Shown here: positions 1 to 64,000 of the stretch, piece after piece
How positions within the stretch are numbered: the stretch's first letter is position 1
Layout: each line of letters opens with the position of its first letter
Source of the DNA: Escherichia phage vB_EcoM-S1P5QW
Direction: 5' to 3' (one strand)
DNA length: 64,000 nucleotides
Sequence record: OL956808.1
Position numbers and translations under genes: made by a program
The notes under the pieces: generated by a model
What the model was told of the DNA's origin: nothing
What the model saw: the letters and a program-made list of their open reading frames with translations, nothing else
Databases searched by the model: none

Positions 1-1
1 T

Positions 2-370
2 AATAAATCAACATGGAATGCTAGAAATGGTGCTCCATTCACTGGTGAAACACTAGAACAATTAATTGAATGTTTGAATAATGATTATATAGAAGGATTA
101 ACTATAACCGGAGGAGACCCTCTTTATCCTGATAACAGAGACGTGATTCACTCTGTGGTTCAAACTATTAAAAATCTTTATCCCAATAAAAGCATTTGGT
201 TGTGGACAGGATATAAGTTTGAAGATATTAAACAACTAGAAATGCTTAAATATGTTGATGTTATTATTGATGGGAAGTATGAGAAAAATCTTCCGACCAA
301 AAAGCTGTGGCGAGGATCAGATAATCAGCGGCTTTGGTCAAATACCGATGGGGTGTGGAAACATGATTAA
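2..370 (+). CDS. nrdG: Anaerobic ribonucleotide reductase activating protein, 5'-truncated at window edge (frame open from position 2)
   Basis: ORF 74..370 stays open upstream to the window start; C-terminal sequence matches recalled T4 NrdG; synteny with nrdH and 55 downstream. Confidence 0.85.
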   Translation, partial: NKSTWNARNGAPFTGETLEQLIECLNNDYIEGLTITGGDPLYPDNRDVIHSVVQTIKNLYPNKSIWLWTGYKFEDIKQLEMLKYVDVIIDGKYEKNLPTKKLWRGSDNQRLWSNTDGVWKHD

Positions 371-485
371 ATTGAATTATATTATGGATACTATAAATGA
401 TATGATTTTTCATTTTGGTCCAGAATTTTATTCCCAATATAGTTTAGTGCTTATCAATGCTTGGTTAATTAATTAAGGGTAAAAT

Positions 486-698
486 ATGTATAAATTTCGT
501 AAAGGTTTAGCTGATTTTCTTACAACTGTAACATTCTTTCTGTTTATGGCAGTTGGAGCTATTTTCCTTATTCCTTTTATTGTTATATTTTTCGTAATTA
601 GTTTGATTTCTCCAGAAAAGGGCTTATCTTCTAGTGAGTTCAATGAGCGTCTGGATAAAATTACTAATAAGCTGAATGCTGCTCTTAGTAAGGAATAG
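486..698 (+). CDS. Hypothetical small membrane protein (70 aa)
   Basis: ORF with hydrophobic core FFLFMAVGAIFLIPFIVIFFVISLI; sits in intergenic slot between nrdG and nrdH. Confidence 0.5.
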   Translation: MYKFRKGLADFLTTVTFFLFMAVGAIFLIPFIVIFFVISLISPEKGLSSSEFNERLDKITNKLNAALSKE

Positions 699-700
699 TT

Positions 701-1009
701 GTGAAACAAAATAAGATTGAAGTCTATGGAATTCCAGATGAAGTAGGTCGTTGTCCTGGATGTCAATCAGTTACAAAACTCCTAAAGGAGCTCAATGCTC
801 CTTTTACTTTCTATAAAGTTCTTACAAATAATGGTAAGATTGAGTATGATCGTCCACTGATTGTATCTCTTGCTAAACGCGCTGGATTCACATCTCTTAA
901 CATTCGTTATCCGGTCATTTTCATTAATGATTCTAGACAAAAGAACATTAAACACTTCAAAGAAACTCTCATTTCACTTGGATATGATAGAGATATCATA
1001 GAAGACTAA
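701..1009 (+). CDS. nrdH: Glutaredoxin-like protein (NrdH-like), GTG start
   Basis: 102 aa with CPGC redox motif; position downstream of nrdG as in T4. Confidence 0.8.
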   Translation: MKQNKIEVYGIPDEVGRCPGCQSVTKLLKELNAPFTFYKVLTNNGKIEYDRPLIVSLAKRAGFTSLNIRYPVIFINDSRQKNIKHFKETLISLGYDRDIIED

Positions 1010-1012
1010 GAC

Positions 1013-1036
1013 GGGCCCTCTGGGCCTTTCTTTCTC
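1013..1036 (+). terminator. Short GC hairpin (GGCCC-loop-GGGCC) followed by T-rich tract
   Basis: Inverted repeat directly after nrdH stop. Confidence 0.4.
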
Positions 1037-1094
1037 ACATTCTGTATATTACCATTCTAAGCTATCGTTCCCTTCTTATCATTCCCTAAAATAA

Positions 1095-1140
1095 TTTTCA
1101 CAAAGTTGTTTACAACAAGTTCAAACCGTGGTATTATTAA
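1095..1140 (+). promoter_or_regulatory. T4-type early promoter (-35 GTTTACA, 17-bp spacer, -10 TATTAT)
   Basis: TTTCACAAAGTTGTTTACA...GTGGTATTAT matches the extended T4 early promoter pattern. Confidence 0.5.
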
Positions 1141-1167
1141 CATATGAATTACCTTTGAGGAATTGAT

Positions 1168-1344
1168 ATGGTTGATAAAGAGATTAAAATTGACCAGTAC
1201 TATCGTGTTAACGGACATATCGTTATTGTTACAGCAGTCGATGATTTAGATGTTCATTATACTGTGATTAAATGGAACAAACGTATGATTTGTGATCGTG
1301 CTGTATTTAGTTCAGTTGCTAAGGAAATTAAACTCCATGGGTAA
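1168..1344 (+). CDS. Hypothetical protein (58 aa), not in ORF track
   Basis: ATG 28 nt after promoter; stop overlaps start of next ORF (ATGGGTAA). Confidence 0.45.
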   Translation: MVDKEIKIDQYYRVNGHIVIVTAVDDLDVHYTVIKWNKRMICDRAVFSSVAKEIKLHG

Positions 1345-1630
1345 AACGTATCGTCGTAAAGACTTAAAAGTGCGTGATTATGACTATTTCGGAAAGCGTA
1401 AAGCTCCTGATGGGGTAAGTCATAAAGATATGGTTGAAAACATTTTTCGCTCAGATAAATGGCGTAGAATGAAAGGTATTGATTCAGAAGTTAAAGATGA
1501 GTTAAATCGTCAATTACGTGGTGAAGTAAGAAAGTTGAAAAAATCAGTTTACATTGACGATGATTTTGATTATAATACTTCTCAACGAGTTGCTAAACGT
1601 AAATCAAACGAGTGTTATCGTTACAGCTGA
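1337..1630 (+). CDS. Hypothetical basic protein (97 aa; internal start of track ORF 1292..1630)
   Basis: Start MGKTYRRK chosen because upstream part overlaps preceding ORF; Lys/Arg-rich. Confidence 0.55.
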   Translation: MGKTYRRKDLKVRDYDYFGKRKAPDGVSHKDMVENIFRSDKWRRMKGIDSEVKDELNRQLRGEVRKLKKSVYIDDDFDYNTSQRVAKRKSNECYRYS

Positions 1631-1637
1631 GGAAAAT

Positions 1638-1769
1638 ATGAATATCAAACGAATGCTTTTTAAGCAAGGGCTATATACTTTAAATGTTACTCCAAAAGGT
1701 GATACAACTAAGTGGTCAGTAAATGACTGGATTAAATTTATTGATGAAAACGGTAACTGGAAAATTTAA
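1638..1769 (+). CDS. Hypothetical protein (43 aa; internal start of track ORF 1554..1769)
   Basis: RBS GAGGAAAA precedes ATG at 1638. Confidence 0.4.
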   Translation: MNIKRMLFKQGLYTLNVTPKGDTTKWSVNDWIKFIDENGNWKI

Positions 1770-1970
1770 ATGAATCCTGAATCTAAATTATCACAACGAA
1801 TTGCCGAATCTCGTCGTCAGTTCTTTGAAAATATGATAGCCCAAGGTATTGATGATGAAGTTTTTCTAAACTGGTTTTGGAATCACAAATATTCGAGTTG
1901 CTCAGGAGCAATATTAATATCAGCCGCAATGATGTACGAAGGCTGGAAGGGTGCCAAAAAGTTTAGCTAA
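1770..1970 (+). CDS. Hypothetical protein (66 aa)
   Basis: ORF ending just before a UUCG hairpin. Confidence 0.5.
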   Translation: MNPESKLSQRIAESRRQFFENMIAQGIDDEVFLNWFWNHKYSSCSGAILISAAMMYEGWKGAKKFS

Positions 1971-1988
1971 GGGCTTCGGCCCTTTTTG
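1971..1988 (+). terminator. GGGC-UUCG-GCCC tetraloop hairpin plus T5
   Basis: Perfect 4-bp GC stem with UUCG loop followed by TTTTT. Confidence 0.55.
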
Positions 1989-2022
1989 GATAATAAAATT
2001 TTAACGTAATTGAGGATAATGT

Positions 2023-2349
2023 ATGACTATTCAAATTAAAAACGTCATTAATTCTTACGCATATGATAAAGTAGTTTCTTTGCTAGAAAAAGGCGATATT
2101 GTAACTCCTCAAATTTTGGATAAATGGGAAAAAGAGCTTCATCAAATGATGAAACAGAATGATCAGAAGATTGGACGCAATACTGTCCGTGAATTGTTGG
2201 TTCAATATATCTTGTCAGAATTTGATGTTAAAGCTTTTGGTGTAGAATCTAAAGCTTATCAAAAGCATGAAATTTCCGATAAAACTATTCGTCGCATGAA
2301 AAATCAACGCAAGAAAAAATTTGCAGACCTGAAAATTACTAAGGTATAA
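2023..2349 (+). CDS. Hypothetical protein (108 aa)
   Basis: ORF with RBS GAGGATAA; part of tightly packed small-gene run between nrdH and 55. Confidence 0.6.
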   Translation: MTIQIKNVINSYAYDKVVSLLEKGDIVTPQILDKWEKELHQMMKQNDQKIGRNTVRELLVQYILSEFDVKAFGVESKAYQKHEISDKTIRRMKNQRKKKFADLKITKV

Positions 2350-2351
2350 TT

Positions 2352-2567
2352 ATGAACGAAGCTCTTATTAACGATTTGCGTCTTGCCGGATATGAAGTAA
2401 ATACAAATGGCATTGGTTTAACTCAAATTGAAGGAAACGGATTCATCCTTGAGTATGAATTTAGCCAATGGTGGTTATATGCCAATTACGGCGAATTGAT
2501 TGAATATGTTGATCAATTTGATTCATTAGATGCAGCTCTTGAAGCGGCTAAGTTGATGAATGTATGA
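2352..2567 (+). CDS. Hypothetical acidic protein (71 aa)
   Basis: ORF translationally coupled to neighbours. Confidence 0.6.
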   Translation: MNEALINDLRLAGYEVNTNGIGLTQIEGNGFILEYEFSQWWLYANYGELIEYVDQFDSLDAALEAAKLMNV

Positions 2568-2833
2568 AATTTATTAATATTTCTATTACTATTGAAAATT
2601 ATGGCATTTTCTATGTTGACCAATACATGAAAATTTCATTTTTCCCAAATAAGACTGGTGTTGGATATTGGGAAAGCCATGTTTCTGAATTAAATGAAAG
2701 TGAATATGCTAGCACACATGAAAAGTTTTTAGACTTTTTATATCATGCTGATTTAACTAGTCATTATATAGATATTCATGAATTTAAAAAGATGATGGAG
2801 AAAGTATTCCAAGCATACTGCTTACTTAGATAA
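2564..2833 (+). CDS. Hypothetical protein (89 aa)
   Basis: ORF with ATGA overlap to upstream gene. Confidence 0.6.
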   Translation: MKFINISITIENYGIFYVDQYMKISFFPNKTGVGYWESHVSELNESEYASTHEKFLDFLYHADLTSHYIDIHEFKKMMEKVFQAYCLLR

Positions 2834-2911
2834 CTGATATCCTCTATGCTTTAAGATAGATCTTCAAATATTATGATATAATAGATCTATGAATTGAGCT
2901 AAGAGGTGAAA

Positions 2912-3469
2912 ATGTCAGAAACTAAGCCTAAATATAATTACGTAAACAATAAAGAGCTTTTACAAGCTATTATTGATTGGAAAACAGAATTAGCAAATAA
3001 TAAAGACCCAAATAAAGTAGTTCGTCAGAATGATACTATCGGATTGGCCATTATGCTTATCGCAGAAGGCTTATCTAAACGTTTCAACTTTTCAGGATAC
3101 ACCCAATCCTGGAAACAAGAAATGATTGCAGATGGTATAGAAGCTTCTATTAAGGGGCTTCATAATTTTGATGAAACGAAATATAAAAACCCACATGCAT
3201 ATATAACTCAAGCTTGTTTTAATGCATTCGTCCAACGTATTAAAAAAGAACGTAAGGAAGTTGCAAAGAAATACAGTTACTTCGTTCACAATGTCTATGA
3301 CAGTCGTGACGACGATATGGTTGCGTTAGTAGATGAAACTTTTATTCAAGACATCTACGATAAAATGACGCATTACGAAGAATCAACCTATAGAACACCG
3401 GGGGCTGAAAAGAAAAGTGTTGTAGACGATTCTCCTAGTTTGGATTTTTTATATGAGGCTAACGATTAA
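2912..3469 (+). CDS. 55: Late-transcription sigma factor gp55
   Basis: [20 protein letters not shown]... matches recalled T4 gp55; 185 aa; RBS AAGAGGTG before ATG at 2912. Confidence 0.95.
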
Positions 3470-3671
3470 CCTCTCCGGATTCTTGGAAGAAATACCTGAA
3501 GTTGAAGCTATTCCCTATTTGCTTAAAATGTATCTCAGGGAAGTTTTAGCTCTTGACATTGATATTGATCCAGAAAATCCGTATGATACCGCTTTTAAAT
3601 CTAATGGTGTAGAATTAAATTACAGGTATCATTTAACAGATGATGATTTTTATTTTATATTAGAGAAATAA
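3453..3671 (+). CDS. Hypothetical protein (72 aa)
   Basis: ORF overlapping 3' end of gene 55; start uncertain. Confidence 0.5.
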
Positions 3672-3672
3672 T

Positions 3673-3990
3673 ATGACTGATAAACCCGAAATTAATGATG
3701 AAGTGGAAAAGCTTATTTCTTCTATTGAAGAAAAGAACCGTCTTGAAGCAGAAAGAAAAGCAAATAAGTTATTGTCTAAAAACAAACGTGAACTGAATCG
3801 TCTTTATAAGCACGCTCAGATCGCAGCTGAAAATAATAATTTTGCTCAATACGAATATGCTATCAAGAAAAGTCGGGATATTCTAAAACAGCCATATAAC
3901 GATGAACTCATCAGTATTCTTTGGAAGACTACTAGATCGCAAATTGAGGATATGATTGATGCTTACACACGTAAAATTCAAGCGTCTTAA
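3673..3990 (+). CDS. Hypothetical protein (105 aa), charged/helical
   Basis: ORF immediately following previous stop. Confidence 0.6.
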   Translation: MTDKPEINDEVEKLISSIEEKNRLEAERKANKLLSKNKRELNRLYKHAQIAAENNNFAQYEYAIKKSRDILKQPYNDELISILWKTTRSQIEDMIDAYTRKIQAS

Positions 3991-4162
3991 AATTAATGCA
4001 GGATTTACTGAATCTTTGAATGGTCATCTTTGTGTGAAAATTTCTGAAAAAGAATACCATGATAGTTCAATTAAAGAAGTTAATCCTCCTATTGTAAGAG
4101 CAGACCCTAATATGAAAGTGTGGGTTGATTCTTATCAAGTCAAAAAATGGTGGCAGTTATGA
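3956..4162 (+). CDS. Hypothetical protein (68 aa)
   Basis: ORF overlapping upstream gene 3' end; start uncertain. Confidence 0.45.
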   Translation: MMLTHVKFKRLKINAGFTESLNGHLCVKISEKEYHDSSIKEVNPPIVRADPNMKVWVDSYQVKKWWQL

Positions 4163-4405
4163 AAGATGAACACCCAGACTTCTGAAATAGATTATAATAA
4201 AATTCGTTCCTCTAAAGAGGAAATGATGAGACTCTTTAAAGAGTCTCATGATAAAGCTAAAGCAGAAGGAACTATAAAATATAAGCGCATAAAATTTAAA
4301 AGTTCTAACGAGCCTCTGTATGGCGTATTATGTGGATAGGAGCTTCGGCTCCTATATTGCTTTATAAATTTTTGGTAAAATAAACCAAAACAAAGAGGAT
4401 ATTAA

Positions 4406-5608
4406 ATGAAAGTATGTATTTTTATGGCTCGAGGTCTTGAAGGTTGTGGTGTAACAAAATTCTCACTCGAGCAACGTGATTGGTTTATTAAAAATAGTCA
4501 TGAAGTGACTTTGGTTTATGCTAAAGATAAATCATTTACTCGTAATTGCGCGCATGATTATAAATCATTTTCAATTCCGGTTTTATTGGCAAAAGAATAT
4601 GATAAAACACTTAAGCTGGTAAATGATTGTGATATTCTAATTATCAATTCAGTTCCTGCTACTTCGGTTGAAGAAGACACGATTAATAACTATAAAAAAA
4701 TTATTGATAACATTAAACCTTCTGTTCGTGTTGTAGTTTATCAACATGACCATTCTTCTCTTTCTTTGCGTCGAAATTTGGGATTAGAAGAAACTGTTCG
4801 TCGAGCTGATGTTATTTTTAGCCATTCTGATAATGGTGATTTTAATAAAGTTCTGATGAAAGAGTGGTATCCAGAAACTGTTTCTCTGTTTGATGATATT
4901 GAAGAAGCACCGACCGTATATAACTTTCAGCCTCCTATGGATATTGCGAAGGTTCGATCAACCTACTGGAAAGATGTTTCTGAAATTAACATGAATATCA
5001 ACCGTTGGATTGGTCGTACGACTACATGGAAAGGTTTTTATCAGATGTTTGATTTTCACGAAAAACATCTTAAACCTGCAGGACTAAGTACTATTATGGA
5101 AGGTCTGGAACGTTCTCCAGCGTTCATTCCTATTAAAGAAAAAGGAATTCCATACGAGTATTATCGTCTTCATCAAGTAGACCAAATTAAAATTGCTCCT
5201 AATTTGCCAACGCAAATTCTTGACCGTTATGTAAATAGCGAAATGCTTGAACGTATGAGTAAATCCGGATTTGGTTATCAGTTGAGTAAGTTGGATAAAA
5301 AATATCTACAGCGCTCTTTAGAATATACTCATCTCGAGCTTGGTGCATGTGGAACAATTCCGGTATTTTGGAAATCTACTGGCGAAAATTTAAAATTCCG
5401 TGTTGATAATACTCCTTTGACCTCGCATGATAGCGGTATCATTTGGTTTGATGAAAATGATATGGAATCAACATTTGAACGTATTAAAGAACTGTCATCT
5501 GACCGAGCTCTTTATGACCGTGAGCGAGAAAAAGCATATGAATTTTTGTATCAGCATCAAGATTCAAGCTTCTGCTTTAAAGAACAGTTTGACATTATTA
5601 CAAAATAA
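4406..5608 (+). CDS. agt: DNA alpha-glucosyltransferase
   Basis: 400 aa; MKVCIFMARGLEGCGVTKFSLEQRDWFIKN... matches recalled T4 alpha-gt nearly throughout. Confidence 0.95.
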   Translation: MKVCIFMARGLEGCGVTKFSLEQRDWFIKNSHEVTLVYAKDKSFTRNCAHDYKSFSIPVLLAKEYDKTLKLVNDCDILIINSVPATSVEEDTINNYKKIIDNIKPSVRVVVYQHDHSSLSLRRNLGLEETVRRADVIFSHSDNGDFNKVLMKEWYPETVSLFDDIEEAPTVYNFQPPMDIAKVRSTYWKDVSEINMNINRWIGRTTTWKGFYQMFDFHEKHLKPAGLSTIMEGLERSPAFIPIKEKGIPYEYYRLHQVDQIKIAPNLPTQILDRYVNSEMLERMSKSGFGYQLSKLDKKYLQRSLEYTHLELGACGTIPVFWKSTGENLKFRVDNTPLTSHDSGIIWFDENDMESTFERIKELSSDRALYDREREKAYEFLYQHQDSSFCFKEQFDIITK

Positions 5609-5609
5609 A

Positions 5610-5625
5610 GGGCTTCGGCCCTTTA
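5610..5625 (+). terminator. GGGC-UUCG-GCCC hairpin after agt
   Basis: Tetraloop hairpin 2 nt after agt stop, followed by TTT. Confidence 0.5.
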
Positions 5626-5647
5626 GCTTTATACGGAGTTTGATATA

Positions 5648-5788
5648 ATGATATTTCTTGGATATGTGATACTTTTTCTTGCATTTTATCTATTCACTAG
5701 AGCATGCTGGATTGGGTTCTTTAGCACTCCAGATGGATTTATTTCAATAATTTTATTTTGCATTTCAATGACGGTTCTTGATATATGA
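5648..5788 (+). CDS. Small hydrophobic protein (46 aa), not in ORF track
   Basis: Stop TGA overlaps ATG of gene 47 (ATGA); predicted TM peptide. Confidence 0.45.
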   Translation: MIFLGYVILFLAFYLFTRACWIGFFSTPDGFISIILFCISMTVLDI

Positions 5789-6804
5789 AAATTTTAAATT
5801 TAGGTGATTGGCATTTAGGCGTTAAAGCCGATGATGAGTGGGTTCAATCCATTCAGTTAGATGGAATTAAACAAGCAATAGAATATTCTAAGAAAAATGG
5901 AATTACTACCTGGATTCAATATGGCGATATTTTTGATGTGCGAAAAGCAATCACGCATAAAACTATGGAGTTCGCTCGTGAAATAGTTCAAATGCTTGAT
6001 GATGCTGGTATTACCCTACATACTGTTGTAGGAAACCATGATATGCACTTTAAAAATACTTTAACTCCAAATGCCTCTACTGAGCTTTTGGCTAAATATC
6101 CTAATGTTAAAGTATATGATAAGCCTACTACAGTAGATTTTGACGGATGTTTAATTGATTTAATTCCTTGGATGTGTGAAGAAAATACTGGTGAAATTCT
6201 CGAGCACATAAAAACTTCTTCTGCTTCTTTTTGTGTTGGTCACTGGGAACTGAATGGATTTTATTTTTATAAAGGAATGAAATCTCACGGTCTTGAACCT
6301 GATTTCCTTAAGACTTATAAAGAAGTGTGGTCTGGTCACTTCCATACTATTTCTGAGGCTGCAAACGTCAAATATATTGGGACACCATGGACACTAACTG
6401 CAGGTGACGAGAATGACCCTCGTGGGTTCTGGATGTTTGATACAGAAACAGAACGAATGGAATTTATTCCAAACAACACTACCTGGCATCGTAGAATTCA
6501 TTATCCATTTAAAGGAAAAATTGACTATAAAGATTTTACAAATCTATCAGTACGTGTTATAGTAACTGAGGTAGACAAAAATCTGACGAAGTTCGAATCT
6601 GAACTAGAAAAAGTTGTGCATTCATTACGAGTTGTGTCAAAGATTGATAACTCTGTCGAGTCAGATGACAGTGAAGAAGTTGAAGTTCAATCTCTTCAGA
6701 CGTTAATGGAAGAATACATTAATGCAATTCCAGACATCACTGATTCTGATCGTGAAGCACTTATTCAATATGCAAATCAGTTATATGTAGAGGCAACACA
6801 ATGA
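5785..6804 (+). CDS. 47: Recombination endonuclease subunit gp47 (Mre11-like)
   Basis: 339 aa; phosphoesterase motifs (GDWHLG, GNHD); synteny with 46. Confidence 0.95.
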   Translation: MKILNLGDWHLGVKADDEWVQSIQLDGIKQAIEYSKKNGITTWIQYGDIFDVRKAITHKTMEFAREIVQMLDDAGITLHTVVGNHDMHFKNTLTPNASTELLAKYPNVKVYDKPTTVDFDGCLIDLIPWMCEENTGEILEHIKTSSASFCVGHWELNGFYFYKGMKSHGLEPDFLKTYKEVWSGHFHTISEAANVKYIGTPWTLTAGDENDPRGFWMFDTETERMEFIPNNTTWHRRIHYPFKGKIDYKDFTNLSVRVIVTEVDKNLTKFESELEKVVHSLRVVSKIDNSVESDDSEEVEVQSLQTLMEEYINAIPDITDSDREALIQYANQLYVEATQ

Positions 6805-7064
6805 TTTTTGATGAATTTAAAGATGTCATGATGAGTCAGCATTTTGAATGCGAAGTAAAAGATGATATTGGGCATAAAGAAATTATTGAATATTGGTTTG
6901 AACCGCTAGAAGTTGAAGATAATTGTATTAAAAAGGTTACAGTCTGCACTGACTGGGCTGTATCTTTTAACTTCAACATTTTAGATAATGACACACCTAA
7001 ATCATTACGAGATATGGCTGTATCTTGTATTAAGGATGCATACTGTGAAGTTTTCGACATTTGA
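6801..7064 (+). CDS. Hypothetical protein (87 aa)
   Basis: ORF coupled to gene 47 stop (ATGA). Confidence 0.5.
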   Translation: MIFDEFKDVMMSQHFECEVKDDIGHKEIIEYWFEPLEVEDNCIKKVTVCTDWAVSFNFNILDNDTPKSLRDMAVSCIKDAYCEVFDI

Positions 7065-7251
7065 CATTAATGATGAATTCATAGCAAATATTGATTATAC
7101 CGAAGAAGATTCTAGATATGTTGGAATAATTTATATTACATCAAAAACAGCACAAGGTGTTGTTTGCATGGCTGAATTTGATGAATACTTTTTAGATTAT
7201 GATGATATGATAGAATGGTCTAAAAGATACATTAAAAGGAATCTTTTGTGA
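7036..7251 (+). CDS. Hypothetical protein (about 71 aa; start uncertain)
   Basis: ORF 6988..7251, internal Met chosen to limit overlap. Confidence 0.45.
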   Translation: MHTVKFSTFDINDEFIANIDYTEEDSRYVGIIYITSKTAQGVVCMAEFDEYFLDYDDMIEWSKRYIKRNLL

Positions 7252-8930
7252 AGAATTTTAAACTAAACCGAGTTAGGTATCAAAATATAATGTCAGTAGG
7301 TGGAAATCCTATTGACATTCAATTAGATAAGGTTCAAAAAACTCTTATTACTGGCCGAAATGGCGGTGGTAAGTCTACTATGTTAGAAGCCATCACATTT
7401 GGGCTTTTTGGCAAGCCATTTCGTGATGTAAAGAAAGGTCAATTAATAAACAGCACAAATAAGAAAGAACTTTTAGTTGAACTGTGGATGGAATATGATG
7501 AGAAAAAGTACTATATCAAAAGAGGACAAAAACCGAACGTTTTCGAAATCACCGTTAACGGTACACGTCTTAATGAATCTGCCAGCAGTAAAGATTTCCA
7601 AGCAGAATTTGAACAGCTTATCGGAATGTCATATGCCAGTTTCAAGCAGATTGTTGTTCTTGGTACAGCAGGGTATACCCCTTTCATGGGTTTGTCGACC
7701 CCTGCGCGAAGAAAGCTTGTGGAAGACCTGCTTGAGGTAGGAACATTAGCTGAAATGGATAAGCTTAATAAAGCACTAATACGTGAATTAAATTCACAAA
7801 ACCAAGTGCTTGATGTTAAAAAAGATAGTATTATCCAACAAATTAAAATATATAATGATAACGTTGAACGCCAGAAAAAATTAACGGGTGACAACCTTAC
7901 TCGTCTTCAAAATATGTATGATGATTTGGCAAAAGAAGCTAGAACGCTAAAATCGGAAATAGAAGAAGCTAACGAAAGATTAGTTAATATTGTTTTGGAT
8001 GAAGACCCGACTGATGCATTTAATAAAATCGGTCAAGAAGCATTTTTAATTAAATCAAAAATTGATTCGTATAATAAAGTCATTAATATGTATCACGAAG
8101 GTGGATTATGTCCAACCTGTTTGTCACAATTAAGTTCCGGTGATAAAGTTGTTTCTAAAATTAAAGATAAAGTTTCTGAATGCACGCATTCATTTGAACA
8201 GCTTTCAACACATCGTGATAATTTAAAAGTTCTTGTTGATGAATACCGAGATAATATTAAAACCCAGCAGACGTTGGCAAATGATATTCGCAATAAAAAG
8301 CAATCTCTAATCACGACGGTAGATAAAGCTAAAAAAGTTAAAGCAGCTATAGAAAAAGCATCATCCGAGTTTATTGACCATGCTGATGAAATAGCACTGC
8401 TTCAAGAAGAACTTGATAAAATTGTTAAGACAAAAACTAATTTAGTAATGGAAAAATACCACAGAGGAATTTTGACTGACATGCTCAAAGATTCTGGTAT
8501 TAAAGGTGCTATTATTAAAAAGTACATTCCATTATTTAATAAGCAGATTAACCATTATCTTAAAATAATGGAAGCGGATTATGTGTTTACATTAGATGAA
8601 GAATTTAATGAGACAATTAAATCCCGTGGTCGTGAAGATTTTAGTTATGCTTCATTTAGTCAAGGTGAAAAAGCACGAATTGATATTGCTCTTTTATTTA
8701 CTTGGCGTGATATTGCTGAAAAAGTTTCAGGTGTTAAAATAAACACACTAATTCTTGATGAAGTTTTTGATTCAGCGACCGACGTTGAAGGTGTAAAAGC
8801 TATTTCAACTATTTTAGATAGTTTAAAAAATACTAATGTTTTTGTTATTTCACATAGAGACCATGACCCGCAAGCATACGGTCAGCATCTTCAAATGAAG
8901 AAAGTTGGTCGATTTACTGTAATGGTTTAA
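7248..8930 (+). CDS. 46: Recombination endonuclease subunit gp46 (Rad50/SbcC-like ATPase), GTG start
   Basis: 560 aa; Walker A GRNGGGKST, coiled coil with CPTC zinc hook, C-terminal signature/Walker B region. Confidence 0.95.
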   Translation: MKNFKLNRVRYQNIMSVGGNPIDIQLDKVQKTLITGRNGGGKSTMLEAITFGLFGKPFRDVKKGQLINSTNKKELLVELWMEYDEKKYYIKRGQKPNVFEITVNGTRLNESASSKDFQAEFEQLIGMSYASFKQIVVLGTAGYTPFMGLSTPARRKLVEDLLEVGTLAEMDKLNKALIRELNSQNQVLDVKKDSIIQQIKIYNDNVERQKKLTGDNLTRLQNMYDDLAKEARTLKSEIEEANERLVNIVLDEDPTDAFNKIGQEAFLIKSKIDSYNKVINMYHEGGLCPTCLSQLSSGDKVVSKIKDKVSECTHSFEQLSTHRDNLKVLVDEYRDNIKTQQTLANDIRNKKQSLITTVDKAKKVKAAIEKASSEFIDHADEIALLQEELDKIVKTKTNLVMEKYHRGILTDMLKDSGIKGAIIKKYIPLFNKQINHYLKIMEADYVFTLDEEFNETIKSRGREDFSYASFSQGEKARIDIALLFTWRDIAEKVSGVKINTLILDEVFDSATDVEGVKAISTILDSLKNTNVFVISHRDHDPQAYGQHLQMKKVGRFTVMV

Positions 8931-8985
8931 TTTATAAGAGATTATGCTTTAATTTATTAGAGTATAATCTCTATGGAGGAAAAAC

Positions 8986-9174
8986 ATGGAATATTCAACT
9001 GGACAGCATCTATTAACTATTCCTGAAATAAAACGATATATTCTGAGAAATAATTTTTCTAATGAAGAGCATATAGTTACTGAATATATGCTTAGGAATG
9101 CATTTAAAGCAGAATATACAAAAATAATGTCCAATAGAAATGAAGCTTGGACTGTTACTGATTATTATGACTAA
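8986..9174 (+). CDS. Hypothetical protein (62 aa), position of T4 45.2
   Basis: Small ORF between 46 and rpbA. Confidence 0.6.
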   Translation: MEYSTGQHLLTIPEIKRYILRNNFSNEEHIVTEYMLRNAFKAEYTKIMSNRNEAWTVTDYYD

Positions 9175-9183
9175 AGGTGTATT

Positions 9184-9573
9184 ATGACTAAAATTACTGT
9201 GAATTATACTGTTGATGTAAAAGATATTCAGCCAAAACACGTGCGTTCTGAATCAAATCCACAAAACCAAAATAAAATCCGTCGAGCATGGGTTTTGTCT
9301 CTTTCTGATAACGCAATGGAAGTTATTCAGAACAAAATTAAATCTGCACCTGCTCGTCATGCGTATTATGAAGCTATCGATCGTGAAGTAAGTAATAAAT
9401 GGATTGAACTAATGCGCAAACATACTACAGAATCTCTAAACGCCGGTGCTAAATTTATTATGACTTCATGTGGTGAACGCCTTGAAGATGATTATTGCGG
9501 TAATGCAGATGAACGTCTGATTGTTGCTGCACAAATTGTTGCGGAAACAATTGTGGCCGAGTTTAATAAATGA
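9184..9573 (+). CDS. rpbA: RNA polymerase binding protein RpbA
   Basis: 129 aa; position between 46 and 45 as in T4. Confidence 0.8.
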
Positions 9574-10457
9574 ATTTAGTATATCTTATTAGCTTTCCAG
9601 AGCGGGAAGCTAAAAATATTTTTCCGTGTTATTATATAGGTTCAAAAATTAACGCAATTTTCGATGGAACAAATATAATTGATTCAGCTGGAAAGATTTA
9701 TACTGGAAGCGTGTCATCGAGTTATAGCGATGAATATTTTGAACTTATTAAAACCACTAAATATACCGTCAAAATTTTAGCTGAAACTATATTAGATCCA
9801 AGAAAATTGGAGAGATTTTTTCAATTAAAAGTTAAAGCAAAGAGTAATATAAAATATTTTAATAAAGCATACGCAGATGAAAATACTTTAATTGGTGCTA
9901 AAGGATATGGAACATATAAAAATGTTTTAACTGGAAAAATTGTAAAGCTTTCGCAATCTGAAATTACGCCTGAGTATGTCGGTATTCGTAAAGGTTACAA
10001 ACATAGTTCTGAAGTAAAATACAAAATATCTAATTCAATGAAGAATCACTGGACCGATGAGAAAAAGCTTAAACTCTCAAATAAGATGAAATTGAAATAT
10101 CTTGATTGTAGTTATGCTAAAAAGTTTAGTGATATAATGAATTCAGAAAGTGTAAGATCAAAAATTTCTAAATCTCAAAAAGAATTATGGAATAATGCTG
10201 AAAGAAGACAGAGAGCTTCAATTCAAGCAACTGTTAGAAATAATTTACCGGAATTCAAATCAAAATTTAGAAAATCTAAAGCTAGAGGAACTTGGATTGA
10301 ACATGAAGATGAATTAAAATCTTTATGGCATGCTTACGGAAAACCAAGTTATAATAAATTTCGTAAAATTGCAGTAGCTAATGGGTTTAACGACGAATCT
10401 TATCAGGGTGCTGTACGGTCCTGGTCTAACTATTATGTAAATAGGAAATTGAAATGA
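9570..10457 (+). CDS. Free-standing GIY-YIG homing endonuclease (Seg-like)
   Basis: N-terminal VYLISF...YYIGS GIY-YIG motifs; C-terminal repeated NUMOD3-like units ([33 protein letters not shown]); ATGA overlaps with rpbA and 45. Confidence 0.8.
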
Positions 10458-11140
10458 AATTATCTAAAGACACACTGAATATTTTGAAAAATTTCGCTAC
10501 TATTAACTCTGGCATTATGCTTAAATCAGGTCAATTTATTATGACTCGCGCAGTTAATGGTACAACTTATGCAGAAGCAAATATTTCTGACACTATTGAT
10601 TTTGATGTAGCGATTTACGATTTGAACGGTTTTCTCGGTATTCTGTCTCTAGTTAATGATGATGCAGAAATTTCCCAGTCAGAAGATGGAAATATTAAAA
10701 TTGCTGATGCCCGCTCAACAATTTTTTGGCCAGCAGCCGATCCGAGTACAGTAGTTGCTCCTAATAAACCAATTCCATTCCCGGTAGCATCTGTTGTTAC
10801 TGAAATTAAAGCTGAAGACCTTCAACAACTGTTGCGTGTATCTCGTGGTCTGCAAATTGATACAATTGCTATCACGGTAAAAGAAGGTAAAATCGTAATT
10901 AATGGTTTTAATAAAGTAGAAGATTCTGCTCTTACCCGTGTTAAATATTCTTTGACTCTTGGTGATTATGATGGTGAAAATACATTTAATTTCATTATCA
11001 ATATGGCAAATATGAAAATGCAACCAGGAAATTATAAACTTCTGCTCTGGGCAAAAGGTAAACAAGGCGCTGCTAAATTTGAAGGTGAACACGCGAATTA
11101 TGTAGTAGCTCTTGAAGCTGATTCTACCCACGATTTTTAA
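10454..11140 (+). CDS. 45: Sliding clamp gp45
   Basis: 228 aa; [24 protein letters not shown]... matches recalled T4 gp45. Confidence 0.95.
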   Translation: MKLSKDTLNILKNFATINSGIMLKSGQFIMTRAVNGTTYAEANISDTIDFDVAIYDLNGFLGILSLVNDDAEISQSEDGNIKIADARSTIFWPAADPSTVVAPNKPIPFPVASVVTEIKAEDLQQLLRVSRGLQIDTIAITVKEGKIVINGFNKVEDSALTRVKYSLTLGDYDGENTFNFIINMANMKMQPGNYKLLLWAKGKQGAAKFEGEHANYVVALEADSTHDF

Positions 11141-11144
11141 TAGA

Positions 11145-11160
11145 GGGCTTCGGCCCTTTA
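11145..11160 (+). terminator. GGGC-UUCG-GCCC hairpin after gene 45
   Basis: Tetraloop hairpin 5 nt after stop. Confidence 0.45.
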
Positions 11161-11191
11161 TAATTTACACTAAAACTTGAATGAGGAAATT

Positions 11192-12151
11192 ATGATTACC
11201 GTAAATGAAAAAGAACACATTCTTGAACAGAAATATCGTCCATCTACTATCGATGAATGTATTCTTCCCGCCTTTGATAAAGAAACCTTTAAATCTATTA
11301 CAAGTAAAGGTAAGATTCCACATATTATTCTTCATTCTCCTTCTCCAGGAACAGGTAAAACAACTGTAGCAAAAGCATTGTGTCATGATGTAAATGCTGA
11401 TATGATGTTTGTGAATGGATCAGACTGTAAAATTGATTTCGTTCGTGGTCCTTTGACTAATTTTGCCAGCGCCGCTTCATTTGATGGTCGTCAAAAAGTA
11501 ATAGTTATTGATGAATTTGACCGCTCAGGATTAGCAGAGTCTCAGCGACATCTTCGTTCCTTTATGGAAGCTTATAGTTCAAACTGTAGTATTATTATTA
11601 CTGCTAACAATATTGATGGTATTATTAAACCGCTTCAGTCACGCTGCCGAGTTATTACGTTCGGTCAACCGACCGATGAAGATAAAATTGAAATGATGAA
11701 GCAGATGATTCGTCGATTGACTGAAATCTGCAAGCATGAAGGAATTGCTATAGCTGATATGAAAGTTGTAGCAGCTTTGGTTAAAAAGAATTTTCCTGAT
11801 TTTCGTAAAACTATTGGCGAGCTCGATAGTTATTCATCTAAAGGTGTTTTGGATGCTGGTATTTTATCACTGGTTACTAACGATCGTGGTGCTATTGATG
11901 ATGTTCTTGAGTCTCTCAAAAATAAAGATGTTAAACAACTCAGAGCTTTAGCACCAAAATATGCGGCTGATTATTCGTGGTTCGTTGGTAAACTTGCCGA
12001 AGAAATCTATACACGCGTAACTCCACAAAGTATTATTCGTATGTATGAAATTGTTGGTGAAAATAACCAGTATCACGGAATTGCGGCTAATACGGAATTA
12101 CATTTAGCATATCTTTTCATTCAATTGGCATGCGAAATGCAGTGGAAGTGA
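11192..12151 (+). CDS. 44: Clamp loader large subunit gp44 (AAA+ ATPase)
   Basis: 319 aa from ATG at 11192 ([17 protein letters not shown]...); Walker A GTGKTT; RBS GAGGAAA. Confidence 0.95.
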
Positions 12152-12152
12152 T

Positions 12153-12716
12153 ATGAGCTTATTTGAAGATGATATTCAATTAAACGAGCATCAAGTTGCT
12201 TGGTATTCAAAAGATTGGACAGCTGTCCAATCCGCTGCTGATTCTTTTAAAGAAAAAGCTGAAAATGAATTTTTTGAAATAATTGGAGCTATTAATAATA
12301 AAACTAAATGCTCTATTGCTCAAAAAGATTATTCAAAATTCATGGTCGAAAATGCATTATCACAATTTCCAGAGTGCATGCCAGCTGTATATGCTATGAA
12401 TTTAATTGGATCAGGTTTAAGTGATGAAGCCCATTTTAATTATCTGATGGCTGCAGTTCCTCGTGGTAAAAGATATGGTAAATGGGCAAAACTGGTCGAA
12501 GATTCCACCGAAGTATTGATTATTAAGTTACTTGCTAAGCGGTATCAAGTTAATACAAATGATGCAATTAACTATAAATCAATTCTTACTAAAAATGGAA
12601 AACTACCTTTAGTATTAAAAGAACTTAAAGGATTAGTCACGGATGATTTTTTAAAAGAAGTGACTAAGAACGTAAAAGAACAGAAACAACTCAAAAAACT
12701 AGCATTGGAATGGTAA
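12153..12716 (+). CDS. 62: Clamp loader small subunit gp62
   Basis: 187 aa; directly downstream of 44. Confidence 0.93.
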
Positions 12717-12717
12717 A

Positions 12718-13086
12718 ATGATTGAAATTACTCTTAAAAAACCTGAAGATTTTCTGAAAGTAAAAGAAACTTTGACTCGTATGGGAATTGCTAATAATAA
12801 AGATAAAGTTCTGTATCAGTCCTGTCATATTCTTCAGAAAAAAGGACTATACTATATCGTTCATTTTAAAGAAATGCTTCGTATGGATGGCCGGCAAGTT
12901 GAAATGACAGAAGAAGATGAAGTTCGTCGTGATTCGATTGCATGGCTGTTAGAAGATTGGGGACTGATTGAAATCGTTCCTGGACAAAGAACTTTTATGA
13001 AAGATTTAACTAATAACTTCCGAGTTATTTCTTTTAAACAAAAACATGAATGGAAACTCGTTCCTAAATATACGATTGGTAATTAA
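12718..13086 (+). CDS. regA: Translational repressor RegA
   Basis: 122 aa; synteny 62-regA-43. Confidence 0.93.
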   Translation: MIEITLKKPEDFLKVKETLTRMGIANNKDKVLYQSCHILQKKGLYYIVHFKEMLRMDGRQVEMTEEDEVRRDSIAWLLEDWGLIEIVPGQRTFMKDLTNNFRVISFKQKHEWKLVPKYTIGN

Positions 13087-13096
13087 GGTAAATTAT

Positions 13097-13333
13097 ATGA
13101 CACAATCAGAGATTCAGTTTACCGAAGCTTTTCTAATATTCGAAAATCTAAAACAAACATATGGTCTGTCTTCTACTCAACTGGTTTTTGACCTCCCGGA
13201 AGATAAACAAATAGAATTCCAAAAAGAATTCCAACGATTAGTTTACCCACGCCAACGCGCATTTCATGCGATTATCAAAACCACAAATAAAGATGGCAAG
13301 TCCGTTATATCGCGTCGTACAATAGAAATTTAA
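13097..13333 (+). CDS. Hypothetical protein (78 aa; internal start of track ORF 13046..13333)
   Basis: ORF between regA and 43, followed by UUCG hairpin at 13340..13358. Confidence 0.45.
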   Translation: MTQSEIQFTEAFLIFENLKQTYGLSSTQLVFDLPEDKQIEFQKEFQRLVYPRQRAFHAIIKTTNKDGKSVISRRTIEI

Positions 13334-13377
13334 AGCAAAGGGGCTTCGGCCCCTTATTTGGAGTATAATATATCAAG

Positions 13378-13413
13378 AGCCTAATAACTCGGGCTATAAA
13401 CTAAGGAATATCT
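13378..13413 (+). promoter_or_regulatory. gp43 translational operator: hairpin AGCCU-AAUAACUC-GGGCU plus RBS
   Basis: 5-bp stem with 8-nt loop AAUAACUC immediately 5' of AAGGA and the gene 43 ATG; matches the classical T4 DNA polymerase autoregulatory RNA site. Confidence 0.65.
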
Positions 13414-16110
13414 ATGAAAGAATTTTATATCTCTATCGAAACAGTCGGAAATAATATTGTTGAACGTTATATTGATGAAAACGGAAAGGAACGTACTCGT
13501 GAAGTAGAATATCTTCCGACTATGTTTAGGCATTGTAAGGAAGAGTCAAAATACAAAGACATCTATGGTAAAAACTGCGCTCCTCAAAAATTTCCATCAA
13601 TGAAAGATGCTCGAGATTGGATGAAGCGAATGGAAGACATCGGTCTCGAAGCTCTCGGTATGAACGATTTTAAACTCGCTTATATCAGTGATACGTATGG
13701 TTCAGAAATTGTTTATGACCGAAAATTTGTTCGTGTAGCTAACTGTGACATTGAGGTTACTGGTGATAAATTTCCTGACCCAATGAAAGCTGAATATGAA
13801 ATTGATGCTATCACTCATTACGATTCAATTGATGATCGTTTTTATGTTTTCGACCTTTTGAATTCAATGTACGGTTCAGTATCAAAATGGGATGCAAAGT
13901 TAGCTGCTAAGCTTGACTGTGAAGGTGGTGATGAAGTTCCTCAAGAAATTCTTGACCGAGTAATTTATATGCCATTCGATAATGAGCGTGATATGCTCAT
14001 GGAATATATCAATCTCTGGGAACAGAAACGACCTGCTATTTTTACTGGTTGGAATATTGAGGGATTTGACGTTCCGTATATCATGAATCGCGTTAAAATG
14101 GTTCTCGGTGAACGTAGTATGAAACGCTTCTCTCCAATCGGTCGAGTAAAATCTAAACTAATTCAAAATATGTACGGCAGCAAAGAAATTTATTCTATTG
14201 ATGGCGTATCTATTCTTGATTATTTAGATTTGTATAAGAAATTCGCATTTACTAATTTGCCGTCATTCTCTTTGGAATCAGTTGCTCAGCATGAAACCAA
14301 AAAGGGTAAATTACCATACGACGGTCCTATTAATAAACTTCGTGAGACTAATCATCAACGATACATTAGTTATAACATCATTGACGTAGAATCAGTTCAA
14401 GCAATTGATAAAATTCGCGGGTTTATCGATCTAGTTTTAAGTATGTCTTATTACGCTAAAATGCCTTTTTCCGGTGTAATGAGTCCTATTAAAACTTGGG
14501 ATGCTATTATTTTTAACTCATTGAAAAGTGAACATAAGGTTATTCCTCAACAAGGTTCGCACGTTAAACAAAGTTTTCCGGGTGCATTTGTATTTGAACC
14601 TAAACCGATTGCTCGTCGATACATTATGAGTTTTGACTTGACGTCTCTGTATCCTAGCATTATTCGTCAGGTTAACATTAGTCCTGAGACTATTCGTGGG
14701 CAGTTTAAAGTTCATCCAATTCATGAATATATCGCAGGAACAGCTCCTAAACCGAGTGATGAATATTCTTGTTCTCCGAATGGATGGATGTACGATAAGC
14801 ATCAAGAAGGTATCATTCCAAAGGAAATCGCTAAAGTATTTTTCCAGCGTAAAGATTGGAAAAAGAAAATGTTCGCTGAAGAAATGAATGCCGAAGCTAT
14901 TAAAAAGATTATTATGAAAGGCGCAGGGTCTTGTTCAACTAAACCTGAAGTTGAACGATATGTTAAGTTCAGTGATGATTTCTTAAATGAACTATCGAAT
15001 TATACTGAATCTGTTCTCAATAGTTTGATTGAAGAATGTGAAAAAGCAGCTACACTTGCTAATACAAATCAGCTGAACCGTAAAATTCTTATTAACAGCC
15101 TTTACGGTGCTCTTGGTAATATTCATTTCCGTTACTATGATTTGCGAAATGCTACTGCTATCACAATTTTTGGTCAAGTTGGTATTCAGTGGATTGCTCG
15201 TAAAATTAATGAGTATCTGAATAAAGTATGTGGAACTAATGGCGAAGATTTCATCGCAGCAGGTGATACTGATTCGGTATATGTTTGTGTAGATAAAGTT
15301 ATTGAAAAAGTAGGTCTTGACCGATTCAAAGAGCAGAACGATTTGGTTGAATTTATGAATCAGTTCGGTAAGAAAAAGATGGAACCTATGATTGATGTTG
15401 CATATCGTGAGTTATGTGATTATATGAATAACCGCGAGCATCTGATGCATATGGACCGTGAAGCTATTTCTTGCCCTCCGCTTGGTTCAAAGGGTGTTGG
15501 TGGATTTTGGAAAGCGAAAAAGCGTTATGCTCTGAACGTTTATGATATGGAAGATAAGCGTTTTGCTGAACCACATCTAAAAATCATGGGTATGGAAACT
15601 CAGCAGAGTTCAACGCCTAAAGCGGTCCAAGAAGCTCTCGAAGAAAGTATTCGTCGTATTCTTCAGGAAGGTGAAGAGTCTGTCCAAGAATATTACAAGA
15701 ACTTCGAGAAAGAATATCGTCAACTTGACTATAAAGTTATTGCTGAAGTAAAAACTGCGAACGATATAGCGAAATATGATGATAAAGGTTGGCCAGGATT
15801 TAAATGCCCGTTCCATATTCGTGGGGTGCTAACTTATCGTCGAGCTGTTAATGGTCTGGGTGTAGCTCCAATTTTGGATGGAAATAAAGTAATGGTTCTT
15901 CCATTACGTGAAGGAAATCCATTTGGTGACAAGTGTATTGCTTGGCCGTCGGGCACAGAACTTCCAAAAGAAATTCGTTCTGACGTACTGTCTTGGATTG
16001 ACTACTCAACTTTGTTCCAAAAATCGTTTGTTAAACCGCTTGCAGGCATGTGTGAATCGGCTGGTATGGACTATGAAGAAAAAGCTTCGTTAGACTTCCT
16101 GTTTGGCTGA
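13414..16110 (+). CDS. 43: DNA polymerase gp43 (family B)
   Basis: 898 aa; exo motifs and polymerase motifs (DTDS, YGDTDS-like); matches recalled T4 gp43. Confidence 0.97.
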   Translation: MKEFYISIETVGNNIVERYIDENGKERTREVEYLPTMFRHCKEESKYKDIYGKNCAPQKFPSMKDARDWMKRMEDIGLEALGMNDFKLAYISDTYGSEIVYDRKFVRVANCDIEVTGDKFPDPMKAEYEIDAITHYDSIDDRFYVFDLLNSMYGSVSKWDAKLAAKLDCEGGDEVPQEILDRVIYMPFDNERDMLMEYINLWEQKRPAIFTGWNIEGFDVPYIMNRVKMVLGERSMKRFSPIGRVKSKLIQNMYGSKEIYSIDGVSILDYLDLYKKFAFTNLPSFSLESVAQHETKKGKLPYDGPINKLRETNHQRYISYNIIDVESVQAIDKIRGFIDLVLSMSYYAKMPFSGVMSPIKTWDAIIFNSLKSEHKVIPQQGSHVKQSFPGAFVFEPKPIARRYIMSFDLTSLYPSIIRQVNISPETIRGQFKVHPIHEYIAGTAPKPSDEYSCSPNGWMYDKHQEGIIPKEIAKVFFQRKDWKKKMFAEEMNAEAIKKIIMKGAGSCSTKPEVERYVKFSDDFLNELSNYTESVLNSLIEECEKAATLANTNQLNRKILINSLYGALGNIHFRYYDLRNATAITIFGQVGIQWIARKINEYLNKVCGTNGEDFIAAGDTDSVYVCVDKVIEKVGLDRFKEQNDLVEFMNQFGKKKMEPMIDVAYRELCDYMNNREHLMHMDREAISCPPLGSKGVGGFWKAKKRYALNVYDMEDKRFAEPHLKIMGMETQQSSTPKAVQEALEESIRRILQEGEESVQEYYKNFEKEYRQLDYKVIAEVKTANDIAKYDDKGWPGFKCPFHIRGVLTYRRAVNGLGVAPILDGNKVMVLPLREGNPFGDKCIAWPSGTELPKEIRSDVLSWIDYSTLFQKSFVKPLAGMCESAGMDYEEKASLDFLFG

Positions 16111-16123
16111 TAGAATAAATCTA

Positions 16124-16145
16124 GGGACCTCCGGGTCCCTTTTTC
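16124..16145 (+). terminator. GGGACC-UCCG-GGUCCC hairpin plus T5
   Basis: Strong hairpin 14 nt after gene 43 stop. Confidence 0.6.
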
Positions 16146-16209
16146 ATACAAGTAATATAAATCTATACTTATGAAAAACAGATGATTCTGGACCTTTAGA
16201 ATTCCCTAA

Positions 16210-16262
16210 AAAAATTTCACAAAACTGTTTACAAGACTGTTCTTCCATGGTACTATACAACT
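16210..16262 (+). promoter_or_regulatory. T4-type early promoter (-35 GTTTACA, -10 TACTAT)
   Basis: TTTCACAAAACTGTTTACAAGACTGTTCTTCCATGGTACTATACAA; near-identical module recurs at 43940..44002. Confidence 0.55.
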
Positions 16263-16284
16263 ATCAACTACGGAGGAACACAAA

Positions 16285-16536
16285 ATGAAAAATATTCAAA
16301 CTAATTTTATTCAAAATTTAAAAGTTGTTAACGCAGAAAAAGCTAATAAACTCTTTAAAGTTAAAGAATTTGAAAATGAAGGTAACACTTACGGTATTAT
16401 AGAACAAAATGGAATGGTTACTGGATTAGAAATTTATAATGGTAAAGGAAAATTTCAGTCACAGCCAATTTCTGTTATGGGTGTAAGAAAAGGAATTAAA
16501 ACTGAAGATGCTTTAAAGTTATTTGTTAAGTTTTAA
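16285..16536 (+). CDS. Hypothetical protein (83 aa)
   Basis: ORF with RBS GGAGGAAC downstream of early promoter. Confidence 0.6.
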   Translation: MKNIQTNFIQNLKVVNAEKANKLFKVKEFENEGNTYGIIEQNGMVTGLEIYNGKGKFQSQPISVMGVRKGIKTEDALKLFVKF

Positions 16537-16548
16537 GAGGAAATTATT

Positions 16549-16929
16549 ATGAAAATCGCTATTTTGGTTATTGCATTAGGTCTTACTGGTTGTGTGGCTC
16601 AAGGACCGGTAGTAAATCAGTCTGATGTAGGAAAAATTGTAAACTGTTCAAGCAAGTTTTATAATCCTAATGTCAAGTGTTATAAAGAAGCTCCAAAGCA
16701 AACAGTAGAACAAATGCAGGCGAATTTTGACGAAGCTATTCGTCCAGATGAATCTGCTCAAGCATATCGTAATTCGGATGTAATTACACGCGAAGAAAAA
16801 ATTGAAAACTACTGCGCCGAGCTTTGGGCTAATTGGGCTAATAATTACCAATGGCGTACCGGTAAAAATGCTCCGATGGAGTATGTAGTGAATTCTTATA
16901 ATTCATGCGTAAAAAATTTGACTAAGTGA
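16549..16929 (+). CDS. Predicted lipoprotein (126 aa)
   Basis: Signal peptide MKIAILVIALGLTGC with lipobox LTG-C; four further Cys; adjacent to imm. Confidence 0.6.
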   Translation: MKIAILVIALGLTGCVAQGPVVNQSDVGKIVNCSSKFYNPNVKCYKEAPKQTVEQMQANFDEAIRPDESAQAYRNSDVITREEKIENYCAELWANWANNYQWRTGKNAPMEYVVNSYNSCVKNLTK

Positions 16930-16936
16930 GGAAAAC

Positions 16937-17188
16937 ATGGAAACTTTAGTAGCAGGTTCAATTTTTATGGTTTTAGTTTCAGGCGTGTTGGCTATTATTA
17001 TATACATGCTTCCATGGTTTATCGCCTTGATGCGTGGGTCAAAATCGACAGTAGGAATCTTTTTCACGTCTTTACTGTTTAACTGGTCAATTATTGGTTG
17101 GTTTATTACATTTATTTGGTCAATTGCGGGTGAAACTAAAAAGTCTGCACAGCCAAATCAGGTAATTATCATCAGAGAGAAGGAATGA
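16937..17188 (+). CDS. imm: Superinfection immunity membrane protein Imm (probable)
   Basis: 83 aa, two TM segments, position between 43 and 42 as in T4. Confidence 0.65.
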   Translation: METLVAGSIFMVLVSGVLAIIIYMLPWFIALMRGSKSTVGIFFTSLLFNWSIIGWFITFIWSIAGETKKSAQPNQVIIIREKE

Positions 17189-17334
17189 AAAGCAAAATTA
17201 TAGCAGTGTTGCTTTTAATCTTGATGATTATAATAAGTATATACTATAGTGTAACGGTTCCTCTTATGATTCCAACTATTATTTTAGGTTGGAGCTTATT
17301 ACTGTTACAAGTTAAATATGAATGTATCAATTGA
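17185..17334 (+). CDS. Small membrane protein (49 aa), not in ORF track
   Basis: ATGA overlap with imm; hydrophobic sequence MKSKIIAVLLLILMIIISIYY... Confidence 0.45.
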   Translation: MKSKIIAVLLLILMIIISIYYSVTVPLMIPTIILGWSLLLLQVKYECIN

Positions 17335-17341
17335 GGTTTAA

Positions 17342-18082
17342 ATGATTAGTGACTCTATGACAGTTGAAGAAATCCGTCTTCATTTGGGGCTTGCATTAAA
17401 GGAAAAAGATTTCGTAGTTGATAAAACTGGTGTTAAAACTGTTGAAATTATTGGCGCATCATTTGTAGCAGATGAACCCTTTATTTTTGGCGCTCTTAAT
17501 GATGAATACATTCAGCGTGAACTTGAATGGTACAAGTCTCAAAGTCTGTTTGTTAAAGATATTCCAGGTGAAACACCAAAGATTTGGCAGCAGGTAGCAT
17601 CTTCTAAAGGCGAAATTAACTCGAATTATGGTTGGGCTATTTGGTCAGAAGATAACTATGCCCAGTATGATATGTGTTTAGCTGAACTTGGTCAAAATCC
17701 TGATTCTCGACGTGGTATCATGATTTATACTCGTCCATCTATGCAGTTTGACTATAATAAAGATGGTATGTCAGATTTCATGTGCACGAATACAGTACAG
17801 TACCTGATTCGTGACAAGAAAGTCAATGCAGTAGTAAGCATGCGCTCAAATGACGTGGTCTTCGGATTCCGTAATGATTATGCATGGCAAAAATACGTAT
17901 TAGATAAATTAGTATCTGATTTGAATGCAGGCGATTCAACTCGTCAGTATAAAGCAGGTTCTATTATATGGAATGTTGGAAGTCTTCATGTATATTCTCG
18001 TCATTTTTACTTGGTTGATCATTGGTGGAATACTGGCGAAACTCATATTGTGAAAAAAGACTATAAAGGTGAGTGGAAATGA
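17342..18082 (+). CDS. 42: dCMP hydroxymethylase gp42
   Basis: 246 aa; matches recalled T4 gp42 throughout. Confidence 0.95.
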   Translation: MISDSMTVEEIRLHLGLALKEKDFVVDKTGVKTVEIIGASFVADEPFIFGALNDEYIQRELEWYKSQSLFVKDIPGETPKIWQQVASSKGEINSNYGWAIWSEDNYAQYDMCLAELGQNPDSRRGIMIYTRPSMQFDYNKDGMSDFMCTNTVQYLIRDKKVNAVVSMRSNDVVFGFRNDYAWQKYVLDKLVSDLNAGDSTRQYKAGSIIWNVGSLHVYSRHFYLVDHWWNTGETHIVKKDYKGEWK

Positions 18083-18921
18083 TTCAATTCGTAATTCCAA
18101 GTTATCAACGTGTCGGGGCAGTTTCTGCCCTTGATATGTTTCCGACTGATTATGAACCGCATATTGTAGTGCGTGAACACGAAGAAAAAGCTTATTATGA
18201 TGCTTATGGGTCTAGAGCTAAAATTATAACTATTCCTGATGATGTAAACGGAATTGCCGGTACTCGTAAAGCAATTACTGATATGTATGCAGGTCAACGA
18301 ATTTGGATGATTGACGATGATACTACTATTCGTATGAGTTCAATGCGAAAAAGAGATGACCGTCGTTGTGTGGATAAAGTCAATCAATTGACTCATGAAC
18401 AGTTCTATGAATTGATTCAATATGTTGAGGATGCCATGGATTGTGGGTATTATCATGGCCATGCTCGTCTACCTATTTTTAAAATTACTTCATCTTGGGG
18501 CAATTATCGTGAAAATTCATATGGATTCACGAATACATGGTATGACCTCGGAAAACTTACTACAGAACAAATTGGGTATGGAAAAATTGATTTATGCGAA
18601 GATATGTATGCATTTCTCAATTTAATTAGTCAAGGTTATCCGCATTTGGCCTTGTTCAAATATCTGGTTGTATCTGGAAAAGCACAAGCTCCTGGCGGGT
18701 GTAGTTCAATTCGTAGTAATTCTAAACATAATAGAGCGCTTGAGCAAATCAATAGAGAGTTTCCAGAGCAAGCTCGTTGGAAAACTTCTAATATTGAAAA
18801 ACGAAAATCGTTGGGTGAAGAAGACGAGCCATTAAAGGTTCTTCGCATGTGTGTTTCACGTAAAGAAAAATCAGAAGCATTTCATAAGTTTAATGCTATT
18901 CATCCAATAGCAGTTGATTAA
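18073..18921 (+). CDS. Glycosyltransferase with DxD motif occupying the T4 beta-gt locus; candidate beta-1,6-glucosyl-alpha-glucose transferase (T2/T6 type)
   Basis: 282 aa, WMIDDDTT DxD motif; lies between 42 and uvsX where T4 carries the unrelated 351-aa beta-gt. Confidence 0.55.
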   Translation: MEMIQFVIPSYQRVGAVSALDMFPTDYEPHIVVREHEEKAYYDAYGSRAKIITIPDDVNGIAGTRKAITDMYAGQRIWMIDDDTTIRMSSMRKRDDRRCVDKVNQLTHEQFYELIQYVEDAMDCGYYHGHARLPIFKITSSWGNYRENSYGFTNTWYDLGKLTTEQIGYGKIDLCEDMYAFLNLISQGYPHLALFKYLVVSGKAQAPGGCSSIRSNSKHNRALEQINREFPEQARWKTSNIEKRKSLGEEDEPLKVLRMCVSRKEKSEAFHKFNAIHPIAVD

Positions 18922-18945
18922 TGCCTAAATTTATTGTGTTATAAT
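18922..18945 (+). promoter_or_regulatory. Possible MotA-dependent middle promoter upstream of uvsX (MotA-like box TGCCTAA, -10 TATAAT)
   Basis: TGCNT-type box about 11 bp upstream of TATAAT. Confidence 0.35.
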
Positions 18946-18998
18946 TACTCTATCTTTAACCAGTGAGGAAAATATAATGATGCCTATGGAAAAAATGA

Positions 18999-20180
18999 AT
19001 GTCTATTGCAGATTTAAAATCCCGTTTGATTAAAGCTTCCACTTCTAAAATGACTGCTGAACTGACTACATCTAAATTCTTTAATGAAAAGGATGTAATC
19101 CGTACAAAAATCCCAATGCTTAATATTGCTATTTCTGGTGCGATTGATGGCGGCATGCAGTCTGGTTTAACTATTTTCGCAGGGCCTTCTAAACACTTTA
19201 AATCAAATATGTCTTTGACTATGGTTGCGGCATATTTGAACAAATATCCTGACGCGGTTTGTCTATTCTATGATAGCGAATTTGGTATTACTCCAGCTTA
19301 TTTACGATCCATGGGAGTTGACCCGGAACGAGTAATTCATACGCCAATTCAGTCAGTTGAACAGCTGAAAATTGATATGGTGAACCAGCTTGAAGCTATT
19401 GAGCGTGGTGAAAAGGTTATTGTATTCATCGACTCAATCGGTAATATGGCTTCTAAGAAAGAAACGGAAGATGCCTTGAATGAAAAATCTGTGGCAGATA
19501 TGACTCGTGCTAAATCACTGAAGTCATTATTCCGTATTGTTACTCCTTATTTTAGCATTAAAAATATTCCATGTGTTGCGGTTAACCATACAATTGAAAC
19601 AATTGAAATGTTTAGTAAAACCGTGATGACAGGTGGTACAGGCGTAATGTATTCGGCTGATACTGTATTCATTATCGGTAAACGCCAGATTAAAGATGGT
19701 TCTGATCTTCAGGGGTATCAATTTGTTCTAAATGTAGAAAAATCTCGTACCGTTAAAGAAAAAAGTAAATTCTTTATTGATGTTAAATTTGACGGTGGTA
19801 TCGATCCTTATTCTGGATTGTTAGATATGGCTCTAGAATTAGGATTTGTTGTAAAACCTAAGAATGGTTGGTATGCTCGTGAATTTCTTGACGAAGAAAC
19901 TGGCGAGATGATTCGCGAAGAAAAATCTTGGCGTGCAAAAGATACCAACTGCACTACATTCTGGGGTCCTTTATTTAAGCATCAACCATTCCGAGATGCT
20001 ATTAAACGTGCTTATCAGTTAGGTGCTATTGATAGTAATGAAATTGTTGAAGCTGAAGTTGATGAATTGATTAACTCAAAGGTTGAAAAATTTAAATCTC
20101 CAGAAAGTAAAAGTAAATCAGCAGCTGATTTAGAAACTGACCTCGAGCAGTTAAGTGATATGGAAGAATTTAATGAATAA
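18999..20180 (+). CDS. uvsX: RecA-like recombinase UvsX
   Basis: 393 aa; MSIADLKSRLIKAS...; Walker A GPSKHFKS; matches recalled T4 UvsX. Confidence 0.95.
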   Translation: MSIADLKSRLIKASTSKMTAELTTSKFFNEKDVIRTKIPMLNIAISGAIDGGMQSGLTIFAGPSKHFKSNMSLTMVAAYLNKYPDAVCLFYDSEFGITPAYLRSMGVDPERVIHTPIQSVEQLKIDMVNQLEAIERGEKVIVFIDSIGNMASKKETEDALNEKSVADMTRAKSLKSLFRIVTPYFSIKNIPCVAVNHTIETIEMFSKTVMTGGTGVMYSADTVFIIGKRQIKDGSDLQGYQFVLNVEKSRTVKEKSKFFIDVKFDGGIDPYSGLLDMALELGFVVKPKNGWYAREFLDEETGEMIREEKSWRAKDTNCTTFWGPLFKHQPFRDAIKRAYQLGAIDSNEIVEAEVDELINSKVEKFKSPESKSKSAADLETDLEQLSDMEEFNE

Positions 20181-20514
20181 AGATGATTTAGACTTAGATC
20201 TAGAAATTATCGATGAATCCCCCTCTTCGGAGGGGGAAGAAAGAAAAGAACGTCTTTTTAACGAGTCTCTTAAGATAATTAAATCTGCCATGGAAAATGT
20301 TATCCAGGAGATTGTCATTAAACTAGAAGATGGTTCTACACATATAGTGTATGTAACTAAACTGGATTGGGTTGATGGAAAGGTTGTAATGGACTTTGCT
20401 GTTCTTGACCAAGAAAGAAAAGCTGAGTTAGCTCCTCATGTAGAAAAATGTATTACAATGCAACTACAAGATGCATTTAATAAAAGGTCAAAGAAAAAGT
20501 TTAAATTCTTTTAA
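20155..20514 (+). CDS. 40: gp40 (head assembly/prohead initiation factor), start uncertain
   Basis: 119 aa ORF between uvsX and 41. Confidence 0.7.
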   Translation: MIWKNLMNKDDLDLDLEIIDESPSSEGEERKERLFNESLKIIKSAMENVIQEIVIKLEDGSTHIVYVTKLDWVDGKVVMDFAVLDQERKAELAPHVEKCITMQLQDAFNKRSKKKFKFF

Positions 20515-20523
20515 GGAGTAAGT

Positions 20524-21951
20524 GTGGTAGAAATTATTCTTTCTCATCTTATATTTGATCAAGCTTATTTTTCAAAAGTTTGGCCATATATGGATTCAGA
20601 ATATTTTGAAAGTGGTCCAGCTAAAAATACATTCAAATTAATTAAATCTCATGTCAATGAGTATCATAGCGTTCCATCTATTAATGCGTTAAATGTTGCA
20701 TTAGAAAATAGTTCATTTACTGAAACAGAATATTCTGGTGTAAAAACACTTATTTCAAAACTGGCTGATTCTCCAGAAGACCACAGCTGGTTAGTAAAAG
20801 AAACAGAAAAATATGTTCAGCAAAGGGCGATGTTTAATGCTACGTCTAAAATAATCGAAATTCAAACTAATGCTGAGCTTCCTCCGGAAAAACGAAATAA
20901 GAAAATGCCGGATGTTGGTGCTATTCCTGACATCATGCGGCAAGCATTATCTATTTCATTTGATAGTTACGTTGGTCATGATTGGATGGATGACTATGAA
21001 GCACGTTGGCTATCTTATATGAATAAAGCTCGTAAAGTTCCATTTAAACTCAGAATTCTAAACAAAATTACTAAAGGCGGAGCTGAGACTGGAACACTGA
21101 ACGTTTTAATGGCTGGCGTTAACGTTGGTAAATCATTAGGTCTGTGTTCATTAGCAGCAGATTATTTACAGCTCGGACATAATGTTCTTTACATTTCCAT
21201 GGAAATGGCAGAAGAAGTCTGTGCTAAGCGTATTGACGCTAACATGCTTGATGTTTCTCTTGATGACATTGATGATGGGCATATTTCTTACGCTGAGTAT
21301 AAAGGAAAAATGGAAAAATGGCGTGAGAAATCTACTCTCGGTCGTTTAATCGTTAAACAGTATCCTACTGGTGGAGCAGACGCTAACACATTCAGGTCTC
21401 TCTTGAATGAATTGAAGCTCAAGAAGAATTTTGTTCCAACAATCATTATTGTCGACTATCTAGGTATTTGTAAATCTTGCCGCATCAGAGTTTATTCAGA
21501 AAATAGTTACACAACTGTTAAAGCTATTGCAGAGGAATTGCGTGCTCTGGCTGTTGAAACCGAAACTGTTCTTTGGACTGCAGCACAGGTTGGTAAACAA
21601 GCTTGGGACTCTTCCGATGTTAACATGAGCGATATTGCAGAATCTGCTGGTCTTCCAGCAACAGCTGATTTTATGCTTGCGGTCATTGAAACCGAGGAGC
21701 TAGCAGCTGCTGAACAACAACTCATTAAGCAAATCAAATCACGATATGGCGATAAGAACAAATGGAATAAGTTTTTGATGGGTGTTCAAAAAGGAAATCA
21801 GAAATGGGTAGAAATTGAACAAGATTCTACTCCAACCGAAGTGAGTGAAGTAGCAGGTTCACAACAGATTCAGGCTGAACAGAATCGCTATCAAAGAAAC
21901 GAATCAGCTCGAGCTCAGTTAGATGCTTTGGCAAATGAATTAAAATTTTAG
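20524..21951 (+). CDS. 41: Replicative helicase gp41 (DnaB-like), GTG start
   Basis: 475 aa; Walker A GVNVGKS; matches recalled T4 gp41. Confidence 0.95.
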   Translation: MVEIILSHLIFDQAYFSKVWPYMDSEYFESGPAKNTFKLIKSHVNEYHSVPSINALNVALENSSFTETEYSGVKTLISKLADSPEDHSWLVKETEKYVQQRAMFNATSKIIEIQTNAELPPEKRNKKMPDVGAIPDIMRQALSISFDSYVGHDWMDDYEARWLSYMNKARKVPFKLRILNKITKGGAETGTLNVLMAGVNVGKSLGLCSLAADYLQLGHNVLYISMEMAEEVCAKRIDANMLDVSLDDIDDGHISYAEYKGKMEKWREKSTLGRLIVKQYPTGGADANTFRSLLNELKLKKNFVPTIIIVDYLGICKSCRIRVYSENSYTTVKAIAEELRALAVETETVLWTAAQVGKQAWDSSDVNMSDIAESAGLPATADFMLAVIETEELAAAEQQLIKQIKSRYGDKNKWNKFLMGVQKGNQKWVEIEQDSTPTEVSEVAGSQQIQAEQNRYQRNESARAQLDALANELKF

Positions 21952-21987
21952 TTTACAGGCTGACAAGACTATGGTATAGTAGTCTTG
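21951..21987 (+). promoter_or_regulatory. Early promoter (-35 GTTTACA, -10 TATAGT) embedded in an 8-bp inverted repeat
   Basis: GTTTACAGGCTGACAAGACTATGGTATAGTAGTCTTG; inverted repeat CAAGACTA/TAGTCTTG spans the -10. Confidence 0.5.
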
Positions 21988-22009
21988 TTGGTTAAATGAG
22001 GAGATTGTT

Positions 22010-22192
22010 ATGGAATTGGTAAAGGTAGTTTTTATGGGGTGGTTTAAGAATGAAAGCATGTTTACTAAAGAAACCACAATGATGAAAGATGACGTTCAAT
22101 GGGCTACTACTCAATATGCTGAAGTTAATAAAGCATTAGTTAAAGCTTTCATTGATGACAAGAAAGTATGTGAAGTAGATTGCCGAGGATAA
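22010..22192 (+). CDS. dmd: Dmd (antitoxin against host RnlA/LsoA RNases)
   Basis: 60 aa; position immediately downstream of gene 41 (T4 61.5 slot). Confidence 0.8.
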   Translation: MELVKVVFMGWFKNESMFTKETTMMKDDVQWATTQYAEVNKALVKAFIDDKKVCEVDCRG

Positions 22193-22193
22193 T

Positions 22194-22451
22194 ATGCATA
22201 TTGTTTTATTTAAACCTACTCCGTATAACGTCAGGAAAAATACTCAATTCAAAGCACTTATTGCAGATACGTGGGAATTGGTGCTAGATATTCCAGCAGA
22301 AGAAAGTCCTCCATTTGGTCGAGTGGAATTTATTAAGTTTGTTGTACGTCCTACGAAGAGGCAGATTCGTCAGTGTAAAAGGCATTTTCGTAAGATCGTT
22401 AAGCTAGAGAAACAGTTTGTAACATGTGATTATGCAGAAGTTTTAAAATAG
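22194..22451 (+). CDS. Hypothetical protein (85 aa), T4 61.4 position
   Basis: ORF coupled to dmd. Confidence 0.6.
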   Translation: MHIVLFKPTPYNVRKNTQFKALIADTWELVLDIPAEESPPFGRVEFIKFVVRPTKRQIRQCKRHFRKIVKLEKQFVTCDYAEVLK

Positions 22452-22453
22452 CT

Positions 22454-22483
22454 GTTTACTTTTGTTGGAAATTGAGATACTAT
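22454..22483 (+). promoter_or_regulatory. Early promoter upstream of sp (-35 GTTTACT, -10 TACTAT)
   Basis: Hexamers with 17-bp spacing. Confidence 0.5.
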
Positions 22484-22511
22484 ATAAACATAAACTACTG
22501 AGGAGATTATC

Positions 22512-22805
22512 ATGAAAAAATTTATTTTTGCTACAATTTTTACTTTGGCTTCTTGTGCTGCTCAGCCTGCTATGGCAGGTTATGATAAAGATTTGTGTGA
22601 ATGGTCTATGACTGCAGATCAGACTGAAGTTGAAACTCAAATTGAAGCGGATATTATGAATATCGTTGAGCGTGATCGTCCTGAAATGAAAGCTGAAGTA
22701 CAAAAACAGCTTAAGTCTGGTGGTGTAATGCAGTATAATTATGTTCTGTATTGCGATAAAAACTTTAATAACAAAAATATCATCGCTGAAGTGGTAGGTG
22801 AATAA
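22512..22805 (+). CDS. sp: Spackle (Sp) periplasmic superinfection-exclusion protein (probable)
   Basis: 97 aa with N-terminal signal peptide MKKFIFATIFTLASCAAQPAMA; T4 61.3 position. Confidence 0.75.
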   Translation: MKKFIFATIFTLASCAAQPAMAGYDKDLCEWSMTADQTEVETQIEADIMNIVERDRPEMKAEVQKQLKSGGVMQYNYVLYCDKNFNNKNIIAEVVGE

Positions 22806-23431
22806 TGCTTTATCAAATGCACAAGTGCAAAGATACATACAAATATAAAGGTGCCCAGTGTTATATCATTAATCGTGAAAACGCGGGTCCAGGTCATTCG
22901 CATCAATCACGGTTTGTATTCGTTAAAAACAATGAAATTATAGCAGTTGCTAATTACATGCTTGTGACTAATGATGTTAATCCGGTGCCTTTTACATATT
23001 ATAATCTAATGGATTTGGCGTACGATTATAATTGGTTTAATCATGACACTTTGGCTCATATCGAAGGCGTAGGATTTGACATCTCTTATTCTAGTTATTC
23101 GTTGTGTCCTATGAGCCGAGCTCATAAAGAGCCTGAATATTTTTCATTTCGTCGGCGTGTAGACTTTAAACGCAGTACAGAGTATGTCGGTGGAATCTTT
23201 GTTAAAGATAATCGAATTACTCGCATTATTTATCCTTTGGGCTGTGGTCAAAAAGATATTGATGTTGATTTAGACTTTACTGAAAACATCATTAATCATA
23301 TTGCTTCTGTATATTTTGATATTGATCACAAAATTGTAATATGTGGATATGAATTGCCATCTGAAAAACAGTCTAAAGTAAATGTTTCTATTGATGACCA
23401 AATTTTTAATGCTTTTATGAATAGAGGTTAA
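22805..23431 (+). CDS. Hypothetical protein (208 aa), T4 61.2 position
   Basis: ORF between sp and 61. Confidence 0.65.
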   Translation: MLYQMHKCKDTYKYKGAQCYIINRENAGPGHSHQSRFVFVKNNEIIAVANYMLVTNDVNPVPFTYYNLMDLAYDYNWFNHDTLAHIEGVGFDISYSSYSLCPMSRAHKEPEYFSFRRRVDFKRSTEYVGGIFVKDNRITRIIYPLGCGQKDIDVDLDFTENIINHIASVYFDIDHKIVICGYELPSEKQSKVNVSIDDQIFNAFMNRG

Positions 23432-23432
23432 T

Positions 23433-23597
23433 ATGAAAACATATAAAGAATTTATTAAAGAAGATATGGTCGCTGGAGATTCAGGCGGTAATCCTGAAAA
23501 TATCTCTACTGGAACAACGTCAGGCGCTGTAGTAAATAAAGGCCCTGAACAGATTCCTAAAAAGAAAAAAGAGGAATCTAAAGAAAAAGAAGAGTAA
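23433..23597 (+). CDS. Hypothetical small Lys/Glu-rich protein (54 aa), not in ORF track
   Basis: ATG 2 nt after previous stop; stop 2 nt before gene 61. Confidence 0.5.
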   Translation: MKTYKEFIKEDMVAGDSGGNPENISTGTTSGAVVNKGPEQIPKKKKEESKEKEE

Positions 23598-23599
23598 AA

Positions 23600-24628
23600 A
23601 TGTCATCAATACCTTGGATTGATAATGAGTTTGCATACCGTGCATTAGCTCATTTACCTAAATTCACACAAGTAAATAATAGTTCAACTTTTAAATTACG
23701 GTTTAGATGTCCTGTTTGTGGAGATTCAAAAACCGACCAGAATAAAGCTCGTGGATGGTATTATGGTGATAATAATGAAGGAAATATTCATTGTTATAAC
23801 TGTAATTATCATGCACCAATCGGAATATATTTAAAGGAGTTTGAACCTGATTTATATCGTGAGTATATCTTTGAAATAAGAAAAGAAAAAGGTAAAAGTC
23901 GTCCAATAGAAAAACCTAAAGAACTTCCTAAGCAACCTGAGAAGAAAATAATTAAATCTCTTCCGTCATGTGTTAGATTAGATAAACTGGCGGAAGACCA
24001 TCCAATTATAAAATATGTAAAAGCTCGTTGTATTCCAAAGGATAAATGGAAATATCTTTGGTTTACAACCGAATGGCCTAAATTAGTTAATAGCATAGCA
24101 CCGGGAACATACAAAAAGGAAATTTCTGAGCCTCGTCTTGTTATTCCAATTTATAATGCTAATGGAAAAGCTGAGTCTTTTCAAGGACGTGCATTAAAGA
24201 AAGATGCTCCTCAAAAATATATCACCATTAAAGCTTATCCTGAGGCAACAAAAATTTACGGTGTTGAACGAGTTAAAGATGGTGATGTATATGTTCTAGA
24301 AGGACCTATAGATTCACTTTTTATTGAAAATGGTATAGCTATTACGGGTGGTCAATTAGACCTAGAAGTTGTTCCATTTAAAGATAGACGAGTGTGGGTT
24401 TTAGATAATGAACCTCGTCACCCTGACACTATCAAACGAATGACTAAATTAGTTGATGCAGGAGAAAGGGTTATGTTTTGGGATAAATCTCCCTGGAAAT
24501 CAAAAGATGTCAATGATATGATTAGAAAGGAAGGTGCAACCCCTGAACAAATTATGGAATATATGAAAAATAATATTGCCCAGGGGTTGATGGCTAAAAT
24601 GCGGCTATCTAAATATGCTAAGATTTAA
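23600..24628 (+). CDS. 61: DNA primase gp61
   Basis: 342 aa; zinc ribbon CPVCGDS...CYNCNYH; Toprim region; matches recalled T4 gp61. Confidence 0.95.
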   Translation: MSSIPWIDNEFAYRALAHLPKFTQVNNSSTFKLRFRCPVCGDSKTDQNKARGWYYGDNNEGNIHCYNCNYHAPIGIYLKEFEPDLYREYIFEIRKEKGKSRPIEKPKELPKQPEKKIIKSLPSCVRLDKLAEDHPIIKYVKARCIPKDKWKYLWFTTEWPKLVNSIAPGTYKKEISEPRLVIPIYNANGKAESFQGRALKKDAPQKYITIKAYPEATKIYGVERVKDGDVYVLEGPIDSLFIENGIAITGGQLDLEVVPFKDRRVWVLDNEPRHPDTIKRMTKLVDAGERVMFWDKSPWKSKDVNDMIRKEGATPEQIMEYMKNNIAQGLMAKMRLSKYAKI

Positions 24629-24825
24629 ATCAACCCAACTAAAGCAAATGCTAAATCTACAAATGTATCAAGAGTAACTACTGGAATATTAATACCATGT
24701 GCAATTGCAATTGGTGATAAAATAAAGTTCCAGAGTAAAATTCCTACCATAGCAGAAATAGTAAAAGCTATACGTTTTTTATTACCTTTTATGGCATTAA
24801 CAAGTGCCATTAATTTTTGTACCAT
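24625..24825 (-). CDS. Hypothetical small membrane protein (66 aa) antisense to the early unit
   Basis: Two predicted TM segments; strong SD AAGGAGGA 4 nt before ATG; tail-to-tail stop overlap with gene 61. Confidence 0.45.
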   Translation of the reverse strand: MVQKLMALVNAIKGNKKRIAFTISAMVGILLWNFILSPIAIAHGINIPVVTLDTFVDLAFALVGLI

Positions 24826-24837
24826 ATGTCCTCCTTA

Positions 24838-24862
24838 TTGCTTTATATATTTATTGTATAAT
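24838..24862 (+). promoter_or_regulatory. Candidate MotA-dependent middle promoter for gene 56 (MotA box TTGCTTTA, 11-bp spacer, -10 TATAAT)
   Basis: TGCTT box at about -30 relative to TATAAT. Confidence 0.45.
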
Positions 24863-24896
24863 TAATCTACTAACCCATGAATTGAAAGGAAAAATA

Positions 24897-25415
24897 ATGG
24901 CTTACTTTAATGAATGTGCTCATTTGATCGAAGGTGTTGATAAAGCAAATCGTGCATATGCTGAGAATATTATGCACAATATTGACCCACTGCAGGTTAT
25001 GCTTGACATGCAGCGGCATTTACAGATTCGTTTGGCTAATGATAAACCAGAAACAAATCGTCATCCTGATTCACTTGAAACTGCAGGAGAAGTTCTTGCT
25101 TGGTTGCGAAACCAAGACGATTATATCGCAGATGAAACTCGCGAGCTATATACTTCTCTTGGTGGTATGAGTAATGGTGAAAAAGAAGCTTCTGCTGTAT
25201 GGAAACCTTGGAAGAAACGTTATTCTGAAATGCAATCCAAGAAAATTCAAGATTTATCTCCTGAAGATCAGCTTGAAATTAAATTTGAACTGATTGACCA
25301 ATTTCACTTTTTCATGAATAAATTTATTGCTCTTGGAATGTCAGCTGAAGAAATCTTTAAACTTTATTACCTGAAAAATGCTGAAAACTTCGCTCGTCAA
25401 GACCGAGGTTATTAA
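24897..25415 (+). CDS. 56: dCTPase/dUTPase gp56
   Basis: 172 aa from MAYFNECAHLIEGVDKA...; matches recalled T4 gp56. Confidence 0.9.
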   Translation: MAYFNECAHLIEGVDKANRAYAENIMHNIDPLQVMLDMQRHLQIRLANDKPETNRHPDSLETAGEVLAWLRNQDDYIADETRELYTSLGGMSNGEKEASAVWKPWKKRYSEMQSKKIQDLSPEDQLEIKFELIDQFHFFMNKFIALGMSAEEIFKLYYLKNAENFARQDRGY

Positions 25416-25615
25416 TGGCTCGTTTAAATAAGCGTCAGCTCAAGAAAGCCCATAAGAAACGTATTGACCAGCTATTTAAAGATTATAACAAGGAGCTCGT
25501 ATGTGAGCTCTTAACTAATCAACTTCGTATGGTTGATTGGGTTATAGAAGAAGGTCCTGACGAAATTTTTGTCAGCGAAGAAGCCTTAAAATTAATTATA
25601 GAGCATTCAAAATGA
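25415..25615 (+). CDS. Hypothetical protein (66 aa)
   Basis: ORF coupled to gene 56 stop. Confidence 0.55.
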   Translation: MARLNKRQLKKAHKKRIDQLFKDYNKELVCELLTNQLRMVDWVIEEGPDEIFVSEEALKLIIEHSK

Positions 25616-25821
25616 AATTTGATTTCTACGCGTGGCAAAAAGCCGGGAGACCGGCTACTCGAGCATTTGGTTCTGATGGATATAATATTAGAGCCCATTG
25701 GAAATTTAATGCTCCAGAAGATTATTCTCCGGTAATTATTAACGGCGATGTTGTTATATTAACTAAAATCGGGTATTTTAACGTTCCGCGAGAATTTATT
25801 ATAAATAATCATGTAATTTAA
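25612..25821 (+). CDS. Hypothetical protein (69 aa)
   Basis: ATGA-coupled ORF. Confidence 0.55.
   Translation: MKFDFYAWQKAGRPATRAFGSDGYNIRAHWKFNAPEDYSPVIINGDVVILTKIGYFNVPREFIINNHVI
25800..25807 (+). promoter_or_regulatory. Late promoter TATAAATA upstream of soc
   Basis: Exact TATAAATA 30 nt upstream of soc ATG. Confidence 0.55.
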
Positions 25822-25837
25822 ATAAAAGGAGAATTAC

Positions 25838-26095
25838 ATGGCTAGTACTCGCGGTTATGTTAATATTAAAACATTTGACCAAGCAGTTGATGGTGGTACA
25901 ATTCAGGGTAAAGAAATTTCTGTAGCTTTCCCTCTTTATTCTGATGTTCACAAAATTTCTGGGGCTCATTATCAGACATTTCCTTCAGAAAAAGCAGCAT
26001 ATTCAACAGTATATGAAGAAAATCAGCGTGCTGATTGGATTACTGCAAATGAAGGTCTTTGGACTGTTACGCCAACTCCAGGTATTGGTGATTAA
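25838..26095 (+). CDS. soc: Small outer capsid protein Soc
   Basis: 85 aa; MASTRGYVNIKTF...SVAFPLYSDVHKISGAHYQTFPSEKAAYSTVYEENQR matches recalled T4 Soc. Confidence 0.85.
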   Translation: MASTRGYVNIKTFDQAVDGGTIQGKEISVAFPLYSDVHKISGAHYQTFPSEKAAYSTVYEENQRADWITANEGLWTVTPTPGIGD

Positions 26096-26102
26096 AATTT
26101 AA

Positions 26103-26126
26103 GGAATCCTTCGGGGTTCCTTTTTT
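26103..26126 (+). terminator. GGAAUCC-UUCG-GGGUUCC hairpin plus T6 after soc
   Basis: 7-bp stem (one GU), UUCG loop, TTTTTT. Confidence 0.6.
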
Positions 26127-26136
26127 CGTTTTTGCA

Positions 26137-26166
26137 GTTTACTTTCCAAAATGAGTATGGTATAAT
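26137..26166 (+). promoter_or_regulatory. Early promoter (-35 GTTTAC, -10 TATAAT)
   Basis: CAGTTTACTTTCCAAAATGAGTATGGTATAAT. Confidence 0.45.
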
Positions 26167-26192
26167 AGAATTATCTTATAGAGGAGAGCACT

Positions 26193-26399
26193 ATGTTAAA
26201 TCGCTGGATTAAACCAAATGAAGATTTAGATATTATCATTTCACGGCATGTAATGAAGAAATATGAATTGCAACCATGGTCTACAGAAGTTGTTGTGCAT
26301 TCATTTATGATGTACGCAGATGGTTCTGTCGAATTTAATGCAGAGATTCGATATGATTATGGTGAAAAGCAAGTCGAATTTCAAAGAGGCTTTTTGTAA
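26193..26399 (+). CDS. Hypothetical protein (68 aa)
   Basis: ORF with RBS GAGGAGAG. Confidence 0.55.
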   Translation: MLNRWIKPNEDLDIIISRHVMKKYELQPWSTEVVVHSFMMYADGSVEFNAEIRYDYGEKQVEFQRGFL

Positions 26400-26740
26400 T
26401 GTTTATCTTTAATTGGTTTAAAAATTTCTTTACAGATTTTTTCTCTACAACTCCGGGAGAAGGTGTAGTTCCTATTTCAAATGACTATCTTCCTTTAACT
26501 GTAGTTGAATATGTTTATATGGGAGATGGAACAGTAGAAGCAGTTACTATGACTTATGAAGAAGCCCAAGAATATTATAAAAATCCTTGGCGCTGGTCAG
26601 TACCTACTACATCATCTAATGCACAGAATACACAGTCTAGTTCTGATTCATATGACACCAATGTTCCTGTTCATGTATGGGCAGGTGATTCATGTGGAAG
26701 TTCTTGTGATTCTAGTTGTTCATCTACATCTTGTGATTGA
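26399..26740 (+). CDS. Hypothetical protein (113 aa) with Ser/Cys-rich C-terminal tail
   Basis: C-terminus [18 protein letters not shown] preceded by Ser/Thr-rich linker. Confidence 0.6.
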
Positions 26741-27234
26741 GGAAAATTATGGAAGCGATTTTGTTTGAAATGTATATTAGCAGTAATAGCATGTCGTTTG
26801 CTAAAGATGTTCCAATTACTGTAGCCGTAGTGATTGATAAGGGTTATTGTAACCCTATGTATCTCGTAGAAAATTTCGTTTCAATGCCAGTTCCAGAAGA
26901 TGTTGAAATAAAACTTAAAAAGATCGGAATTATTGAAACTGTGCCAAATAGTCCGTTTAGAGCAATTGAAGCATTTACTAAATCCGAATACATTAATGTT
27001 AGCGCAGAACAATATAATGGTAATCCTTTATCTTTTTATTCGTACGATTCAGTATATGACTGGAAAATAAATGAAGGAAATAAATTTATAATTGCGAGTG
27101 AAGATGCTTTATCATACTTTATTTATTATGTATGGAATAATTTAAATCCAAAATTGCTAAAAATTCATGAATTTGACGATGCTCCTACTATTGTTTTAGG
27201 TAAAACAAATGAAAGTTCTGAAGAAGATGCTTGA
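26737..27234 (+). CDS. Hypothetical protein (165 aa)
   Basis: ORF in soc-modB interval. Confidence 0.65.
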
Positions 27235-27412
27235 ATGGTTCAATAGACCAAACTCAATGTATATTGACGATGGTTGGGTTGAACAGGCAAATAAAGAAAT
27301 GCAGAACGAATCGGAAGAATGGATGAAATCAATGATTAGTGCTGAGAAAGAAAAGAAATTAGAACGCTCAGCACTTAAATTGATGAGAGACATCTATGGG
27401 GATAAATCATGA
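27227..27412 (+). CDS. Hypothetical protein (61 aa)
   Basis: Internal start of track ORF 27209..27412 overlapping previous stop. Confidence 0.5.
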
Positions 27413-27573
27413 ACAAGAACATGACGTTAGAAGAGGCTAAAGCTAAAGCAAATGAAGCCTTAGATTTGCTTCTTAAAATCGGTAGTAAAATGATGGAAGA
27501 AAATGAGAAATACATTCAGGAAAACAAAATTCCTGACGGTCCATTAGTAGGCAAAAGGAAATCACATGATTGA
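27409..27573 (+). CDS. Hypothetical protein (54 aa), not in ORF track
   Basis: ATGA overlaps at both ends. Confidence 0.45.
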
Positions 27574-28036
27574 AGTAGCAAAATTATATTCAATAGAATT
27601 TATGTCTAAAGAAGGTAAATCAGTAAATACACTTGATAAAAAATGCTCGTTAATTATTCCTTTAGCAGAAAATCCGGATATTTTAATTAAAGATATAAAA
27701 GAAAGAAAATATCCAGAAAATGTTATTCTAATTATAAAGCATACTGAAGATATTTTGCAGAATACAGATTCACCATTTTCTTCTTCTGAAGCTTTAACTA
27801 TTAAAGGCTATAAAAGAGCTCATGAATATGGTCTTTTTGACATGTTTGAAGACGATAAAGTTAAATTAGCGAGTCAACCTTCTAAAAGTAAAACATTCAT
27901 TATTGAAGATATTAAAGATATAAACGCATTTGTTAAGATGGTCTGGGCTCATTTTGATGTTGGACTACGCTGGAGAATGTCTGAAGAAGAAAGAAAGATT
28001 GTTGAAGCTAATCGTCACTTTGGTTTTTATCGCTAG
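27566..28036 (+). CDS. Hypothetical protein (156 aa)
   Basis: ORF in soc-modB interval. Confidence 0.65.
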
Positions 28037-28044
28037 GAATTAAT

Positions 28045-28227
28045 ATGGATTTATTTGAGATGTTAGAAGATAATCATTCTACGAATATCCAGAATGATTC
28101 TAGTGATTATAAGAAAGAGTACCGTATAGTATTACAGAATTATGGAATTGAAGCCCCAGATGCTCTTCTAGAAGAACTAGCTTCATACCATCTTGACCCT
28201 CCGCCCTGGGCTCCCTGGGCAAAATAA
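28045..28227 (+). CDS. Hypothetical acidic protein (60 aa)
   Basis: ORF. Confidence 0.5.
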   Translation: MDLFEMLEDNHSTNIQNDSSDYKKEYRIVLQNYGIEAPDALLEELASYHLDPPPWAPWAK

Positions 28228-28234
28228 TTCAAAA

Positions 28235-28270
28235 AGTTGTTTACTTTCCTTTCTAACGATGATATGATAG
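28235..28270 (+). promoter_or_regulatory. Early promoter (-35 GTTTAC, -10 TATGAT) upstream of modB
   Basis: AAAAAGTTGTTTACTTTCC...GATATGATAG. Confidence 0.5.
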
Positions 28271-28294
28271 CTTCTGAAGTATACGGAGGCTATC

Positions 28295-28918
28295 ATGATT
28301 ATTAATCTTGCAGATGTTGAACAGTTATCTATAAAAGCTGAAAGCGTTGATTTTCAATATGATATGTATAAAAAGGTCTGTGAAAAATTTACTGATTTTG
28401 AGCAGTCTGTTCTTTGGCAATGTATGGAAGCTAAAAAGAATGAAGCTCTTCATCGGCAATTGAATAAAATCATTAAAAAGCATTTAACTAAATCGCCTTA
28501 TCAGTTATATCGTGGTATATCAAAATCGACAAAAGAACTTATTAAAGATTTACAAGTTGGAGAAGTGTTTTCAACGAACAGAGTAGATTCATTTACTACT
28601 AGTTTGCATACAGCGTGTTCTTTTTCTTATGCTGAATATTTCACTGAAACAATACTTCGTTTAAAAACTGATAAAGCTTTTAATTATTCTGACCATATCA
28701 GCGATATTATACTTTCTTCTCCTAACACTGAGTTTAAGTACACGTATGAAGATACTGATGGGTTAGATTCAGAAAGAACTGATAACTTAATGATGATTGT
28801 ACATGAACAAGAATGGATGATTCCAATTGGAAAGTATAAAATAACTTCTATTTCAAAAGAAAAATTACACGATTCATTTGGAACATTTAAAGTTTATGAT
28901 ATTGAGGTAGTTGAATGA
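28295..28918 (+). CDS. modB: ADP-ribosyltransferase ModB (probable)
   Basis: 207 aa; R-S-E triad-like motifs (LYRGIS, STSL, EQEWMIP); tandem with paralogue. Confidence 0.75.
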   Translation: MIINLADVEQLSIKAESVDFQYDMYKKVCEKFTDFEQSVLWQCMEAKKNEALHRQLNKIIKKHLTKSPYQLYRGISKSTKELIKDLQVGEVFSTNRVDSFTTSLHTACSFSYAEYFTETILRLKTDKAFNYSDHISDIILSSPNTEFKYTYEDTDGLDSERTDNLMMIVHEQEWMIPIGKYKITSISKEKLHDSFGTFKVYDIEVVE

Positions 28919-29517
28919 AATACTCAGTAATGCAACTAAAAGATTTTAAAATAAAATCAATGGATGCATCGGTGCGTGCTTCTATTCGTGAAGAATTACT
29001 TTCTGAAGGGTTTAATTTATCTGAAATTGAACTTTTAATTCATTGTATTACTAATAAGCCAGATGACCATACTTGGTTAAATGAAATAATCAAATCTCGT
29101 TTGGTTCCAAACGATAAACCTCTTTGGAGAGGTGTTCCAGTTGAGACTAAACAAATATTAAATCAAGGAATTGATATTATTACATTTGATAAAGTAGTAT
29201 CAGCTTCATATGATAAAAATATAGCTCTACATTTTGCTTCCGGTTTAGAGTATAACACACAAGTTATTTTTGAATTCAAAGCTCCTATGGTATTCAATTT
29301 CCAGGAGTATGCCATAAAAGCTCTACGCTGTAAAGAATACAATCCAAACTTTAAGTTTCCGGATAGCCATCGTTATCGTAATATGGAATTAGTTTCAGAT
29401 GAACAAGAAGTAATGATACCAGCTGGAAGTGTATTTAGAATTGCAGATAGATATGAGTACAAAAAGTATTCAACATACACTATCTATACTCTTGATTTTG
29501 AAGGATTTAATCTATAA
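28915..29517 (+). CDS. modA: ADP-ribosyltransferase ModA (probable)
   Basis: 200 aa; motifs LWRGV, SASY, EQEVMIP; immediately upstream of srd. Confidence 0.75.
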   Translation: MKYSVMQLKDFKIKSMDASVRASIREELLSEGFNLSEIELLIHCITNKPDDHTWLNEIIKSRLVPNDKPLWRGVPVETKQILNQGIDIITFDKVVSASYDKNIALHFASGLEYNTQVIFEFKAPMVFNFQEYAIKALRCKEYNPNFKFPDSHRYRNMELVSDEQEVMIPAGSVFRIADRYEYKKYSTYTIYTLDFEGFNL

Positions 29518-29574
29518 TGGAAGGACTTAGATTCATTATACCATGAAATTTTTAAAGCATTTTTACATAAAGTT

Positions 29575-29606
29575 GTTTACAAGTTAAAGTAAAAATGTTA
29601 TAGTAT
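29575..29606 (+). promoter_or_regulatory. Early promoter (-35 GTTTACA, -10 TATAGT) upstream of srd
   Basis: 17-bp spacing between hexamers. Confidence 0.5.
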
Positions 29607-29640
29607 AAGTAGTTAACCGTCCGTAAGATGTGAGAAAAAT

Positions 29641-30387
29641 ATGAAGCTGTCTAATAACCAAATTCGTAAAATTAAACGTCGTTTAGAGCATACTCAGGCA
29701 TCTGCAAAAAGACGTTCTAAAGATTTTAACTTAGACTTCAATTACATTAAGAACATTTTAGATCAAAAAGTTTGTGCCTATTCAGGAGAACCTTTTGATA
29801 ATCGTATTGAAGGAGAGAAATTATCATTAGAACGTTTTGATAATAACGTTGGATACATTAAAGGGAATGTTATTGCAGTAAAGAAAAAGTATAATACATT
29901 TCGTTCTGATTATACTTTAGAAGAGTTGATTGAAAAACGGGATTTATTTGCTTTGCGAATTGGTCGTTCATCTGCGAAAAAAGTTCATAAACTAAATTTA
30001 GATGAAAAGAAATGGGCTAAAATCAAAAAGACTTATAATCAAATTAAAGCTATACAGAAAAAGCGTGAAAATCGAATTGAACACATTTCTCAGCTTTCTA
30101 AATCAAAACAGACCTCTGACATTAAGCTAAGGATTATAGCACTTAAAGCTCGTATTGATGGTTCTCGCATAGCAGAAGGCGCTGAAGTTGTTAAACTGAA
30201 CGTTCTTCTTAAAGGCTCGGATTGGAAAATTGTGAAAAAGTTGTCAGAAGCAGAAATGCAATATGATATGTGTGATAAAATTATTCAAGGTGTAGAGCGG
30301 TATCAAAACTTGTCTTTTATTGATAAACTTAAACTGAAAAGAGGATACCCGCTAAATTGTTCAATTTTTAAACTTATCCGAGGATAA
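29641..30387 (+). CDS. srd: Srd-like protein (sigma-70/sigma-S decoy, RNase E activator)
   Basis: 248 aa basic protein at the T4 srd position between modA and dda. Confidence 0.7.
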   Translation: MKLSNNQIRKIKRRLEHTQASAKRRSKDFNLDFNYIKNILDQKVCAYSGEPFDNRIEGEKLSLERFDNNVGYIKGNVIAVKKKYNTFRSDYTLEELIEKRDLFALRIGRSSAKKVHKLNLDEKKWAKIKKTYNQIKAIQKKRENRIEHISQLSKSKQTSDIKLRIIALKARIDGSRIAEGAEVVKLNVLLKGSDWKIVKKLSEAEMQYDMCDKIIQGVERYQNLSFIDKLKLKRGYPLNCSIFKLIRG

Positions 30388-30388
30388 T

Positions 30389-30700
30389 ATGGTTTATGTA
30401 TATGCGATAGTTTACCGAGACAAAGACGGATTTACGGCGCCAGTTCCGCTTGATGAACATCGTCCTGCTGTATTTTTTGAATGGAATATTGCTGACAAAG
30501 TATTTACCACTCTTAAAGAGCAGTATCAACTAGCTTTAGGTAAGGGAATTCCAAGATTAGTTGAGACTCCACGTAAATTTTGGTTTAATAAAATAGAAGT
30601 TAAACATGTTAAGCCTGATGTAGATACACAAAGATTATATCAACGAATTCTAGATACTGGGCGTATTGTTAGTATTCCAATTGCAGGGACTTTCCGATGA
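30389..30700 (+). CDS. Hypothetical protein (103 aa), T4 dda.1 position
   Basis: ORF coupled to dda. Confidence 0.6.
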   Translation: MVYVYAIVYRDKDGFTAPVPLDEHRPAVFFEWNIADKVFTTLKEQYQLALGKGIPRLVETPRKFWFNKIEVKHVKPDVDTQRLYQRILDTGRIVSIPIAGTFR

Positions 30701-32016
30701 CATTTGATGATTTGACCGAAGGCCAGAAAAATGCCTTTAACATTGTTATGAGGGCTATTAAAGAAAAGAAACATCATGTAACTATTAATGGACCTGCTGG
30801 TACTGGTAAGACTACTCTTACTAAGTTCATCATTGAAGCTTTAATATCTACGGGTGAAACTGGTATTATTTTAGCAGCTCCTACTCATGCAGCTAAAAAG
30901 ATTCTTTCAAAACTGTCGGGGAAAGAAGCGAGTACTATTCACAGTATTCTTAAAATTAACCCGGTAACATATGAAGAAAACGTTCTTTTTGAACAAAAAG
31001 AAGTACCAGATTTAGCTAAATGCAGGGTATTAATCTGCGATGAAGTGTCAATGTATGATAGAAAGCTATTTAAAATTCTGCTTTCAACTATCCCGCCGTG
31101 GTGTACTATAATTGGAATAGGGGATAATAAGCAAATTAGACCTGTTGACCCAGGAGAAAATACTGCTTATATCAGTCCATTCTTTACACATAAAGATTTT
31201 TATCAGTGTGAACTCACTGAAGTTAAACGCAGTAATGCTCCTATTATTGATGTAGCTACTGACGTTCGTAACGGTAAGTGGATTTATGATAAAGTTGTTG
31301 ACGGGCATGGAGTACGTGGATTTACTGGTGATACCGCTTTACGCGATTTTATGGTAAATTATTTTTCAATTGTTAAATCATTAGATGATTTGTTTGAAAA
31401 TCGTGTGATGGCATTTACGAATAAATCTGTTGATAAGTTAAATAGCATTATTCGTAAAAAGATTTTTGAAACTGATAAAGATTTTATTGTCGGTGAAATT
31501 ATTGTAATGCAGGAACCATTAATTAAAACATATAAAATTGATGGAAAGCCTGTATCAGAAATTATTTTTAATAATGGGCAATTAGTTCGTATTATAGAAG
31601 CAGAGTATACATCGACGTTTGTTAAAGCTCGTGGTGTTCCTGGAGAATACTTAATTCGTCATTGGGATTTAACAGTAGAAACTTACGGCGATGATGAATA
31701 TTATCGTGAAAAGATTAAAATAATTTCATCTGATGAAGAGCTATATAAGTTTAACCTGTTTTTAGGTAAAACGGCAGAAACTTATAAAAATTGGAACAAA
31801 GGCGGAAAAGCTCCATGGAGTGATTTTTGGGATGCTAAATCACAGTTCAGTAAAGTGAAAGCACTTCCTGCATCAACATTCCATAAAGCTCAGGGTATGT
31901 CTGTAGACCGTGCTTTCATTTATACGCCTTGTATTCATTATGCAGATGCTGAACTAGCTCAACAACTTCTTTATGTTGGTGTCACCCGCGGTCGTTATGA
32001 TGTGTTTTATGTGTGA
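30697..32016 (+). CDS. dda: Dda DNA helicase (SF1B)
   Basis: 439 aa; Walker A GPAGTGKTT, DEVSM; matches recalled T4 Dda. Confidence 0.95.
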   Translation: MTFDDLTEGQKNAFNIVMRAIKEKKHHVTINGPAGTGKTTLTKFIIEALISTGETGIILAAPTHAAKKILSKLSGKEASTIHSILKINPVTYEENVLFEQKEVPDLAKCRVLICDEVSMYDRKLFKILLSTIPPWCTIIGIGDNKQIRPVDPGENTAYISPFFTHKDFYQCELTEVKRSNAPIIDVATDVRNGKWIYDKVVDGHGVRGFTGDTALRDFMVNYFSIVKSLDDLFENRVMAFTNKSVDKLNSIIRKKIFETDKDFIVGEIIVMQEPLIKTYKIDGKPVSEIIFNNGQLVRIIEAEYTSTFVKARGVPGEYLIRHWDLTVETYGDDEYYREKIKIISSDEELYKFNLFLGKTAETYKNWNKGGKAPWSDFWDAKSQFSKVKALPASTFHKAQGMSVDRAFIYTPCIHYADAELAQQLLYVGVTRGRYDVFYV

Positions 32017-32022
32017 GGCTAT

Positions 32023-32283
32023 ATGATTAACATCAATTCAAAATATTTAAATCGTCTAATAGATGGTATAAGGAAGCATACTAATAAGCAAGATAATCTC
32101 GATGTTATGGTAACAGGAGCTGAGCTCCTTCATAAGCTTTATCTTATAAGTGATACTATATTAGCAATTAAACGAATTGAAAAACAATCATATCACAGTA
32201 ATACAGATACGGTAATTACACTAGATGAAAGTGTCTGTAAATTACTAATTAAATTTGAGGAAGCTATTCGTGGAAATAACTAA
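32023..32283 (+). CDS. Hypothetical protein (86 aa), member of tandem paralogue trio
   Basis: C-terminal similarity to the two following ORFs. Confidence 0.6.
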   Translation: MININSKYLNRLIDGIRKHTNKQDNLDVMVTGAELLHKLYLISDTILAIKRIEKQSYHSNTDTVITLDESVCKLLIKFEEAIRGNN

Positions 32284-32515
32284 AGATCAGTTTTATCTTC
32301 TTCAGGATAAAGTTAGCGAAATTTATGAAATTGCTCATGGTAAAAATCGTGAAACTGTAAAAATTGAATCTAGTAAGTTGATGCTTCAATTAGAAGAAAT
32401 TGAACGAGATTTAATTGCGTTAGAATTCTTTTGTGGTGAAGTGAAAACTGTTACAATCAATGATTACGTTTTAGGCGAAATTAGCTATCTTTATGAGGCG
32501 ATTATTAATGATTGA
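32255..32515 (+). CDS. Hypothetical protein, tandem paralogue 2 (start uncertain; possibly GTG at 32270)
   Basis: Clear sequence similarity to ORF 32493..32750 (QF..L...V...I.E.....V.I...L....EEI..D......F..E....V.I.DY..G.I..L). Confidence 0.55.
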   Translation: MRKLFVEITKDQFYLLQDKVSEIYEIAHGKNRETVKIESSKLMLQLEEIERDLIALEFFCGEVKTVTINDYVLGEISYLYEAIIND

Positions 32516-32750
32516 ATTAAGTTGGTACCAGTTTAAATCTCTTATGGCAAATGTTAAAGCTGTCATTCAAGAAAATTCAGGACCTGATAATGTTACTATT
32601 CGCGAAAAAGCTTTAAAGATAGTATACAGTCTTGAAGAGATACAAAAAGATATTGAATCTATGGCAAAATTTATTGATGAGCCTATTAATAAAGTTTATA
32701 TTCAAGACTATACTGTAGGCCAAATTCGTGATTTAGCGAGGAAAATTTAA
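32493..32750 (+). CDS. Hypothetical protein, tandem paralogue 3 (possibly starting at ATG 32508)
   Basis: Paralogous to previous ORF; ATGA-coupled to dexA. Confidence 0.55.
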   Translation: MRRLLMIELSWYQFKSLMANVKAVIQENSGPDNVTIREKALKIVYSLEEIQKDIESMAKFIDEPINKVYIQDYTVGQIRDLARKI

Positions 32751-33433
32751 TGTTTGATTTTATTATAGATTTTGAAACAATGGGAAGCGGTGAAAAAGCA
32801 GCTGTTATTGATTTGGCTGTAATTGCTTTTGACCCTAACCCAGAAGTAGTTGAATCATTCGATGAACTAGTTTCACGTGGCATTAAAATCAAATTTGATT
32901 TAAAAAGCCAAAAAGGACATCGTCTTTTTACTAAAAGCACTATCGAATGGTGGAAAAATCAGTCTCCTGAAGCTCGAAAAAATATTGCACCATCCGATGA
33001 AGATGTAAGCACCATTGATGGTATTGCAAAATTCAACGATTACATCAATGCACATAATATCGATCCTTGGAAATCTCAAGGCTGGTGCCGTGGAATGTCG
33101 TTTGATTTTCCAATTTTAGTCGATCTCATTCGCGATATTCAACGTCTTAATGGCGTTTCCGAGAATGAGCTTGATACATTTAAGTTAGAACCATGTAAAT
33201 TCTGGAATCAGCGTGATATTCGTACCAGAATTGAAGCACTTCTGCTTGTTCGTGATATGACCACGTGTCCTCTTCCAAAGGGAACTTTAGATGGATTCGT
33301 TGCACATGATTCTATTCATGACTGTGCGAAAGACATCCTGATGATGAAGTATGCTTTGCGATACGCTATGGGTCTTGAAGATGCTCCGTCAGAGGAAGAT
33401 TGCGATCCTCTGTCTCTTCCAACAAAACGATAA
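32750..33433 (+). CDS. dexA: Exonuclease A (DnaQ-like 3'-5' exonuclease)
   Basis: 227 aa; MFDFIIDFETMG exo motif; matches recalled T4 DexA. Confidence 0.9.
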   Translation: MFDFIIDFETMGSGEKAAVIDLAVIAFDPNPEVVESFDELVSRGIKIKFDLKSQKGHRLFTKSTIEWWKNQSPEARKNIAPSDEDVSTIDGIAKFNDYINAHNIDPWKSQGWCRGMSFDFPILVDLIRDIQRLNGVSENELDTFKLEPCKFWNQRDIRTRIEALLLVRDMTTCPLPKGTLDGFVAHDSIHDCAKDILMMKYALRYAMGLEDAPSEEDCDPLSLPTKR

Positions 33434-33437
33434 AAAG

Positions 33438-33472
33438 TTGTTTACTTCCTCGGTTAGTTGTGGTATTATAAC
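33438..33472 (+). promoter_or_regulatory. Early promoter (-35 GTTTAC, -10 TATTAT)
   Basis: AAAAAGTTGTTTACTTCC...GTGGTATTATA. Confidence 0.45.
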
Positions 33473-33496
33473 ACCATAGCTACTGAGGATAATAAA

Positions 33497-34009
33497 ATGA
33501 AAATTTATCGTGTTGAATCATCGTTTAGCGCATTAAATGATGATAGTGGTATAGTCAAAATTAGGCAAGAGTTATGCGTTCAATCAACTCCTTATCGTGG
33601 ATTTGATTCTATGAAAACTCGAACTTGGCTAAAATTTTGCGGTATTAATTCATCGTCATTTCATCATCATAGCGATAATTATGAAAGCCATGAAAGTATT
33701 CCTATTCCACACGATGATAAGTTATTAGTTGAAAATGCTAATGATGTTATTAAAACTAAATGGAATAAAGATTATTCACGAATTGAAAATTATATTCCAT
33801 TGTGGTTTATTGCATTATATCATTTTGCTTTCGCTAGTGAATATGATATGATGAGATGGTTCACTCGAGAAGAGCGTGAAGACTTAAAAGAACGTGGAAT
33901 GTACATTGCGATTTATGAAGTGCCAGATGACCAAGTTATCATTGGCGGACATCAAGTAATGTTCCGCAAATCGCATGCCGAATTAAAAGGCTTTATTACT
34001 TTAGATTAA
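33497..34009 (+). CDS. Hypothetical protein (170 aa; internal start of track ORF 33458..34009)
   Basis: RBS GAGGATAA before ATG 33497. Confidence 0.55.
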   Translation: MKIYRVESSFSALNDDSGIVKIRQELCVQSTPYRGFDSMKTRTWLKFCGINSSSFHHHSDNYESHESIPIPHDDKLLVENANDVIKTKWNKDYSRIENYIPLWFIALYHFAFASEYDMMRWFTREEREDLKERGMYIAIYEVPDDQVIIGGHQVMFRKSHAELKGFITLD

Positions 34010-34019
34010 AGAGAAAATC

Positions 34020-34457
34020 ATGATTAAAAATAATGCTGTTTATCAATTGAAAAAATTTGATGAAATTAAGAATTTTTCGGTACTGTCTAATACAGCTCAT
34101 AATAAGTTTTGTGAACTTCTTGGTTTAACTGGCGGATATCCTTTTACTGTTATTAGTGTTAATAGCGGAATTCTTATCGGTATGATGTATATTGAAATTA
34201 GAAACTATTATGGAATGGTATCATCGCTTATTATTTATGAAAAAGATTTTAGTCTATTGACAGAAATTGAAAAACCTGAAGATCCAACTGATCTGCTGCG
34301 TAAGGCAGTTTATATTCGTCGTCCATTCGCGAATCCTGTTGGTGGATGGGTGACTGATCAGTGGATTGAAGATGGTGTTGAACTTCTGAACGTAGTTCAT
34401 GCTGGAGAGTACTCTGTAGTTCCTCGCAGCGCAGTGATTAATGTTCGTGTAAGCTAG
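34020..34457 (+). CDS. Hypothetical protein (145 aa), first of three tandem paralogues sharing a C-terminal domain
   Basis: C-terminus GGWVTDQWIEDGVELLNVVHAGEYSVVPRSAV similar to next two ORFs. Confidence 0.6.
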   Translation: MIKNNAVYQLKKFDEIKNFSVLSNTAHNKFCELLGLTGGYPFTVISVNSGILIGMMYIEIRNYYGMVSSLIIYEKDFSLLTEIEKPEDPTDLLRKAVYIRRPFANPVGGWVTDQWIEDGVELLNVVHAGEYSVVPRSAVINVRVS

Positions 34458-34529
34458 TTTACAAACTCTTGGGACCAGAGTATAATGGTCCTGCGGAGTA
34501 TAAATCTTAACAACAAAGAGAGAAAAATT

Positions 34530-35003
34530 ATGATTACTATCGGTGAAATTAAGCGTGTATCGTCTGCATCTCGTTCTAAAGCTGCAGGTCGTTTAGTTGA
34601 AGTGGTAGGACTTCGTACTAATGGTACTGGTCGTGTTAAAGAAGTTAAAGTTCGAATCATTCCTAGTTCTGGAAAAACTGAAACTCAGTACGCTTACGTA
34701 AGTCCTAAATTTCTGGAAACTCGTGTTAGCTCTCATTTTGCTTCTGTTGAAGAAGTTGAATCTACTGAGTCTAATACACAATTTAAATGGGCGTTGTGTA
34801 AAGGCGTTGAATTTGTAACTGATGAAGAATTCGATTATATTGATGATTTCGCTGGTCCAAGTAAAACTGATAGGATGTGTGGCTTCATCACAGACCAATG
34901 GGTTGAAGATGGTGAAAAGCTCTACAATATCGTATTCTTAGGTGACTTCCGGGTTGTTGAAGAATCTGAAATCACTCGTTATGCTTCTCCTCGTAAAGCT
35001 TAA
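34530..35003 (+). CDS. Hypothetical protein (157 aa), tandem paralogue (MotB-region family)
   Basis: N-terminus VSSASRSKAAGRLVEVVG and C-terminus GFITDQWVEDGEKLYNIVFLGDFRVV shared with 35013..35432. Confidence 0.6.
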   Translation: MITIGEIKRVSSASRSKAAGRLVEVVGLRTNGTGRVKEVKVRIIPSSGKTETQYAYVSPKFLETRVSSHFASVEEVESTESNTQFKWALCKGVEFVTDEEFDYIDDFAGPSKTDRMCGFITDQWVEDGEKLYNIVFLGDFRVVEESEITRYASPRKA

Positions 35004-35012
35004 GGAATTATT

Positions 35013-35432
35013 ATGAATATTGTAAATCTCTCTACTGGTGATTACGTATATGTATCCGTTGCTTCTCGTTCTAAAGTTGCAGGAAAGCTGGTTGAAGTTC
35101 TTTCTGTAAGTGATCCAGTTTTTGGTCGTAACGAGGTTAAAGTTCGTGACGCTGATGGTAACATTGGTTATGTCTCAAGTCAGTTCATTGAGCCAGAAGA
35201 ACGCGCATTTAAATGGAAACTTTGTTCTTCAGTTTTAGTTGTAAAAGACCATAAATTCACAATTGCGGCGGCAACAGATGGAACTCCATGGACAACGAAT
35301 CAAGTCGCTGGTTTTATTTCGGACCGTTGGGTAGAAGATGGTGTCAAGCTCTACAATATTGTTTTTGCAGGCCAGTTCATGGTAGTTCCTGAATTCCAAA
35401 TTAAAAAATGGTGCGAAGCAGCTTTAGCATAA
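35013..35432 (+). CDS. Hypothetical protein (139 aa), tandem paralogue (MotB-region family)
   Basis: VSVASRSKVAGKLVEV... and GFISDRWVEDGVKLYNIVFAGQFMVV. Confidence 0.6.
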   Translation: MNIVNLSTGDYVYVSVASRSKVAGKLVEVLSVSDPVFGRNEVKVRDADGNIGYVSSQFIEPEERAFKWKLCSSVLVVKDHKFTIAAATDGTPWTTNQVAGFISDRWVEDGVKLYNIVFAGQFMVVPEFQIKKWCEAALA

Positions 35433-35541
35433 ATTTGCATAAAGTTTAAATTTTTTTTTCATAAAACTATATACATCAGTAGTTGATTATGGTACTATAT
35501 CAATATCAACTACTGATACAGAAAACAACTTGGAGAATAAA

Positions 35542-35811
35542 ATGGAAAATTTAATTATCATCGAGCAATCTTTCAATGATTATGGTATGGCTTACGGTTA
35601 TCGTGCGATAATGGAAGATTCTCGTGGATGTGTTATCGATATTGCTGAATGTAAAGATTTACTGCAGCTTTTGAAGATTGTTCGCAAAAATTGGGATTGC
35701 GAAAATATTAAAGTTCGAGTTGTTACAGAAGAAGAAACTGTTTTTCATGATGTAAAATTCGCTAAAGGTGCTGCTACTCTTCTGAAACGCATCGCTCCAC
35801 TGTTCAATTAA
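35542..35811 (+). CDS. Hypothetical protein (89 aa)
   Basis: ATG 35542 with RBS GGAGAATAAA. Confidence 0.55.
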   Translation: MENLIIIEQSFNDYGMAYGYRAIMEDSRGCVIDIAECKDLLQLLKIVRKNWDCENIKVRVVTEEETVFHDVKFAKGAATLLKRIAPLFN

Positions 35812-35824
35812 TGAGGAAATTGTA

Positions 35825-36040
35825 ATGAAACGTAAAATTGTTCAGAATTGCACTAATGACGAATTTGAAGATGTACTATTCGATCCAGATTTGGTAGTAG
35901 TTCAAAAAGAACATACCGTTAAGTTTACTCACTTGACTTCGGTTTATGTGTATGAAAAGGTTGGTGATAAACAACCAATTTACGGTGTATTTCGTGAAAT
36001 TACTGAAGATGGCACAACTTACTGGAAGGAAACTTATTAA
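35825..36040 (+). CDS. Hypothetical protein (71 aa); cef-like by position/length (tentative)
   Basis: 71 aa ORF in the motB-39 interval. Confidence 0.45.
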
Positions 36041-36465
36041 TGGCTATTAAATTTGAAGTTAATAAATGGTATCAATTTAAAAATAAACAAGCTCAAGAAG
36101 ATTTTATCAAGGACCATACTGAAAACGGAATTTATGCACGTCGTCTTGGTATGGAACCTTTTAGAGTTACAGATATTGACTATCTTGGTCGTCCTACTAA
36201 ACTTGTGACATCTAGTGGAAAATTGGCGTTATCTTCTGGTAAAGATATTTTGGATGAAGATTTTATCTGGCTTTCAACGAGCGAAGCTGTGTTCTTTGAT
36301 GAAGTGGAAAATCCATACCAGGCAGCCGAAGAGCAAGAGCAGGAAGAGAAAGAGCAAGAACAAATAGAAGATTTCACAGAATTCCCGGTCATGAAAGTTA
36401 CTATTGAAAATAATGAACATGCATGGTCCTTGTATCAGATGTTGAAAGCACATTTTAAGGAATAA
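36040..36465 (+). CDS. Hypothetical protein (141 aa) with acidic [11 protein letters not shown] tract; goF-like by position/length (tentative)
   Basis: ORF; low-complexity acidic region. Confidence 0.5.
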
Positions 36466-36467
36466 TT

Positions 36468-36644
36468 ATGCCAATGTATGATTATAAATGCCAATCCGAA
36501 GATTGCGGGCATGAATATGAAAAAATTAAAAAGATTTCTGAACGAGAAAATGATGTTTGCCCTAAATGCCATCGTTTGTCTACTCGTCGGCCTTCTGCTC
36601 CTAAGCATGTGAATGGTGGTTTTTACGATTTACTTAAAGGGTGA
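36468..36644 (+). CDS. Zinc-ribbon protein (58 aa), FmdB-like CxnC...CPxC, not in ORF track
   Basis: MPMYDYKCQSEDCGHEYE...CPKCH; ATG 2 nt after upstream stop. Confidence 0.5.
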   Translation: MPMYDYKCQSEDCGHEYEKIKKISERENDVCPKCHRLSTRRPSAPKHVNGGFYDLLKG

Positions 36645-37018
36645 TTATGTTTAAAATCGGTAAGAAATATCGTATTCGCGAAGGCGAAGAAAAGAAATAT
36701 CTAATGTCTGCTATTTATAGGAATGGTTCTATTAATGCTGTAATATCTACAAGCGAATTTATCGTTGAAGATATGAAAGGTCATAATGTTACAATGATTA
36801 GTACAGCATCTGGAAATGATGGAAAAATTCTTCATAGTTGTCAGAGTAATGTTCTAATTTATGATGAAGAATTTGACTTCTTCAAAGAAGTTTCCGAAGA
36901 TTTTGATTTTGAATGTACTATTACTATGAAATCTGGTGACCCTCTTTCTTTTACAGTTAAAGATGAAAGAAGCCGTTTAAGAATTATTAGTCTCCTTCAA
37001 GCTATTAAATTTAAGTGA
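36641..37018 (+). CDS. Hypothetical protein (125 aa)
   Basis: ORF (GTG 36641 or ATG 36647). Confidence 0.6.
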   Translation: MIMFKIGKKYRIREGEEKKYLMSAIYRNGSINAVISTSEFIVEDMKGHNVTMISTASGNDGKILHSCQSNVLIYDEEFDFFKEVSEDFDFECTITMKSGDPLSFTVKDERSRLRIISLLQAIKFK

Positions 37019-37284
37019 AAATTATGAAATATATTAATCGTTCTATTGCAGCATTAGTATTAGCAGTATCTTTAGTAGGATGCACTGATGCTGATAATGC
37101 AACTAAAATTTTATCATCAAGTGGTTTTACGAATATTGAAATCACTGGATATAATTGGTTTGGTTGTTCTGAAAATGATTTCCAACATACTGGATTTCGT
37201 GCTATTGGACCTACTGGGCAGAAAGTAGAAGGAACAGTATGTTCTGGGCTGTTCTTTAAGGATTCAACTATTCGTTTTAAATAA
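37015..37284 (+). CDS. Predicted lipoprotein (89 aa)
   Basis: Signal peptide with lipobox LVG-C (MKYINRSIAALVLAVSLVGC). Confidence 0.55.
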   Translation: MKIMKYINRSIAALVLAVSLVGCTDADNATKILSSSGFTNIEITGYNWFGCSENDFQHTGFRAIGPTGQKVEGTVCSGLFFKDSTIRFK

Positions 37285-37285
37285 A

Positions 37286-37305
37286 AGGCCTTCGGGCCTT
37301 TAGCT
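37286..37305 (+). terminator. AGGCC-UUCG-GGCCU hairpin
   Basis: Tetraloop hairpin after lipoprotein ORF. Confidence 0.45.
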
Positions 37306-37353
37306 TTATGATTGCCGGAGTATAATATTCCCGAAACCAAACGAGGATAAGTG

Positions 37354-39171
37354 ATGATTAAGAATGAAATTAAAATTCTGAGCGATATTGAACATATCAA
37401 AAAGCGTAGCGGCATGTACATTGGCTCTTCAGCTAATGAAATGCATGAGCGCTTTCTGTTTGGTAAATGGGAAAGTGTTCAGTATGTACCTGGTCTTGTT
37501 AAGCTTATTGATGAAATTATCGATAACTCAGTAGATGAAGGTATTCGTACTAAGTTTAAATTCGCAAATAAAATTAATGTTACTATTAAAAATAATCAAG
37601 TAACAGTTGAAGATAACGGTCGTGGTATTCCACAGGCGATGGTTAAAACACCTACCGGTGAAGAAATTCCTGGTCCTGTTGCTGCGTGGACTATTCCAAA
37701 AGCAGGTGGTAACTTCGGTGATGATAAAGAACGCGTCACCGGCGGTATGAATGGTGTTGGTTCTAGTTTGACAAACATTTTTTCTGTGATGTTTGTTGGT
37801 GAAACTGGCGATGGTCAAAATAATATTGTAGTTCGTTGTTCAAACGGCATGGAAAATAAATCATGGGAAGATATTCCTGGAAAATGGAAAGGAACCCGTG
37901 TTACTTTCATTCCTGATTTTATGTCATTTGAAACTAATGAGCTGTCCCAAGTTTATCTTGACATTACATTAGATCGTCTCCAGACACTTGCTGTTGTTTA
38001 TCCTGATATTCAATTTACCTTTAATGGTAAAAAGGTTCAGGGTAATTTTAAGAAATATGCACGCCAATATGATGAGCATGCTATTGTTCAAGAACAAGAA
38101 AATTGTTCTATTGCGGTTGGTCGTTCACCGGATGGTTTTCGTCAATTAACATACGTCAATAACATTCATACTAAGAATGGTGGCCATCACATTGACTGTG
38201 TTATGGATGATATTTGTGAAGACCTTATTCCACAAATCAAACGTAAGTTCAAAATTGATGTAACTAAAGCACGTGTCAAAGAATGTTTGACTATCGTTAT
38301 GTTTGTTCGTGATATGAAAAACATGCGATTTGATTCTCAAACTAAAGAGCGTTTGACTTCTCCATTTGGCGAAATTCGTAGTCATATTCAGCTTGATGCT
38401 AAAAAGATTTCACGCGCTATTCTAAATAATGAAGCAATTCTAATGCCAATTATTGAAGCAGCATTAGCTCGTAAATTGGCAGCAGAAAAAGCAGCAGAAA
38501 CTAAAGCAGCTAAAAAGGCTTCTAAAGCTAAGGTTCATAAACATATCAAAGCGAATCTTTGCGGTAAAGATGCTGACACTACATTGTTCTTGACTGAGGG
38601 TGATTCAGCTATCGGATATCTTATTGATGTTCGCGATAAAGAACTTCATGGTGGTTATCCATTGCGCGGTAAAGTTCTTAATAGCTGGGGTATGTCATAT
38701 GCCGATATGCTTAAAAACAAAGAACTATTTGATATTTGCGCAATCACTGGTCTAGTTCTTGGTGAAAAAGCTGAAAACTTGAATTATCGCAATATTGCTA
38801 TTATGACTGATGCTGACCATGATGGTCTAGGAAGCATTTATCCTTCTCTGCTCGGATTTTTTAGTAATTGGCCAGAATTGTTTGAGCAAGGACGAATTCG
38901 CTTTGTCAAAACTCCTGTAATCATCGCTCAGGTCGGTAAAAAACAAGAATGGTTTTATACAGTCGCTGAATATGAGAGTGCCAAAGATGCTCTACCTAAA
39001 CATAGCATCCGTTATATTAAGGGACTTGGCTCTTTGGAAAAATCTGAATATCGTGAGATGATTCAAAATCCAGTATATGATGTTGTTAAACTTCCTGAGA
39101 ATTGGAAAGAGCTTTTTGAAATGCTCATGGGAGATAATGCTGACCTTCGTAAAGAATGGATGAGCCAGTAG
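37354..39171 (+). CDS. 39: DNA topoisomerase II large (ATPase) subunit, uninterrupted gp39 (equivalent to T4 gp39 plus gp60 fused)
   Basis: 605 aa; GHKL ATPase motifs; C-terminal 130 aa match recalled T4 gp60 (..IMTDADHDGLGSIYPSLLGFF..RKEWMSQ) with no coding gap. Confidence 0.93.
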   Translation: MIKNEIKILSDIEHIKKRSGMYIGSSANEMHERFLFGKWESVQYVPGLVKLIDEIIDNSVDEGIRTKFKFANKINVTIKNNQVTVEDNGRGIPQAMVKTPTGEEIPGPVAAWTIPKAGGNFGDDKERVTGGMNGVGSSLTNIFSVMFVGETGDGQNNIVVRCSNGMENKSWEDIPGKWKGTRVTFIPDFMSFETNELSQVYLDITLDRLQTLAVVYPDIQFTFNGKKVQGNFKKYARQYDEHAIVQEQENCSIAVGRSPDGFRQLTYVNNIHTKNGGHHIDCVMDDICEDLIPQIKRKFKIDVTKARVKECLTIVMFVRDMKNMRFDSQTKERLTSPFGEIRSHIQLDAKKISRAILNNEAILMPIIEAALARKLAAEKAAETKAAKKASKAKVHKHIKANLCGKDADTTLFLTEGDSAIGYLIDVRDKELHGGYPLRGKVLNSWGMSYADMLKNKELFDICAITGLVLGEKAENLNYRNIAIMTDADHDGLGSIYPSLLGFFSNWPELFEQGRIRFVKTPVIIAQVGKKQEWFYTVAEYESAKDALPKHSIRYIKGLGSLEKSEYREMIQNPVYDVVKLPENWKELFEMLMGDNADLRKEWMSQ

Positions 39172-39200
39172 TTTACTTTACCACAAGGATGTGGTATAAT
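39171..39200 (+). promoter_or_regulatory. Early promoter (-35 GTTTAC, -10 TATAAT) upstream of rIIA.1/rIIA
   Basis: GTTTACTTTACCACAAGGATGTGGTATAAT. Confidence 0.5.
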
Positions 39201-39225
39201 TAATTGGGCAAATGAGGATATTGAA

Positions 39226-39429
39226 ATGAAATCATATAGAGTAAATTTAGAACTTTTTGATAAAGCAGTTCATCGAGAATATAGAATCATTCAACGCTTT
39301 TTCGATATGGGAGAAGCCGAAGAATTTAAAAACCGCTTTAAAGATATTAGAGATAAAATTCAATCCGACACCGCAACTAAAGACGAACTACTAGAAGTTG
39401 CTGAAGTTATTAAGCGTAATATGAATTAA
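39226..39429 (+). CDS. Hypothetical protein (67 aa), T4 rIIA.1 position
   Basis: ORF immediately upstream of rIIA. Confidence 0.6.
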
Positions 39430-39439
39430 TGAGGAAATT

Positions 39440-41617
39440 ATGATTATCACCACTGAAAAAGAAACAATTCTTGGTAATGGTTCTAAATCAAAAGCATTTA
39501 GCATCACAGCATCTCCTAAAGTATTTAAAATTCTGTCGTCTGATTTGTATACAAACAAGATTCGTGCAGTAGTCCGTGAATTGATTACCAACATGATTGA
39601 TGCCCATGCTCTCAATGGAAATCCTGAAAAATTTATTATTCAAGTTCCTGGACGTTTAGATCCACGATTTGTTTGCCGAGATTTTGGTCCGGGTATGAGT
39701 GATTTTGATATTCAGGGTGATGATAATTCTCCTGGGTTGTATAATTCATATTTCAGTTCATCTAAGGCTGAATCTAACGATTTCATTGGCGGATTTGGTT
39801 TAGGTTCTAAATCTCCGTTTAGTTATACTGATACATTTAGTATTACTTCATATCATAAAGGCGAAATTCGTGGTTATGTAGCTTACATGGATGGTGACGG
39901 TCCGCAGATTAAACCTACATTCGTAAAAGAAATGGGTCCAGATGATAAAACTGGTATTGAAATCGTAGTTCCAGTTGAAGAAAAAGACTTTAGAAACTTT
40001 GCTTATGAAGTTTCTTATATCATGCGACCGTTCAAAGATTTGGCTATCATTAATGGTCTTGACCGCGAAATTGATTATTTTCCTGATTTTGATGATTATT
40101 ATGGTGTAAATCCAGAAAGATACTGGCCTGATCGTGGTGAATTATATGCTATCTATGGCGGTATTGTTTATCCTATCGATGGTGTTATTAGAGACCGTAA
40201 CTGGCTAAGCATTCGCAATGAAGTGAATTACATTAAGTTTCCAATGGGTTCACTTGATATTGCTCCATCTCGCGAGGCTCTTTCACTAGATGATCGCACT
40301 CGTAAAAATATCATTGAACGAGTTAAAGAACTCAGTGAGAAAGCATTTAATGAAGATGTAAAACGATTTAAAGAATCTACATCTCCTCGTCACACATATC
40401 GCGAATTAATGAAGATGGGGTATTCTGCTCGAGATTATATGATTAGTAATTCAGTCAAATTCACGACTAAAAATCTGTCATATAAAAAGATGCAGAGCAT
40501 GTTTGAACCTGACAGTAAGTTATGCAATGCAGGAGTTGTGTATGAAGTAAATCTTGACCCTCGACTGAAACGCATTAAGCAAAGTCATGAAACTTCAGCC
40601 GTTGCATCAAGTTATCGTCTGTTTGGTATTAATACAACAAAAATTAATATCGTTATTGATAATATTAAAAATCGTGTTAATATTGTTCGTGGATTAGCAC
40701 GTGCGTTAGATGATAGTGAATTTAATAACACTTTGAATATTCATCATAACGAACGCCTTTTGTTTATTAACCCAGAAATAGAATCGCAGATTGATTTACT
40801 TCCTGATATTATGGCGATGTTTGAAAGTGATGAAGTTAACATTCATTATTTGTCAGAAATTGAAGCTTTAGTAAAAAGTTATATTCCAAAGGTAGTTAAA
40901 AGTAAAGCTCCTCGTCCTAAAGCTGCTACAGCATTTAAGTTTGAAATTAAAGATGGGCGTTGGGAAAAAGAGGAATTATTTACACTTACGTCAGAAGCAG
41001 ATGAAATTACTGGTTATGTAGCGTATATGCATCGTTCTGATATTTTCTCTATGGATGGTACTACATCACTTTGTCATCCATCTATGAATATTTTGATTCG
41101 TATGGCTAATCTTATTGGCATTAATGAATTTTATGTTATTCGTCCGCTTTTACAGAAAAAGGTAAAAGAACTCGGTCAGTGCCAATGTATTTTTGAAGCT
41201 TTGCGTGATTTATATGTAGATGCTTTTGATGATGTAGATTATGATAAGTATGTAGGTTATTCAAGTTCAGCTCAACGATATATTGATAAAATTATCAAGT
41301 ATCCTGAACTAGATTTTATGATGAAGTACTTCAGTACAGATGAAGTTTCTGAAGAATATACACGACTTGGTAATATGGTTAGTTCATTACGCGGTGTATA
41401 TTTCAACGGTGGAAAAGATACCATCGGTCATGATATCTGGACAGTAACTAATCTCTTTGATGAATTATCACGTAATGCTTCAAAAAATAGTGATAAAATG
41501 GTTGCTGAGTTTACCAAGAAATTCCGTATTGTTTCCGACTTCATCGGTTATCGCAACTCTTTAAGTGATGATGAAGTTTCCCAAATCGCTAAAACTATGA
41601 AGGCCCTTGCGGCCTAA
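39440..41617 (+). CDS. rIIA: rIIA protein
   Basis: 725 aa; matches recalled T4 rIIA; synteny with rIIB. Confidence 0.95.
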
Positions 41618-41628
41618 TAAGGAAAATT

Positions 41629-42567
41629 ATGTACAATATTAAATGCCTGACCAAAAACGAACAAGCTGAAATTGTTAAATTGTATTCAAGCGGTAATTAC
41701 ACCCAACAGGAATTGGCTGATTGGCAAGGTGTATCGGTTGACACAATTCGTCGTGTTTTGAAAAATGCTGAAGAAGCTAAACGCTCTAAAGTTACTATTA
41801 GCGGTGATATTACAATTAAAGTTAATAGCGATGCAGTTATTGCTCCAGTTGCTAAATCTGACATTATTTGGAATGCATCTAAAAAATTCATTTCAATTAC
41901 TGTTGACGGTGTAACTTATAACGCAACTCCTAATACTCATTCAAACTTCCAGGAAATTCTTAATCTGCTTGTAGCAGATAAGTTGGAAGAAGCGGCACAA
42001 AAAATTAATGTTCGTCGCGCTGTTGAAAAATATATTTCCGGCGATGTTCGAATTGAAGGCGGAAGCTTGTTCTATCAAAATATCGAATTACGGTCTGGTT
42101 TAGTTGATCGTATTCTCGATTCGATGGAAAAAGGTGAAAACTTTGAATTTTATTTTCCGTTCTTGGAAAATCTGCTGGAAAACCCAAGCCAGAAAGCGGT
42201 ATCTCGACTCTTTGATTTCTTGGTAGCAAACGATATTGAAATTACAGAAGATGGTTACTTCTATGCTTGGAAAGTAGTTCGTGACAACTACTTTGACTGT
42301 CACTCAAACACCTTTGATAACAGTCCTGGTAAAGTAGTTAAAATGCCGCGTACTCGTGTGAATGACGATGATACACAAACTTGTTCTCGTGGTCTGCATG
42401 TATGTTCTAAATCTTATATTCGTCACTTTGGCAGTTCAACCAGCCGAGTTGTAAAAGTTAAAGTACATCCACGTGATGTAGTATCAATTCCGATTGATTA
42501 CAACGATGCTAAAATGCGTACCTGCCAATACGAAGTAGTTGAAGACGTTACTGAACAATTTAAATAA
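41629..42567 (+). CDS. rIIB: rIIB protein
   Basis: 312 aa; MYNIKCLTKNEQAEIVKLYSSGNYTQQELADW... matches recalled T4 rIIB. Confidence 0.95.
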   Translation: MYNIKCLTKNEQAEIVKLYSSGNYTQQELADWQGVSVDTIRRVLKNAEEAKRSKVTISGDITIKVNSDAVIAPVAKSDIIWNASKKFISITVDGVTYNATPNTHSNFQEILNLLVADKLEEAAQKINVRRAVEKYISGDVRIEGGSLFYQNIELRSGLVDRILDSMEKGENFEFYFPFLENLLENPSQKAVSRLFDFLVANDIEITEDGYFYAWKVVRDNYFDCHSNTFDNSPGKVVKMPRTRVNDDDTQTCSRGLHVCSKSYIRHFGSSTSRVVKVKVHPRDVVSIPIDYNDAKMRTCQYEVVEDVTEQFK

Positions 42568-42583
42568 GGGCTTCGGCCCTTAT
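42568..42583 (+). terminator. GGGC-UUCG-GCCC hairpin directly after rIIB stop
   Basis: Tetraloop hairpin. Confidence 0.5.
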
Positions 42584-42599
42584 CATATTAAGGAAAATT

Positions 42600-42794
42600 A
42601 TGTTAGGTTATCAAGCACGAGTAAAAGAAGAATACGATCAATTAATGCTCAAAATTAATGCACTGAGCAAATTTTTAGAAAGCGCAAAGTTTCTAACAGT
42701 TAACGCAGTTGAGCAAGAACTGCTACTTTCGCAGTTCATCTCAATGAAATCTTATGCTGAGTGTCTAGAGAAAAGAATCGCACAATTCAAATAA
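42600..42794 (+). CDS. Hypothetical protein (64 aa)
   Basis: ORF flanked by two UUCG hairpins. Confidence 0.55.
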   Translation: MLGYQARVKEEYDQLMLKINALSKFLESAKFLTVNAVEQELLLSQFISMKSYAECLEKRIAQFK

Positions 42795-42799
42795 AATAA

Positions 42800-42820
42800 G
42801 GGCTTCGGCCCTTTTGTTTT
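42800..42820 (+). terminator. GGGC-UUCG-GCCC hairpin plus TTTTGTTTT
   Basis: Tetraloop hairpin with T-rich tail. Confidence 0.6.
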
Positions 42821-42857
42821 AAGAGAAATTATGATTCCGACATAAAGGAAAGTTTAA

Positions 42858-43415
42858 ATGCAGAAAACGAATCCGGGTTTACAGAGACTATTTCAGATTC
42901 CGACATTTACCCTATCGAACAGTGACTTGACTAGTGAAATGAAGGTCAAAATTGCTGATACAGCAAGATACTCTTTAAAACAAAACCCGAACCAGGATAA
43001 AGCAGAAGTTATCGAAAGATGCCGTATCGCTGTGTACGCAGAGTTTTTTGTGGCAGATTGGCTAAGCGGATATGTCAATAAAGGCCAAGAAAATGTCGAT
43101 GATCCGTACACGTATGCATGGGATGTTTTAGCGCATCCAAAATATTGCGGGCTTCGTGTAGAAGTCAAAACACATCAAACTGACTCGCGTTGGATTTCGG
43201 TAACAACGGGATGCAGCGGAGAGTATCCATATGGTTCTGGAATAAATTTAGGGCCCATTCTAAATCATCAAGTCGCTGACTGTATAATTATATTCAACAC
43301 TAAAGAAATTCATCCAGGTGTCATCCAGTACACTCCGAAGTTCATCGGTGACAGAGAAGACCTTCGTAAGGTTGTAAGAAAAAGCAACTACAACGGATGG
43401 TATCTTTCCATTTAA
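42858..43415 (+). CDS. denB: Endonuclease IV DenB
   Basis: 185 aa; position downstream of rIIB; matches recalled T4 DenB. Confidence 0.88.
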   Translation: MQKTNPGLQRLFQIPTFTLSNSDLTSEMKVKIADTARYSLKQNPNQDKAEVIERCRIAVYAEFFVADWLSGYVNKGQENVDDPYTYAWDVLAHPKYCGLRVEVKTHQTDSRWISVTTGCSGEYPYGSGINLGPILNHQVADCIIIFNTKEIHPGVIQYTPKFIGDREDLRKVVRKSNYNGWYLSI

Positions 43416-43431
43416 AAATTTTCACAAAACG

Positions 43432-43461
43432 GTTTACATACCACAAGGACCGTGGTACTAT
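43432..43461 (+). promoter_or_regulatory. Early promoter (-35 GTTTACA, -10 TACTAT)
   Basis: TTTCACAAAACGGTTTACA...CGTGGTACTATACAACTATCAACTG module. Confidence 0.5.
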
Positions 43462-43495
43462 ACAACTATCAACTGATACTGATTTGGAGAGTAAA

Positions 43496-43759
43496 ATGAA
43501 ATTTAAATTTTATTATGCTAAGCATAAAATAACTGATGAGTTTGTGTCAGTTGAATATTCTAGCGATGATGAAGGCATGATTTATACTCGCTTAGGATTA
43601 TCGCATTGGGAGTCTGATCAGCCTTATTTTTCAACTCCTGAAGAAATTACACGCTTAGTTAATGGTCATATGAATGACCACTGGAATGTAATTCTTTCAG
43701 ATAGTCTTAAAGAGGCTATTAATAGTAATGAAATGAAAATCGCTGAGATTGAGCTATGA
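43496..43759 (+). CDS. Hypothetical protein (87 aa)
   Basis: ATG with RBS GGAGAG, downstream of early promoter. Confidence 0.55.
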   Translation: MKFKFYYAKHKITDEFVSVEYSSDDEGMIYTRLGLSHWESDQPYFSTPEEITRLVNGHMNDHWNVILSDSLKEAINSNEMKIAEIEL

Positions 43760-43944
43760 GTTCATTATGGTGGTGTTTTGTTTGGTTAATTAGTATTCCA
43801 GTAATTTGTTTAACATTTACTTTTGTGATGAGGTTATTATGAAAATTTTGAATTCTGTACTTATTGCTTGTGCGTGGTGGGTTGCACAGGTTTCAGCGGT
43901 AGTAGTTGGTATTCACATTTATTACGAATATTTTTAAAAAAGTT

Positions 43945-43974
43945 GTTTACAAGACTGTTCTTCCGTGGTACTAT
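43945..43974 (+). promoter_or_regulatory. Early promoter (-35 GTTTACA, -10 TACTAT); near-identical copy of module at 16210..16262
   Basis: GTTTACAAGACTGTTCTTCCGTGGTACTAT...CAACTACGGAGGAACAGAAAATG. Confidence 0.55.
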
Positions 43975-44002
43975 TACCCTATCAACTACGGAGGAACAGA
44001 AA

Positions 44003-44116
44003 ATGAAAAAGATTATTAAAGCTATATGGAATGTAGTTATAATACTAATAGTTTTGAGTATATTCCCAATCGTTTTAATGATTGATGTATTAAACGCTTA
44101 TTTTGGATTTATGTGA
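44003..44116 (+). CDS. Small hydrophobic protein (37 aa)
   Basis: ATG after RBS GGAGGAAC; single TM helix. Confidence 0.4.
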   Translation: MKKIIKAIWNVVIILIVLSIFPIVLMIDVLNAYFGFM

Positions 44117-44123
44117 GGAAAAT

Positions 44124-44321
44124 ATGAAGCGTAAACGTAGTGCTTTTACATTTATTGAATGGTTTTTCGATAATATTTTTCCGGCTTTATTCATTTTCAT
44201 GCTGATTTTTGCCTTAGGTTCAGTTGTAGTTGGAATCTATTTGATGGCGGTAGTCGGAATGGATATTCATCAAAATGGTTTAAAATCTGTGGTTGAAACA
44301 ATTTGGAATGGTGTAAAATGA
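44124..44321 (+). CDS. Hypothetical membrane protein (65 aa)
   Basis: RBS GAGGAAAA; hydrophobic segments. Confidence 0.5.
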   Translation: MKRKRSAFTFIEWFFDNIFPALFIFMLIFALGSVVVGIYLMAVVGMDIHQNGLKSVVETIWNGVK

Positions 44322-44436
44322 TGAATTTGCTGAGTGGTTGGTTTTATATTCTCATGTTTTACATTGGTGCAAATTTCCCATATTGGATGGGATGGTCAAC
44401 AACTGCATTTGGATTTTATACTCCTTGAGGTGAATT

Positions 44437-44652
44437 ATGAAAATCTTTAAAGATGTAAAAGTTGGTGAAATTTTTTGCTTAGATAATGGTGATCAGTTAA
44501 TTCGTATTTCGCCTCTTAAAAGCACTAGCGAGAAAATGACAGTTAACGCTACTTTAGCAAATAACAGCAATGAACGTTTCTGTATTGAAAATGATACTGA
44601 AACTTATACTGTAGAAGAGTTCTGGGAATTAAGCGTCGACTGCGATGATTAA
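44437..44652 (+). CDS. Hypothetical protein (71 aa)
   Basis: ORF with RBS GAGGTGAA. Confidence 0.55.
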   Translation: MKIFKDVKVGEIFCLDNGDQLIRISPLKSTSEKMTVNATLANNSNERFCIENDTETYTVEEFWELSVDCDD

Positions 44653-44712
44653 TTTAATGGCCGTGTGTATTCATGCGGCCTTGGAGTAGAAAATAATTTA
44701 GAGGAAATTAAT

Positions 44713-45171
44713 ATGAAATATATGACTGTTACTGATCTGAACAATGCAGGCGCTACCGTTATTGGTACAATCAAGAACGGTGAATGGTTTTTGGGAGTTC
44801 CACATAAAGATATTTTATCTAAACCTGGATTTTACTTTTTAGTAAGTAAATTAGATGGTCGTCTATTTAGTAATCCATGTGTGTCTGCACGATTTTATGT
44901 AGGTAATCAACGTTCTAAGCAAGGATTCAGTGCAGTTCTAAGTCATATTCGTCAGCGTCGGTCTCAGCTTGCACGTACTATTGCAAATAACAATGTTCCA
45001 TACACGGTATTTTATCTACCTGCTTCTAAGATGAAACCTCTGACGACGGGGTTTGGAAAAGGTCAGTTAGCTTTGGCGTTTACCCGTAATCATCATTCTG
45101 AGTATCAAACACTTGAAGAAATGAATCGTATGTTGGCTGATAACTTTAAATTTGTTTTGCAGGCGTATTAA
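44713..45171 (+). CDS. ndd: Nucleoid disruption protein Ndd
   Basis: 152 aa from [18 protein letters not shown]...; matches recalled T4 Ndd. Confidence 0.85.
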
Positions 45172-45251
45172 TGAGTAATTTCCATAACGAACACGTGATG
45201 CAGTTCTATCGTAACAATCTTAAAACTAAAGGCGTCTTCGGACGCCAGTGA
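45171..45251 (+). CDS. stp: 26-aa peptide, Stp-like (activator of host anticodon nuclease PrrC), not in ORF track
   Basis: [26 protein letters not shown]; 26 codons; TAATG overlap with ndd; position ndd-stp-ac-52 as in T4. Confidence 0.6.
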
Positions 45252-45258
45252 GGAAAAT

Positions 45259-45417
45259 ATGAATATTGCAAAATTATTAGGAGTTATTTCATTTATTTGT
45301 TGGATAGTAGCATGTGTTTTAACTATCTGTATTGATGCCAGCAGCGTGTTTTCACAAGCTTTAGCTCAGGGTATGTGTGCATATTTAACATTTGTGTTGT
45401 TATCTACTAATGATTAA
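45259..45417 (+). CDS. Small membrane protein (52 aa), ac-like by position (tentative)
   Basis: RBS GAGGAAAA; hydrophobic peptide. Confidence 0.45.
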   Translation: MNIAKLLGVISFICWIVACVLTICIDASSVFSQALAQGMCAYLTFVLLSTND

Positions 45418-45550
45418 GAAAATCTTGGGCTACTCAGTAGCCCTTGCTACTTTATTGGTAGCACTATATTATGGAGTAATGTTCGGATTAATTCAAGTCG
45501 TGCTTTTCATTTCTGATGTTATTATGGCACTACATTCACTAGTATGGTAA
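45410..45550 (+). CDS. Small membrane protein (46 aa), not in ORF track
   Basis: Overlaps previous stop; ends 4 nt before gene 52. Confidence 0.4.
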   Translation: MIKKILGYSVALATLLVALYYGVMFGLIQVVLFISDVIMALHSLVW

Positions 45551-45554
45551 ATTT

Positions 45555-46883
45555 ATGCAACTGAATAATCGCGATTTAAAAAGTATCATTGATAATGAAG
45601 CATTGGCTTATGCTATGTACACGGTTGAAAATCGTGCTATTCCAAATATGATTGATGGATTTAAGCCAGTTCAACGATTTGTTATTGCTCGAGCTCTTGA
45701 TTTGGCACGAGGAAATAAAGATAAGTTTCACAAACTCGCTTCTATTGCAGGTGGTGTAGCGGACCTTGGATATCACCATGGTGAAAACTCTGCACAAGAT
45801 GCAGGTGCTTTGATGGCTAATACTTGGAATAATAACTTTCCTCTGTTAGATGGTCAAGGAAACTTTGGTTCTCGTACTGTCCAAAAGGCAGCGGCAAGTC
45901 GTTATATTTTTGCTCGTGTAAGTAAAAATTTCTATAACGTATATAAAGATACTGAATATGCTCCGGTACATCAAGATAAAGAACACATTCCGCCTGCTTT
46001 CTATTTGCCTATTATTCCTACTGTTCTTCTTAATGGTGTTTCCGGTATTGCAACTGGTTATGCAACTTACATTCTTCCTCATAGTGTTTCTTCTGTTAAG
46101 AAAGCTGTACTGCAAGCTCTTCAAGGAAAGAAAGTAACTAAACCGAAGGTAGAATTCCCAGAATTTCGTGGTGAAGTCGTTGAAATTGACGGTCAATATG
46201 AAATTCGTGGAACATATAAGTTTACTTCACGAACTCAAATGCATATCACTGAGATTCCGTATAAGTATGATCGTGAAACTTATGTGAGTAAAATCTTAGA
46301 CCCGCTTGAAGATAAAGGCTTCATTACATGGGATGATGCTTGTGGTGAGCATGGTTTTGGCTTTAAAATTAAATTCCGCAAAGAATACTCTTTGAGCGAT
46401 AACGAAGAAGAACGCCATGCAAAAATCATGAAAGACTTCGGGTTGATTGAGCGTCGTTCCCAGAATATTACCGTTATTAATGAGAAAGGAAAACTACAAG
46501 TTTACGATAACGTAGTTGATTTAATTAAAGACTTCGTTGAAGTTCGTAAAACTTATGTCCAAAAGCGAATTGATAACAAAATCAAAGAAACTGAATCAGC
46601 ATTTCGTTTAGCCTTTGCCAAGGCACATTTCATTAAGAAAGTGATTTCAGGTGAAATTGTTGTACAAGGTAAAACTCGCAAAGAACTGACTGAAGAACTT
46701 TCTAAAATTGATATGTATTCTTCTTATGTTGATAAACTAGTTGGAATGAACATTTTTCATATGACTTCCGACGAAGCAAAGAAACTTGCTGAAGAAGCTA
46801 AAGCTAAAAAAGAAGAAAACGAATATTGGAAAACTACTGATGTAGTTACAGAATACACTAAAGATTTAGAGGAAATCAAATGA
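45555..46883 (+). CDS. 52: DNA topoisomerase II medium subunit gp52
   Basis: 442 aa; matches recalled T4 gp52. Confidence 0.95.
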   Translation: MQLNNRDLKSIIDNEALAYAMYTVENRAIPNMIDGFKPVQRFVIARALDLARGNKDKFHKLASIAGGVADLGYHHGENSAQDAGALMANTWNNNFPLLDGQGNFGSRTVQKAAASRYIFARVSKNFYNVYKDTEYAPVHQDKEHIPPAFYLPIIPTVLLNGVSGIATGYATYILPHSVSSVKKAVLQALQGKKVTKPKVEFPEFRGEVVEIDGQYEIRGTYKFTSRTQMHITEIPYKYDRETYVSKILDPLEDKGFITWDDACGEHGFGFKIKFRKEYSLSDNEEERHAKIMKDFGLIERRSQNITVINEKGKLQVYDNVVDLIKDFVEVRKTYVQKRIDNKIKETESAFRLAFAKAHFIKKVISGEIVVQGKTRKELTEELSKIDMYSSYVDKLVGMNIFHMTSDEAKKLAEEAKAKKEENEYWKTTDVVTEYTKDLEEIK

Positions 46884-47029
46884 GTCCATTCATAGGTATT
46901 ACAAGCGCGGCATTAGTATCTGGTAGCATTTTACTAGCGGGTTTAGGTGTTGTTCCAGCTGTAGCAGGAGGTCTTCTTGCGTTCGGCATTCAACGTGTTA
47001 TCATGACAGTTATCACAGTCATGCAGTAA
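46880..47029 (+). CDS. Small hydrophobic protein (49 aa), not in ORF track
   Basis: ATGA overlap with gene 52 stop; Gly/Ala-rich TM peptide. Confidence 0.45.
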   Translation: MSPFIGITSAALVSGSILLAGLGVVPAVAGGLLAFGIQRVIMTVITVMQ

Positions 47030-47034
47030 TTTTA

Positions 47035-47064
47035 GGGAGAGCCAAGGCTCTCCCTTTTTATTTT
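47035..47064 (+). terminator. GGGAGAGCC-AA-GGCUCUCCC hairpin plus T-run
   Basis: 9-bp stem followed by TTTTTATTTT. Confidence 0.65.
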
Positions 47065-47084
47065 AAAATTTTTTTCACAAAACG

Positions 47085-47114
47085 GTTTACAACCAAAGCA
47101 TACTGTGGTACTAT
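47085..47114 (+). promoter_or_regulatory. Early promoter upstream of motA (-35 GTTTACA, -10 TACTAT)
   Basis: TTTCACAAAACGGTTTACA...TGTGGTACTATACAACTATCAACTG. Confidence 0.5.
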
Positions 47115-47155
47115 ACAACTATCAACTGCTGATACAGAATTACGGAGATTAGAAA

Positions 47156-47791
47156 ATGTCTAAAGTAACTTACATCATCAAAGCTTCTAACGATGTTCTG
47201 AATGAAAAAACTGCTGTGATTTTAATTACCATTGCTAAGAAAGATTTCATTACAGCTGCAGAAGTTCGTGAGGTGCATCCAGATTTAGGTAATGCAGTAG
47301 TTAATAGTAATATTGGGGTATTGATTAAAAAAGGCCTGGTGGAGAAATCTGGTGATGGATTAATCATTACTGGTGAAGCTCAGGATATTATTTCAAACGC
47401 GGCAACTTTATACGCACAGGAAAATGCTCCGGAACTACTGAAAAAACGAGCAACTCGTAAAGCTCGCGAGATTACTTCTGATATGGAAGAAGATAAAGAT
47501 TTCATGTTAAAACTTTTAGATGAAAATGGATTTGTTCTTAAAAAAGTTGAAACTTATCGTAGTAACTATCTCGCTATTTTAGAAAAACGCACTCACGGAA
47601 TTCGTAATTTTGAAATTAACAACAATGGAAACATGCGAATTTTTGGATACAAAATGATGGAACATCATATTCAGAAATTTACTGACATCGGTATGTCATG
47701 CAAAATCGCTAAAAATGGTAATGTGTATCTTGACATTAAACGCTCGGCAGAAAACATTGAAGCTGTAATCACTGTAGCATCTGAACTGTGA
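47156..47791 (+). CDS. motA: Middle-transcription activator MotA
   Basis: 211 aa; matches recalled T4 MotA. Confidence 0.95.
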   Translation: MSKVTYIIKASNDVLNEKTAVILITIAKKDFITAAEVREVHPDLGNAVVNSNIGVLIKKGLVEKSGDGLIITGEAQDIISNAATLYAQENAPELLKKRATRKAREITSDMEEDKDFMLKLLDENGFVLKKVETYRSNYLAILEKRTHGIRNFEINNNGNMRIFGYKMMEHHIQKFTDIGMSCKIAKNGNVYLDIKRSAENIEAVITVASEL

Positions 47792-47801
47792 GGAATAAAT
47801 A

Positions 47802-48131
47802 ATGAACAAGTTAGAAATTGTTAATGAACTTCGTCGTTGCGCAGAACCTACTCAAGAGGGGTGGGACATCTGGTATCATGGAGCTTATCTTGGAACTATC
47901 GTAAAGATTAAGACTGGTAAATACATGATTATTCGTGAAAGTAAAGATGCTCCAGTAGGTATTCGCAATAATTTTATGGCAGCGATAAGTTCATTTACGG
48001 ATGCAGCTTACGAAATTTACCTTGCTGATTATAAAGAATTCCAGGAATCTCAACCAGTTATTCGCTCAATTGGTGTTAACAAAGCTCAACAGAAAACTTT
48101 GTGGCAACGTATTAAAGGATGGTTTAAATGA
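47802..48131 (+). CDS. Hypothetical protein (109 aa)
   Basis: ORF downstream of motA. Confidence 0.6.
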
Positions 48132-48589
48132 ATCCATTTATTAATCGTTTAAAAATGCTGAATGTTCCTTTATATCGTGAGACTCCAGAAAGTCTTGTTG
48201 AAAAATTTAAAGCACACGGTTATAAATGCACAGAAGAAGATATTCTTGCAGAAGTTCCGGAAATCTGTTGGCAGTCTGCATACTGGGATGAAAACCAAAA
48301 GTACCAACGACGAATTGTCTGTGCAGCCAACCGTTTTAAATTAAAAGATGGACGAATTCTTGTTATTCCGGGTGCTCGTCATTATTCTAAAGATATGGCA
48401 GCAGTTTTAGATGTAGTTAAACCTCAATTAGTTACTCAACAAGTTTGTGATGATGACCAAGGGTTTATTGACCAATATAGTAATTATTGGACACGTGAAG
48501 AAGCAATGATTATTGCAACTTACGCTGGACAAGTACGTATTGAACGCGGTGGTAGTGAAAAAGAACTTTACTCTGAGGACCTTTACTAA
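48128..48589 (+). CDS. Hypothetical protein (153 aa)
   Basis: ATGA-coupled ORF. Confidence 0.6.
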
Positions 48590-48885
48590 TGAATATTAAA
48601 AAGTTTCAAATTGATGGAATTATGAATCAAATCCAGGCATTGGAATATGCCAATAAAATGATGTCAACCAAATGGGGAATTTATGCCAATGAACCGGCAT
48701 TTCAGTTCTGTAATATGGAATTCACTAAAAAGCTCGTAGGAAAAGATTATGTATGTCCATTTAGTTCCCCAATAAATGGAATGCTAAAGCCTGCTTTACG
48801 CGATCTTTATATTGCGATGAACGAAGAGATGATAAAAGAACTAAAACGTCAACTGAAGGTGATTCAATTTGGCCAGGGAAATTAA
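48589..48885 (+). CDS. Hypothetical protein (98 aa)
   Basis: ORF. Confidence 0.6.
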   Translation: MNIKKFQIDGIMNQIQALEYANKMMSTKWGIYANEPAFQFCNMEFTKKLVGKDYVCPFSSPINGMLKPALRDLYIAMNEEMIKELKRQLKVIQFGQGN

Positions 48886-49087
48886 TTCAAAATCTGATTA
48901 TTTTAATTCTCTCAATGATAAAGATAAAAATCTAATACGGCATTTTATTGTTGAGATGGGATATACCGATACACGTGATTTAAGAGAACATATATTTGAA
49001 TGTGGTGTAGCTAAAAAGTTTTCATTCACATGCAAATGTTTGAGAGAGGTAATTCAGCACTATGAACAATTTAGTCGCAAAACATAA
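48869..49087 (+). CDS. Hypothetical protein (72 aa)
   Basis: ORF. Confidence 0.5.
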   Translation: MAREINSKSDYFNSLNDKDKNLIRHFIVEMGYTDTRDLREHIFECGVAKKFSFTCKCLREVIQHYEQFSRKT

Positions 49088-49170
49088 TTTTAATAAAGCT
49101 TCTGTTCATAAGGATAAGAAGAAAGCGTTTAAAGAATCTAATCGCAAACAGAAACATAAGGGGAAGGTCT

Positions 49171-49449
49171 ATGATTATTGATTCTCAATCCGTGGTTCAA
49201 TACACAATCAAAATTGATATTCTAGAAAAGCTATATAAGTTTCTACCAAATTTATACCATTCAATTGTCAATGAATTAGTTGAAGAACTACATCTCGAGA
49301 ATAATGATTTCTTGGTTGGAACTTATAAAGACCTCTCAAAAGTAGGATATTTTTACGTAATTCCAGCTCCAGGAAAAAGTATTGATGATGTATTAAAAAC
49401 TATAATGATTTACGTCCATGATTACGAAATTGAAGATTATTTCGAATGA
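49171..49449 (+). CDS. arn: Arn-like anti-restriction protein (acidic DNA mimic) (probable)
   Basis: 92 aa acidic protein one gene upstream of asiA, as in T4. Confidence 0.7.
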   Translation: MIIDSQSVVQYTIKIDILEKLYKFLPNLYHSIVNELVEELHLENNDFLVGTYKDLSKVGYFYVIPAPGKSIDDVLKTIMIYVHDYEIEDYFE

Positions 49450-49598
49450 GTCATAATCTTGAAAAGGTAATCGAGCACAATGTAGCTCAGGAACGTAAGT
49501 CGTTCAAGGAATTCGTAGAAAAAATTTTTGAAGAAAATAACACAGACCAGTTTACAAATCAAGCGTCTGATGATATTATAATAAAGTCAACTAATTGA
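49446..49598 (+). CDS. Hypothetical protein (50 aa), not in ORF track
   Basis: ATGA overlap with arn stop. Confidence 0.45.
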   Translation: MSHNLEKVIEHNVAQERKSFKEFVEKIFEENNTDQFTNQASDDIIIKSTN

Positions 49599-49610
49599 GT
49601 GGTATAGTTA

Positions 49611-49883
49611 ATGAATAAAAACATTGATACAGTTCGTGAAATTATTACTGTTGCGTCTATTTTGATTAAATTTTCCAGAGAAGATATTGTTGAGAATCGT
49701 GCTAATTTTATTGCATTTCTGAATGAGATTGGAGTAACGCATGAAGGTAGAAAATTAAATCAGAATTCATTCCGTAAAATTGTTTCTGAATTAACTCAAG
49801 AAGATAAGAAAACCCTCATCGACGAATTCAACGAGGGTTTTGAGGGTGTATATCGATATCTAGAGATGTATACGAACAAATAA
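49611..49883 (+). CDS. asiA: Anti-sigma-70 protein AsiA
   Basis: 90 aa; matches recalled T4 AsiA. Confidence 0.95.
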   Translation: MNKNIDTVREIITVASILIKFSREDIVENRANFIAFLNEIGVTHEGRKLNQNSFRKIVSELTQEDKKTLIDEFNEGFEGVYRYLEMYTNK

Positions 49884-50540
49884 TTATTTAGCCCTTCCTA
49901 ATATTCTGGCCGCCTGAGCACATATTGATTCAAGGCGGTCATTACTTATATGATCATTTCTATACCAGTACATGGTTATCGTTCCAGCATAGATATTATC
50001 CAAATTAAAATATGGACAACTGTACATGTAGTTTATTTCGGGAGTAGGCTTTTTAGTTGGTAAAAAAGCAAATTTTGAGTCAGAATAATAATGACGTCCA
50101 TTTAAATGAACTGTATATTCATCCATAGTTTTATCAACAGGATATCCTCCAAGTGATTTTTCAGTTATTGTTGAAGGTAATCTTCCTTCGTATGCTATAA
50201 TATCAACAAAATAGTTTAAGTTTTTAGGGCGGAAAGAATACACCGCACTAAAGTCTGCCTCAGATGATATATGAACTATCTGGAGTTGTTCCAGGGCGAC
50301 AGATTCAAAGCGTGCATTTCTTTCCTTTTCAATAATTTCACTGTATGTTTCATACTTTGATTGCTTATAGTACTCAAAGAAACTATCTCCCCTATACCAA
50401 ACAATCGCCATCATAAATAAAAGAATTACGACAGCTACCCGGGAAGCAAGAACTTTCCCGGTAGCGTTATCTTTGAACAAGCGATCTAGAACACCAAATA
50501 GAATATCAGAGGGCGAAAATGATATTCTAGGTGCTGCCAT
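49884..50540 (-). CDS. t: Holin T
   Basis: 218 aa; N-terminal TM then large periplasmic domain; matches recalled T4 holin. Confidence 0.95.
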   Translation of the reverse strand: MAAPRISFSPSDILFGVLDRLFKDNATGKVLASRVAVVILLFMMAIVWYRGDSFFEYYKQSKYETYSEIIEKERNARFESVALEQLQIVHISSEADFSAVYSFRPKNLNYFVDIIAYEGRLPSTITEKSLGGYPVDKTMDEYTVHLNGRHYYSDSKFAFLPTKKPTPEINYMYSCPYFNLDNIYAGTITMYWYRNDHISNDRLESICAQAARILGRAK

Positions 50541-50557
50541 AGACCCTCCTTTTAAGA

Positions 50558-50565
50558 TATTTATA
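50558..50565 (-). promoter_or_regulatory. Late promoter TATAAATA for gene t
   Basis: Exact TATAAATA on - strand 18 nt upstream of t ATG, overlapping gene 38 stop. Confidence 0.5.
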
Positions 50566-51112
50566 CGTAATGCTTGAATAAACGCTTATACCAAGGCTTC
50601 TGTTCTTTTTCAGGCCATTTAGGAAATTCACCACCTAAATGCTCATGCTTTTCTAAAAGAGCAAAGAACCGCTTAAGGTTTTTATAATAGAATTTTTCCT
50701 TTTTATTCGCGACAGAAGCTTCAATCATATTATTTAAAACTTGGAATTCTTTGTATAATTCTTCAATTTTTCTATTGCGAATTAAAACGCGTTTATATGT
50801 TTCGTCTTCTTTCCAACCATCATCAGTCCATATATCAAATTCGCCGGGTTCATCAAAAGTTATACCAACCGGGCTTCCTATGTCAGTTATTAAGATTTCT
50901 TCTTTATTAAAAGTCCAAGCCCGTTTACCGCGATGGTCTTCTTCATAAATCCAATCCTGAATACGTTCATCAAATACAACTGCGTATCCTTCTTTAGGTT
51001 CTAAAGGTTTTTTAATTGTTGAATGAGCAGGAAGACCGAGACCTTTAACAGGTTTGTAATTTTCTTCTTTGTAAAATTCTTTAGTGTCAAAATAATAATG
51101 ATAGATTTTCAT
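50561..51112 (-). CDS. 38: Tail fibre assembly chaperone gp38 (T4 type)
   Basis: 183 aa; matches recalled T4 gp38. Confidence 0.9.
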   Translation of the reverse strand: MKIYHYYFDTKEFYKEENYKPVKGLGLPAHSTIKKPLEPKEGYAVVFDERIQDWIYEEDHRGKRAWTFNKEEILITDIGSPVGITFDEPGEFDIWTDDGWKEDETYKRVLIRNRKIEELYKEFQVLNNMIEASVANKKEKFYYKNLKRFFALLEKHEHLGGEFPKWPEKEQKPWYKRLFKHYV

Positions 51113-51120
51113 ATTTAGAA

Positions 51121-51134
51121 GGGGCCGAAGCCCC
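51121..51134 (-). other. GGGGC-UUCG-GCCCC hairpin between gene 37 stop and gene 38 start
   Basis: Tetraloop hairpin on transcribed (-) strand 8 nt upstream of gene 38 ATG. Confidence 0.5.
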
Positions 51135-51139
51135 TCTCC

Positions 51140-54100
51140 TTATGCTAAACGAACAATATAGTTAAAAGCAATGTTTTTAACCGTGTTTTCTGTATTACCT
51201 GTACTATTTACAGTGATAGTATGACCATGCGAGCCAATTGCTACCGTGTGGGTATGAGCACCGATACCTACAGTATGGGTATGAGCACCAATACCAACAG
51301 TATGCGCGTGAGCGCCTGCGCTTGCAGCAGTACCAGATATAGAGTGCGAATGTGCCCCAGAAGAAGAAGTTCCAAGCGTATTACCACCACCGGCGGATCC
51401 TCTTATAGAACCAGTACCAGGAGAGTTGTTACTTCCCGCATAAAGAGCGCTTGTGTGGCTGTGCGCACCGGCGGTGTTTGTGGAACCGCTCAAACTATGC
51501 GTATGAGCACCAGTATTATTACTGGTCTTAGTACCATAATCAAAGCTTGAAGTCGTTTTGCTACCGTAATCAAAACTAGAAGTGGTCTTAGTACCCAAAT
51601 CTGTGCTTGATGCACTTGCACTATGGCTATGTGACTTAACACCGTCTGCTTCTGTACTTAATACAGCGCGCCCAGATGGTTTACCCTTGATAGTTTGACC
51701 ACGCATATCAGGCAGAGCGCCAGAAGGATACACCGCAGCTAACTTAGGATACAAGCCAGTATCAAATGTTTGGCCTTCCATTATGGCATAACCTTCAGGA
51801 GGTGTATCAGTAGGCCAAGGAATCGGAGCACCAATTGGATAACTCGATACAATATCGGTTTTAAGTGATTCAATTGTACTATTTAAGTTGGCAAAATTAC
51901 CAGAACCACCAGTAATGTTACCGTCTGTACCTAAATAAACTGAACCCCCAGCAGAAATGCGCTTAGGAGATATAAAATCACCAGAACGTGTAAATTCCCA
52001 GCCTAAATCTTTTATAACTGCGCCTGTTGAACTTCCGTCTCCACCTTCATGATAATGAACTCTAAAGTTACCACCATTAATTAAAGTGCCTAACGAATAA
52101 CAGCTGTTACCTTGAACATAACGTTGTTTTAAAATAGGAACGTAAGTACTTGTATCTGTGCGATTAATATTCATATAGAACGGAGCACGAACGTTTTCAT
52201 TATTTTGTGAAGCAAAAGACCCTGCACCAGCCGGACGTACTGTATCAGTGCATTCAGCATCAATATAAGCTGCTTGTCCTAATTGCATACGGTAATTAGG
52301 AGAAATGCGGCTATGACTAGTAACAACAACAAGTTTACTGTCATTGTCCACAGTAATCATATTACCGCCAGCGCCATCATCGCCTAACGTAACAGAATGG
52401 CGCATTTTTACCATACCATTATTAAGACTAATACTTAGCGGGCGGAGATTACTTATTCCACCACTTTCACCGGCATCTTTAGGAGTCGGGATAATATGTA
52501 ATGCTGTTTCTGAGCGACGGAAAATAGCACCGTATTCGGCATTCCAAATTCTTAATGCATCTGCCGTTCCACCGAATTTAGCCTGACCATTTACAGATAA
52601 TCCATTATTTGCAACTAAACTTGATTCAGTAACAATAGAACCAGATGATGTAATACCACCAGAAGTTAATAAACCACCATTAACTCGAAATTGAATAGGT
52701 CCGACGGTAGAACCTGATCCGGGAGCAACTCGTTGAGAATAAAAATGGTAACCTTGTCCATCTGATACTTCAAAAACTGTTTCACGAGCACGATCGCCAG
52801 ATGCATTAAAGGCATTACCCCATGCTTTGATAGATAGATAACTTTTATTCTGACCTGGGCGAGTACCGCCGGCCCACAATATAGTTTTAGTGCCATCTGT
52901 TGCTGTAGGAGCGTCAAGTTGAATACCGTCGGGTCTAGCACCAGTAAGAACTAATCCGTTATCAAATTTAATTCTTTGTATTGAAGATACTGTTCCGTCG
53001 GCATAAAACTGTACGTTATTAGAGCCAGTTACCAATTTCAAAATACCCGGATTAACTTCCATACCTTCCTGAGTATTAATATTAGTTTTGCCTTTACCAC
53101 GGAAATAGTGGTTCATTTTTCCGCCTGAGTTATAGCCAATATGCGTCTGGCCGTCTCCAGCAGTGTTTTCATCAGCCTGTGTTTGAACTGATAAAAAGGC
53201 AGCGTTCGTTCCAGGCATTGTCCAGGTTCCGCCTTGGTCTTCTGAACGTCCAAATAACGCTTTACGAGTACTACGGAAACTATCAGGAGTAATAGAAGCA
53301 ACAGAATTCCAATTACCTACTAAATCATAAACACCCTGCTTAATGTATTTTAAACCAGTGGCAGCATCGCCCAAAGCAATATATCTTTCTCCCATTGGAG
53401 TAGGAGAACCATAGTTGTTAGTATTTTCGTCAGTGGTAATTGTGCCAATAGCAAGTGAACGACGTAATACCATTGCGCCATCATTACGAAGACCCATTAA
53501 TTTAGTAGTAAGTGTATTTCCGGTCCACCAAGAAATTTCATCATTTTTACCGGTTTGAGCTGAAGCGATTTCATGGTAAATGGTTCCGCCTGATTTAGCT
53601 CGAACTTTACGAAGATAGTTTATACCATTTTCTTCACCTGTTCCAGGATAAACATATTGAACTAATGATTGCGAATCGTATTGTCCAAATGCTTTTGTAT
53701 CTAAAATAATATTTTTAGTATTAATCTGAGGCGAAGTAATATTTCCGAGAGCTGCAATATTTCCAGATGTAGTTATACTACCTCCTGATACTGCTAAACC
53801 TCCACCGTCAACAACAAATCCGCCGTCACGTCGAAACGTCCAATATTTCGAATCGCCAGATTCATTGATATAATGAATCTTCAACGAACCTTCAGAAACT
53901 AAAGTACCTAATGAAAAAGTTCCATCTTTAAAGCGCTGTTTAATTATAGGATTATATTCAGATGTGGAAGTAGCTGAGCTTAAATCTACAAAAATTGGAG
54001 CTTTTGCAGTGTGTTGACCAGACCAAGCCCCACTTCCAGTAGTACGATAATTAAACTCAATATATCCACCGCTTGCTACAATTTGCGGACCAATTAAATT

Positions 54101-54322
54101 AAATTTTCCAGTCTGTGTATAATCGCCAGTTTGAGTGATATTTCCACTAATATTACCGCCAGCGGTAATGCTTAAATCAATAATATTTCCCGAGTCATCT
54201 TTAGTAAAAAGAGTACGGTCTTTTAAGTTTATAGCCAATTCACCTTCGGCTAATACTGAAGCAGCAGGACGTTGACCTGCGGTTTTGCTTCTTTTAAATT
54301 GTATTTGTTTTAAAGTAGCCAT
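51140..54322 (-). CDS. 37: Long tail fibre distal subunit gp37
   Basis: 1060 aa; C-terminal His-box repeats ([15 protein letters not shown] x2) and ...[11 protein letters not shown] end; synteny 34-35-36-37-38. Confidence 0.9.
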
Positions 54323-54330
54323 AAGTCCTC

Positions 54331-54993
54331 TTAATAATAGCCGAAATCTTGAACAGAATCCTTAATTACGATTTGGTCAAATCGTGGAACATGTGAAGGT
54401 TGAGATGCAGGATTCTGCGAGAAAAAGTTTGGCGCTGTTAAATTACCTGTCATGGTGTCACCAGATCGTAGCACCCTAGAGTTCGCATTTGCTGTAACAG
54501 TATTTATTGCTCCATCAACATAGTCCTTTCTAGTAAGGTCATTCGCTGCTATAGGAGCAACTGCATTACTTCTTATTTGACCTACTGCTGTCATAACGCC
54601 TTTTGTACTAATATCACCATTACGTGCATTAATTACAACAGTTCGGTCTGCTGAACCTTGTGATGATTTAAAACCAATACCATTCCACGAAACGATGTCA
54701 ATATTTGCCATAGCAAAAGTAGCTGCATCACCGTTACCTGGATAAACACCGCACTGTTGACTACTACCTATAGTAGGAACATGTACTCCTCCATTAAATC
54801 GAACAGTCGCGGCGTAAGTACCACCATTAGCTTTAGAAACGAAATCGTTATCAGCAGCTTGTGGTTTATTATATTCTGAATATATTTTAAATGATTTATA
54901 GAGTACATCGTCACCGGCTGGATTCAATGGAAAATTTCCTTGATGCCAAATGACAGAGCCTCCGGTTGTTGAACCTACTTTTAAATCAGCCAT
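54331..54993 (-). CDS. 36: Long tail fibre hinge connector gp36
   Basis: 220 aa; position between 35 and 37. Confidence 0.9.
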
Positions 54994-55016
54994 TGTATGC
55001 CCCTTTATTTTAATAG

Positions 55017-55024
55017 TATTTATA
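55017..55024 (-). promoter_or_regulatory. Late promoter TATAAATA for gene 36
   Basis: Exact TATAAATA on - strand about 24 nt upstream of gene 36 ATG. Confidence 0.55.
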
Positions 55025-55032
55025 AAGAAAAA

Positions 55033-55050
55033 GGGAACCCGAAGGCTCCC
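55033..55050 (-). terminator. GGGAGCC-UUCG-GGUUCCC hairpin after gene 35
   Basis: Hairpin on - strand between gene 35 stop and gene 36 late promoter. Confidence 0.45.
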
Positions 55051-55055
55051 TCAAT

Positions 55056-56171
55056 TTAAACTTCTCTAAATTCTTGCCCAAACACTTTACCAGTTTTAGA
55101 CGATGCTTGTGTAGGAAGTACCATTATATCCGGAGGTGAAGCAGATTCACAGATATAATTAACACGAATGCCATTTACGCCAAATTCAGCAGGTTTTGAA
55201 ATACCGCCGTTTCTTGATACTTCAGAAAAGCTTAAATTTCGCATACCGCCTTGTCCCGCTTGAGCAGTTCTCTGTGCATATATCGTAAATCCTACTGCAT
55301 TTTCTGGAACAACTACATAATCTTCCTTTAATTCCCATGACCCAGCTTGCCCAGTAAATTCAGCTTGCGTCGAGGAAATATATCCATTAGATGCATTATA
55401 AAAACGGATAGATATATTTGTAGTTCCAAGCGCAAGTAAATCAGCATCGGCATATAACTGGGCTTTAAGATAAAGAACGTCACCAGGAATTAAATTATAA
55501 TCAGAGAGTTTACTTATAGCAGCTGAAGTTGGTAATCTTGCAATTTCGTTATTAGTTCCACCAACCGCTGACATAAATTGCTCAACGCTTTCATACGTTC
55601 TTCTTGGAAACCCGGTAGCTCCGACGTCTTCTAAACTGTCAAATACAACATCTAAAATAGTTTGATAATCATCTGTGCTTTTTCTATTACTCAGTTTAAC
55701 ATGCTCTAATGCAATAGCTCTTTTAGAAGAAGTATAAAAGGCAGCATATGATACGTCGAATCTTGACAATACAGAATCAGATGGAAAAGCAGACGTTCCG
55801 GCGGTTCTTAACCAAGATACTACTTCAGGAGGAAAATTAACCTTTCCGTTAGTTAATATAGCAACAAGTCTGTTATTCGTCAAAGAATTCATGAAACTAA
55901 CAAAAGCAGCTGATGTAGTATCATTTGAAGTAGAAAAAGCATATGACTTACTATCAACTAATGCTCCGGTGGAAGGGTCAAAAACTCTTAGATGAAGTCC
56001 TGCGCTAAATGTTTGATTTCCGACAGGATTATCTTGAAATTTAACATATGGTCCTGCAGTAGAAAGCGGGCAAGAACCCGCTATACTTATTTTGTATCTT
56101 ACTGAATTACTTTCCGATAAAAATGGCGTTTGGACATATCCTTGTCCAAACTCTGCCATAAATTTTTCCAT
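55056..56171 (-). CDS. 35: Long tail fibre hinge gp35
   Basis: 371 aa; synteny. Confidence 0.9.
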   Translation of the reverse strand: MEKFMAEFGQGYVQTPFLSESNSVRYKISIAGSCPLSTAGPYVKFQDNPVGNQTFSAGLHLRVFDPSTGALVDSKSYAFSTSNDTTSAAFVSFMNSLTNNRLVAILTNGKVNFPPEVVSWLRTAGTSAFPSDSVLSRFDVSYAAFYTSSKRAIALEHVKLSNRKSTDDYQTILDVVFDSLEDVGATGFPRRTYESVEQFMSAVGGTNNEIARLPTSAAISKLSDYNLIPGDVLYLKAQLYADADLLALGTTNISIRFYNASNGYISSTQAEFTGQAGSWELKEDYVVVPENAVGFTIYAQRTAQAGQGGMRNLSFSEVSRNGGISKPAEFGVNGIRVNYICESASPPDIMVLPTQASSKTGKVFGQEFREV

Positions 56172-56179
56172 AATACCTC

Positions 56180-59100
56180 TTATTCAATCCATTCAAATTT
56201 AACAGATTTATTTACTGGGTCAGGAATAATGCGAACATTACCAATTCGTAAGAAATCGCGAATAGTAAGATTCCCCATTGTAGCATTATCAGATGGTAAA
56301 GCACCGATATCAGACGGCTGAGGAGGGTTACCTCCATCAAATACCTGAACAAAACTCGACCAAGAGTTTTTGGTTTTCTGCCATGTACGGGTCCAGCGAG
56401 TGGTACGTGCTTCTGGAGTCGTTGGATAAGTAATCCAATCTTGGTAAAGCGAATCAAGTGTGTTACCAAACTGAGTCAATGTACCAGGAGATTTAACTTC
56501 TTCACCGCGTTCTAAGTATGGAAGTCCAGTCACTTCATTAGTTTTTTCAACCATTTTAAAATAACCTGGGAACTGGTTATAAGTGGCTGAATCGTTAATA
56601 TCGATTGACCAGAATCCGACTGTATCAGCAGTAGGAGCACGAGTGTATAAATCGGCAGTTTTAGAACCCTGAGAACGAATTCTCGAGTTAACAGTTAAAC
56701 CGCCTGAATTTATAGTAGCACCTTTGGCAATGATTAAGCTTTCACCAATCGTTACTTGGCCAGATGCATTATTAATAGCCAAAGGACGTAATCCATTAAA
56801 TCCACCGGTCTGATCACCGGATGCAGTAAGCATAAAATAGGTATTAGCAGCATCATTACGAATAAAGAATCCATAATCACCGCTAATTGCTCTGAAAGCA
56901 TTTGCAGACTTGCTAATGAATTCACCATTGGCTGTAACTGAACGACCAAATGTTGCAACGCCATTAACATTCATCAAACCGGAAGCATTAATGTTTATTG
57001 GCATTACAGTACCATTAATGCTAAACGCTATATTCCCAGCTTTATTGCGTTGAGAATAAAAATGATTAGACGTTTCATCACCAACTTCAAATACAGTAGA
57101 ACGTGTTGTATCTGATCCGCCACCAAACTGATTTCCCCATACTCTGATAGTCATCGTCTGTGCTGGGTTAGTTCCAGTTTGAGGTCCTTTTTCAAAAATC
57201 AGACGAGTTGCTGTTCCAGTATTAGAAATAGTTAATGTACTATTTGCCGAAACTGAACCACCAAACGTAGCAGTACTAGATGATACAAGAGGGGCACTCA
57301 GATTCGTTTGTTGGGTTAAGGTTAGTGAACCATTAACTGTCTGTGCAATATCCCTACGAATGAACTGAGATGAATCTAGACCATCTAATAAATTTGCGTC
57401 AGCAGCTTTTGCTTTTAATGGCAAATAGTTAGCAAGTACACGGTTTAATTCATATGGTGATACCGCATAGCTATTTTTCTCGTATAATTCTAACGACTGT
57501 GTAGAACCGACTGTATCATTACCAACGAATGTAATAGAACCGGATGAAGTTTTAACAAAACCTCTTATTGCAGTAGTAGCAGCCCATGTCGGTTCATTCT
57601 GGACAATCCATTTTAAATTCTTAGGAGATACAGCAGTATTAGCAGAAGTTCCTGTTACAGTTTCAGATTGAGTAGCAACCTTAATTACACCTTCAGACGT
57701 TTCAGTGGACTTAGTCCCTAAAAGCTTTTTAGGAGTTATTAAAACATTATCCAATTTTCCAGCAGCGGCTTCAACTTGTGTAGCCACACGAAGTGTACCA
57801 CGCTGTGTCTCATTTGCTTCAAGAATATTAAGGGTATAATGGTCCCAGAGAGTTCCTGATTCAACTAATCCAGATAGAGCAACAACAGAAGTACGATCAG
57901 TACTATTAAATCTAGTTTTAATTTTTAATGGTGTAGAGATACGAGTATCGTCGACGCCTGCGTCGAATTCAACTTGTGTAGCAATTTCAGCTATACCACT
58001 TAAACTTTCAGTTGCTTTACGGTCATTTAAAGTTTTAGGAGTGACTGCACGAGTATAATCAGTTCCTGTATTAACTTCACTTTGCGTAGCAATTTCAATT
58101 AAACCAATTCTTGCATCAGTTGATGTCTTTTTATGTAACGTTTCTGGCGTTACAACCGCATTTGCCCATCCTTCCTGACTTTGTCCAGCAATTACTTCAC
58201 TTTCAACTGCTAAAATTACTGCACCTTGCTGTGTTGGAGTAGCTTTATACTGATCCAAAGCTTTAGGTGAAACAACTAAGTTATTAGTGTTTTTATTATA
58301 AACATTCGTACCATTTAATTCACGGCTAGAAGCTGGAGTAGCACCTGCAGTAGATACAAAAGTTACAATACCAGATAATGATTCAGAACCTTGACGAGCT
58401 TGAAGCTTTTTAGGAGTAATGATTGTAGTATCATCAGTACCTGTATTAGTTTCTTGCTGCGTAGCAATTTCTGCGACACCTCTGCGAGTTTCTGTAGCAG
58501 TTCTTTCATTCAGCTTTTTAGGAGTGATGATAATATCATCAGCAAAAGAGAATGTGGTGTTCTGATTCACTTGAGCAGTAGTTGCTATTCTTGCAATACC
58601 TCTACGAGTTTCAGTAGCAGTACGGTTAGCTAATGTTTCTGGAGTAATTGCTAATTCTTTTTGTGGAGAATTTTCTAAATCGACATTAGCTTGAGCTTGT
58701 GTAGCTAAAGCAATTACGCCTAATCTTGCTCTAGTAGAATCATTTAAAGAGTCTACTCTTTCTACGGTTGGAACGTTTTGCTGTACAACCCAATATTTTC
58801 CATCAGAATCTTCTATGTAAGCAAGTTGCAAAACTGGAACATAATTAGTTTCACCGTTAAAAACTAATTCTTGGACTGTAACCCATTCAGCTTCAGGCGG
58901 ATATTCTGAGCGTTTTGGGAATTGCAGTAATTGAACTGAAGAAGCAATTTTATCTTCACCGGCAGCTTTGATTTTAACTGTTTGTCCTTTTCTCATGTAA
59001 TTCATGGAAATTTTAACAGTATCACCAACAGAAATATTAGTTGGAAGCTGAAGCTCAATTGTTTGGGTTGTTCCGTTATTTGCACCAAATACCATAACTT

Positions 59101-60049
59101 CTTCGTTTGGACGAATATTTGAATTAGTCGTTATGATACGTAAACGTGCTTTACTGTCCCCGTCAAACAATCTCCATAATTTCTCATTATCATCAAACAT
59201 CAAGAAACCGTCAATCGATGTACGGCCTTCAATGGAATGAGTTCCATCTTCTTGTACTGATGTTGTTTCATCATATGTCGTAACAATTGTATGATAAAGA
59301 GGGTTTAATTTATCCAAATCGACGAAATTAATAATATCGCCATGATTAGCAAATCTTGGAAGTTTAATATTTATTGGTGCAGCAGAAGTAAATCTACGTA
59401 CGATAAAATCATTTGATTGCGCTTGATAAGTATTCGCTGGTGTTACAATTACAGCTTCTCTACTATAATCAGCAACATACATTTGCCACAGACGATTACT
59501 AAAAATTAAAACTAGCTGTGACTTTGGATGAGTCATTAGTACTGAGCGTACCTGTTCACCTCTAAAGTTTACAATACTTTGCACCGGAGCTACAATTAAA
59601 ACTTGGTTAACTCCAGGTTTTCCTCCAATATCTTGGAGAACGATAGTATCACCGTCAATTGGAGTAGATGGTAAAGTAAATGTAATATCATTACCAGCTG
59701 CAGTGTTAACCGAAATAGCTTCACCGGATTTTAATTGATATGAACCAGATGAAACCGTAATCCAGTTTGCGTCCGTACGTAATGCTCTCCAGCGTCCGCT
59801 ATTAAAAGCTCCTGCTGGTTTTGGAATATCATTTATAGCAGCCCAAAAGCGGTTATCATAAATGATTACAAAATCTTTTAAATATCCACGAGTTGGATCG
59901 TATTGTTGAACTGTATTTTCTTGAATTAAGTAATCAACGTTAACACCGTCAGTTCCTACGGCACGATCAGCTAAAGCTACGTTGATTATTTTATCACCAC
60001 CTGCGTCCAGACCGTCTTCTGCTCTGAACTTTCTTTTAATCTCGGCCAT
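56180..60049 (-). CDS. 34: Long tail fibre proximal subunit gp34
   Basis: 1289 aa, identical length to T4 gp34; repeated beta-rich modules. Confidence 0.93.
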   Translation of the reverse strand: MAEIKRKFRAEDGLDAGGDKIINVALADRAVGTDGVNVDYLIQENTVQQYDPTRGYLKDFVIIYDNRFWAAINDIPKPAGAFNSGRWRALRTDANWITVSSGSYQLKSGEAISVNTAAGNDITFTLPSTPIDGDTIVLQDIGGKPGVNQVLIVAPVQSIVNFRGEQVRSVLMTHPKSQLVLIFSNRLWQMYVADYSREAVIVTPANTYQAQSNDFIVRRFTSAAPINIKLPRFANHGDIINFVDLDKLNPLYHTIVTTYDETTSVQEDGTHSIEGRTSIDGFLMFDDNEKLWRLFDGDSKARLRIITTNSNIRPNEEVMVFGANNGTTQTIELQLPTNISVGDTVKISMNYMRKGQTVKIKAAGEDKIASSVQLLQFPKRSEYPPEAEWVTVQELVFNGETNYVPVLQLAYIEDSDGKYWVVQQNVPTVERVDSLNDSTRARLGVIALATQAQANVDLENSPQKELAITPETLANRTATETRRGIARIATTAQVNQNTTFSFADDIIITPKKLNERTATETRRGVAEIATQQETNTGTDDTTIITPKKLQARQGSESLSGIVTFVSTAGATPASSRELNGTNVYNKNTNNLVVSPKALDQYKATPTQQGAVILAVESEVIAGQSQEGWANAVVTPETLHKKTSTDARIGLIEIATQSEVNTGTDYTRAVTPKTLNDRKATESLSGIAEIATQVEFDAGVDDTRISTPLKIKTRFNSTDRTSVVALSGLVESGTLWDHYTLNILEANETQRGTLRVATQVEAAAGKLDNVLITPKKLLGTKSTETSEGVIKVATQSETVTGTSANTAVSPKNLKWIVQNEPTWAATTAIRGFVKTSSGSITFVGNDTVGSTQSLELYEKNSYAVSPYELNRVLANYLPLKAKAADANLLDGLDSSQFIRRDIAQTVNGSLTLTQQTNLSAPLVSSSTATFGGSVSANSTLTISNTGTATRLIFEKGPQTGTNPAQTMTIRVWGNQFGGGSDTTRSTVFEVGDETSNHFYSQRNKAGNIAFSINGTVMPININASGLMNVNGVATFGRSVTANGEFISKSANAFRAISGDYGFFIRNDAANTYFMLTASGDQTGGFNGLRPLAINNASGQVTIGESLIIAKGATINSGGLTVNSRIRSQGSKTADLYTRAPTADTVGFWSIDINDSATYNQFPGYFKMVEKTNEVTGLPYLERGEEVKSPGTLTQFGNTLDSLYQDWITYPTTPEARTTRWTRTWQKTKNSWSSFVQVFDGGNPPQPSDIGALPSDNATMGNLTIRDFLRIGNVRIIPDPVNKSVKFEWIE

Positions 60050-60083
60050 TCTCCCGGGCTCCTATTGTGTTTTCAATAATAAG

Positions 60084-60091
60084 TATTTATA
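60084..60091 (-). promoter_or_regulatory. Late promoter TATAAATA for gene 34
   Basis: Exact TATAAATA on - strand about 35 nt upstream of gene 34 ATG. Confidence 0.55.
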
Positions 60092-60094
60092 CTT

Positions 60095-60124
60095 GTTTAC
60101 TTTAAGATTTGGATGGTATATAAT
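60095..60124 (+). promoter_or_regulatory. Promoter for rnh (-35 GTTTAC, -10 TATAAT), divergent from gene 34 late promoter
   Basis: CTTGTTTACTTTAAGATTTGGATGGTATATAAT. Confidence 0.45.
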
Positions 60125-60153
60125 AGAAATCTCACTAATTGAACGAGGTTCAT

Positions 60154-61071
60154 ATGGATTTAGAAATGATGTTGGATGAAGATTACAAAGAAGGAATTTG
60201 CTTTATTGACTTTAGTCAAATTGCGCTTTCAACTGCTTTAGTAAACTTCCCAGATAAAGAAAAAATTAATTTATCAATGGTTCGTCATTTGATATTGAAC
60301 TCAATTAAGTTTAATGTCAAAAAAGCAAAAACGCTTGGATACACTAAAATTGTACTGTGTATTGATAACGCGAAATCTGGATACTGGCGTCGTGATTTCG
60401 CGTATTATTATAAGAAAAACCGTGGAAAAGCACGAGAAGAATCGACTTGGGACTGGGAAGGTTATTTTGAATCCAGCCACAAAGTTATAGATGAATTGAA
60501 AGCTTATATGCCATACATTGTTATGGATATTGATAAGTATGAAGCAGATGACCACATTGCTGTTCTTGTTAAAAAGTTCTCTTTAGAAGGACATAAGATT
60601 TTAATCATTTCGTCGGATGGTGACTTTACTCAACTTCACAAATATCCAAATGTTAAGCAATGGTCACCGATGCATAAGAAATGGGTTAAAATTAAAAGCG
60701 GTTCTGCTGAAATTGATTGCATGACTAAAATCCTTAAAGGCGACAAAAAGGATAACGTTGCTTCAGTTAAAGTACGATCTGACTTTTGGTTTACCAAAGT
60801 TGAAGGTGAACGAACTCCTTCAATGAAAACTTCAATCGTTGAAGCTATTGCTAATGACCGTGAGCAAGCTAAGGTGCTTCTCACAGAATCTGAATATAAT
60901 CGTTATAAAGAAAATTTAGTTCTAATTGATTTTGATTATATTCCTGATAATATTGCTTCAAACATTGTGAATTACTATAATTCATATAAATTACCACCGC
61001 GTGGCAAAATTTATTCATATTTTGTAAAAGCGGGTCTTTCTAAATTAACTAATAGCATTAATGAATTTTGA
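60154..61071 (+). CDS. rnh: RNase H (5'-3' exonuclease/flap endonuclease)
   Basis: 305 aa from MDLEMMLDEDYKEGICFIDF...; matches recalled T4 RNase H. Confidence 0.93.
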   Translation: MDLEMMLDEDYKEGICFIDFSQIALSTALVNFPDKEKINLSMVRHLILNSIKFNVKKAKTLGYTKIVLCIDNAKSGYWRRDFAYYYKKNRGKAREESTWDWEGYFESSHKVIDELKAYMPYIVMDIDKYEADDHIAVLVKKFSLEGHKILIISSDGDFTQLHKYPNVKQWSPMHKKWVKIKSGSAEIDCMTKILKGDKKDNVASVKVRSDFWFTKVEGERTPSMKTSIVEAIANDREQAKVLLTESEYNRYKENLVLIDFDYIPDNIASNIVNYYNSYKLPPRGKIYSYFVKAGLSKLTNSINEF

Positions 61072-61079
61072 GGTGAATA

Positions 61080-61349
61080 ATGGCTAAAAAAGAAATGGTT
61101 GAATTTGATGAAGCTATCCATGGCGAAGACTTGGCTAAATTTATTAAAGAAGCATCTGATCATAAACTGAAAATTTCCGGTTATAATGAACTGATTAAAG
61201 ATATTCGAATTCGTGCCAAAGATGAACTTGGCGTTGATGGTAAGATGTTTAATCGTCTATTAGCTTTGTATCATAAAGATAACCGTGATGTGTTTGAAGC
61301 TGAAACTGAAGAGGTAGTTGAACTTTATGACACAGTTTTCTCTAAATGA
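61080..61349 (+). CDS. dsbA: dsDNA-binding late transcription enhancer DsbA
   Basis: 89 aa; position between rnh and 33. Confidence 0.85.
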   Translation: MAKKEMVEFDEAIHGEDLAKFIKEASDHKLKISGYNELIKDIRIRAKDELGVDGKMFNRLLALYHKDNRDVFEAETEEVVELYDTVFSK

Positions 61350-61665
61350 TATTCGTCCGGTCGATGAGACCGGTCTTTCAGAAAAAGAACTTTCAATTAA
61401 GAAAGAAAAGGATGAAATAGCAAAGCTTCTTGATCGTCAAGAAAATGGATTTATTATTGAAAAAATGGTAGAAGAGTTTGGAATGAGTTATCTTGAAGCT
61501 ACGACAGCATTCTTGGAAGAAAATTCTATTCCTGAAACTCAATTTGCTAAATTTATTCCTTCGGGTATAATTGAAAAAATTCAGTCAGAAGCCATTGACG
61601 AAAATCTTTTACGTCCTTCTGTTGTTCGTTGTGAAAAAACTAATACATTAGATTTTCTGCTATGA
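61327..61665 (+). CDS. 33: Late transcription co-activator gp33
   Basis: 112 aa from MTQFSLNDIRPVDE...; synteny. Confidence 0.9.
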   Translation: MTQFSLNDIRPVDETGLSEKELSIKKEKDEIAKLLDRQENGFIIEKMVEEFGMSYLEATTAFLEENSIPETQFAKFIPSGIIEKIQSEAIDENLLRPSVVRCEKTNTLDFLL

Positions 61666-62315
61666 TTAAACTCCGCATGCCTGCTGGTGGTGAAAGATAC
61701 ATTGATGGTAAATCAGTTTATAAATTATACTTAATGATAAAACAACATATGAATGGAAAGTATGATGTAATTAAGTATAATTGGTGCATGCGGGTGTCTG
61801 ATGCCGCTTATCAAAAGCGAAGGGATAAGTATTTTTTCCAGAAGTTATCAGAAAAATATAAATTAAAGGAACTTGCTTTAATCTTTATAAGCAATCTTGT
61901 TGCTAACCAAGATGCTTGGATTGGTGACATCTCTGACGCTGATGCACTTGTGTTTTATCGTGAATATATCGGACGCTTAAAGCAAATTAAATTTAAGTTT
62001 GAAGAAGATATTCGCAACATTTATTATTTTAGTAAAAAAGTTGAAGTTTCTGCTTTTAAAGAAATCTTTGAATATAATCCAAAGGTTCAGTCAAGTTATA
62101 TTTTTAAACTTCTGCAATCGAACATAATTTCGTTTGAAACGTTTATCTTGCTTGATTCGTTTTTAAATATAATTGATAAACATGATGAACAGACTGATAA
62201 TTTAGTCTGGAATAATTATTCTATAAAGTTAAAGGCTTATAGAAAAATTTTAAATATCGATTCACAGGAAGCTAAAAAAGTTTTTATTGAAACTGTGAAA
62301 TCTTGTAAGTATTGA
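61662..62315 (+). CDS. 59: Helicase loader gp59
   Basis: 217 aa; matches recalled T4 gp59. Confidence 0.93.
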   Translation: MIKLRMPAGGERYIDGKSVYKLYLMIKQHMNGKYDVIKYNWCMRVSDAAYQKRRDKYFFQKLSEKYKLKELALIFISNLVANQDAWIGDISDADALVFYREYIGRLKQIKFKFEEDIRNIYYFSKKVEVSAFKEIFEYNPKVQSSYIFKLLQSNIISFETFILLDSFLNIIDKHDEQTDNLVWNNYSIKLKAYRKILNIDSQEAKKVFIETVKSCKY

Positions 62316-62316
62316 T

Positions 62317-62949
62317 ATGAATATAGTATATTGGTTTACATTTGAAGACCGTGTCAAAAATAAGACTCCGCCATACTACTATATTGGTAGTAAATTAAAT
62401 TGCTCATTTGAGAACGGAATAATATATGACTCTTCCGGAAAGGAATACTGGAGCTCATGTAAACAAAAAAGATTTTTGAATGCGCTAATGCTTCAAAAAC
62501 CGAGCGTTAAAATAATTCAAATTGATGATGACTTGGATGTTATTGAAGCAGAACGAAAATACCAACTTGAAGTAAATGCCAGAGATAATCCAGACTATTT
62601 TAATCTGGTATATGCTGGTGGTGGATTTGGTGTGAGTGGTGAAACTCATCCAGCCAAAGACCCGGAAGTTAGAGAGCATATGAGATTGGCTAATTATATG
62701 AACCGTGACGATTTTAGACCTTGGAAAACATCACGAGCTAATATAGAGTCTTGGAAATTATCTCATATTGCTTATGAGAATTATGTGTTATTATTATCCT
62801 CTAATCTGTACGGTAAAACTCCTGGATGGCGAAGAGTTAAAGGTAATATAAATATAACTGATACAACTGCTAAATCGATGGTAAAGTATTTCAACTCAGG
62901 TTGGATACCTCTCGAAGACCCAGAGTATTGCAAATTATGCCAGCTATGA
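62317..62949 (+). CDS. segG: GIY-YIG homing endonuclease, SegG-like (between 59 and 32)
   Basis: 210 aa; N-terminal VYWFTF...YYYIGS GIY-YIG motifs; location matches T4 segG (32.1). Confidence 0.75.
   Translation: MNIVYWFTFEDRVKNKTPPYYYIGSKLNCSFENGIIYDSSGKEYWSSCKQKRFLNALMLQKPSVKIIQIDDDLDVIEAERKYQLEVNARDNPDYFNLVYAGGGFGVSGETHPAKDPEVREHMRLANYMNRDDFRPWKTSRANIESWKLSHIAYENYVLLLSSNLYGKTPGWRRVKGNINITDTTAKSMVKYFNSGWIPLEDPEYCKLCQL
62847..62854 (+). promoter_or_regulatory. Possible late promoter TATAAATA upstream of gene 32 (inside segG 3' end)
   Basis: Exact TATAAATA about 150 nt upstream of gene 32 ATG; could be chance in AT-rich DNA. Confidence 0.3.
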
Positions 62950-63003
62950 GGTAAAGTGTCATAGCACCAACTGTTAATTAAATTAAGTTAAAAAGGAAAT
63001 AAA
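62944..63003 (+). promoter_or_regulatory. Gene 32 translational operator (structured element plus AU-rich UUAAAUUAA repeats 5' of AUG)
   Basis: GAGGTAAAGTGTCATAGCACCAACTG followed by TTAATTAAATTAAGTTAAAAAGGAAATAAAATG; resembles the T4 gene 32 autoregulatory leader. Confidence 0.55.
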
Positions 63004-63909
63004 ATGTTTAAACGTAAATCTACTGCTGAACTTGCTGCACAAATGGCTAAACTGAATGGCAATAAAGGTTTTTCTTCTGAAGATAAAGGCGAGTGGAAAC
63101 TGAAACTCGATAATGCGGGTAACGGTCAAGCAGTAATTCGTTTTCTTCCGTCTAAAAATGATGAACAAGCACCATTCGCAATTCTTGTAAATCACGGTTT
63201 CAAGAAAAATGGTAAATGGTATATTGAAACATGTTCATCTACCCATGGTGATTACGATTCTTGCCCAGTATGTCAATACATCAGTAAAAATGATTTGTAC
63301 AACACTGACAATAAAGAGTACAGTCTTGTTAAACGTAAAACTTCTTACTGGGCTAACATTCTTGTTGTAAAAGACCCAGCTGCTCCAGAAAATGAAGGTA
63401 AAGTATTTAAATACCGTTTCGGTAAGAAAATCTGGGATAAAATCAATGCAATGATTGCAGTTGATGTTGAAATGGGTGAAACTCCGGTTGATGTAACTTG
63501 TCCGTGGGAAGGTGCTAACTTTGTACTGAAAGTTAAACAAGTTTCTGGTTTTAGTAACTACGACGAATCTAAATTCCTGAATCAATCTGCGATTCCAAAC
63601 ATTGATGATGAATCTTTCCAGAAAGAACTGTTCGAACAAATGGTTGACCTTTCTGAAATGACTTCTAAAGATAAATTCAAATCGTTTGAAGAACTGAGCA
63701 CTAAATTCGGTCAAGTTATGGGAACTGCTGTGATGGGCGGTGCCGCAGCAACTGCCGCTAAGAAAGCTGATAAAGTTGCTGATGATTTGGATGCATTCAA
63801 TGTTGATGACTTCAATACAAAAACTGAAGATGATTTTATGAGCTCAAGCTCTGGCAGTTCATCTAGTGCTGATGACACGGACCTGGATGACCTTTTGAAT
63901 GACCTTTAA
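63004..63909 (+). CDS. 32: Single-stranded DNA-binding protein gp32
   Basis: 301 aa; [23 protein letters not shown]..., zinc site C..H..C..C, acidic C-terminus; matches recalled T4 gp32. Confidence 0.97.
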
Positions 63910-63931
63910 TAGATTATATTACTAATTAATT

Positions 63932-63958
63932 GGGGACCTCTAGGGTCCCCTTTTTTAT
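63932..63958 (+). terminator. GGGGACC-loop-GGUCCCC hairpin plus T6 after gene 32
   Basis: 7-bp GC-rich stem followed by TTTTTTATTT. Confidence 0.6.
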
Positions 63959-63960
63959 TT

Positions 63961-64000
63961 CAAAAATTTTTTCACAAAACTGTTTACATCCCTGTTCTTC
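63961..64000 (+). promoter_or_regulatory. Early promoter, partial at window end (TTTTCACAAAACTGTTTACA -35 region)
   Basis: Same extended -35 module as other early promoters; -10 lies beyond window. Confidence 0.4.

Follow-up and report, generated by a model that had tools for sequence, protein, structure and literature searches.

What does a short, cysteine-bearing C-terminus do on a small protein of T4-like phages, when about a third of the genes of T4 are still without a function? The question is raised by an open reading frame (ORF) of Escherichia phage vB_EcoM-S1P5QW (record OL956808.1), of which a stretch of 64,000 nucleotides, hereafter the window, was analysed. The ORF, found in the window's ORF list and by reading the sequence, occupies positions 26399-26740 of the + strand, starts with ATG and encodes 113 aa followed by a stop codon. 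A sequence-only reading had singled it out for its C-terminal tail, in which it saw a possible metal-binding module or target for modification, preceded by a hydrophobic/aromatic N-terminus and a Ser/Thr/Gln-rich linker. The ORF and its quoted C-terminal sequence match exactly, and both the N-terminus (15 residues inspected) and the linker are present as described.

The ORF can be identified as the T-even phage early gene mrh.1, which is already catalogued and named but uncharacterised, and this identity is solid. Its product matches the Pfam family DUF7206 (PF23836) over the entire model (positions 1-107 of 107; E=7.7e-30, 104.1 bits against a cut-off of 25.6) and phrog_2031 (PHROG 2031; E=1.8e-33), each of which is labelled 'unknown function'. 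The family HMM, the synteny and the family motifs (an N-terminal W/F-x-K-x-x-F helix, EYVYMGDG and a C-terminal S-C-D-S...[S/G/T]-C-D-COOH, all of them present in Mrh.1 of the window) agree in placing it in DUF7206. The equivalent ORF is annotated mrh.1 in T2, AR1, RB32, RB14 and PP01, and its T4 counterpart is T4p027 (coordinates 14685-15026, UniProt P20706). The T4 protein (T4/RB68 cluster) is likewise 113 aa long, shows ~95% protein identity to that of the window, from which it is a few substitutions apart, and has the same tail and the same slot between mrh.2 and mrh. The earlier impression that nothing alike exists among the characterised T4 early proteins is right only narrowly, since the protein is indeed uncharacterised but the ORF is itself a T4 gene. 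At the DNA level, the 2.9 kb around mrh.1 are 97% identical to ECML-134 / Sf22 and 95% to T2 and match 546 phage records, the window being a segment of a Tequatrovirus (T4/T2-like) genome. Literature searches for mrh.1, DUF7206 and P20706 returned no relevant mention in the main texts of the papers covered. What is new here, as judged from sequence comparison, is a family-wide C-terminal signature, a split between invariant and lineage-specific Cys, purifying selection on the tail and the existence of tail-only mini-proteins. An overlapping 70-aa ORF (26556-26768) was discarded as spurious, the sole protein in that frame being a frameshifted database entry (P0006).

The order of features in this part of the window is 56 (dCTPase), two small ORFs, soc, a hairpin, a promoter-like site, mrh.2, mrh.1, mrh and srh, and downstream of srh come modA.4, modA.3, modA.2 and then a gene for a ModA/ModB-type ADP-ribosyltransferase (annotated modB in Aplg8). 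The terminator-like hairpin with its T-run, found after soc by scanning the sequence (26101..26132, + strand), marks the upstream limit of the mrh.2-mrh.1 transcription unit, and phage Aplg8 has an early terminator annotated at the same place. The sigma-70-type promoter-like site (26138..26166, + strand; TTTACT-17-TATAAT, extended TG) may serve mrh.2-mrh.1-mrh-srh as an early promoter and is identified by consensus match only, in a region where the number of such matches equals the shuffle expectation. mrh.2 (26193..26399, + strand) encodes a 68-aa protein of phrog_1873 (unknown function), and its stop overlaps the start of mrh.1 (26399..26740, + strand) in TAATG, which suggests that translation of the two genes is coupled; a GAGG is found 9 nt upstream of the mrh.1 ATG. 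At the other end, the mrh.1 stop and the bases that follow it (26738..26748, + strand) read as the Shine-Dalgarno sequence (TGAGGA) of mrh, a gene that has its ATG at 26749 (26749-27234, + strand) and gives a Pfam T4_MRH match. When the genes of the window were used as tblastn queries, the arrangement 56-soc-mrh.2-mrh.1-(mrh)-srh-modA.4 was found to be kept in 13 loci. mrh.2 accompanies mrh.1 in Tequatrovirus and RB69/JS98-like loci, and tblastn did not find it in loci L026 and L027. A functional tie between Mrh.1 and Mrh was considered and rejected, because mrh.1 is kept without mrh in RB69/JS98-like phages. Similarly, 'molybdenum-binding' annotations were rejected as a lead to a metal, since they are carried by ModA.2-4, whose name has been mixed up with that of the E. 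coli gene modA.

By its behaviour the ORF is a translated gene, as judged from the suggested coupling to mrh.2, the purifying selection described below and data on T4. In the supplement of one T4 study, the mrh.1 transcript is classed as early (PMC9697503 supplement), and LC-MS of infected cells is listed there as having detected Mrh.2, Mrh, Srh and ModA.4, with Mrh.1 undetected (PMC9697503 supplement). This might be taken to mean that the ORF is unexpressed, but its computed tryptic peptides are 8, 53, 4 and 48 residues long and gp56 is likewise given as 'NA' in the same supplementary data (PMC9697503 supplement). The absence of Mrh.1 is uninformative because of the 48- and 53-residue peptides and the precedent of gp56, and it was therefore rejected as an argument against translation. 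In a genome-wide CRISPRi-ART screen, which uses dCas13d for translational knock-down, supplementary tables score T4 mrh.1 as 'Semi-Fit' (0.79, p 0.069) and its neighbours mrh.2, mrh, srh and soc as 'Not Fit', and mrh.1 is among the five T4 genes listed there as both semi-fit and purely of unknown function (PMC11879866 supplement). This marks mrh.1 as mildly relevant to fitness, with a signal that is weak at this p value. mrh.1 also lies within the deletable delta-12 region of T4 (16,280-3,778; PMC6070864) and is therefore an accessory gene. The picture is thus one of a small early protein that is non-essential yet selectively maintained.

How widespread is this protein? A single-sequence search retrieved close Tequatrovirus relatives only, and phmmer, run exhaustively against 1.84 billion representatives, returned nothing but family members and two low-complexity matches. 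Remoter homologues, 31-50% identical in the N-terminal half, were found in IMG/VR loci, and a profile made from these collected 122 proteins, of which the 116 full-length ones were used for all tail counts. The members with a named source come from T4-like phages of Enterobacterales (Escherichia, Salmonella, Enterobacter, Edwardsiella, Serratia), and further hosts of mrh.1-bearing phages include Shigella, Yersinia and Citrobacter, among others.

Mrh.1 is built from a tiny N-terminal module (amphipathic helix, PGEG-VP motif, hairpin and helix), a variable disordered linker and a conserved, likewise disordered C-terminal arm, as far as alignment and structure prediction show. The N-terminal amphipathic helix (residues 1-16, 26399..26446, + strand; helix 4-15 in the AlphaFold model) has the consensus M-I-x-W-L-K-N-L-F-K, with K8 and F15 near-invariant in a 117-sequence alignment. 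The membrane-targeting helices of MinD and FtsA are likewise short, amphipathic and composed of W/F/L/I plus K, with a comparable hydrophobic moment (0.44-0.62 for the Mrh.1 helix vs 0.27-0.57 for those of MinD/FtsA). In Mrh.1, however, the helix is N-terminal and, in the T4 type, unusually aromatic and endowed with an Asp, and the resemblance to a membrane-targeting helix is suggestive only. There follows the motif P-G-E-G-V-V-P (residues 19-25, 26453..26473, + strand), P-G-E-G-x-V-P in its family form, in which P19 and P25 are near-invariant in the same alignment. A beta-hairpin (E-Y-V-Y-M-G-D-G-x-x-E-E-V, residues 37-52) and a helix (53-66) then make up, at 26507..26596 (+ strand), the sole confidently modelled fold of Mrh.1 (strands 34-40 and 46-52, helices 53-61 and 63-66, block pLDDT 77-87), and in the alignment E37, Y40, G42, D43, G44, E47, E48 and V49 are invariant or near-invariant. 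The Ser/Thr/Gln/Asn-rich linker (residues 67-95, 26597..26683, + strand), which has a pLDDT <50 and ends in a hydrophobic VPVHVW, varies widely in length and sequence among genera, and proteins of ~110-200 aa accordingly spread over 313 alignment columns.

The AlphaFold run, which used the 117-sequence alignment, covered the protein of the window and an RB69-type homologue and gave mean pLDDT values of ~59-60. The model of the window protein is thus of low confidence overall (mean 59.9), with disorder predicted from around residue 67 onwards; the RB69-type model has the same hairpin, plus low-confidence linker helices, and in both the tail has a pLDDT <50. Searching this low-confidence model with Foldseek against BFVD and the PDB returned family members or noise only, and nothing significant was found in a PDB profile search, the best match (E=0.17) being a capsid protein that probably reflects chance. 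Neither NCBIfam nor PADLOC, including their models of known defence and anti-defence systems, matched Mrh.1. Profile searches and modelling yielded the DUF7206/PHROG assignment and the hairpin module, but no structural or family match suggesting a function.

The last 18 residues (96-113, 26684..26737, + strand) form the C-terminal tail, an arm of conserved Ser, Gly, Asp, Tyr and Cys defined by conservation, selection and predicted disorder. Five Cys had been reported in it, where four are counted (99, 103, 107 and 112, spaced C-x3-C-x3-C-x4-C), which amounts to 22% Cys over 18 residues in the T4-type tail. Apart from mrh.1, no ORF of 80 aa or more in the window has four or more Cys in 18 residues; since such a cluster also arises in ~10% of shuffles of the residues of the window's ORFs, composition alone is weak evidence and the cluster only mildly unusual. 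These figures would suit an incidental tail, in which the Cys cluster is a compositional accident of Ser-rich disorder, all the more so as a one-base change turns the Ser codons TCT and AGT into the Cys codon TGT. Moreover, two of the four Cys are lineage-specific. In the tail alignment, Cys99 (26693..26695, + strand) is replaced by Ser in other genera, Cys107 (26717..26719, + strand) is an extra residue in the spacer between the invariant pair, and between them the two positions are occupied elsewhere by Ser, Tyr or Gly; in some alignments, Cys103 comes to lie near a Tyr of RB69-type tails. More than two tail Cys are found only in Tequatrovirus (four) and ESCO47 (three), all the others having exactly two, so two of the four T4 tail Cys are dispensable in other genera. 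Tequatrovirus, window included, has added two Cys to the pair of the family.

The conservation of the other two Cys is what speaks against an accident. Cys103 and Asp104 (26705..26710, + strand), which belong to the S-C-D-S of the family, are invariant in the tail alignments, and C103, D104 and S105 are near-invariant in the full alignment; Cys112, which precedes the terminal Asp113-COOH (26732..26737, + strand), is also invariant. Among the 116 full-length members, 114 end in Cys-Asp and two in Cys-Asn, the final three residues are SCD in 106, and all of them carry another Cys that precedes the last by 4-9 residues, nearly always within [S/G]-S-C-D-S, with G-S-C or S-S-C leading up to the first invariant Cys in 103. 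The resulting signature, [S/G]-S-C-D-S-[S/G]-x(2-6)-[S/G/T]-C-D-COOH with Tyr-Asp/Ser-Gly repeats upstream, is kept by 59 distinct tail variants in proteins that, outside the invariant tail positions, are only 30-60% identical. Family-wide, the last 25 residues are 43% Ser, 14% Asp, 13% Gly, 8% Cys and 8% Tyr.

Codon usage points the same way. Differences between genomes in the tail are almost wholly synonymous (TGT/TGC, GAT/GAC and all Ser codons), and Nei-Gojobori estimates of pN/pS are 0.03-0.07 at a pS of 0.3-0.64, L026 comparisons having been left out because a one-codon shift distorts them. The tail codons of mrh.1 are thus under strong purifying selection, and a cause at the DNA level was rejected. 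No tandem repeat was seen in the tail DNA, and the ribosome-binding site that follows does not dictate the terminal Cys-Asp, since T4-type mrh.1 ends in TGA followed by mrh and the RB69/JS98-type gene in TAA followed by srh.

Retention of two Cys and of a terminal Cys-Asp/Asn in 116/116 proteins, together with the low pN/pS, indicates that the tail is more than chance. These conservation data largely refute the incidental explanation: a compositional accident would hardly leave two Cys and a terminal Asp (near-)invariant in so diverged a family, or pN/pS so low where synonymous change is near-saturated, and the knock-down phenotype and the peptide lengths that account for the MS result tell against an unexpressed ORF. 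We regard it as highly improbable. That the tail works as a functional module is therefore supported, and the Cys tail is indeed conserved in orthologues of several T4-like genera, although only as regards two of its four Cys. Constraint on Mrh.1 is strongest in its disordered C-terminal arm, which closes with two Cys-Asp units.

What might such an arm do? Our preferred reading, which is tentative and which we would not rate as probable, is that it acts as a flexible thiolate/carboxylate ligand, either for a metal ion or for the metal or thiol centre of a partner. An Asp after each invariant Cys and Tyr-Asp dyads upstream would be ligand-like features, as would the siting of the extra Tequatrovirus Cys where other genera have Ser, Tyr or Gly. 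In a first version, the arm would chelate a metal itself through its two Cys, the Asp residues and the C-terminal carboxylate; dimerisation might double this chelating set, and the four Cys of the T4 type could form a site within one chain. In a second version, the arm would reach into the metal or thiol centre of a host protein, with the N-terminal module docking it on that protein or holding it at the membrane. Either way, a host function would be modulated early in infection, and the rise to four Cys in the T4 type would strengthen or internalise the ligand set.

Known metal-binding proteins offer partial parallels. Metallothioneins and the Cys-rich tails of metallochaperones such as SlyD and HypB have low-complexity Cys/Asp segments, and the segment rich in Cys and Asp of Mrh.1 could likewise chelate soft or borderline metals. 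In contrast to metallothioneins, however, the family has only two conserved Cys in a tail that is mostly Ser/Gly/Tyr/Asp, with neither CxC, CxxC nor His in its signature, and it lacks the conserved high Cys content in CxC, CxxC or CC motifs by which a metallothionein-like protein would be recognised, the four-Cys state being limited to Tequatrovirus. A zinc finger or ribbon finds no better footing, with no CxxC, a tail pLDDT <50 and no zinc-finger Pfam match. The spacing that had been likened to that of a metal-binding or disulfide-rich peptide is thus not a conserved feature, what is conserved being two Cys-Asp units at a variable distance, and two Cys with a spacing of 4-9 and without His, CxC or CxxC would be atypical for structural metal sites.

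This variable spacing is where a redox role comes in, since disulfide loops tolerate ring sizes of 4-9 better than rigid metal sites do. The invariant Cys pair would then be a dithiol/disulfide couple on a flexible tail, either shuttling reducing equivalents or serving as a decoy that ties up host thioredoxin/glutaredoxin, or some other enzyme dependent on thiols, as a pseudo-substrate. There are precedents for such arms. The alpha subunit of class Ia ribonucleotide reductase has a mobile C-terminal CX4C tail (...C-E-S-G-A-C-K-I in E. coli NrdA), and mercuric reductase MerA a C-terminal Cys pair, these arms swinging into another site. Like them, Mrh.1 has a disordered C-terminal arm with exactly two conserved Cys a few small residues apart and acidic neighbours, and, depending on the genus, this stretch of the tail is occupied by Tyr or Cys, both of them redox-active. 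Unlike them, Mrh.1 stands alone without an enzyme domain, has a variable spacing and an Asp after each Cys, and shows no homology to NrdA-type or MerA tails, and Pfam, PDB profile, NCBIfam and Foldseek PDB searches found no homology to redox proteins in general. In addition, the cytoplasm is reducing and Mrh.1 has no export signal, and a redox couple would explain neither why an Asp invariably follows each Cys nor why the C-terminal position is invariant. We therefore find a redox arm unlikely, and a ligand role of the arm remains our working model.

The exact position of the C-terminus deserves separate consideration, since an enzyme or binding pocket that recognises the very last residue would account for its strict conservation no less well than chelation. 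It bears on this point that the tail can occur by itself. A search with a profile of the last 42 residues of the family brought up no unrelated family with this tail, its hits being truncated mini-proteins of DUF7206 and a single, doubtful zinc-ribbon protein. Two mini-proteins of 47 and 58 aa (P0126 and P0127), encoded by Citrobacter phage Ci1 and related contigs, consist of a basic helix, a Y-V-D-D-Y-T-P segment and a terminal ...S-Y-D-S-C-D-S-S-S-P-S-C-D-COOH, and nothing else. The two scores at DUF7206 are 29.5 bits and, just at the cut-off of 25.6, 25.5 bits, and P0127 passes the threshold with model positions 53-107 only. The existence of these mini-proteins means that the C-terminal half can stand alone and suggests that the work is done by the tail.

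One possibility is thus that ...S-C-D-COOH, together with the upstream S-C-D-S, is a docking motif, a peptide ligand recognised by some protein of the host or the phage, for instance a C-terminus-binding domain, a protease or a chaperone. The Cys would then serve fit, or a covalent or metal-bridged contact within the partner's site, rather than free metal binding. The near-absolute [S/G/T]-C-[D/N] at the true C-terminus in 116/116 proteins, the predicted disorder of the tail and its persistence in the mini-proteins would be accounted for, and the confinement of the family to phages of Enterobacterales would fit a host-specific target. Nevertheless, the long Ser/Tyr/Asp/Gly repeat upstream is also conserved, beyond the needs of a C-terminal tripeptide, so that we judge docking as such improbable.

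The mini-proteins weigh differently on the notion of a RiPP-like precursor, in which the N-terminal region would be a leader and the Ser/Cys/Gly-rich tail a core that is heterocyclised, cross-linked or otherwise modified. The precursor of microcin B17, McbA, has a Gly/Ser/Cys core with G-S-C sites, and Mrh.1 resembles it and other linear azole-containing precursors in having a conserved N-terminal region followed by a Ser/Cys/Gly/Asp-rich end, with G-S-C or S-S-C in 103/116 members and an invariant C-terminus. It differs, however, in that its Asp and exact C-terminus are invariant and that its tail persists alone, the mini-proteins having kept the tail without the N-terminal 'leader'. Furthermore, no cyclodehydratase, dehydrogenase or other modifying enzyme gene adjoins mrh.1 at the loci examined (the neighbours being 56, soc, mrh.2, mrh, srh, modA.2-4 and ModB), a protein of 113 aa with a long linker is unlike typical precursors, and neither Pfam nor NCBIfam gave a RiPP family match. 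Published trypsin-based data would miss a modified core, which falls within the 48-residue peptide. Such a precursor is, in our opinion, very unlikely.

The tail-only mini-proteins also support the modularity of the arm. A broader and doubtful extension of the ligand model is that the di-(Cys-Asp) arm represents an undescribed portable effector module of T4-like phages that acts on a host metallo- or thiol-enzyme. A tethered finger would insert into its target, or would strip or donate a metal or sulfur species, Fe-S or sulfur-relay proteins, thioredoxin/glutaredoxin and zinc-dependent enzymes being conceivable examples, and targeting would fall to the N-terminal hairpin module or the membrane helix. 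Should a host metal/thiol system be the target, the arm would represent a novel type of device for phage takeover, and otherwise Mrh.1 would be a minor accessory protein; mrh.1 offers a handle for cheap mutational work in C103, C112, D113 and deletion of the tail. As to where the free-standing form of the arm is encoded, the gene for the P0127 mini-protein directly follows that of a Dda-like helicase.

The DUF7206 tail is not confined to full-length Mrh.1. Two mini-proteins of 47 and 58 aa (P0126 and P0127) consist of the C-terminal half of the domain alone, made up of a basic helix, the motif YVDDYTPSY and a C-terminal SYDSCDSSSPSCD, the second of them scoring above the Pfam DUF7206 cut-off with a match limited to model positions 53-107. 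Their gene, at 4001-4177 of a locus (L030) from Citrobacter phage Ci1 (OR515478.1), lies directly after that for a Dda-like helicase, away from the mrh.1 position. A similar tail, ending in YDSGSSCDSGSCGSSD, follows a CxxC...CxxC zinc-ribbon-like N-terminus in a 65-aa protein (P0128) encoded at 4001-4198 of a locus (L033) on Logan contig SRR28219342_1358783. The database search gave a weak match (E 2.9), and this tail lacks a terminal Cys-Asp. The gene is translationally coupled to a Band_7 gene within a TelA/TerC-type cluster.

Within mrh.1 itself, a 164-aa mosaic protein (P0003) was found in Escherichia phage 235Ecol030PP (listed under Yersinia phage fPS-90 in BFVD), in which a T4-type N-terminal half and linker are followed by an RB69-type insert (MEEIIRQPEKAGNVG...) and then by a T4-type four-Cys tail, a layout suggesting that the two family types have recombined within mrh.1. 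Other copies are frameshifted: in L007/L020 (L020 2095-2425, IMGVR_UViG_3300006879_000208) just 35 aa are read in frame, and P0006, also frameshifted, continues into a +1-frame ORF equivalent to window 26556-26768. These copies represent occasional pseudogenes, or else errors in sequencing.

The 'mrh' cluster is not fixed as a functional unit, since five RB69/JS98-like contigs (L021-L025) have mrh.2, mrh.1 and srh, with mrh absent between the last two. In Aplg8 the three small ORFs modA.4, modA.3 and modA.2 (window 27409-28227; 2191-3009 in locus L028) carry the label 'molybdenum ABC transporter periplasmic molybdenum-binding protein', as they apparently do in several more deposited genomes (FL12, SHBML-50-1, GiZh and AV122). 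The label confuses their names with that of the E. coli gene modA, and a metal link was rejected.

Upstream of mrh.2, no dam gene lies between primase gene 61 (window 23600-24628) and gene 56 (24894-25415), whereas T2 has one there; the window instead carries a reverse-strand ORF for a 66-aa hydrophobic protein (24625-24825; phrog_2024, function unknown). T4 has segF between 56 and soc but the window does not, and the Soc.1 and Soc.2 positions are occupied by two small ORFs (25415-25821), one of which matches DUF7422. In PHROG these two are called 'virion structural protein' and 'head protein', names that seem to derive from their association with soc and not from evidence.

Follow-up and report, generated by a model that had tools for sequence, protein, structure and literature searches.

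The window analysed here is a stretch of 64,000 nucleotides from Escherichia phage vB_EcoM-S1P5QW (OL956808.1), in which gene 39, the gene for the large subunit of the phage type II topoisomerase, is present as one uninterrupted open reading frame (Table 1). The frame runs from an ATG at 37354 to a TAG stop ending at 39171 and encodes 605 amino acids, reading continuously via ...NIAIMTDADHDGLGSIYPSLLGFF..., a stretch also given as ...YRNIAIMTDADHDGLGSIYPSLLGFF..., as far as ...RKEWMSQ and the stop, as the preliminary description of this DNA had stated. The automatic listing offers an alternative GTG start at 37351, one codon before the ATG; a GAGGA Shine-Dalgarno sequence lies 6 nt ahead of the ATG at 37354, and the N-terminus obtained with this start is that of T4 gp39 (MIKNEIK). 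The chance of an open frame of 605 codons is about 2e-21 per start at the base composition of the window (35% GC, giving a stop probability of 0.076 per codon). Within the gene and on its antisense strand, a scan for promoters returned 6 promoter-like sites where 9.5 are expected, which is not above chance, and a scan for terminators returned none. Antisense ORFs across the gene (up to 96 aa) were rejected as mechanical only.

Table 1. Coordinates of gene 39, its internal features, its neighbours and the partner gene in the window.
Feature	Position	Strand	Basis
39.1 homologue, 89 aa, directly upstream of gene 39	37015..37284	+	ORF; PHROG 902, E = 2e-37; position as GiZh gp39.1
Gene 39, unsplit ('39+60'), topoisomerase II large subunit, GyrB/ParE-like	37354..39171	+	ORF, Pfam, PDB alignment
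TOPRIM acidic (Glu) motif LTEGDSA, aa 413-419	38590..38610	+	Motif position; T4 counterpart on gp39
64-nt parental segment, ORF nt 1419-1482, codons 474-494, ENLNYRNIAIMTDADHDGLGS	38772..38835	+	blastn break points and junction sequences
TOPRIM metal-binding DxD motif DADHDG, aa 486-491	38809..38826	+	Motif position; T4 counterpart on gp60
Codons Gly491 (GGT) and Leu492 (CTA), adjacent; the T4 50-nt gap lies between their equivalents	38824..38829	+	Sequence
rIIA.1 homologue, 67 aa, next gene downstream of gene 39	39226..39429	+	Pfam T4_RIIA1 full length, E = 2e-33
rIIA, 725 aa	39440..41617	+	ORF; collinear with T4 rIIA 12..2189
Gene 52, 442 aa, GyrA-like partner subunit	45555..46883	+	ORF; inside T4-collinear block

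Pfam places three domains in the frame. The GHKL ATPase (HATPase_c, aa 47-149) scores 38.3 bits, above the cutoff of 26.4 (E = 2e-9), and has the motifs EDNGRGIP (aa 86-93) and GGMNGVG (aa 130-136), the transducer (DNA_gyraseB, aa 250-384, E = 1.5e-13) has its QTK loop as FDSQTK (aa 326-331), and TOPRIM_C is matched at aa 519-604. The TOPRIM domain is complete on one chain, its Glu and DxD motifs both lying inside the gene 39 ORF. In the PDB search, residues 1-605 of the product align with residues 1-605 of 8ylu_C (E = 0), presumably the chain of T6 gp39 in the cryo-EM study cited below, and the product aligns in two stretches with 8yo3_C, an artificially fused T4 gp39-gp60 chain. The cellular matches include human Topo II (alpha and beta, about 1e-59), the yeast Topo II (6e-56), ParE (2.5e-47) and GyrB (4e-35). 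Like bacterial GyrB/ParE and like the N-terminal half of eukaryotic topoisomerase II, the window protein carries the GHKL ATPase, the QTK-loop transducer and the TOPRIM E...DxD arrangement on a single polypeptide, but the sequence similarity is distant, and the protein from the window belongs to a predicted phage relaxing topoisomerase that has gp52 as partner instead of GyrA or ParC.

The next gene downstream of gene 39 is indeed the rIIA.1-like ORF that the preliminary description had named. The A-type partner is encoded by the same genome: gene 52 lies in a block in which window 43727-51283 corresponds to T4 167025-159479 (96.5% identity), with T4 gene 52 at 163876-165204.

To place the locus relative to T4, we compared it by blastn with the reference genome NC_000866, where the minus-strand annotation lists rIIA, rIIA.1, gene 60 (joined), 60.1, a mobA pseudogene and gene 39, and where gene 60 contains a 50-nt 'non-coding translational bypass region' at 2803..2852. 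This annotation agrees with the earlier claim that an insertion carrying mobA, together with a 50-nt bypass, divides the T4 gene into 39 and 60. Outside the element the two phages are alike, as is the encoded enzyme: upstream, window 37200-38771 is collinear with T4 5482-3911 at 96.6% identity, and downstream, window 38836-39500 is collinear with T4 2793-2129 at 99.2%. Between these blocks the window has the 64-nt segment, and T4 has 1117 nt (3910..2794). The break points thus fall at 38771/38772 and 38835/38836, that is, at ORF nt 1418/1419 and at Gly491 plus 9 nt. Marking the break point by a slash, the left junction reads ...GGTGAAAAAGC/TGAAAAC... in the window and ...GGTGAAAAAGC/GTTTGAAGAA... 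in T4 (the start of the 43-aa tail of gp39), and the right junction reads ...GATGGT CTAGGAAGC/ATTTATCC... in the window and ...GATGGA(TAGCC...50 nt...TTGGA)TTAGGTTCT/ATTTATCC... in T4. At the protein level, the window product consists of gp39 residues 1-473 (through GEKA), followed by ENLNYRNIAIMTDADHDG (17-18 parental residues) and then by LGSIYPS... to the end of gp60.

The T4 insert contains the 43-aa C-terminal tail of gp39, mobA/60.1, a 30-aa N-terminal tail of gp60 and a 16-aa diverged copy of the replaced codons, together with the 50-nt bypass, its take-off GGA with UAG and a hairpin, and its landing GGA; 9 further nt complete the insert. The mobA gene is a pseudogene in NC_000866 but is intact, with 261 aa, in the re-sequenced T4 genome MT984581. 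The diverged copy of the replaced codons (homR) is 68% identical to the window segment over 57 nt, and 73% identical over the 48 nt before the gap. As a consequence of the element, the TOPRIM Glu and DxD motifs of T4 are put on gp39 and gp60, whereas in the window they are on one chain. The hop in T4 had been described as following DHDGLG, which is wrong: the context is GAT GGA / TAG...TTGGA / TTA GGT (slashes here bounding the gap), so that the gap follows Gly46 of DHDG and decoding resumes at Leu. Where T4 takes off, the window has GGT and not GGA as its glycine codon, and CTA follows it directly.

These coordinates can be set against the published description of the MobA element (Manning & Atkins, 10.1101/2022.08.31.505936), in which an element of 1097-1106 nt enters the unsplit gene at nt 1399-1419 (aa 466-473), has its 3' end at D490/G491 (with 9 nt more in the T4 clade, clade 1) and removes 55-75 nt of the gene, with 64 nt in the HY01 example. 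In the same account, the element brings MobA, the bypass cassette, a tail at the C-terminus (about 44 aa) and one at the N-terminus, its homologous replacement region is 67-81% identical to the parental sequence, the metal site is split by MobA, and the unsplit gene is treated as the parental, ancestral state (10.1101/2022.08.31.505936), as the preliminary description had also held. At the nucleotide level, the break points of the window, the 64 nt replaced and the 68% homR identity agree point for point with this mapping. MobA is a free-standing HNH endonuclease with gene 39 as its target (Edgell et al. 2010, PMC2988022), and according to the findings of Bonocora et al. 2011 (PNAS 108:16351) as they are relayed in 10.1101/2022.08.31.505936, intact MobA nicks T2 gene 39 in the replaced region and, in mixed infections, passes on the split as well as the 50-nt insert, with the bypass insert shielding the donor from self-nicking.

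We searched the window for remnants of such a cassette. As tblastn queries against the 64-kb window we took the T4 insert, translated in three frames, as well as gp60.1, the fragment of mobA and the two tail sequences (gp39 tail, gp60 N-terminus). A single significant match was obtained, that of homR to 38767..38841 (E = 1.4e-5), and this is the expected homology to the parental segment. Neither the gp39 C-terminal tail nor the gp60 N-terminal tail had a significant match in the window, and intact MobA (261 aa, MT984581) had no tblastn match there at E <= 1. A pattern search of the window for the take-off hairpin GGATAGCCTTCGGGCTATC, allowing up to 3 mismatches, gave 0 matches. At the position in gene 39 equivalent to the hop, a 50-nt coding gap with matched GGA codons is absent, GGT and CTA being contiguous, and the RNA fold near this position is no better than that of shuffled sequences (z = -1.4, with only a weak 5-bp GACCA/UGGUC stem); the T4 hairpin region, with its known GGAUAGCCUUCGGGCUAUC stem-loop, has z = -2.05. 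The blastn junctions and the tblastn and hairpin searches thus bear out the claim that the gene in the window is without a gene 60 split, a bypass and mobA.

The same arrangement is found in T2 and T6, as had been proposed. T2 (AP018813) and T6 (AP018814) each carry a CDS at 2447-4264 of 1818 nt, the length of the gene in the window, and are uninterrupted across the junction. Gene 39 of the window is 96.8% identical in nucleotide sequence to that of T2, with 2 amino acid differences, and 96.6% identical to that of T6, with 3. Since the codon differences are mostly synonymous (52 synonymous to 2 nonsynonymous for T2, 55 to 3 for T6), the comparison indicates that gene 39 is under purifying selection. 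The 64-nt segment is identical at 62 of its 64 positions to T2 and likewise to T6. Both differences from T2 fall in codon 479, which is CGC (Arg) in the window and in phage GiZh and encodes His in T2 (CAT) and T6 (CAC). GiZh is closer still, with 98.9% nucleotide identity over the gene and no amino acid difference (ANZ51448). The unsplit genes of T2, T6, RB32, RB51, RB14 and GiZh resemble that of the window in length, domain order and neighbours (39.1 on one side, rIIA.1 and rIIA on the other), and differ from it by about 1-3% nucleotide divergence, mostly synonymous; in RB32 and RB51 the gene is annotated as '60plus39'.

In a wider phage collection, whole-gene matches were found in 662 records. 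We used a junction probe of 164 nt, centred on the 64-nt segment, and found an uninterrupted junction in 452 records with probe coverage of at least 80%, 44 of these at 99% identity or more. In cassette-bearing phages, such as Salmonella phage Manna, the probe matches the 3' flank only. The T4 insert was present in only 43 records of the collection, among them T4 isolates, RB55, RB59, HY01 and vB_EcoM_112. Judged from these records, the unsplit gene is the majority arrangement, occurring in about nine in ten close relatives. The records also bear on whether the continuous frame could be an artefact of assembly or annotation, in which a gene that is really split or gapped appears continuous through mis-assembly, for example by the collapse of a mixed population into one consensus. 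Because the independently sequenced GiZh encodes an identical 605-aa protein and 452 records share the uninterrupted junction, we regard such an artefact as extremely improbable; the sequence is, in addition, collinear on either side of the junction, and nothing specific speaks for the artefact.

We conclude, with a probability of about 0.96, that a Tequatrovirus gene 39 of the normal, unsplit kind lies at 37354..39171, naive to MobA and translated without a hop. The locus would never have acquired the MobA element, or at least would keep no trace of it, while in T4 and a minority of its relatives the element has exchanged 64 nt of the gene for about 1.1 kb. Because gene 39 contains no MobA cassette, a hop would not be required, and conventional translation would yield one GyrB-like polypeptide of 605 aa. 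The unsplit gp39 would then be expected to form with gp52 a type IIA topoisomerase of two subunits, as in T2 and T6. The T2 and T6 enzymes have two subunits (gp39 and gp52) and that of T4 has three, and for T6 the unsplit enzyme has cryo-EM structures and is active in relaxation assays (Nat Commun 2024, PMC11461880). Given its near-identity to this assayed and solved T6 enzyme, from which it differs by 3 aa, the enzyme of the window probably has ATP-dependent DNA relaxation activity as well. The split/unsplit polymorphism, its origin in a mobile element and the structure of the unsplit enzyme have all been published, and the observation made here is an ordinary and known one.

A second history leading to the same gene is a 'hit and run', in which an ancestor had the MobA/bypass cassette and lost it, whether the cassette was deleted precisely or replaced when the phage recombined with a naive relative, so that the unsplit gene is a revertant. 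T-even phages recombine freely, the window is mosaic relative to T4, and progressive loss of the element has been described for some clades (10.1101/2022.08.31.505936). Moreover, the first 400 nt past the junction are near-identical to T4, the two 200-nt stretches having 0 and 2 mismatches. This low divergence beside the junction is, however, seen equally in T2 and T6, which argues for local conservation and not for a conversion tract derived from T4; a search for such a co-conversion tract beside the junction gave no signal, mismatch density there being low against T4, T2 and T6 alike. The documented losses also keep the C- and N-terminal tails or leave the gene split (10.1101/2022.08.31.505936), whereas here the tails are without trace. 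The 64-nt segment is itself of the parental type, matching T2 and T6 as described above and the copy in the T4 insert at only 68%, and the closest relatives, GiZh, Aplg8 and SHBML-50-1, suggest a placement among unsplit phages. Replacement of the cassette by a naive allele leaves no scar, and for this reason a loss by recombination looks the same as an element that was never inserted. On this evidence we consider secondary loss very improbable.

If gene 39 of this phage is naive to the element, as we prefer to read it, then 38772..38835 is, by sequence, a naive homing site of the kind that MobA nicks in T2. Because 62 of its 64 nucleotides are shared with T2, this allele of gene 39 is likely to be susceptible to MobA, and in a mixed infection with a T4-type phage this genome could receive the element by MobA homing. 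The Arg479 codon (CGC), which is common to GiZh and other relatives, precedes the inferred position of the MobA nick by about 17-19 nt. It is conceivable, although we think it very improbable, that the Arg479 allele could alter recognition by MobA and so act as a natural resistance that keeps the lineage free of the cassette without a bypass insert, or else that the element was once held and was lost scarlessly by recombination.

For annotation, gene 39 of this phage is best entered as a single, conventionally translated CDS ('39+60'), without recoding. The locus also serves as a typing mark, in that it shows the phage not to be T4, and the comparison over the whole window upholds the earlier statement that this is not the reference T4. 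Read in reverse, T4 is collinear with the window from about 146.9 kb on the T4 map, across the origin, to 42.7 kb, and most of the collinear blocks are about 92-98% identical, with many indels. The description of most other proteins in the window as near-identical to T4 is only roughly right and overstates some blocks: identity is no more than 74-86% for gene 56, the motB region and genes 37/38. Over 24 kb the window is matched best by phage GiZh (96.9%), and in the comparison with T4 the genes mobB, segA, segF, b-gt and dam, besides mobA, were absent from the window. By these comparisons the phage is a non-T4 Tequatrovirus. Elsewhere in the window are two genes that T4 does not have, one for a beta-glucosyl-HMC-alpha-glucosyltransferase of the T2/T6 type and one that is a homing-endonuclease-like ORF.

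By tblastn, T4 Dam, the DNA adenine methyltransferase (T4 16846..17625), had zero matches across the whole window, and at the equivalent junction (24836..24857) the region downstream of gene 61 abuts the region upstream of gene 56 almost directly. Identity to T4 is as low as about 74% in gene 56 itself (24897..25415). T4 b-gt also lacks a tblastn match in the window, and at the site that corresponds to b-gt and segA together (18064..19011) both genes are replaced by a single 280-aa ORF. The assignment of this ORF to the beta-glucosyl-HMC-alpha-glucosyltransferases, together with its position, implies that DNA glucosylation in vB_EcoM-S1P5QW, as predicted from the sequence, is of the T2/T6 type.

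Three T4 homing endonuclease genes, segA, mobB (corresponding site 4390..4415) and segF (25378..25800), had no tblastn match in the 64-kb window, and two small ORFs (25415..25615 and 25612..25821, DUF7422) are found in the position of segF. In the interval separating rpbA (9184..9573) from gene 45 lies a homing endonuclease-like ORF of 295 aa, with an N-terminus that looks GIY-YIG-like; no counterpart of this ORF exists in T4 (corresponding junction 32665/32613). Thus several of the T4 homing endonuclease genes are missing, while one that is not found in T4 is present.

The distal tail-fibre region (51283..54173) covers gene 38 and the 3' portion of gene 37; it either shows only 74-77% identity to T4 or cannot be aligned, as expected of host-range cassettes. 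Compared with T4, there are four small inserted ORFs, and a further ORF lies between 39.2 and 39.1.

ORFs of vB_EcoM-S1P5QW that are inserted relative to T4, replace T4 genes or differ from T4 in annotated length
Feature	Coordinates	Strand	Length (aa)	Assignment or position
Inserted small ORF	2564..2833	+		DUF7200; between 55.1 and 55
Homing endonuclease-like ORF	9570..10457	+	295	PHROG 655 'homing endonuclease', E = 4e-33
Inserted small ORF	13046..13333	+		RB18 ORF43.1-like; between regA and 43
Inserted small ORF	16285..16536	+		PHROG 18567; between 43 and imm.1
ORF replacing b-gt and segA	18079..18921		280	PHROG 842 beta-glucosyl-HMC-alpha-glucosyltransferase, E = 1e-88; Pfam TAGT
Extra 39.2-39.1 ORF	36641..37018	+	123-125	PHROG 622 (unknown function)
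39.1 homologue	37015..37284	+	89	lipoprotein-like signal peptide (MKIMKYINRSIAALVLAVSLVGC)
Inserted small ORF	43397..43759	+		PHROG 2390; between denB and ndd.6

The extra 39.2-39.1 ORF, which shows weak goF-like similarity at its N-terminus, is missing from T4, whereas a 105-aa ORF is found at this position in T2 and a 123-aa ORF in T6; in GiZh, the closest phage record, the matching stretch carries no annotation. For 39.1, the annotated T4 gene is 65 aa in the reference record NC_000866 and 261 nt in the re-sequenced T4 genome MT984581, as against the 89 aa of the homologue found here. Inspection by eye of the interval between 39.1 and gene 39 revealed a hairpin (GGCC-UUCG-GGCC, 37286..37299, +) just 3' of the 39.1 stop, and a MotA-box-like TAGCTTTA (37302..37309, +) located 11 nt upstream of TATAAT (37321..37326), an arrangement consistent with a candidate middle promoter for gene 39. 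Ahead of rIIA.1, the gene 39 stop is directly followed by a sigma-70-like promoter sequence (39172..39200, +), which consists of TTTACT-17-TATAAT and includes an extended TG.

Within gene 39, NC_000866 reads MRLIRQTK at codons 326-328 (window 38329..38337), whereas the window, T2, T6 and MT984581 all read MRFDSQTK, the conserved context of the transducer QTK-loop. The difference arises from a compensating pair of -1/+1 indels, and the NC_000866 reading looks like an error or peculiarity of this old record. The two T4 records also differ in mobA, which is an intact 261-aa ORF in MT984581 but a pseudogene in NC_000866.

Follow-up and report, generated by a model that had tools for sequence, protein, structure and literature searches.

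Genomic context of gene 37

The window, by which we mean the whole stretch of 64,000 nucleotides that was analysed, derives from Escherichia phage vB_EcoM-S1P5QW (OL956808.1), and carries the following features around the distal tail fibre gene:

51140..54322, minus strand: gene 37, encoding the distal subunit of the long tail fibre, 1060 aa and a stop codon (open reading frame, PHROG 1699 and T4 homology)
51118..51137, minus strand: hairpin GGGGC-UUCG-GCCCC, located after the stop codon of gene 37 and before the start codon of gene 38 (-15.6 kcal/mol, z = -3.1)
50561..51112, minus strand: gene 38, T4-type tail fibre assembly chaperone, 183 aa (98% identity to T4 gp38; PHROG 105 'tail fiber assembly')

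The original prediction had assigned the long reading frame to gene 37, and this assignment is borne out by a match of aa 1-1059 to PHROG 1699 ('long tail fiber protein distal subunit', E = 2e-275) as well as by a full-length alignment to T4 gp37 at 66% identity. The lengths it gave are also correct, namely 1060 aa in the window and 1026 aa in T4, where gene 37 spans 3081 nt. Among the 34 residues that the window protein has in excess of T4 gp37, 19 belong to the needle at the C-terminus (+10 and +9) and a further 16 to an unrelated module near the N-terminus (aa 60-205), with small indels elsewhere amounting to a net -1. Judged by homology, the protein is a T4-type gp37 in which every testable defining feature was found, and the window is that of a T4-like phage.

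The product of gene 38 is, at 98% identity to T4 gp38, a chaperone of the T4 type and not an adhesin of the T2 gp38 type; a Pfam search of gp38 returned no match, its identity being given by PHROGs and by the direct comparison with T4. The holin gene t (PHROG 860) is encoded downstream of gene 38 on the minus strand, and the order 37-38-t is that of T4. In phage G2285, a putative terminator is annotated at the position equivalent to that of the 37/38 hairpin. An antisense reading frame (51221..51550, plus strand, 109 aa) lies wholly within gene 37 and was rejected as a gene, being without support.

The nearest genome to the window is that of phage TH09, with 97% identity over 20 kb and, at the end of its record, 374 bp at 100% identity. 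Over gene 37 from end to end, no record exceeds about 94-97% identity, for which reason we regard the gene as mosaic.

Architecture of the C-terminal domain

The fibre of T4 is built from three chains that trimerise with the help of gp38 and of gp57A, the latter being encoded elsewhere in the genome. Following the fibre axis, each chain first extends outward, then forms a small receptor-binding tip and finally turns back, resulting in a six-stranded stem. Iron ions pin the core of this stem, and each of them is octahedrally coordinated by six histidines, with one HxH motif coming from each of the three chains. The receptors of T4 are OmpC or LPS.

[quoted passage not shown] In PMC11705849, HxH motifs are reported to be iron sites in several phage fibres, and the seven irons of the T4 needle are described as bound by the paired histidines of such motifs. 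By electron microscopy, the T4 needle measures about 150 x 25 Å (PMC3004832).

The sequence of PDB entry 2XGF, a crystal structure of the T4 gp37 receptor-binding domain (residues 785-1026), matches aa 801-1060 of the window protein with E = 4e-97. On this basis, the C-terminal part of gene 37 can be divided, in the order of the protein chain, as follows:

51689..51832, minus strand: collar domain, aa 831-878, belonging to knob D10 (Pfam PF07484, 42.9 bits, cut-off 24)
51623..51631, minus strand: HxH motif 1, H898-S-H900, at the stem base (aligns with T4 H883/H885)
51500..51619, minus strand: outgoing-arm array of four 10-aa units, aa 902-941, with three units in T4 (repeat family D1)
51560..51589, minus strand: 10-aa unit that T4 lacks, aa 912-921, its placement within the repeat being ambiguous (gap in the T4 alignment)
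51452..51511, minus strand: outgoing 14-aa HxH module, aa 938-957, with HxH motifs 2 and 3 (PF03335; 14-residue spacing)
51359..51454, minus strand: tip (head) subdomain, aa 957-988, putative receptor-binding site (2XGF/T4 alignment; limits from PMC6957217)
51302..51358, minus strand: returning 14-aa HxH module, aa 989-1007, with HxH motifs 4 and 5 (HxH positions and spacing)
51209..51316, minus strand: returning-arm array GAHAHTVGI/GAHTHTVGI/GAHTHTVAI/GSHGHTITV, aa 1003-1038, with three units in T4 (TRF period 27; repeat family D2)
51290..51316, minus strand: 9-aa HxH unit that T4 lacks, aa 1003-1011 in the alignment, its placement being ambiguous (gap in the T4 alignment)
51143..51208, minus strand: C-terminal return into the collar knob, aa 1039-1060 (22 aa, 100% identical to T4)

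Identity to T4 amounts to 83.5% over aa 801-897 and to 76-84% in the arms of the stem. The alignments to T4 and to 2XGF agree that the only indels in the stem are +10 in the outgoing arm, corresponding to a 10-aa KTTSSFDYG(S/T) unit, and +9 in the returning arm, corresponding to a 9-aa GAHxHTVGI unit. There is hence one more copy of each of the two units than in T4, so that the repeat number differs from that of T4, in agreement with the original prediction. Following the collar, eight HxH motifs are present in the window, with the spacing layout [42,14,37,14,9,9,9], compared to exactly seven in T4; seven of the eight align with those of T4 and the eighth is located within the inserted 9-mer. 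The Pfam family PF03335 (Phage_fiber repeat) is found at aa 935-948 with 24.7 bits, above its gathering threshold of 20, and matches the 14-aa HxH unit, whereas the 9-aa and 10-aa units of the proximal stem are not captured.

By homology to 2XGF and by the domain limits given in PMC6957217, both extra units are placed in the stem, outside the tip, which contradicts the claim that the repeats form part of the receptor-recognising tip. The same applies to the claim that the tip is expanded, as the tip retains the T4 spacing of 37 residues between its flanking HxH motifs and differs from that of T4 by substitution (28% identity). Since the tip shares only this degree of identity with that of T4, the receptor of the window phage is probably a different one.

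Repeats in the peptide and in the DNA

Every peptide repeat quoted in the original prediction is present in the reading frame, with the 26-aa SFDYG(S/T)KTTS-type peptide located at aa 911-936, the 33-aa His-box peptide at aa 1003-1035, and GAHTHS, GAHSHT and GAHSHS at aa 938-943, 952-957 and 989-994, respectively. At the DNA level, near-identical repeats of 20-30 nt had been described. This is true of the 20-nt cores, the copies of which are 90% identical (family D3), but not of the whole units, which share 77% (30-nt units) or 78-81% (27-nt units) of their nucleotides.

The 27-nt array at 51227-51316 (family D2) was reported by TRF with a score of 100, 84% matches and 2.6 copies. The 30-nt array at 51523-51610 (family D1; three copies, 75-82% identity) went unreported by TRF even with the minimum score set to 30, but was detected by another repeat search. 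The longest exact local repeat, found at a lag of 27, measures 14 nt and was equalled in none of 500 codon shuffles, the maximum of which was 13. Between the two DYG units, 7 of 30 nt differ, and five of these differences are synonymous third positions within the nine shared codons.

Distribution of the eight-HxH form

The eight-HxH layout was found in 11 of 12 related Tevenvirinae, a proportion that is biased upward as the 12 were picked by similarity to the query. The 11 are JQD51, GiZh, PNJ-9, AV117, F2, AV116, ST0, slur03, JS09, PhiZZ6 and VR25, while EP01 carries seven motifs like T4; seven are also found in G2285. In a less biased, even-step sample of 484 tblastn hits, the four-unit span of 222 nt occurs in 19 T4-like genomes, that is in about 19 of 25 T4-like rows, and a span of 186-192 nt in six rows, three of which represent T4 itself. 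T4 is the shorter, minority form, and the gene of the window is 'expanded' only relative to T4. The proposed repeat expansion consequently stands as one additional copy of each unit compared to T4, but not as a property peculiar to the window phage. In other words, 'expanded relative to T4' reflects a reference bias, as T4 is the textbook reference but a minority form.

The closest counterparts of the domain are those of JQD51 (PV204681) and GiZh (KT184311), which show a collinear match of 661 bp to the window at 96.5% and 96.2% identity, respectively. In both, the HxH layout [42,14,37,14,9,9,9] and the tip peptide are identical to those of the window, and within the last 190 aa there is one substitution in GiZh and two in JQD51, whereas the remainder of gene 37 is mosaic. 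JQD51 was isolated on an O157 strain and GiZh on an O111 strain. T4 gp37 has the collar, the stem, the tip, the C-terminal return and the HxH iron-ligand motifs in common with the window protein; it differs by one 10-aa and one 9-aa unit fewer and by its tip.

Outside this group, the same domain is found in the lambda side fibre Stf (orf-314), with four rungs (a proximal rung being one outgoing 10-aa unit and one returning 9-aa unit), eight HxH motifs and the layout [42,14,48,14,9,9,9]. Its outgoing arm is 84% identical to that of the window, and stf is followed by the tail fibre assembly gene Tfa (orf-194) just as gene 37 is followed by gene 38. The tip of Stf, in contrast, is longer and unrelated in sequence to the window tip, and the domain resides on the side fibre of a siphovirus, whereas that of the window resides on the long tail fibre of a myovirus. 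The rung states of T4 and of the window are both found in outgroup prophage fibres, and either the loss of a rung in T4 or the gain of one in the others would be compatible with this. The state seen in the window is an ordinary, common and already sequenced allele that agrees with the structure published for T4.

Co-variation of the two arms in homologues

At E <= 0.001, 2017 homologues were counted. The sample comprised the top 120 clusters (90% identity) and 150 cluster representatives (50% identity). These yielded 234 sequences with an interpretable C-terminus, a slight overcount since the two sets share a few proteins (e.g. P0018, P0022, P0038); as the sets are also not phylogenetically independent, they represent fewer than 234 independent paired changes.

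Let n stand for how many terminal 9-aa HxH spacings a protein has. Throughout these 234 homologues, the spacing between the first and the second HxH motif is then 12 + 10n, and the combinations that occur are 22/1, 32/2, 42/3, 52/4 and 72-73/6 (spacing/n). The 14-aa HxH spacings, too, are equal in number on either side of the tip (0/0, 1/1 or 2/2). Only four sequences deviate, in that a histidine is lost or gained with the spacing kept, and no intermediate changed in a single arm was found among the 234 homologues and five size classes. With M denoting the number of 14-aa spacings per arm, the number of HxH motifs is given by 3 + 2M + n, i.e. seven for T4 (n = 2, M = 1) and eight for the window (n = 3, M = 1).

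Each proximal rung would combine an outgoing unit of 10 aa with a returning unit of 9 aa, which would leave one residue per rung to be absorbed.

Age and origin of the units

Across 12 genomes, orthologous units are more similar to each other (0.83-0.89) than are paralogous units within a genome (0.77-0.81), from which it follows that the duplication is older than the split between these phages. The allele state with the extra rung is thus an old one, inherited or horizontally exchanged, and bears no sign of recent slippage. The original prediction had pointed to slippage and recombination, but a recent event of this kind is at odds with units that have diverged at synonymous sites and resemble their orthologues more than their paralogues. 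In the family as a whole, homogenisation does occur occasionally, as the two 30-nt units of VR25 are 100% and those of PhiZZ6 90% identical, and slippage is a plausible origin of the rung changes.

Tetart and colleagues (1996, J Mol Biol 258:726, cited in PMC6957217) reportedly described laboratory-selected duplications in T4 gene 37 that affect host range, the end points of which are said to lie in His-box motifs. Like the duplications in the window, these concern short stretches of gene 37 within the part that encodes the C-terminal adhesin. The former are new mutations, however, whereas the units of the window are old, common to many phages and located in the stem. They are not a newly arisen tandem duplication that close relatives lack, given that 11 of the 12 relatives and lambda Stf share them.

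Discussion

From our point of view, the repeats at the 3' end of gene 37 are best understood as rungs in the stem of domain D11, the 'needle' of a T4-type gp37. A proximal rung would consist of an outgoing, Ser/Thr-rich unit of 10 aa lying against a returning GxHxHTVxI unit of 9 aa, whereas the distal part of the stem would be formed by one 14-aa HxH unit per arm. With four proximal rungs compared to three in T4, the window protein would present eight HxH motifs and, going by their count, would bind eight irons per fibre instead of seven; the stem would be longer by about 2 nm (roughly 15%), as estimated from the dimensions of the T4 needle. Host specificity would be located in the tip (aa 957-988). 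Taken as a whole, we hold it to be very probable that the window encodes a needle with one extra paired and iron-bound rung, which folds with the same gp38 and the host range of which is set by a tip that is unrelated to that of T4 but is already known from other phages.

As T4 has seven HxH motifs and seven irons, the 'His boxes' can be understood as iron ligands of the stem. They would thus be structural elements and not elements of specificity. The same one-to-one match in T4 suggests an iron at the eighth HxH site of the window. With respect to the pairing of the arms, the contacts G921-F970 and G964-H929, which are given for T4 in PMC6957217, imply that paired residues sum to about 1892 and, as such, that the outgoing segment 885-915 of T4 runs alongside the returning segment 977-1007, which contains the 9-aa HxH array. 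Both insertions of the window fall into the equivalents of these two segments. Register and co-variation together thereby point to a physical pairing of the two extra units. The additional stem length itself may be functionally neutral.

One could also imagine that the extra units bulge out as surface loops, providing a secondary binding surface or flexibility, instead of forming a paired and iron-bound rung. The unequal lengths of 10 aa and 9 aa would be compatible with this, as would the Ser/Thr-rich segments, which are capable of looping. We nevertheless regard such loops as quite improbable, since the arms strictly co-vary over the five size classes of the 234 homologues, since the GAHxHTVGI motif of the inserted 9-mer is perfect, as in the iron-binding units next to it, and since the three 10-mers and three 9-mers of T4 occupy, by the reported contacts, the paired segment. 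Slightly less probable still is a recent expansion of the receptor-recognising tip by slippage or recombination that would have changed the host range of the window phage. The tandem arrangement of the units and their exact runs of up to 14 nt would agree with such an event, and the identical 30-nt units of VR25 demonstrate that homogenisation or fresh duplication does happen. However, the units of the window are found in the stem, outside the tip, their number is the same in 11 of 12 relatives and in lambda Stf, and the paralogous copies are only 77-81% identical, differ mostly by synonymous changes and are less alike than orthologous ones.

Short tandem repeats are furthermore prone to mis-assembly, and an artefact could in principle have inflated the copy number. 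With units of 77-81% identity, which is divergent enough for unambiguous assembly, with a frame that is intact up to a C-terminus 100% identical to that of T4, and with the independently sequenced JQD51 and GiZh being collinear over 661 bp (96.5% and 96.2% identity), we consider the likelihood of this to be negligible.

For the window phage itself, a needle with one extra paired rung is of little import, as it represents a normal allele of a well-understood protein, the C-terminal domain of which is found in the same form in GenBank. The practical value is in tail fibre engineering and annotation. The host-range determinant to be swapped or mutated would be aa 957-988 (51359-51454) and not the repeats, and in a chimera with its junction within the stem the number of units would have to stay equal on both arms. 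The HxH count further predicts 8 Fe per fibre and hence 48 per virion with its six fibres, compared to 42 for T4.

Because the arms co-vary in the homologues, the stem can be viewed as a ladder the rungs of which are changed on both arms together. It is a tentative proposal, and one that we are inclined to doubt, that the needle of T4 gp37 and lambda Stf is in general a strictly modular ladder, the length of which is tuned by paired indels in whole rungs. Such a ladder may range from two to seven proximal rungs, corresponding to one to six 9-aa spacings, and from zero to two 14-aa spacings per arm, and the rule that rungs change in lock-step may be the one new item of the present study. If this rule is indeed undescribed, it would provide a simple formula for the HxH count and a design constraint for chimeric fibres. 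It would also pose the puzzle of how compensating double indels arise in arms that are about 90 codons apart, and raise the question whether the length of the needle is adapted to how deep the receptor lies beneath LPS or capsule.

Modular structure of gene 37

Judged from sequence comparison, gene 37, which encodes the distal subunit of the long tail fibre, is a modular mosaic. Residues 1-59 of gp37 share 83% identity with T4, as compared with 27% for the neighbouring residues 60-205 (window 53708-54145), a segment that also carries a net surplus of 16 residues, and the best DNA matches differ between parts of the gene. As a side observation, the record of phage TH09 (MT446387, labelled 'UNVERIFIED') stops within gene 37, and its terminal 374 bp (167283-167656) are 100% identical to the window, whereas the identity elsewhere is just 97%, over 20 kb.

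Variation of the needle stem

Within the outgoing arm of the stem, the two 30-nt DYG units of gene 37 are 100% identical to each other in phage VR25, and the outgoing-arm units of PhiZZ6 are 90% identical, as compared with 77% in the window. Such near-identical units suggest that gene conversion or re-duplication occasionally takes place inside the outgoing-arm array. The extremes of the ladder among the needle homologues are represented by three proteins, namely P0115 with seven proximal rungs and no 14-aa spacing at all, P0226, which combines just two proximal rungs with two 14-aa spacings on each arm, and P0021, which has the same number of 14-aa spacings per arm but four proximal rungs and thereby reaches 10 HxH motifs.

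Two further features lie within gene 37 or just beyond its stop codon:

51221-51550, + strand: antisense open reading frame of 109 aa, wholly inside the repeat region of gene 37
51118-51137, minus strand: GGGGC-UUCG-GCCCC tetraloop hairpin (-15.6 kcal/mol, z = -3.1)

We found no indication that the antisense frame is a gene. The richness of its product in Arg, Ser and Thr is what is expected of the gene 37 repeats when they are read backwards.

Gene 38 and its chaperone product

The hairpin is located between the stop codon of gene 37 (51140-51142) and the ATG of gene 38 (51110-51112), and it lies in the stretch of about 24 nt that separates a Shine-Dalgarno-like sequence, AAGGAG, from the gene 38 start codon. 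Gene 38 of T4 is a classic example of such a hairpin bringing the Shine-Dalgarno sequence near the AUG. At the equivalent position of phage G2285, a putative terminator is annotated.

The chaperone gp38 itself (window 50561-51112) is 98% identical to that of T4, even though the tip whose folding it assists (51359-51454) shows only 28% identity with T4 and the stem has one additional rung. Evidently, co-variation of the chaperone with either stem length or tip sequence is not required.

Lambda Stf (orf-314, locus 362-1306) shares with the window eight HxH motifs and four rungs, with spacings between successive motifs of [42,14,48,14,9,9,9] in Stf, whereas its tip is longer and unrelated. With conserved flanks on both sides of it, at the collar and at the C-terminus, the needle could be exchanged as a whole between T4-like and lambdoid phages.
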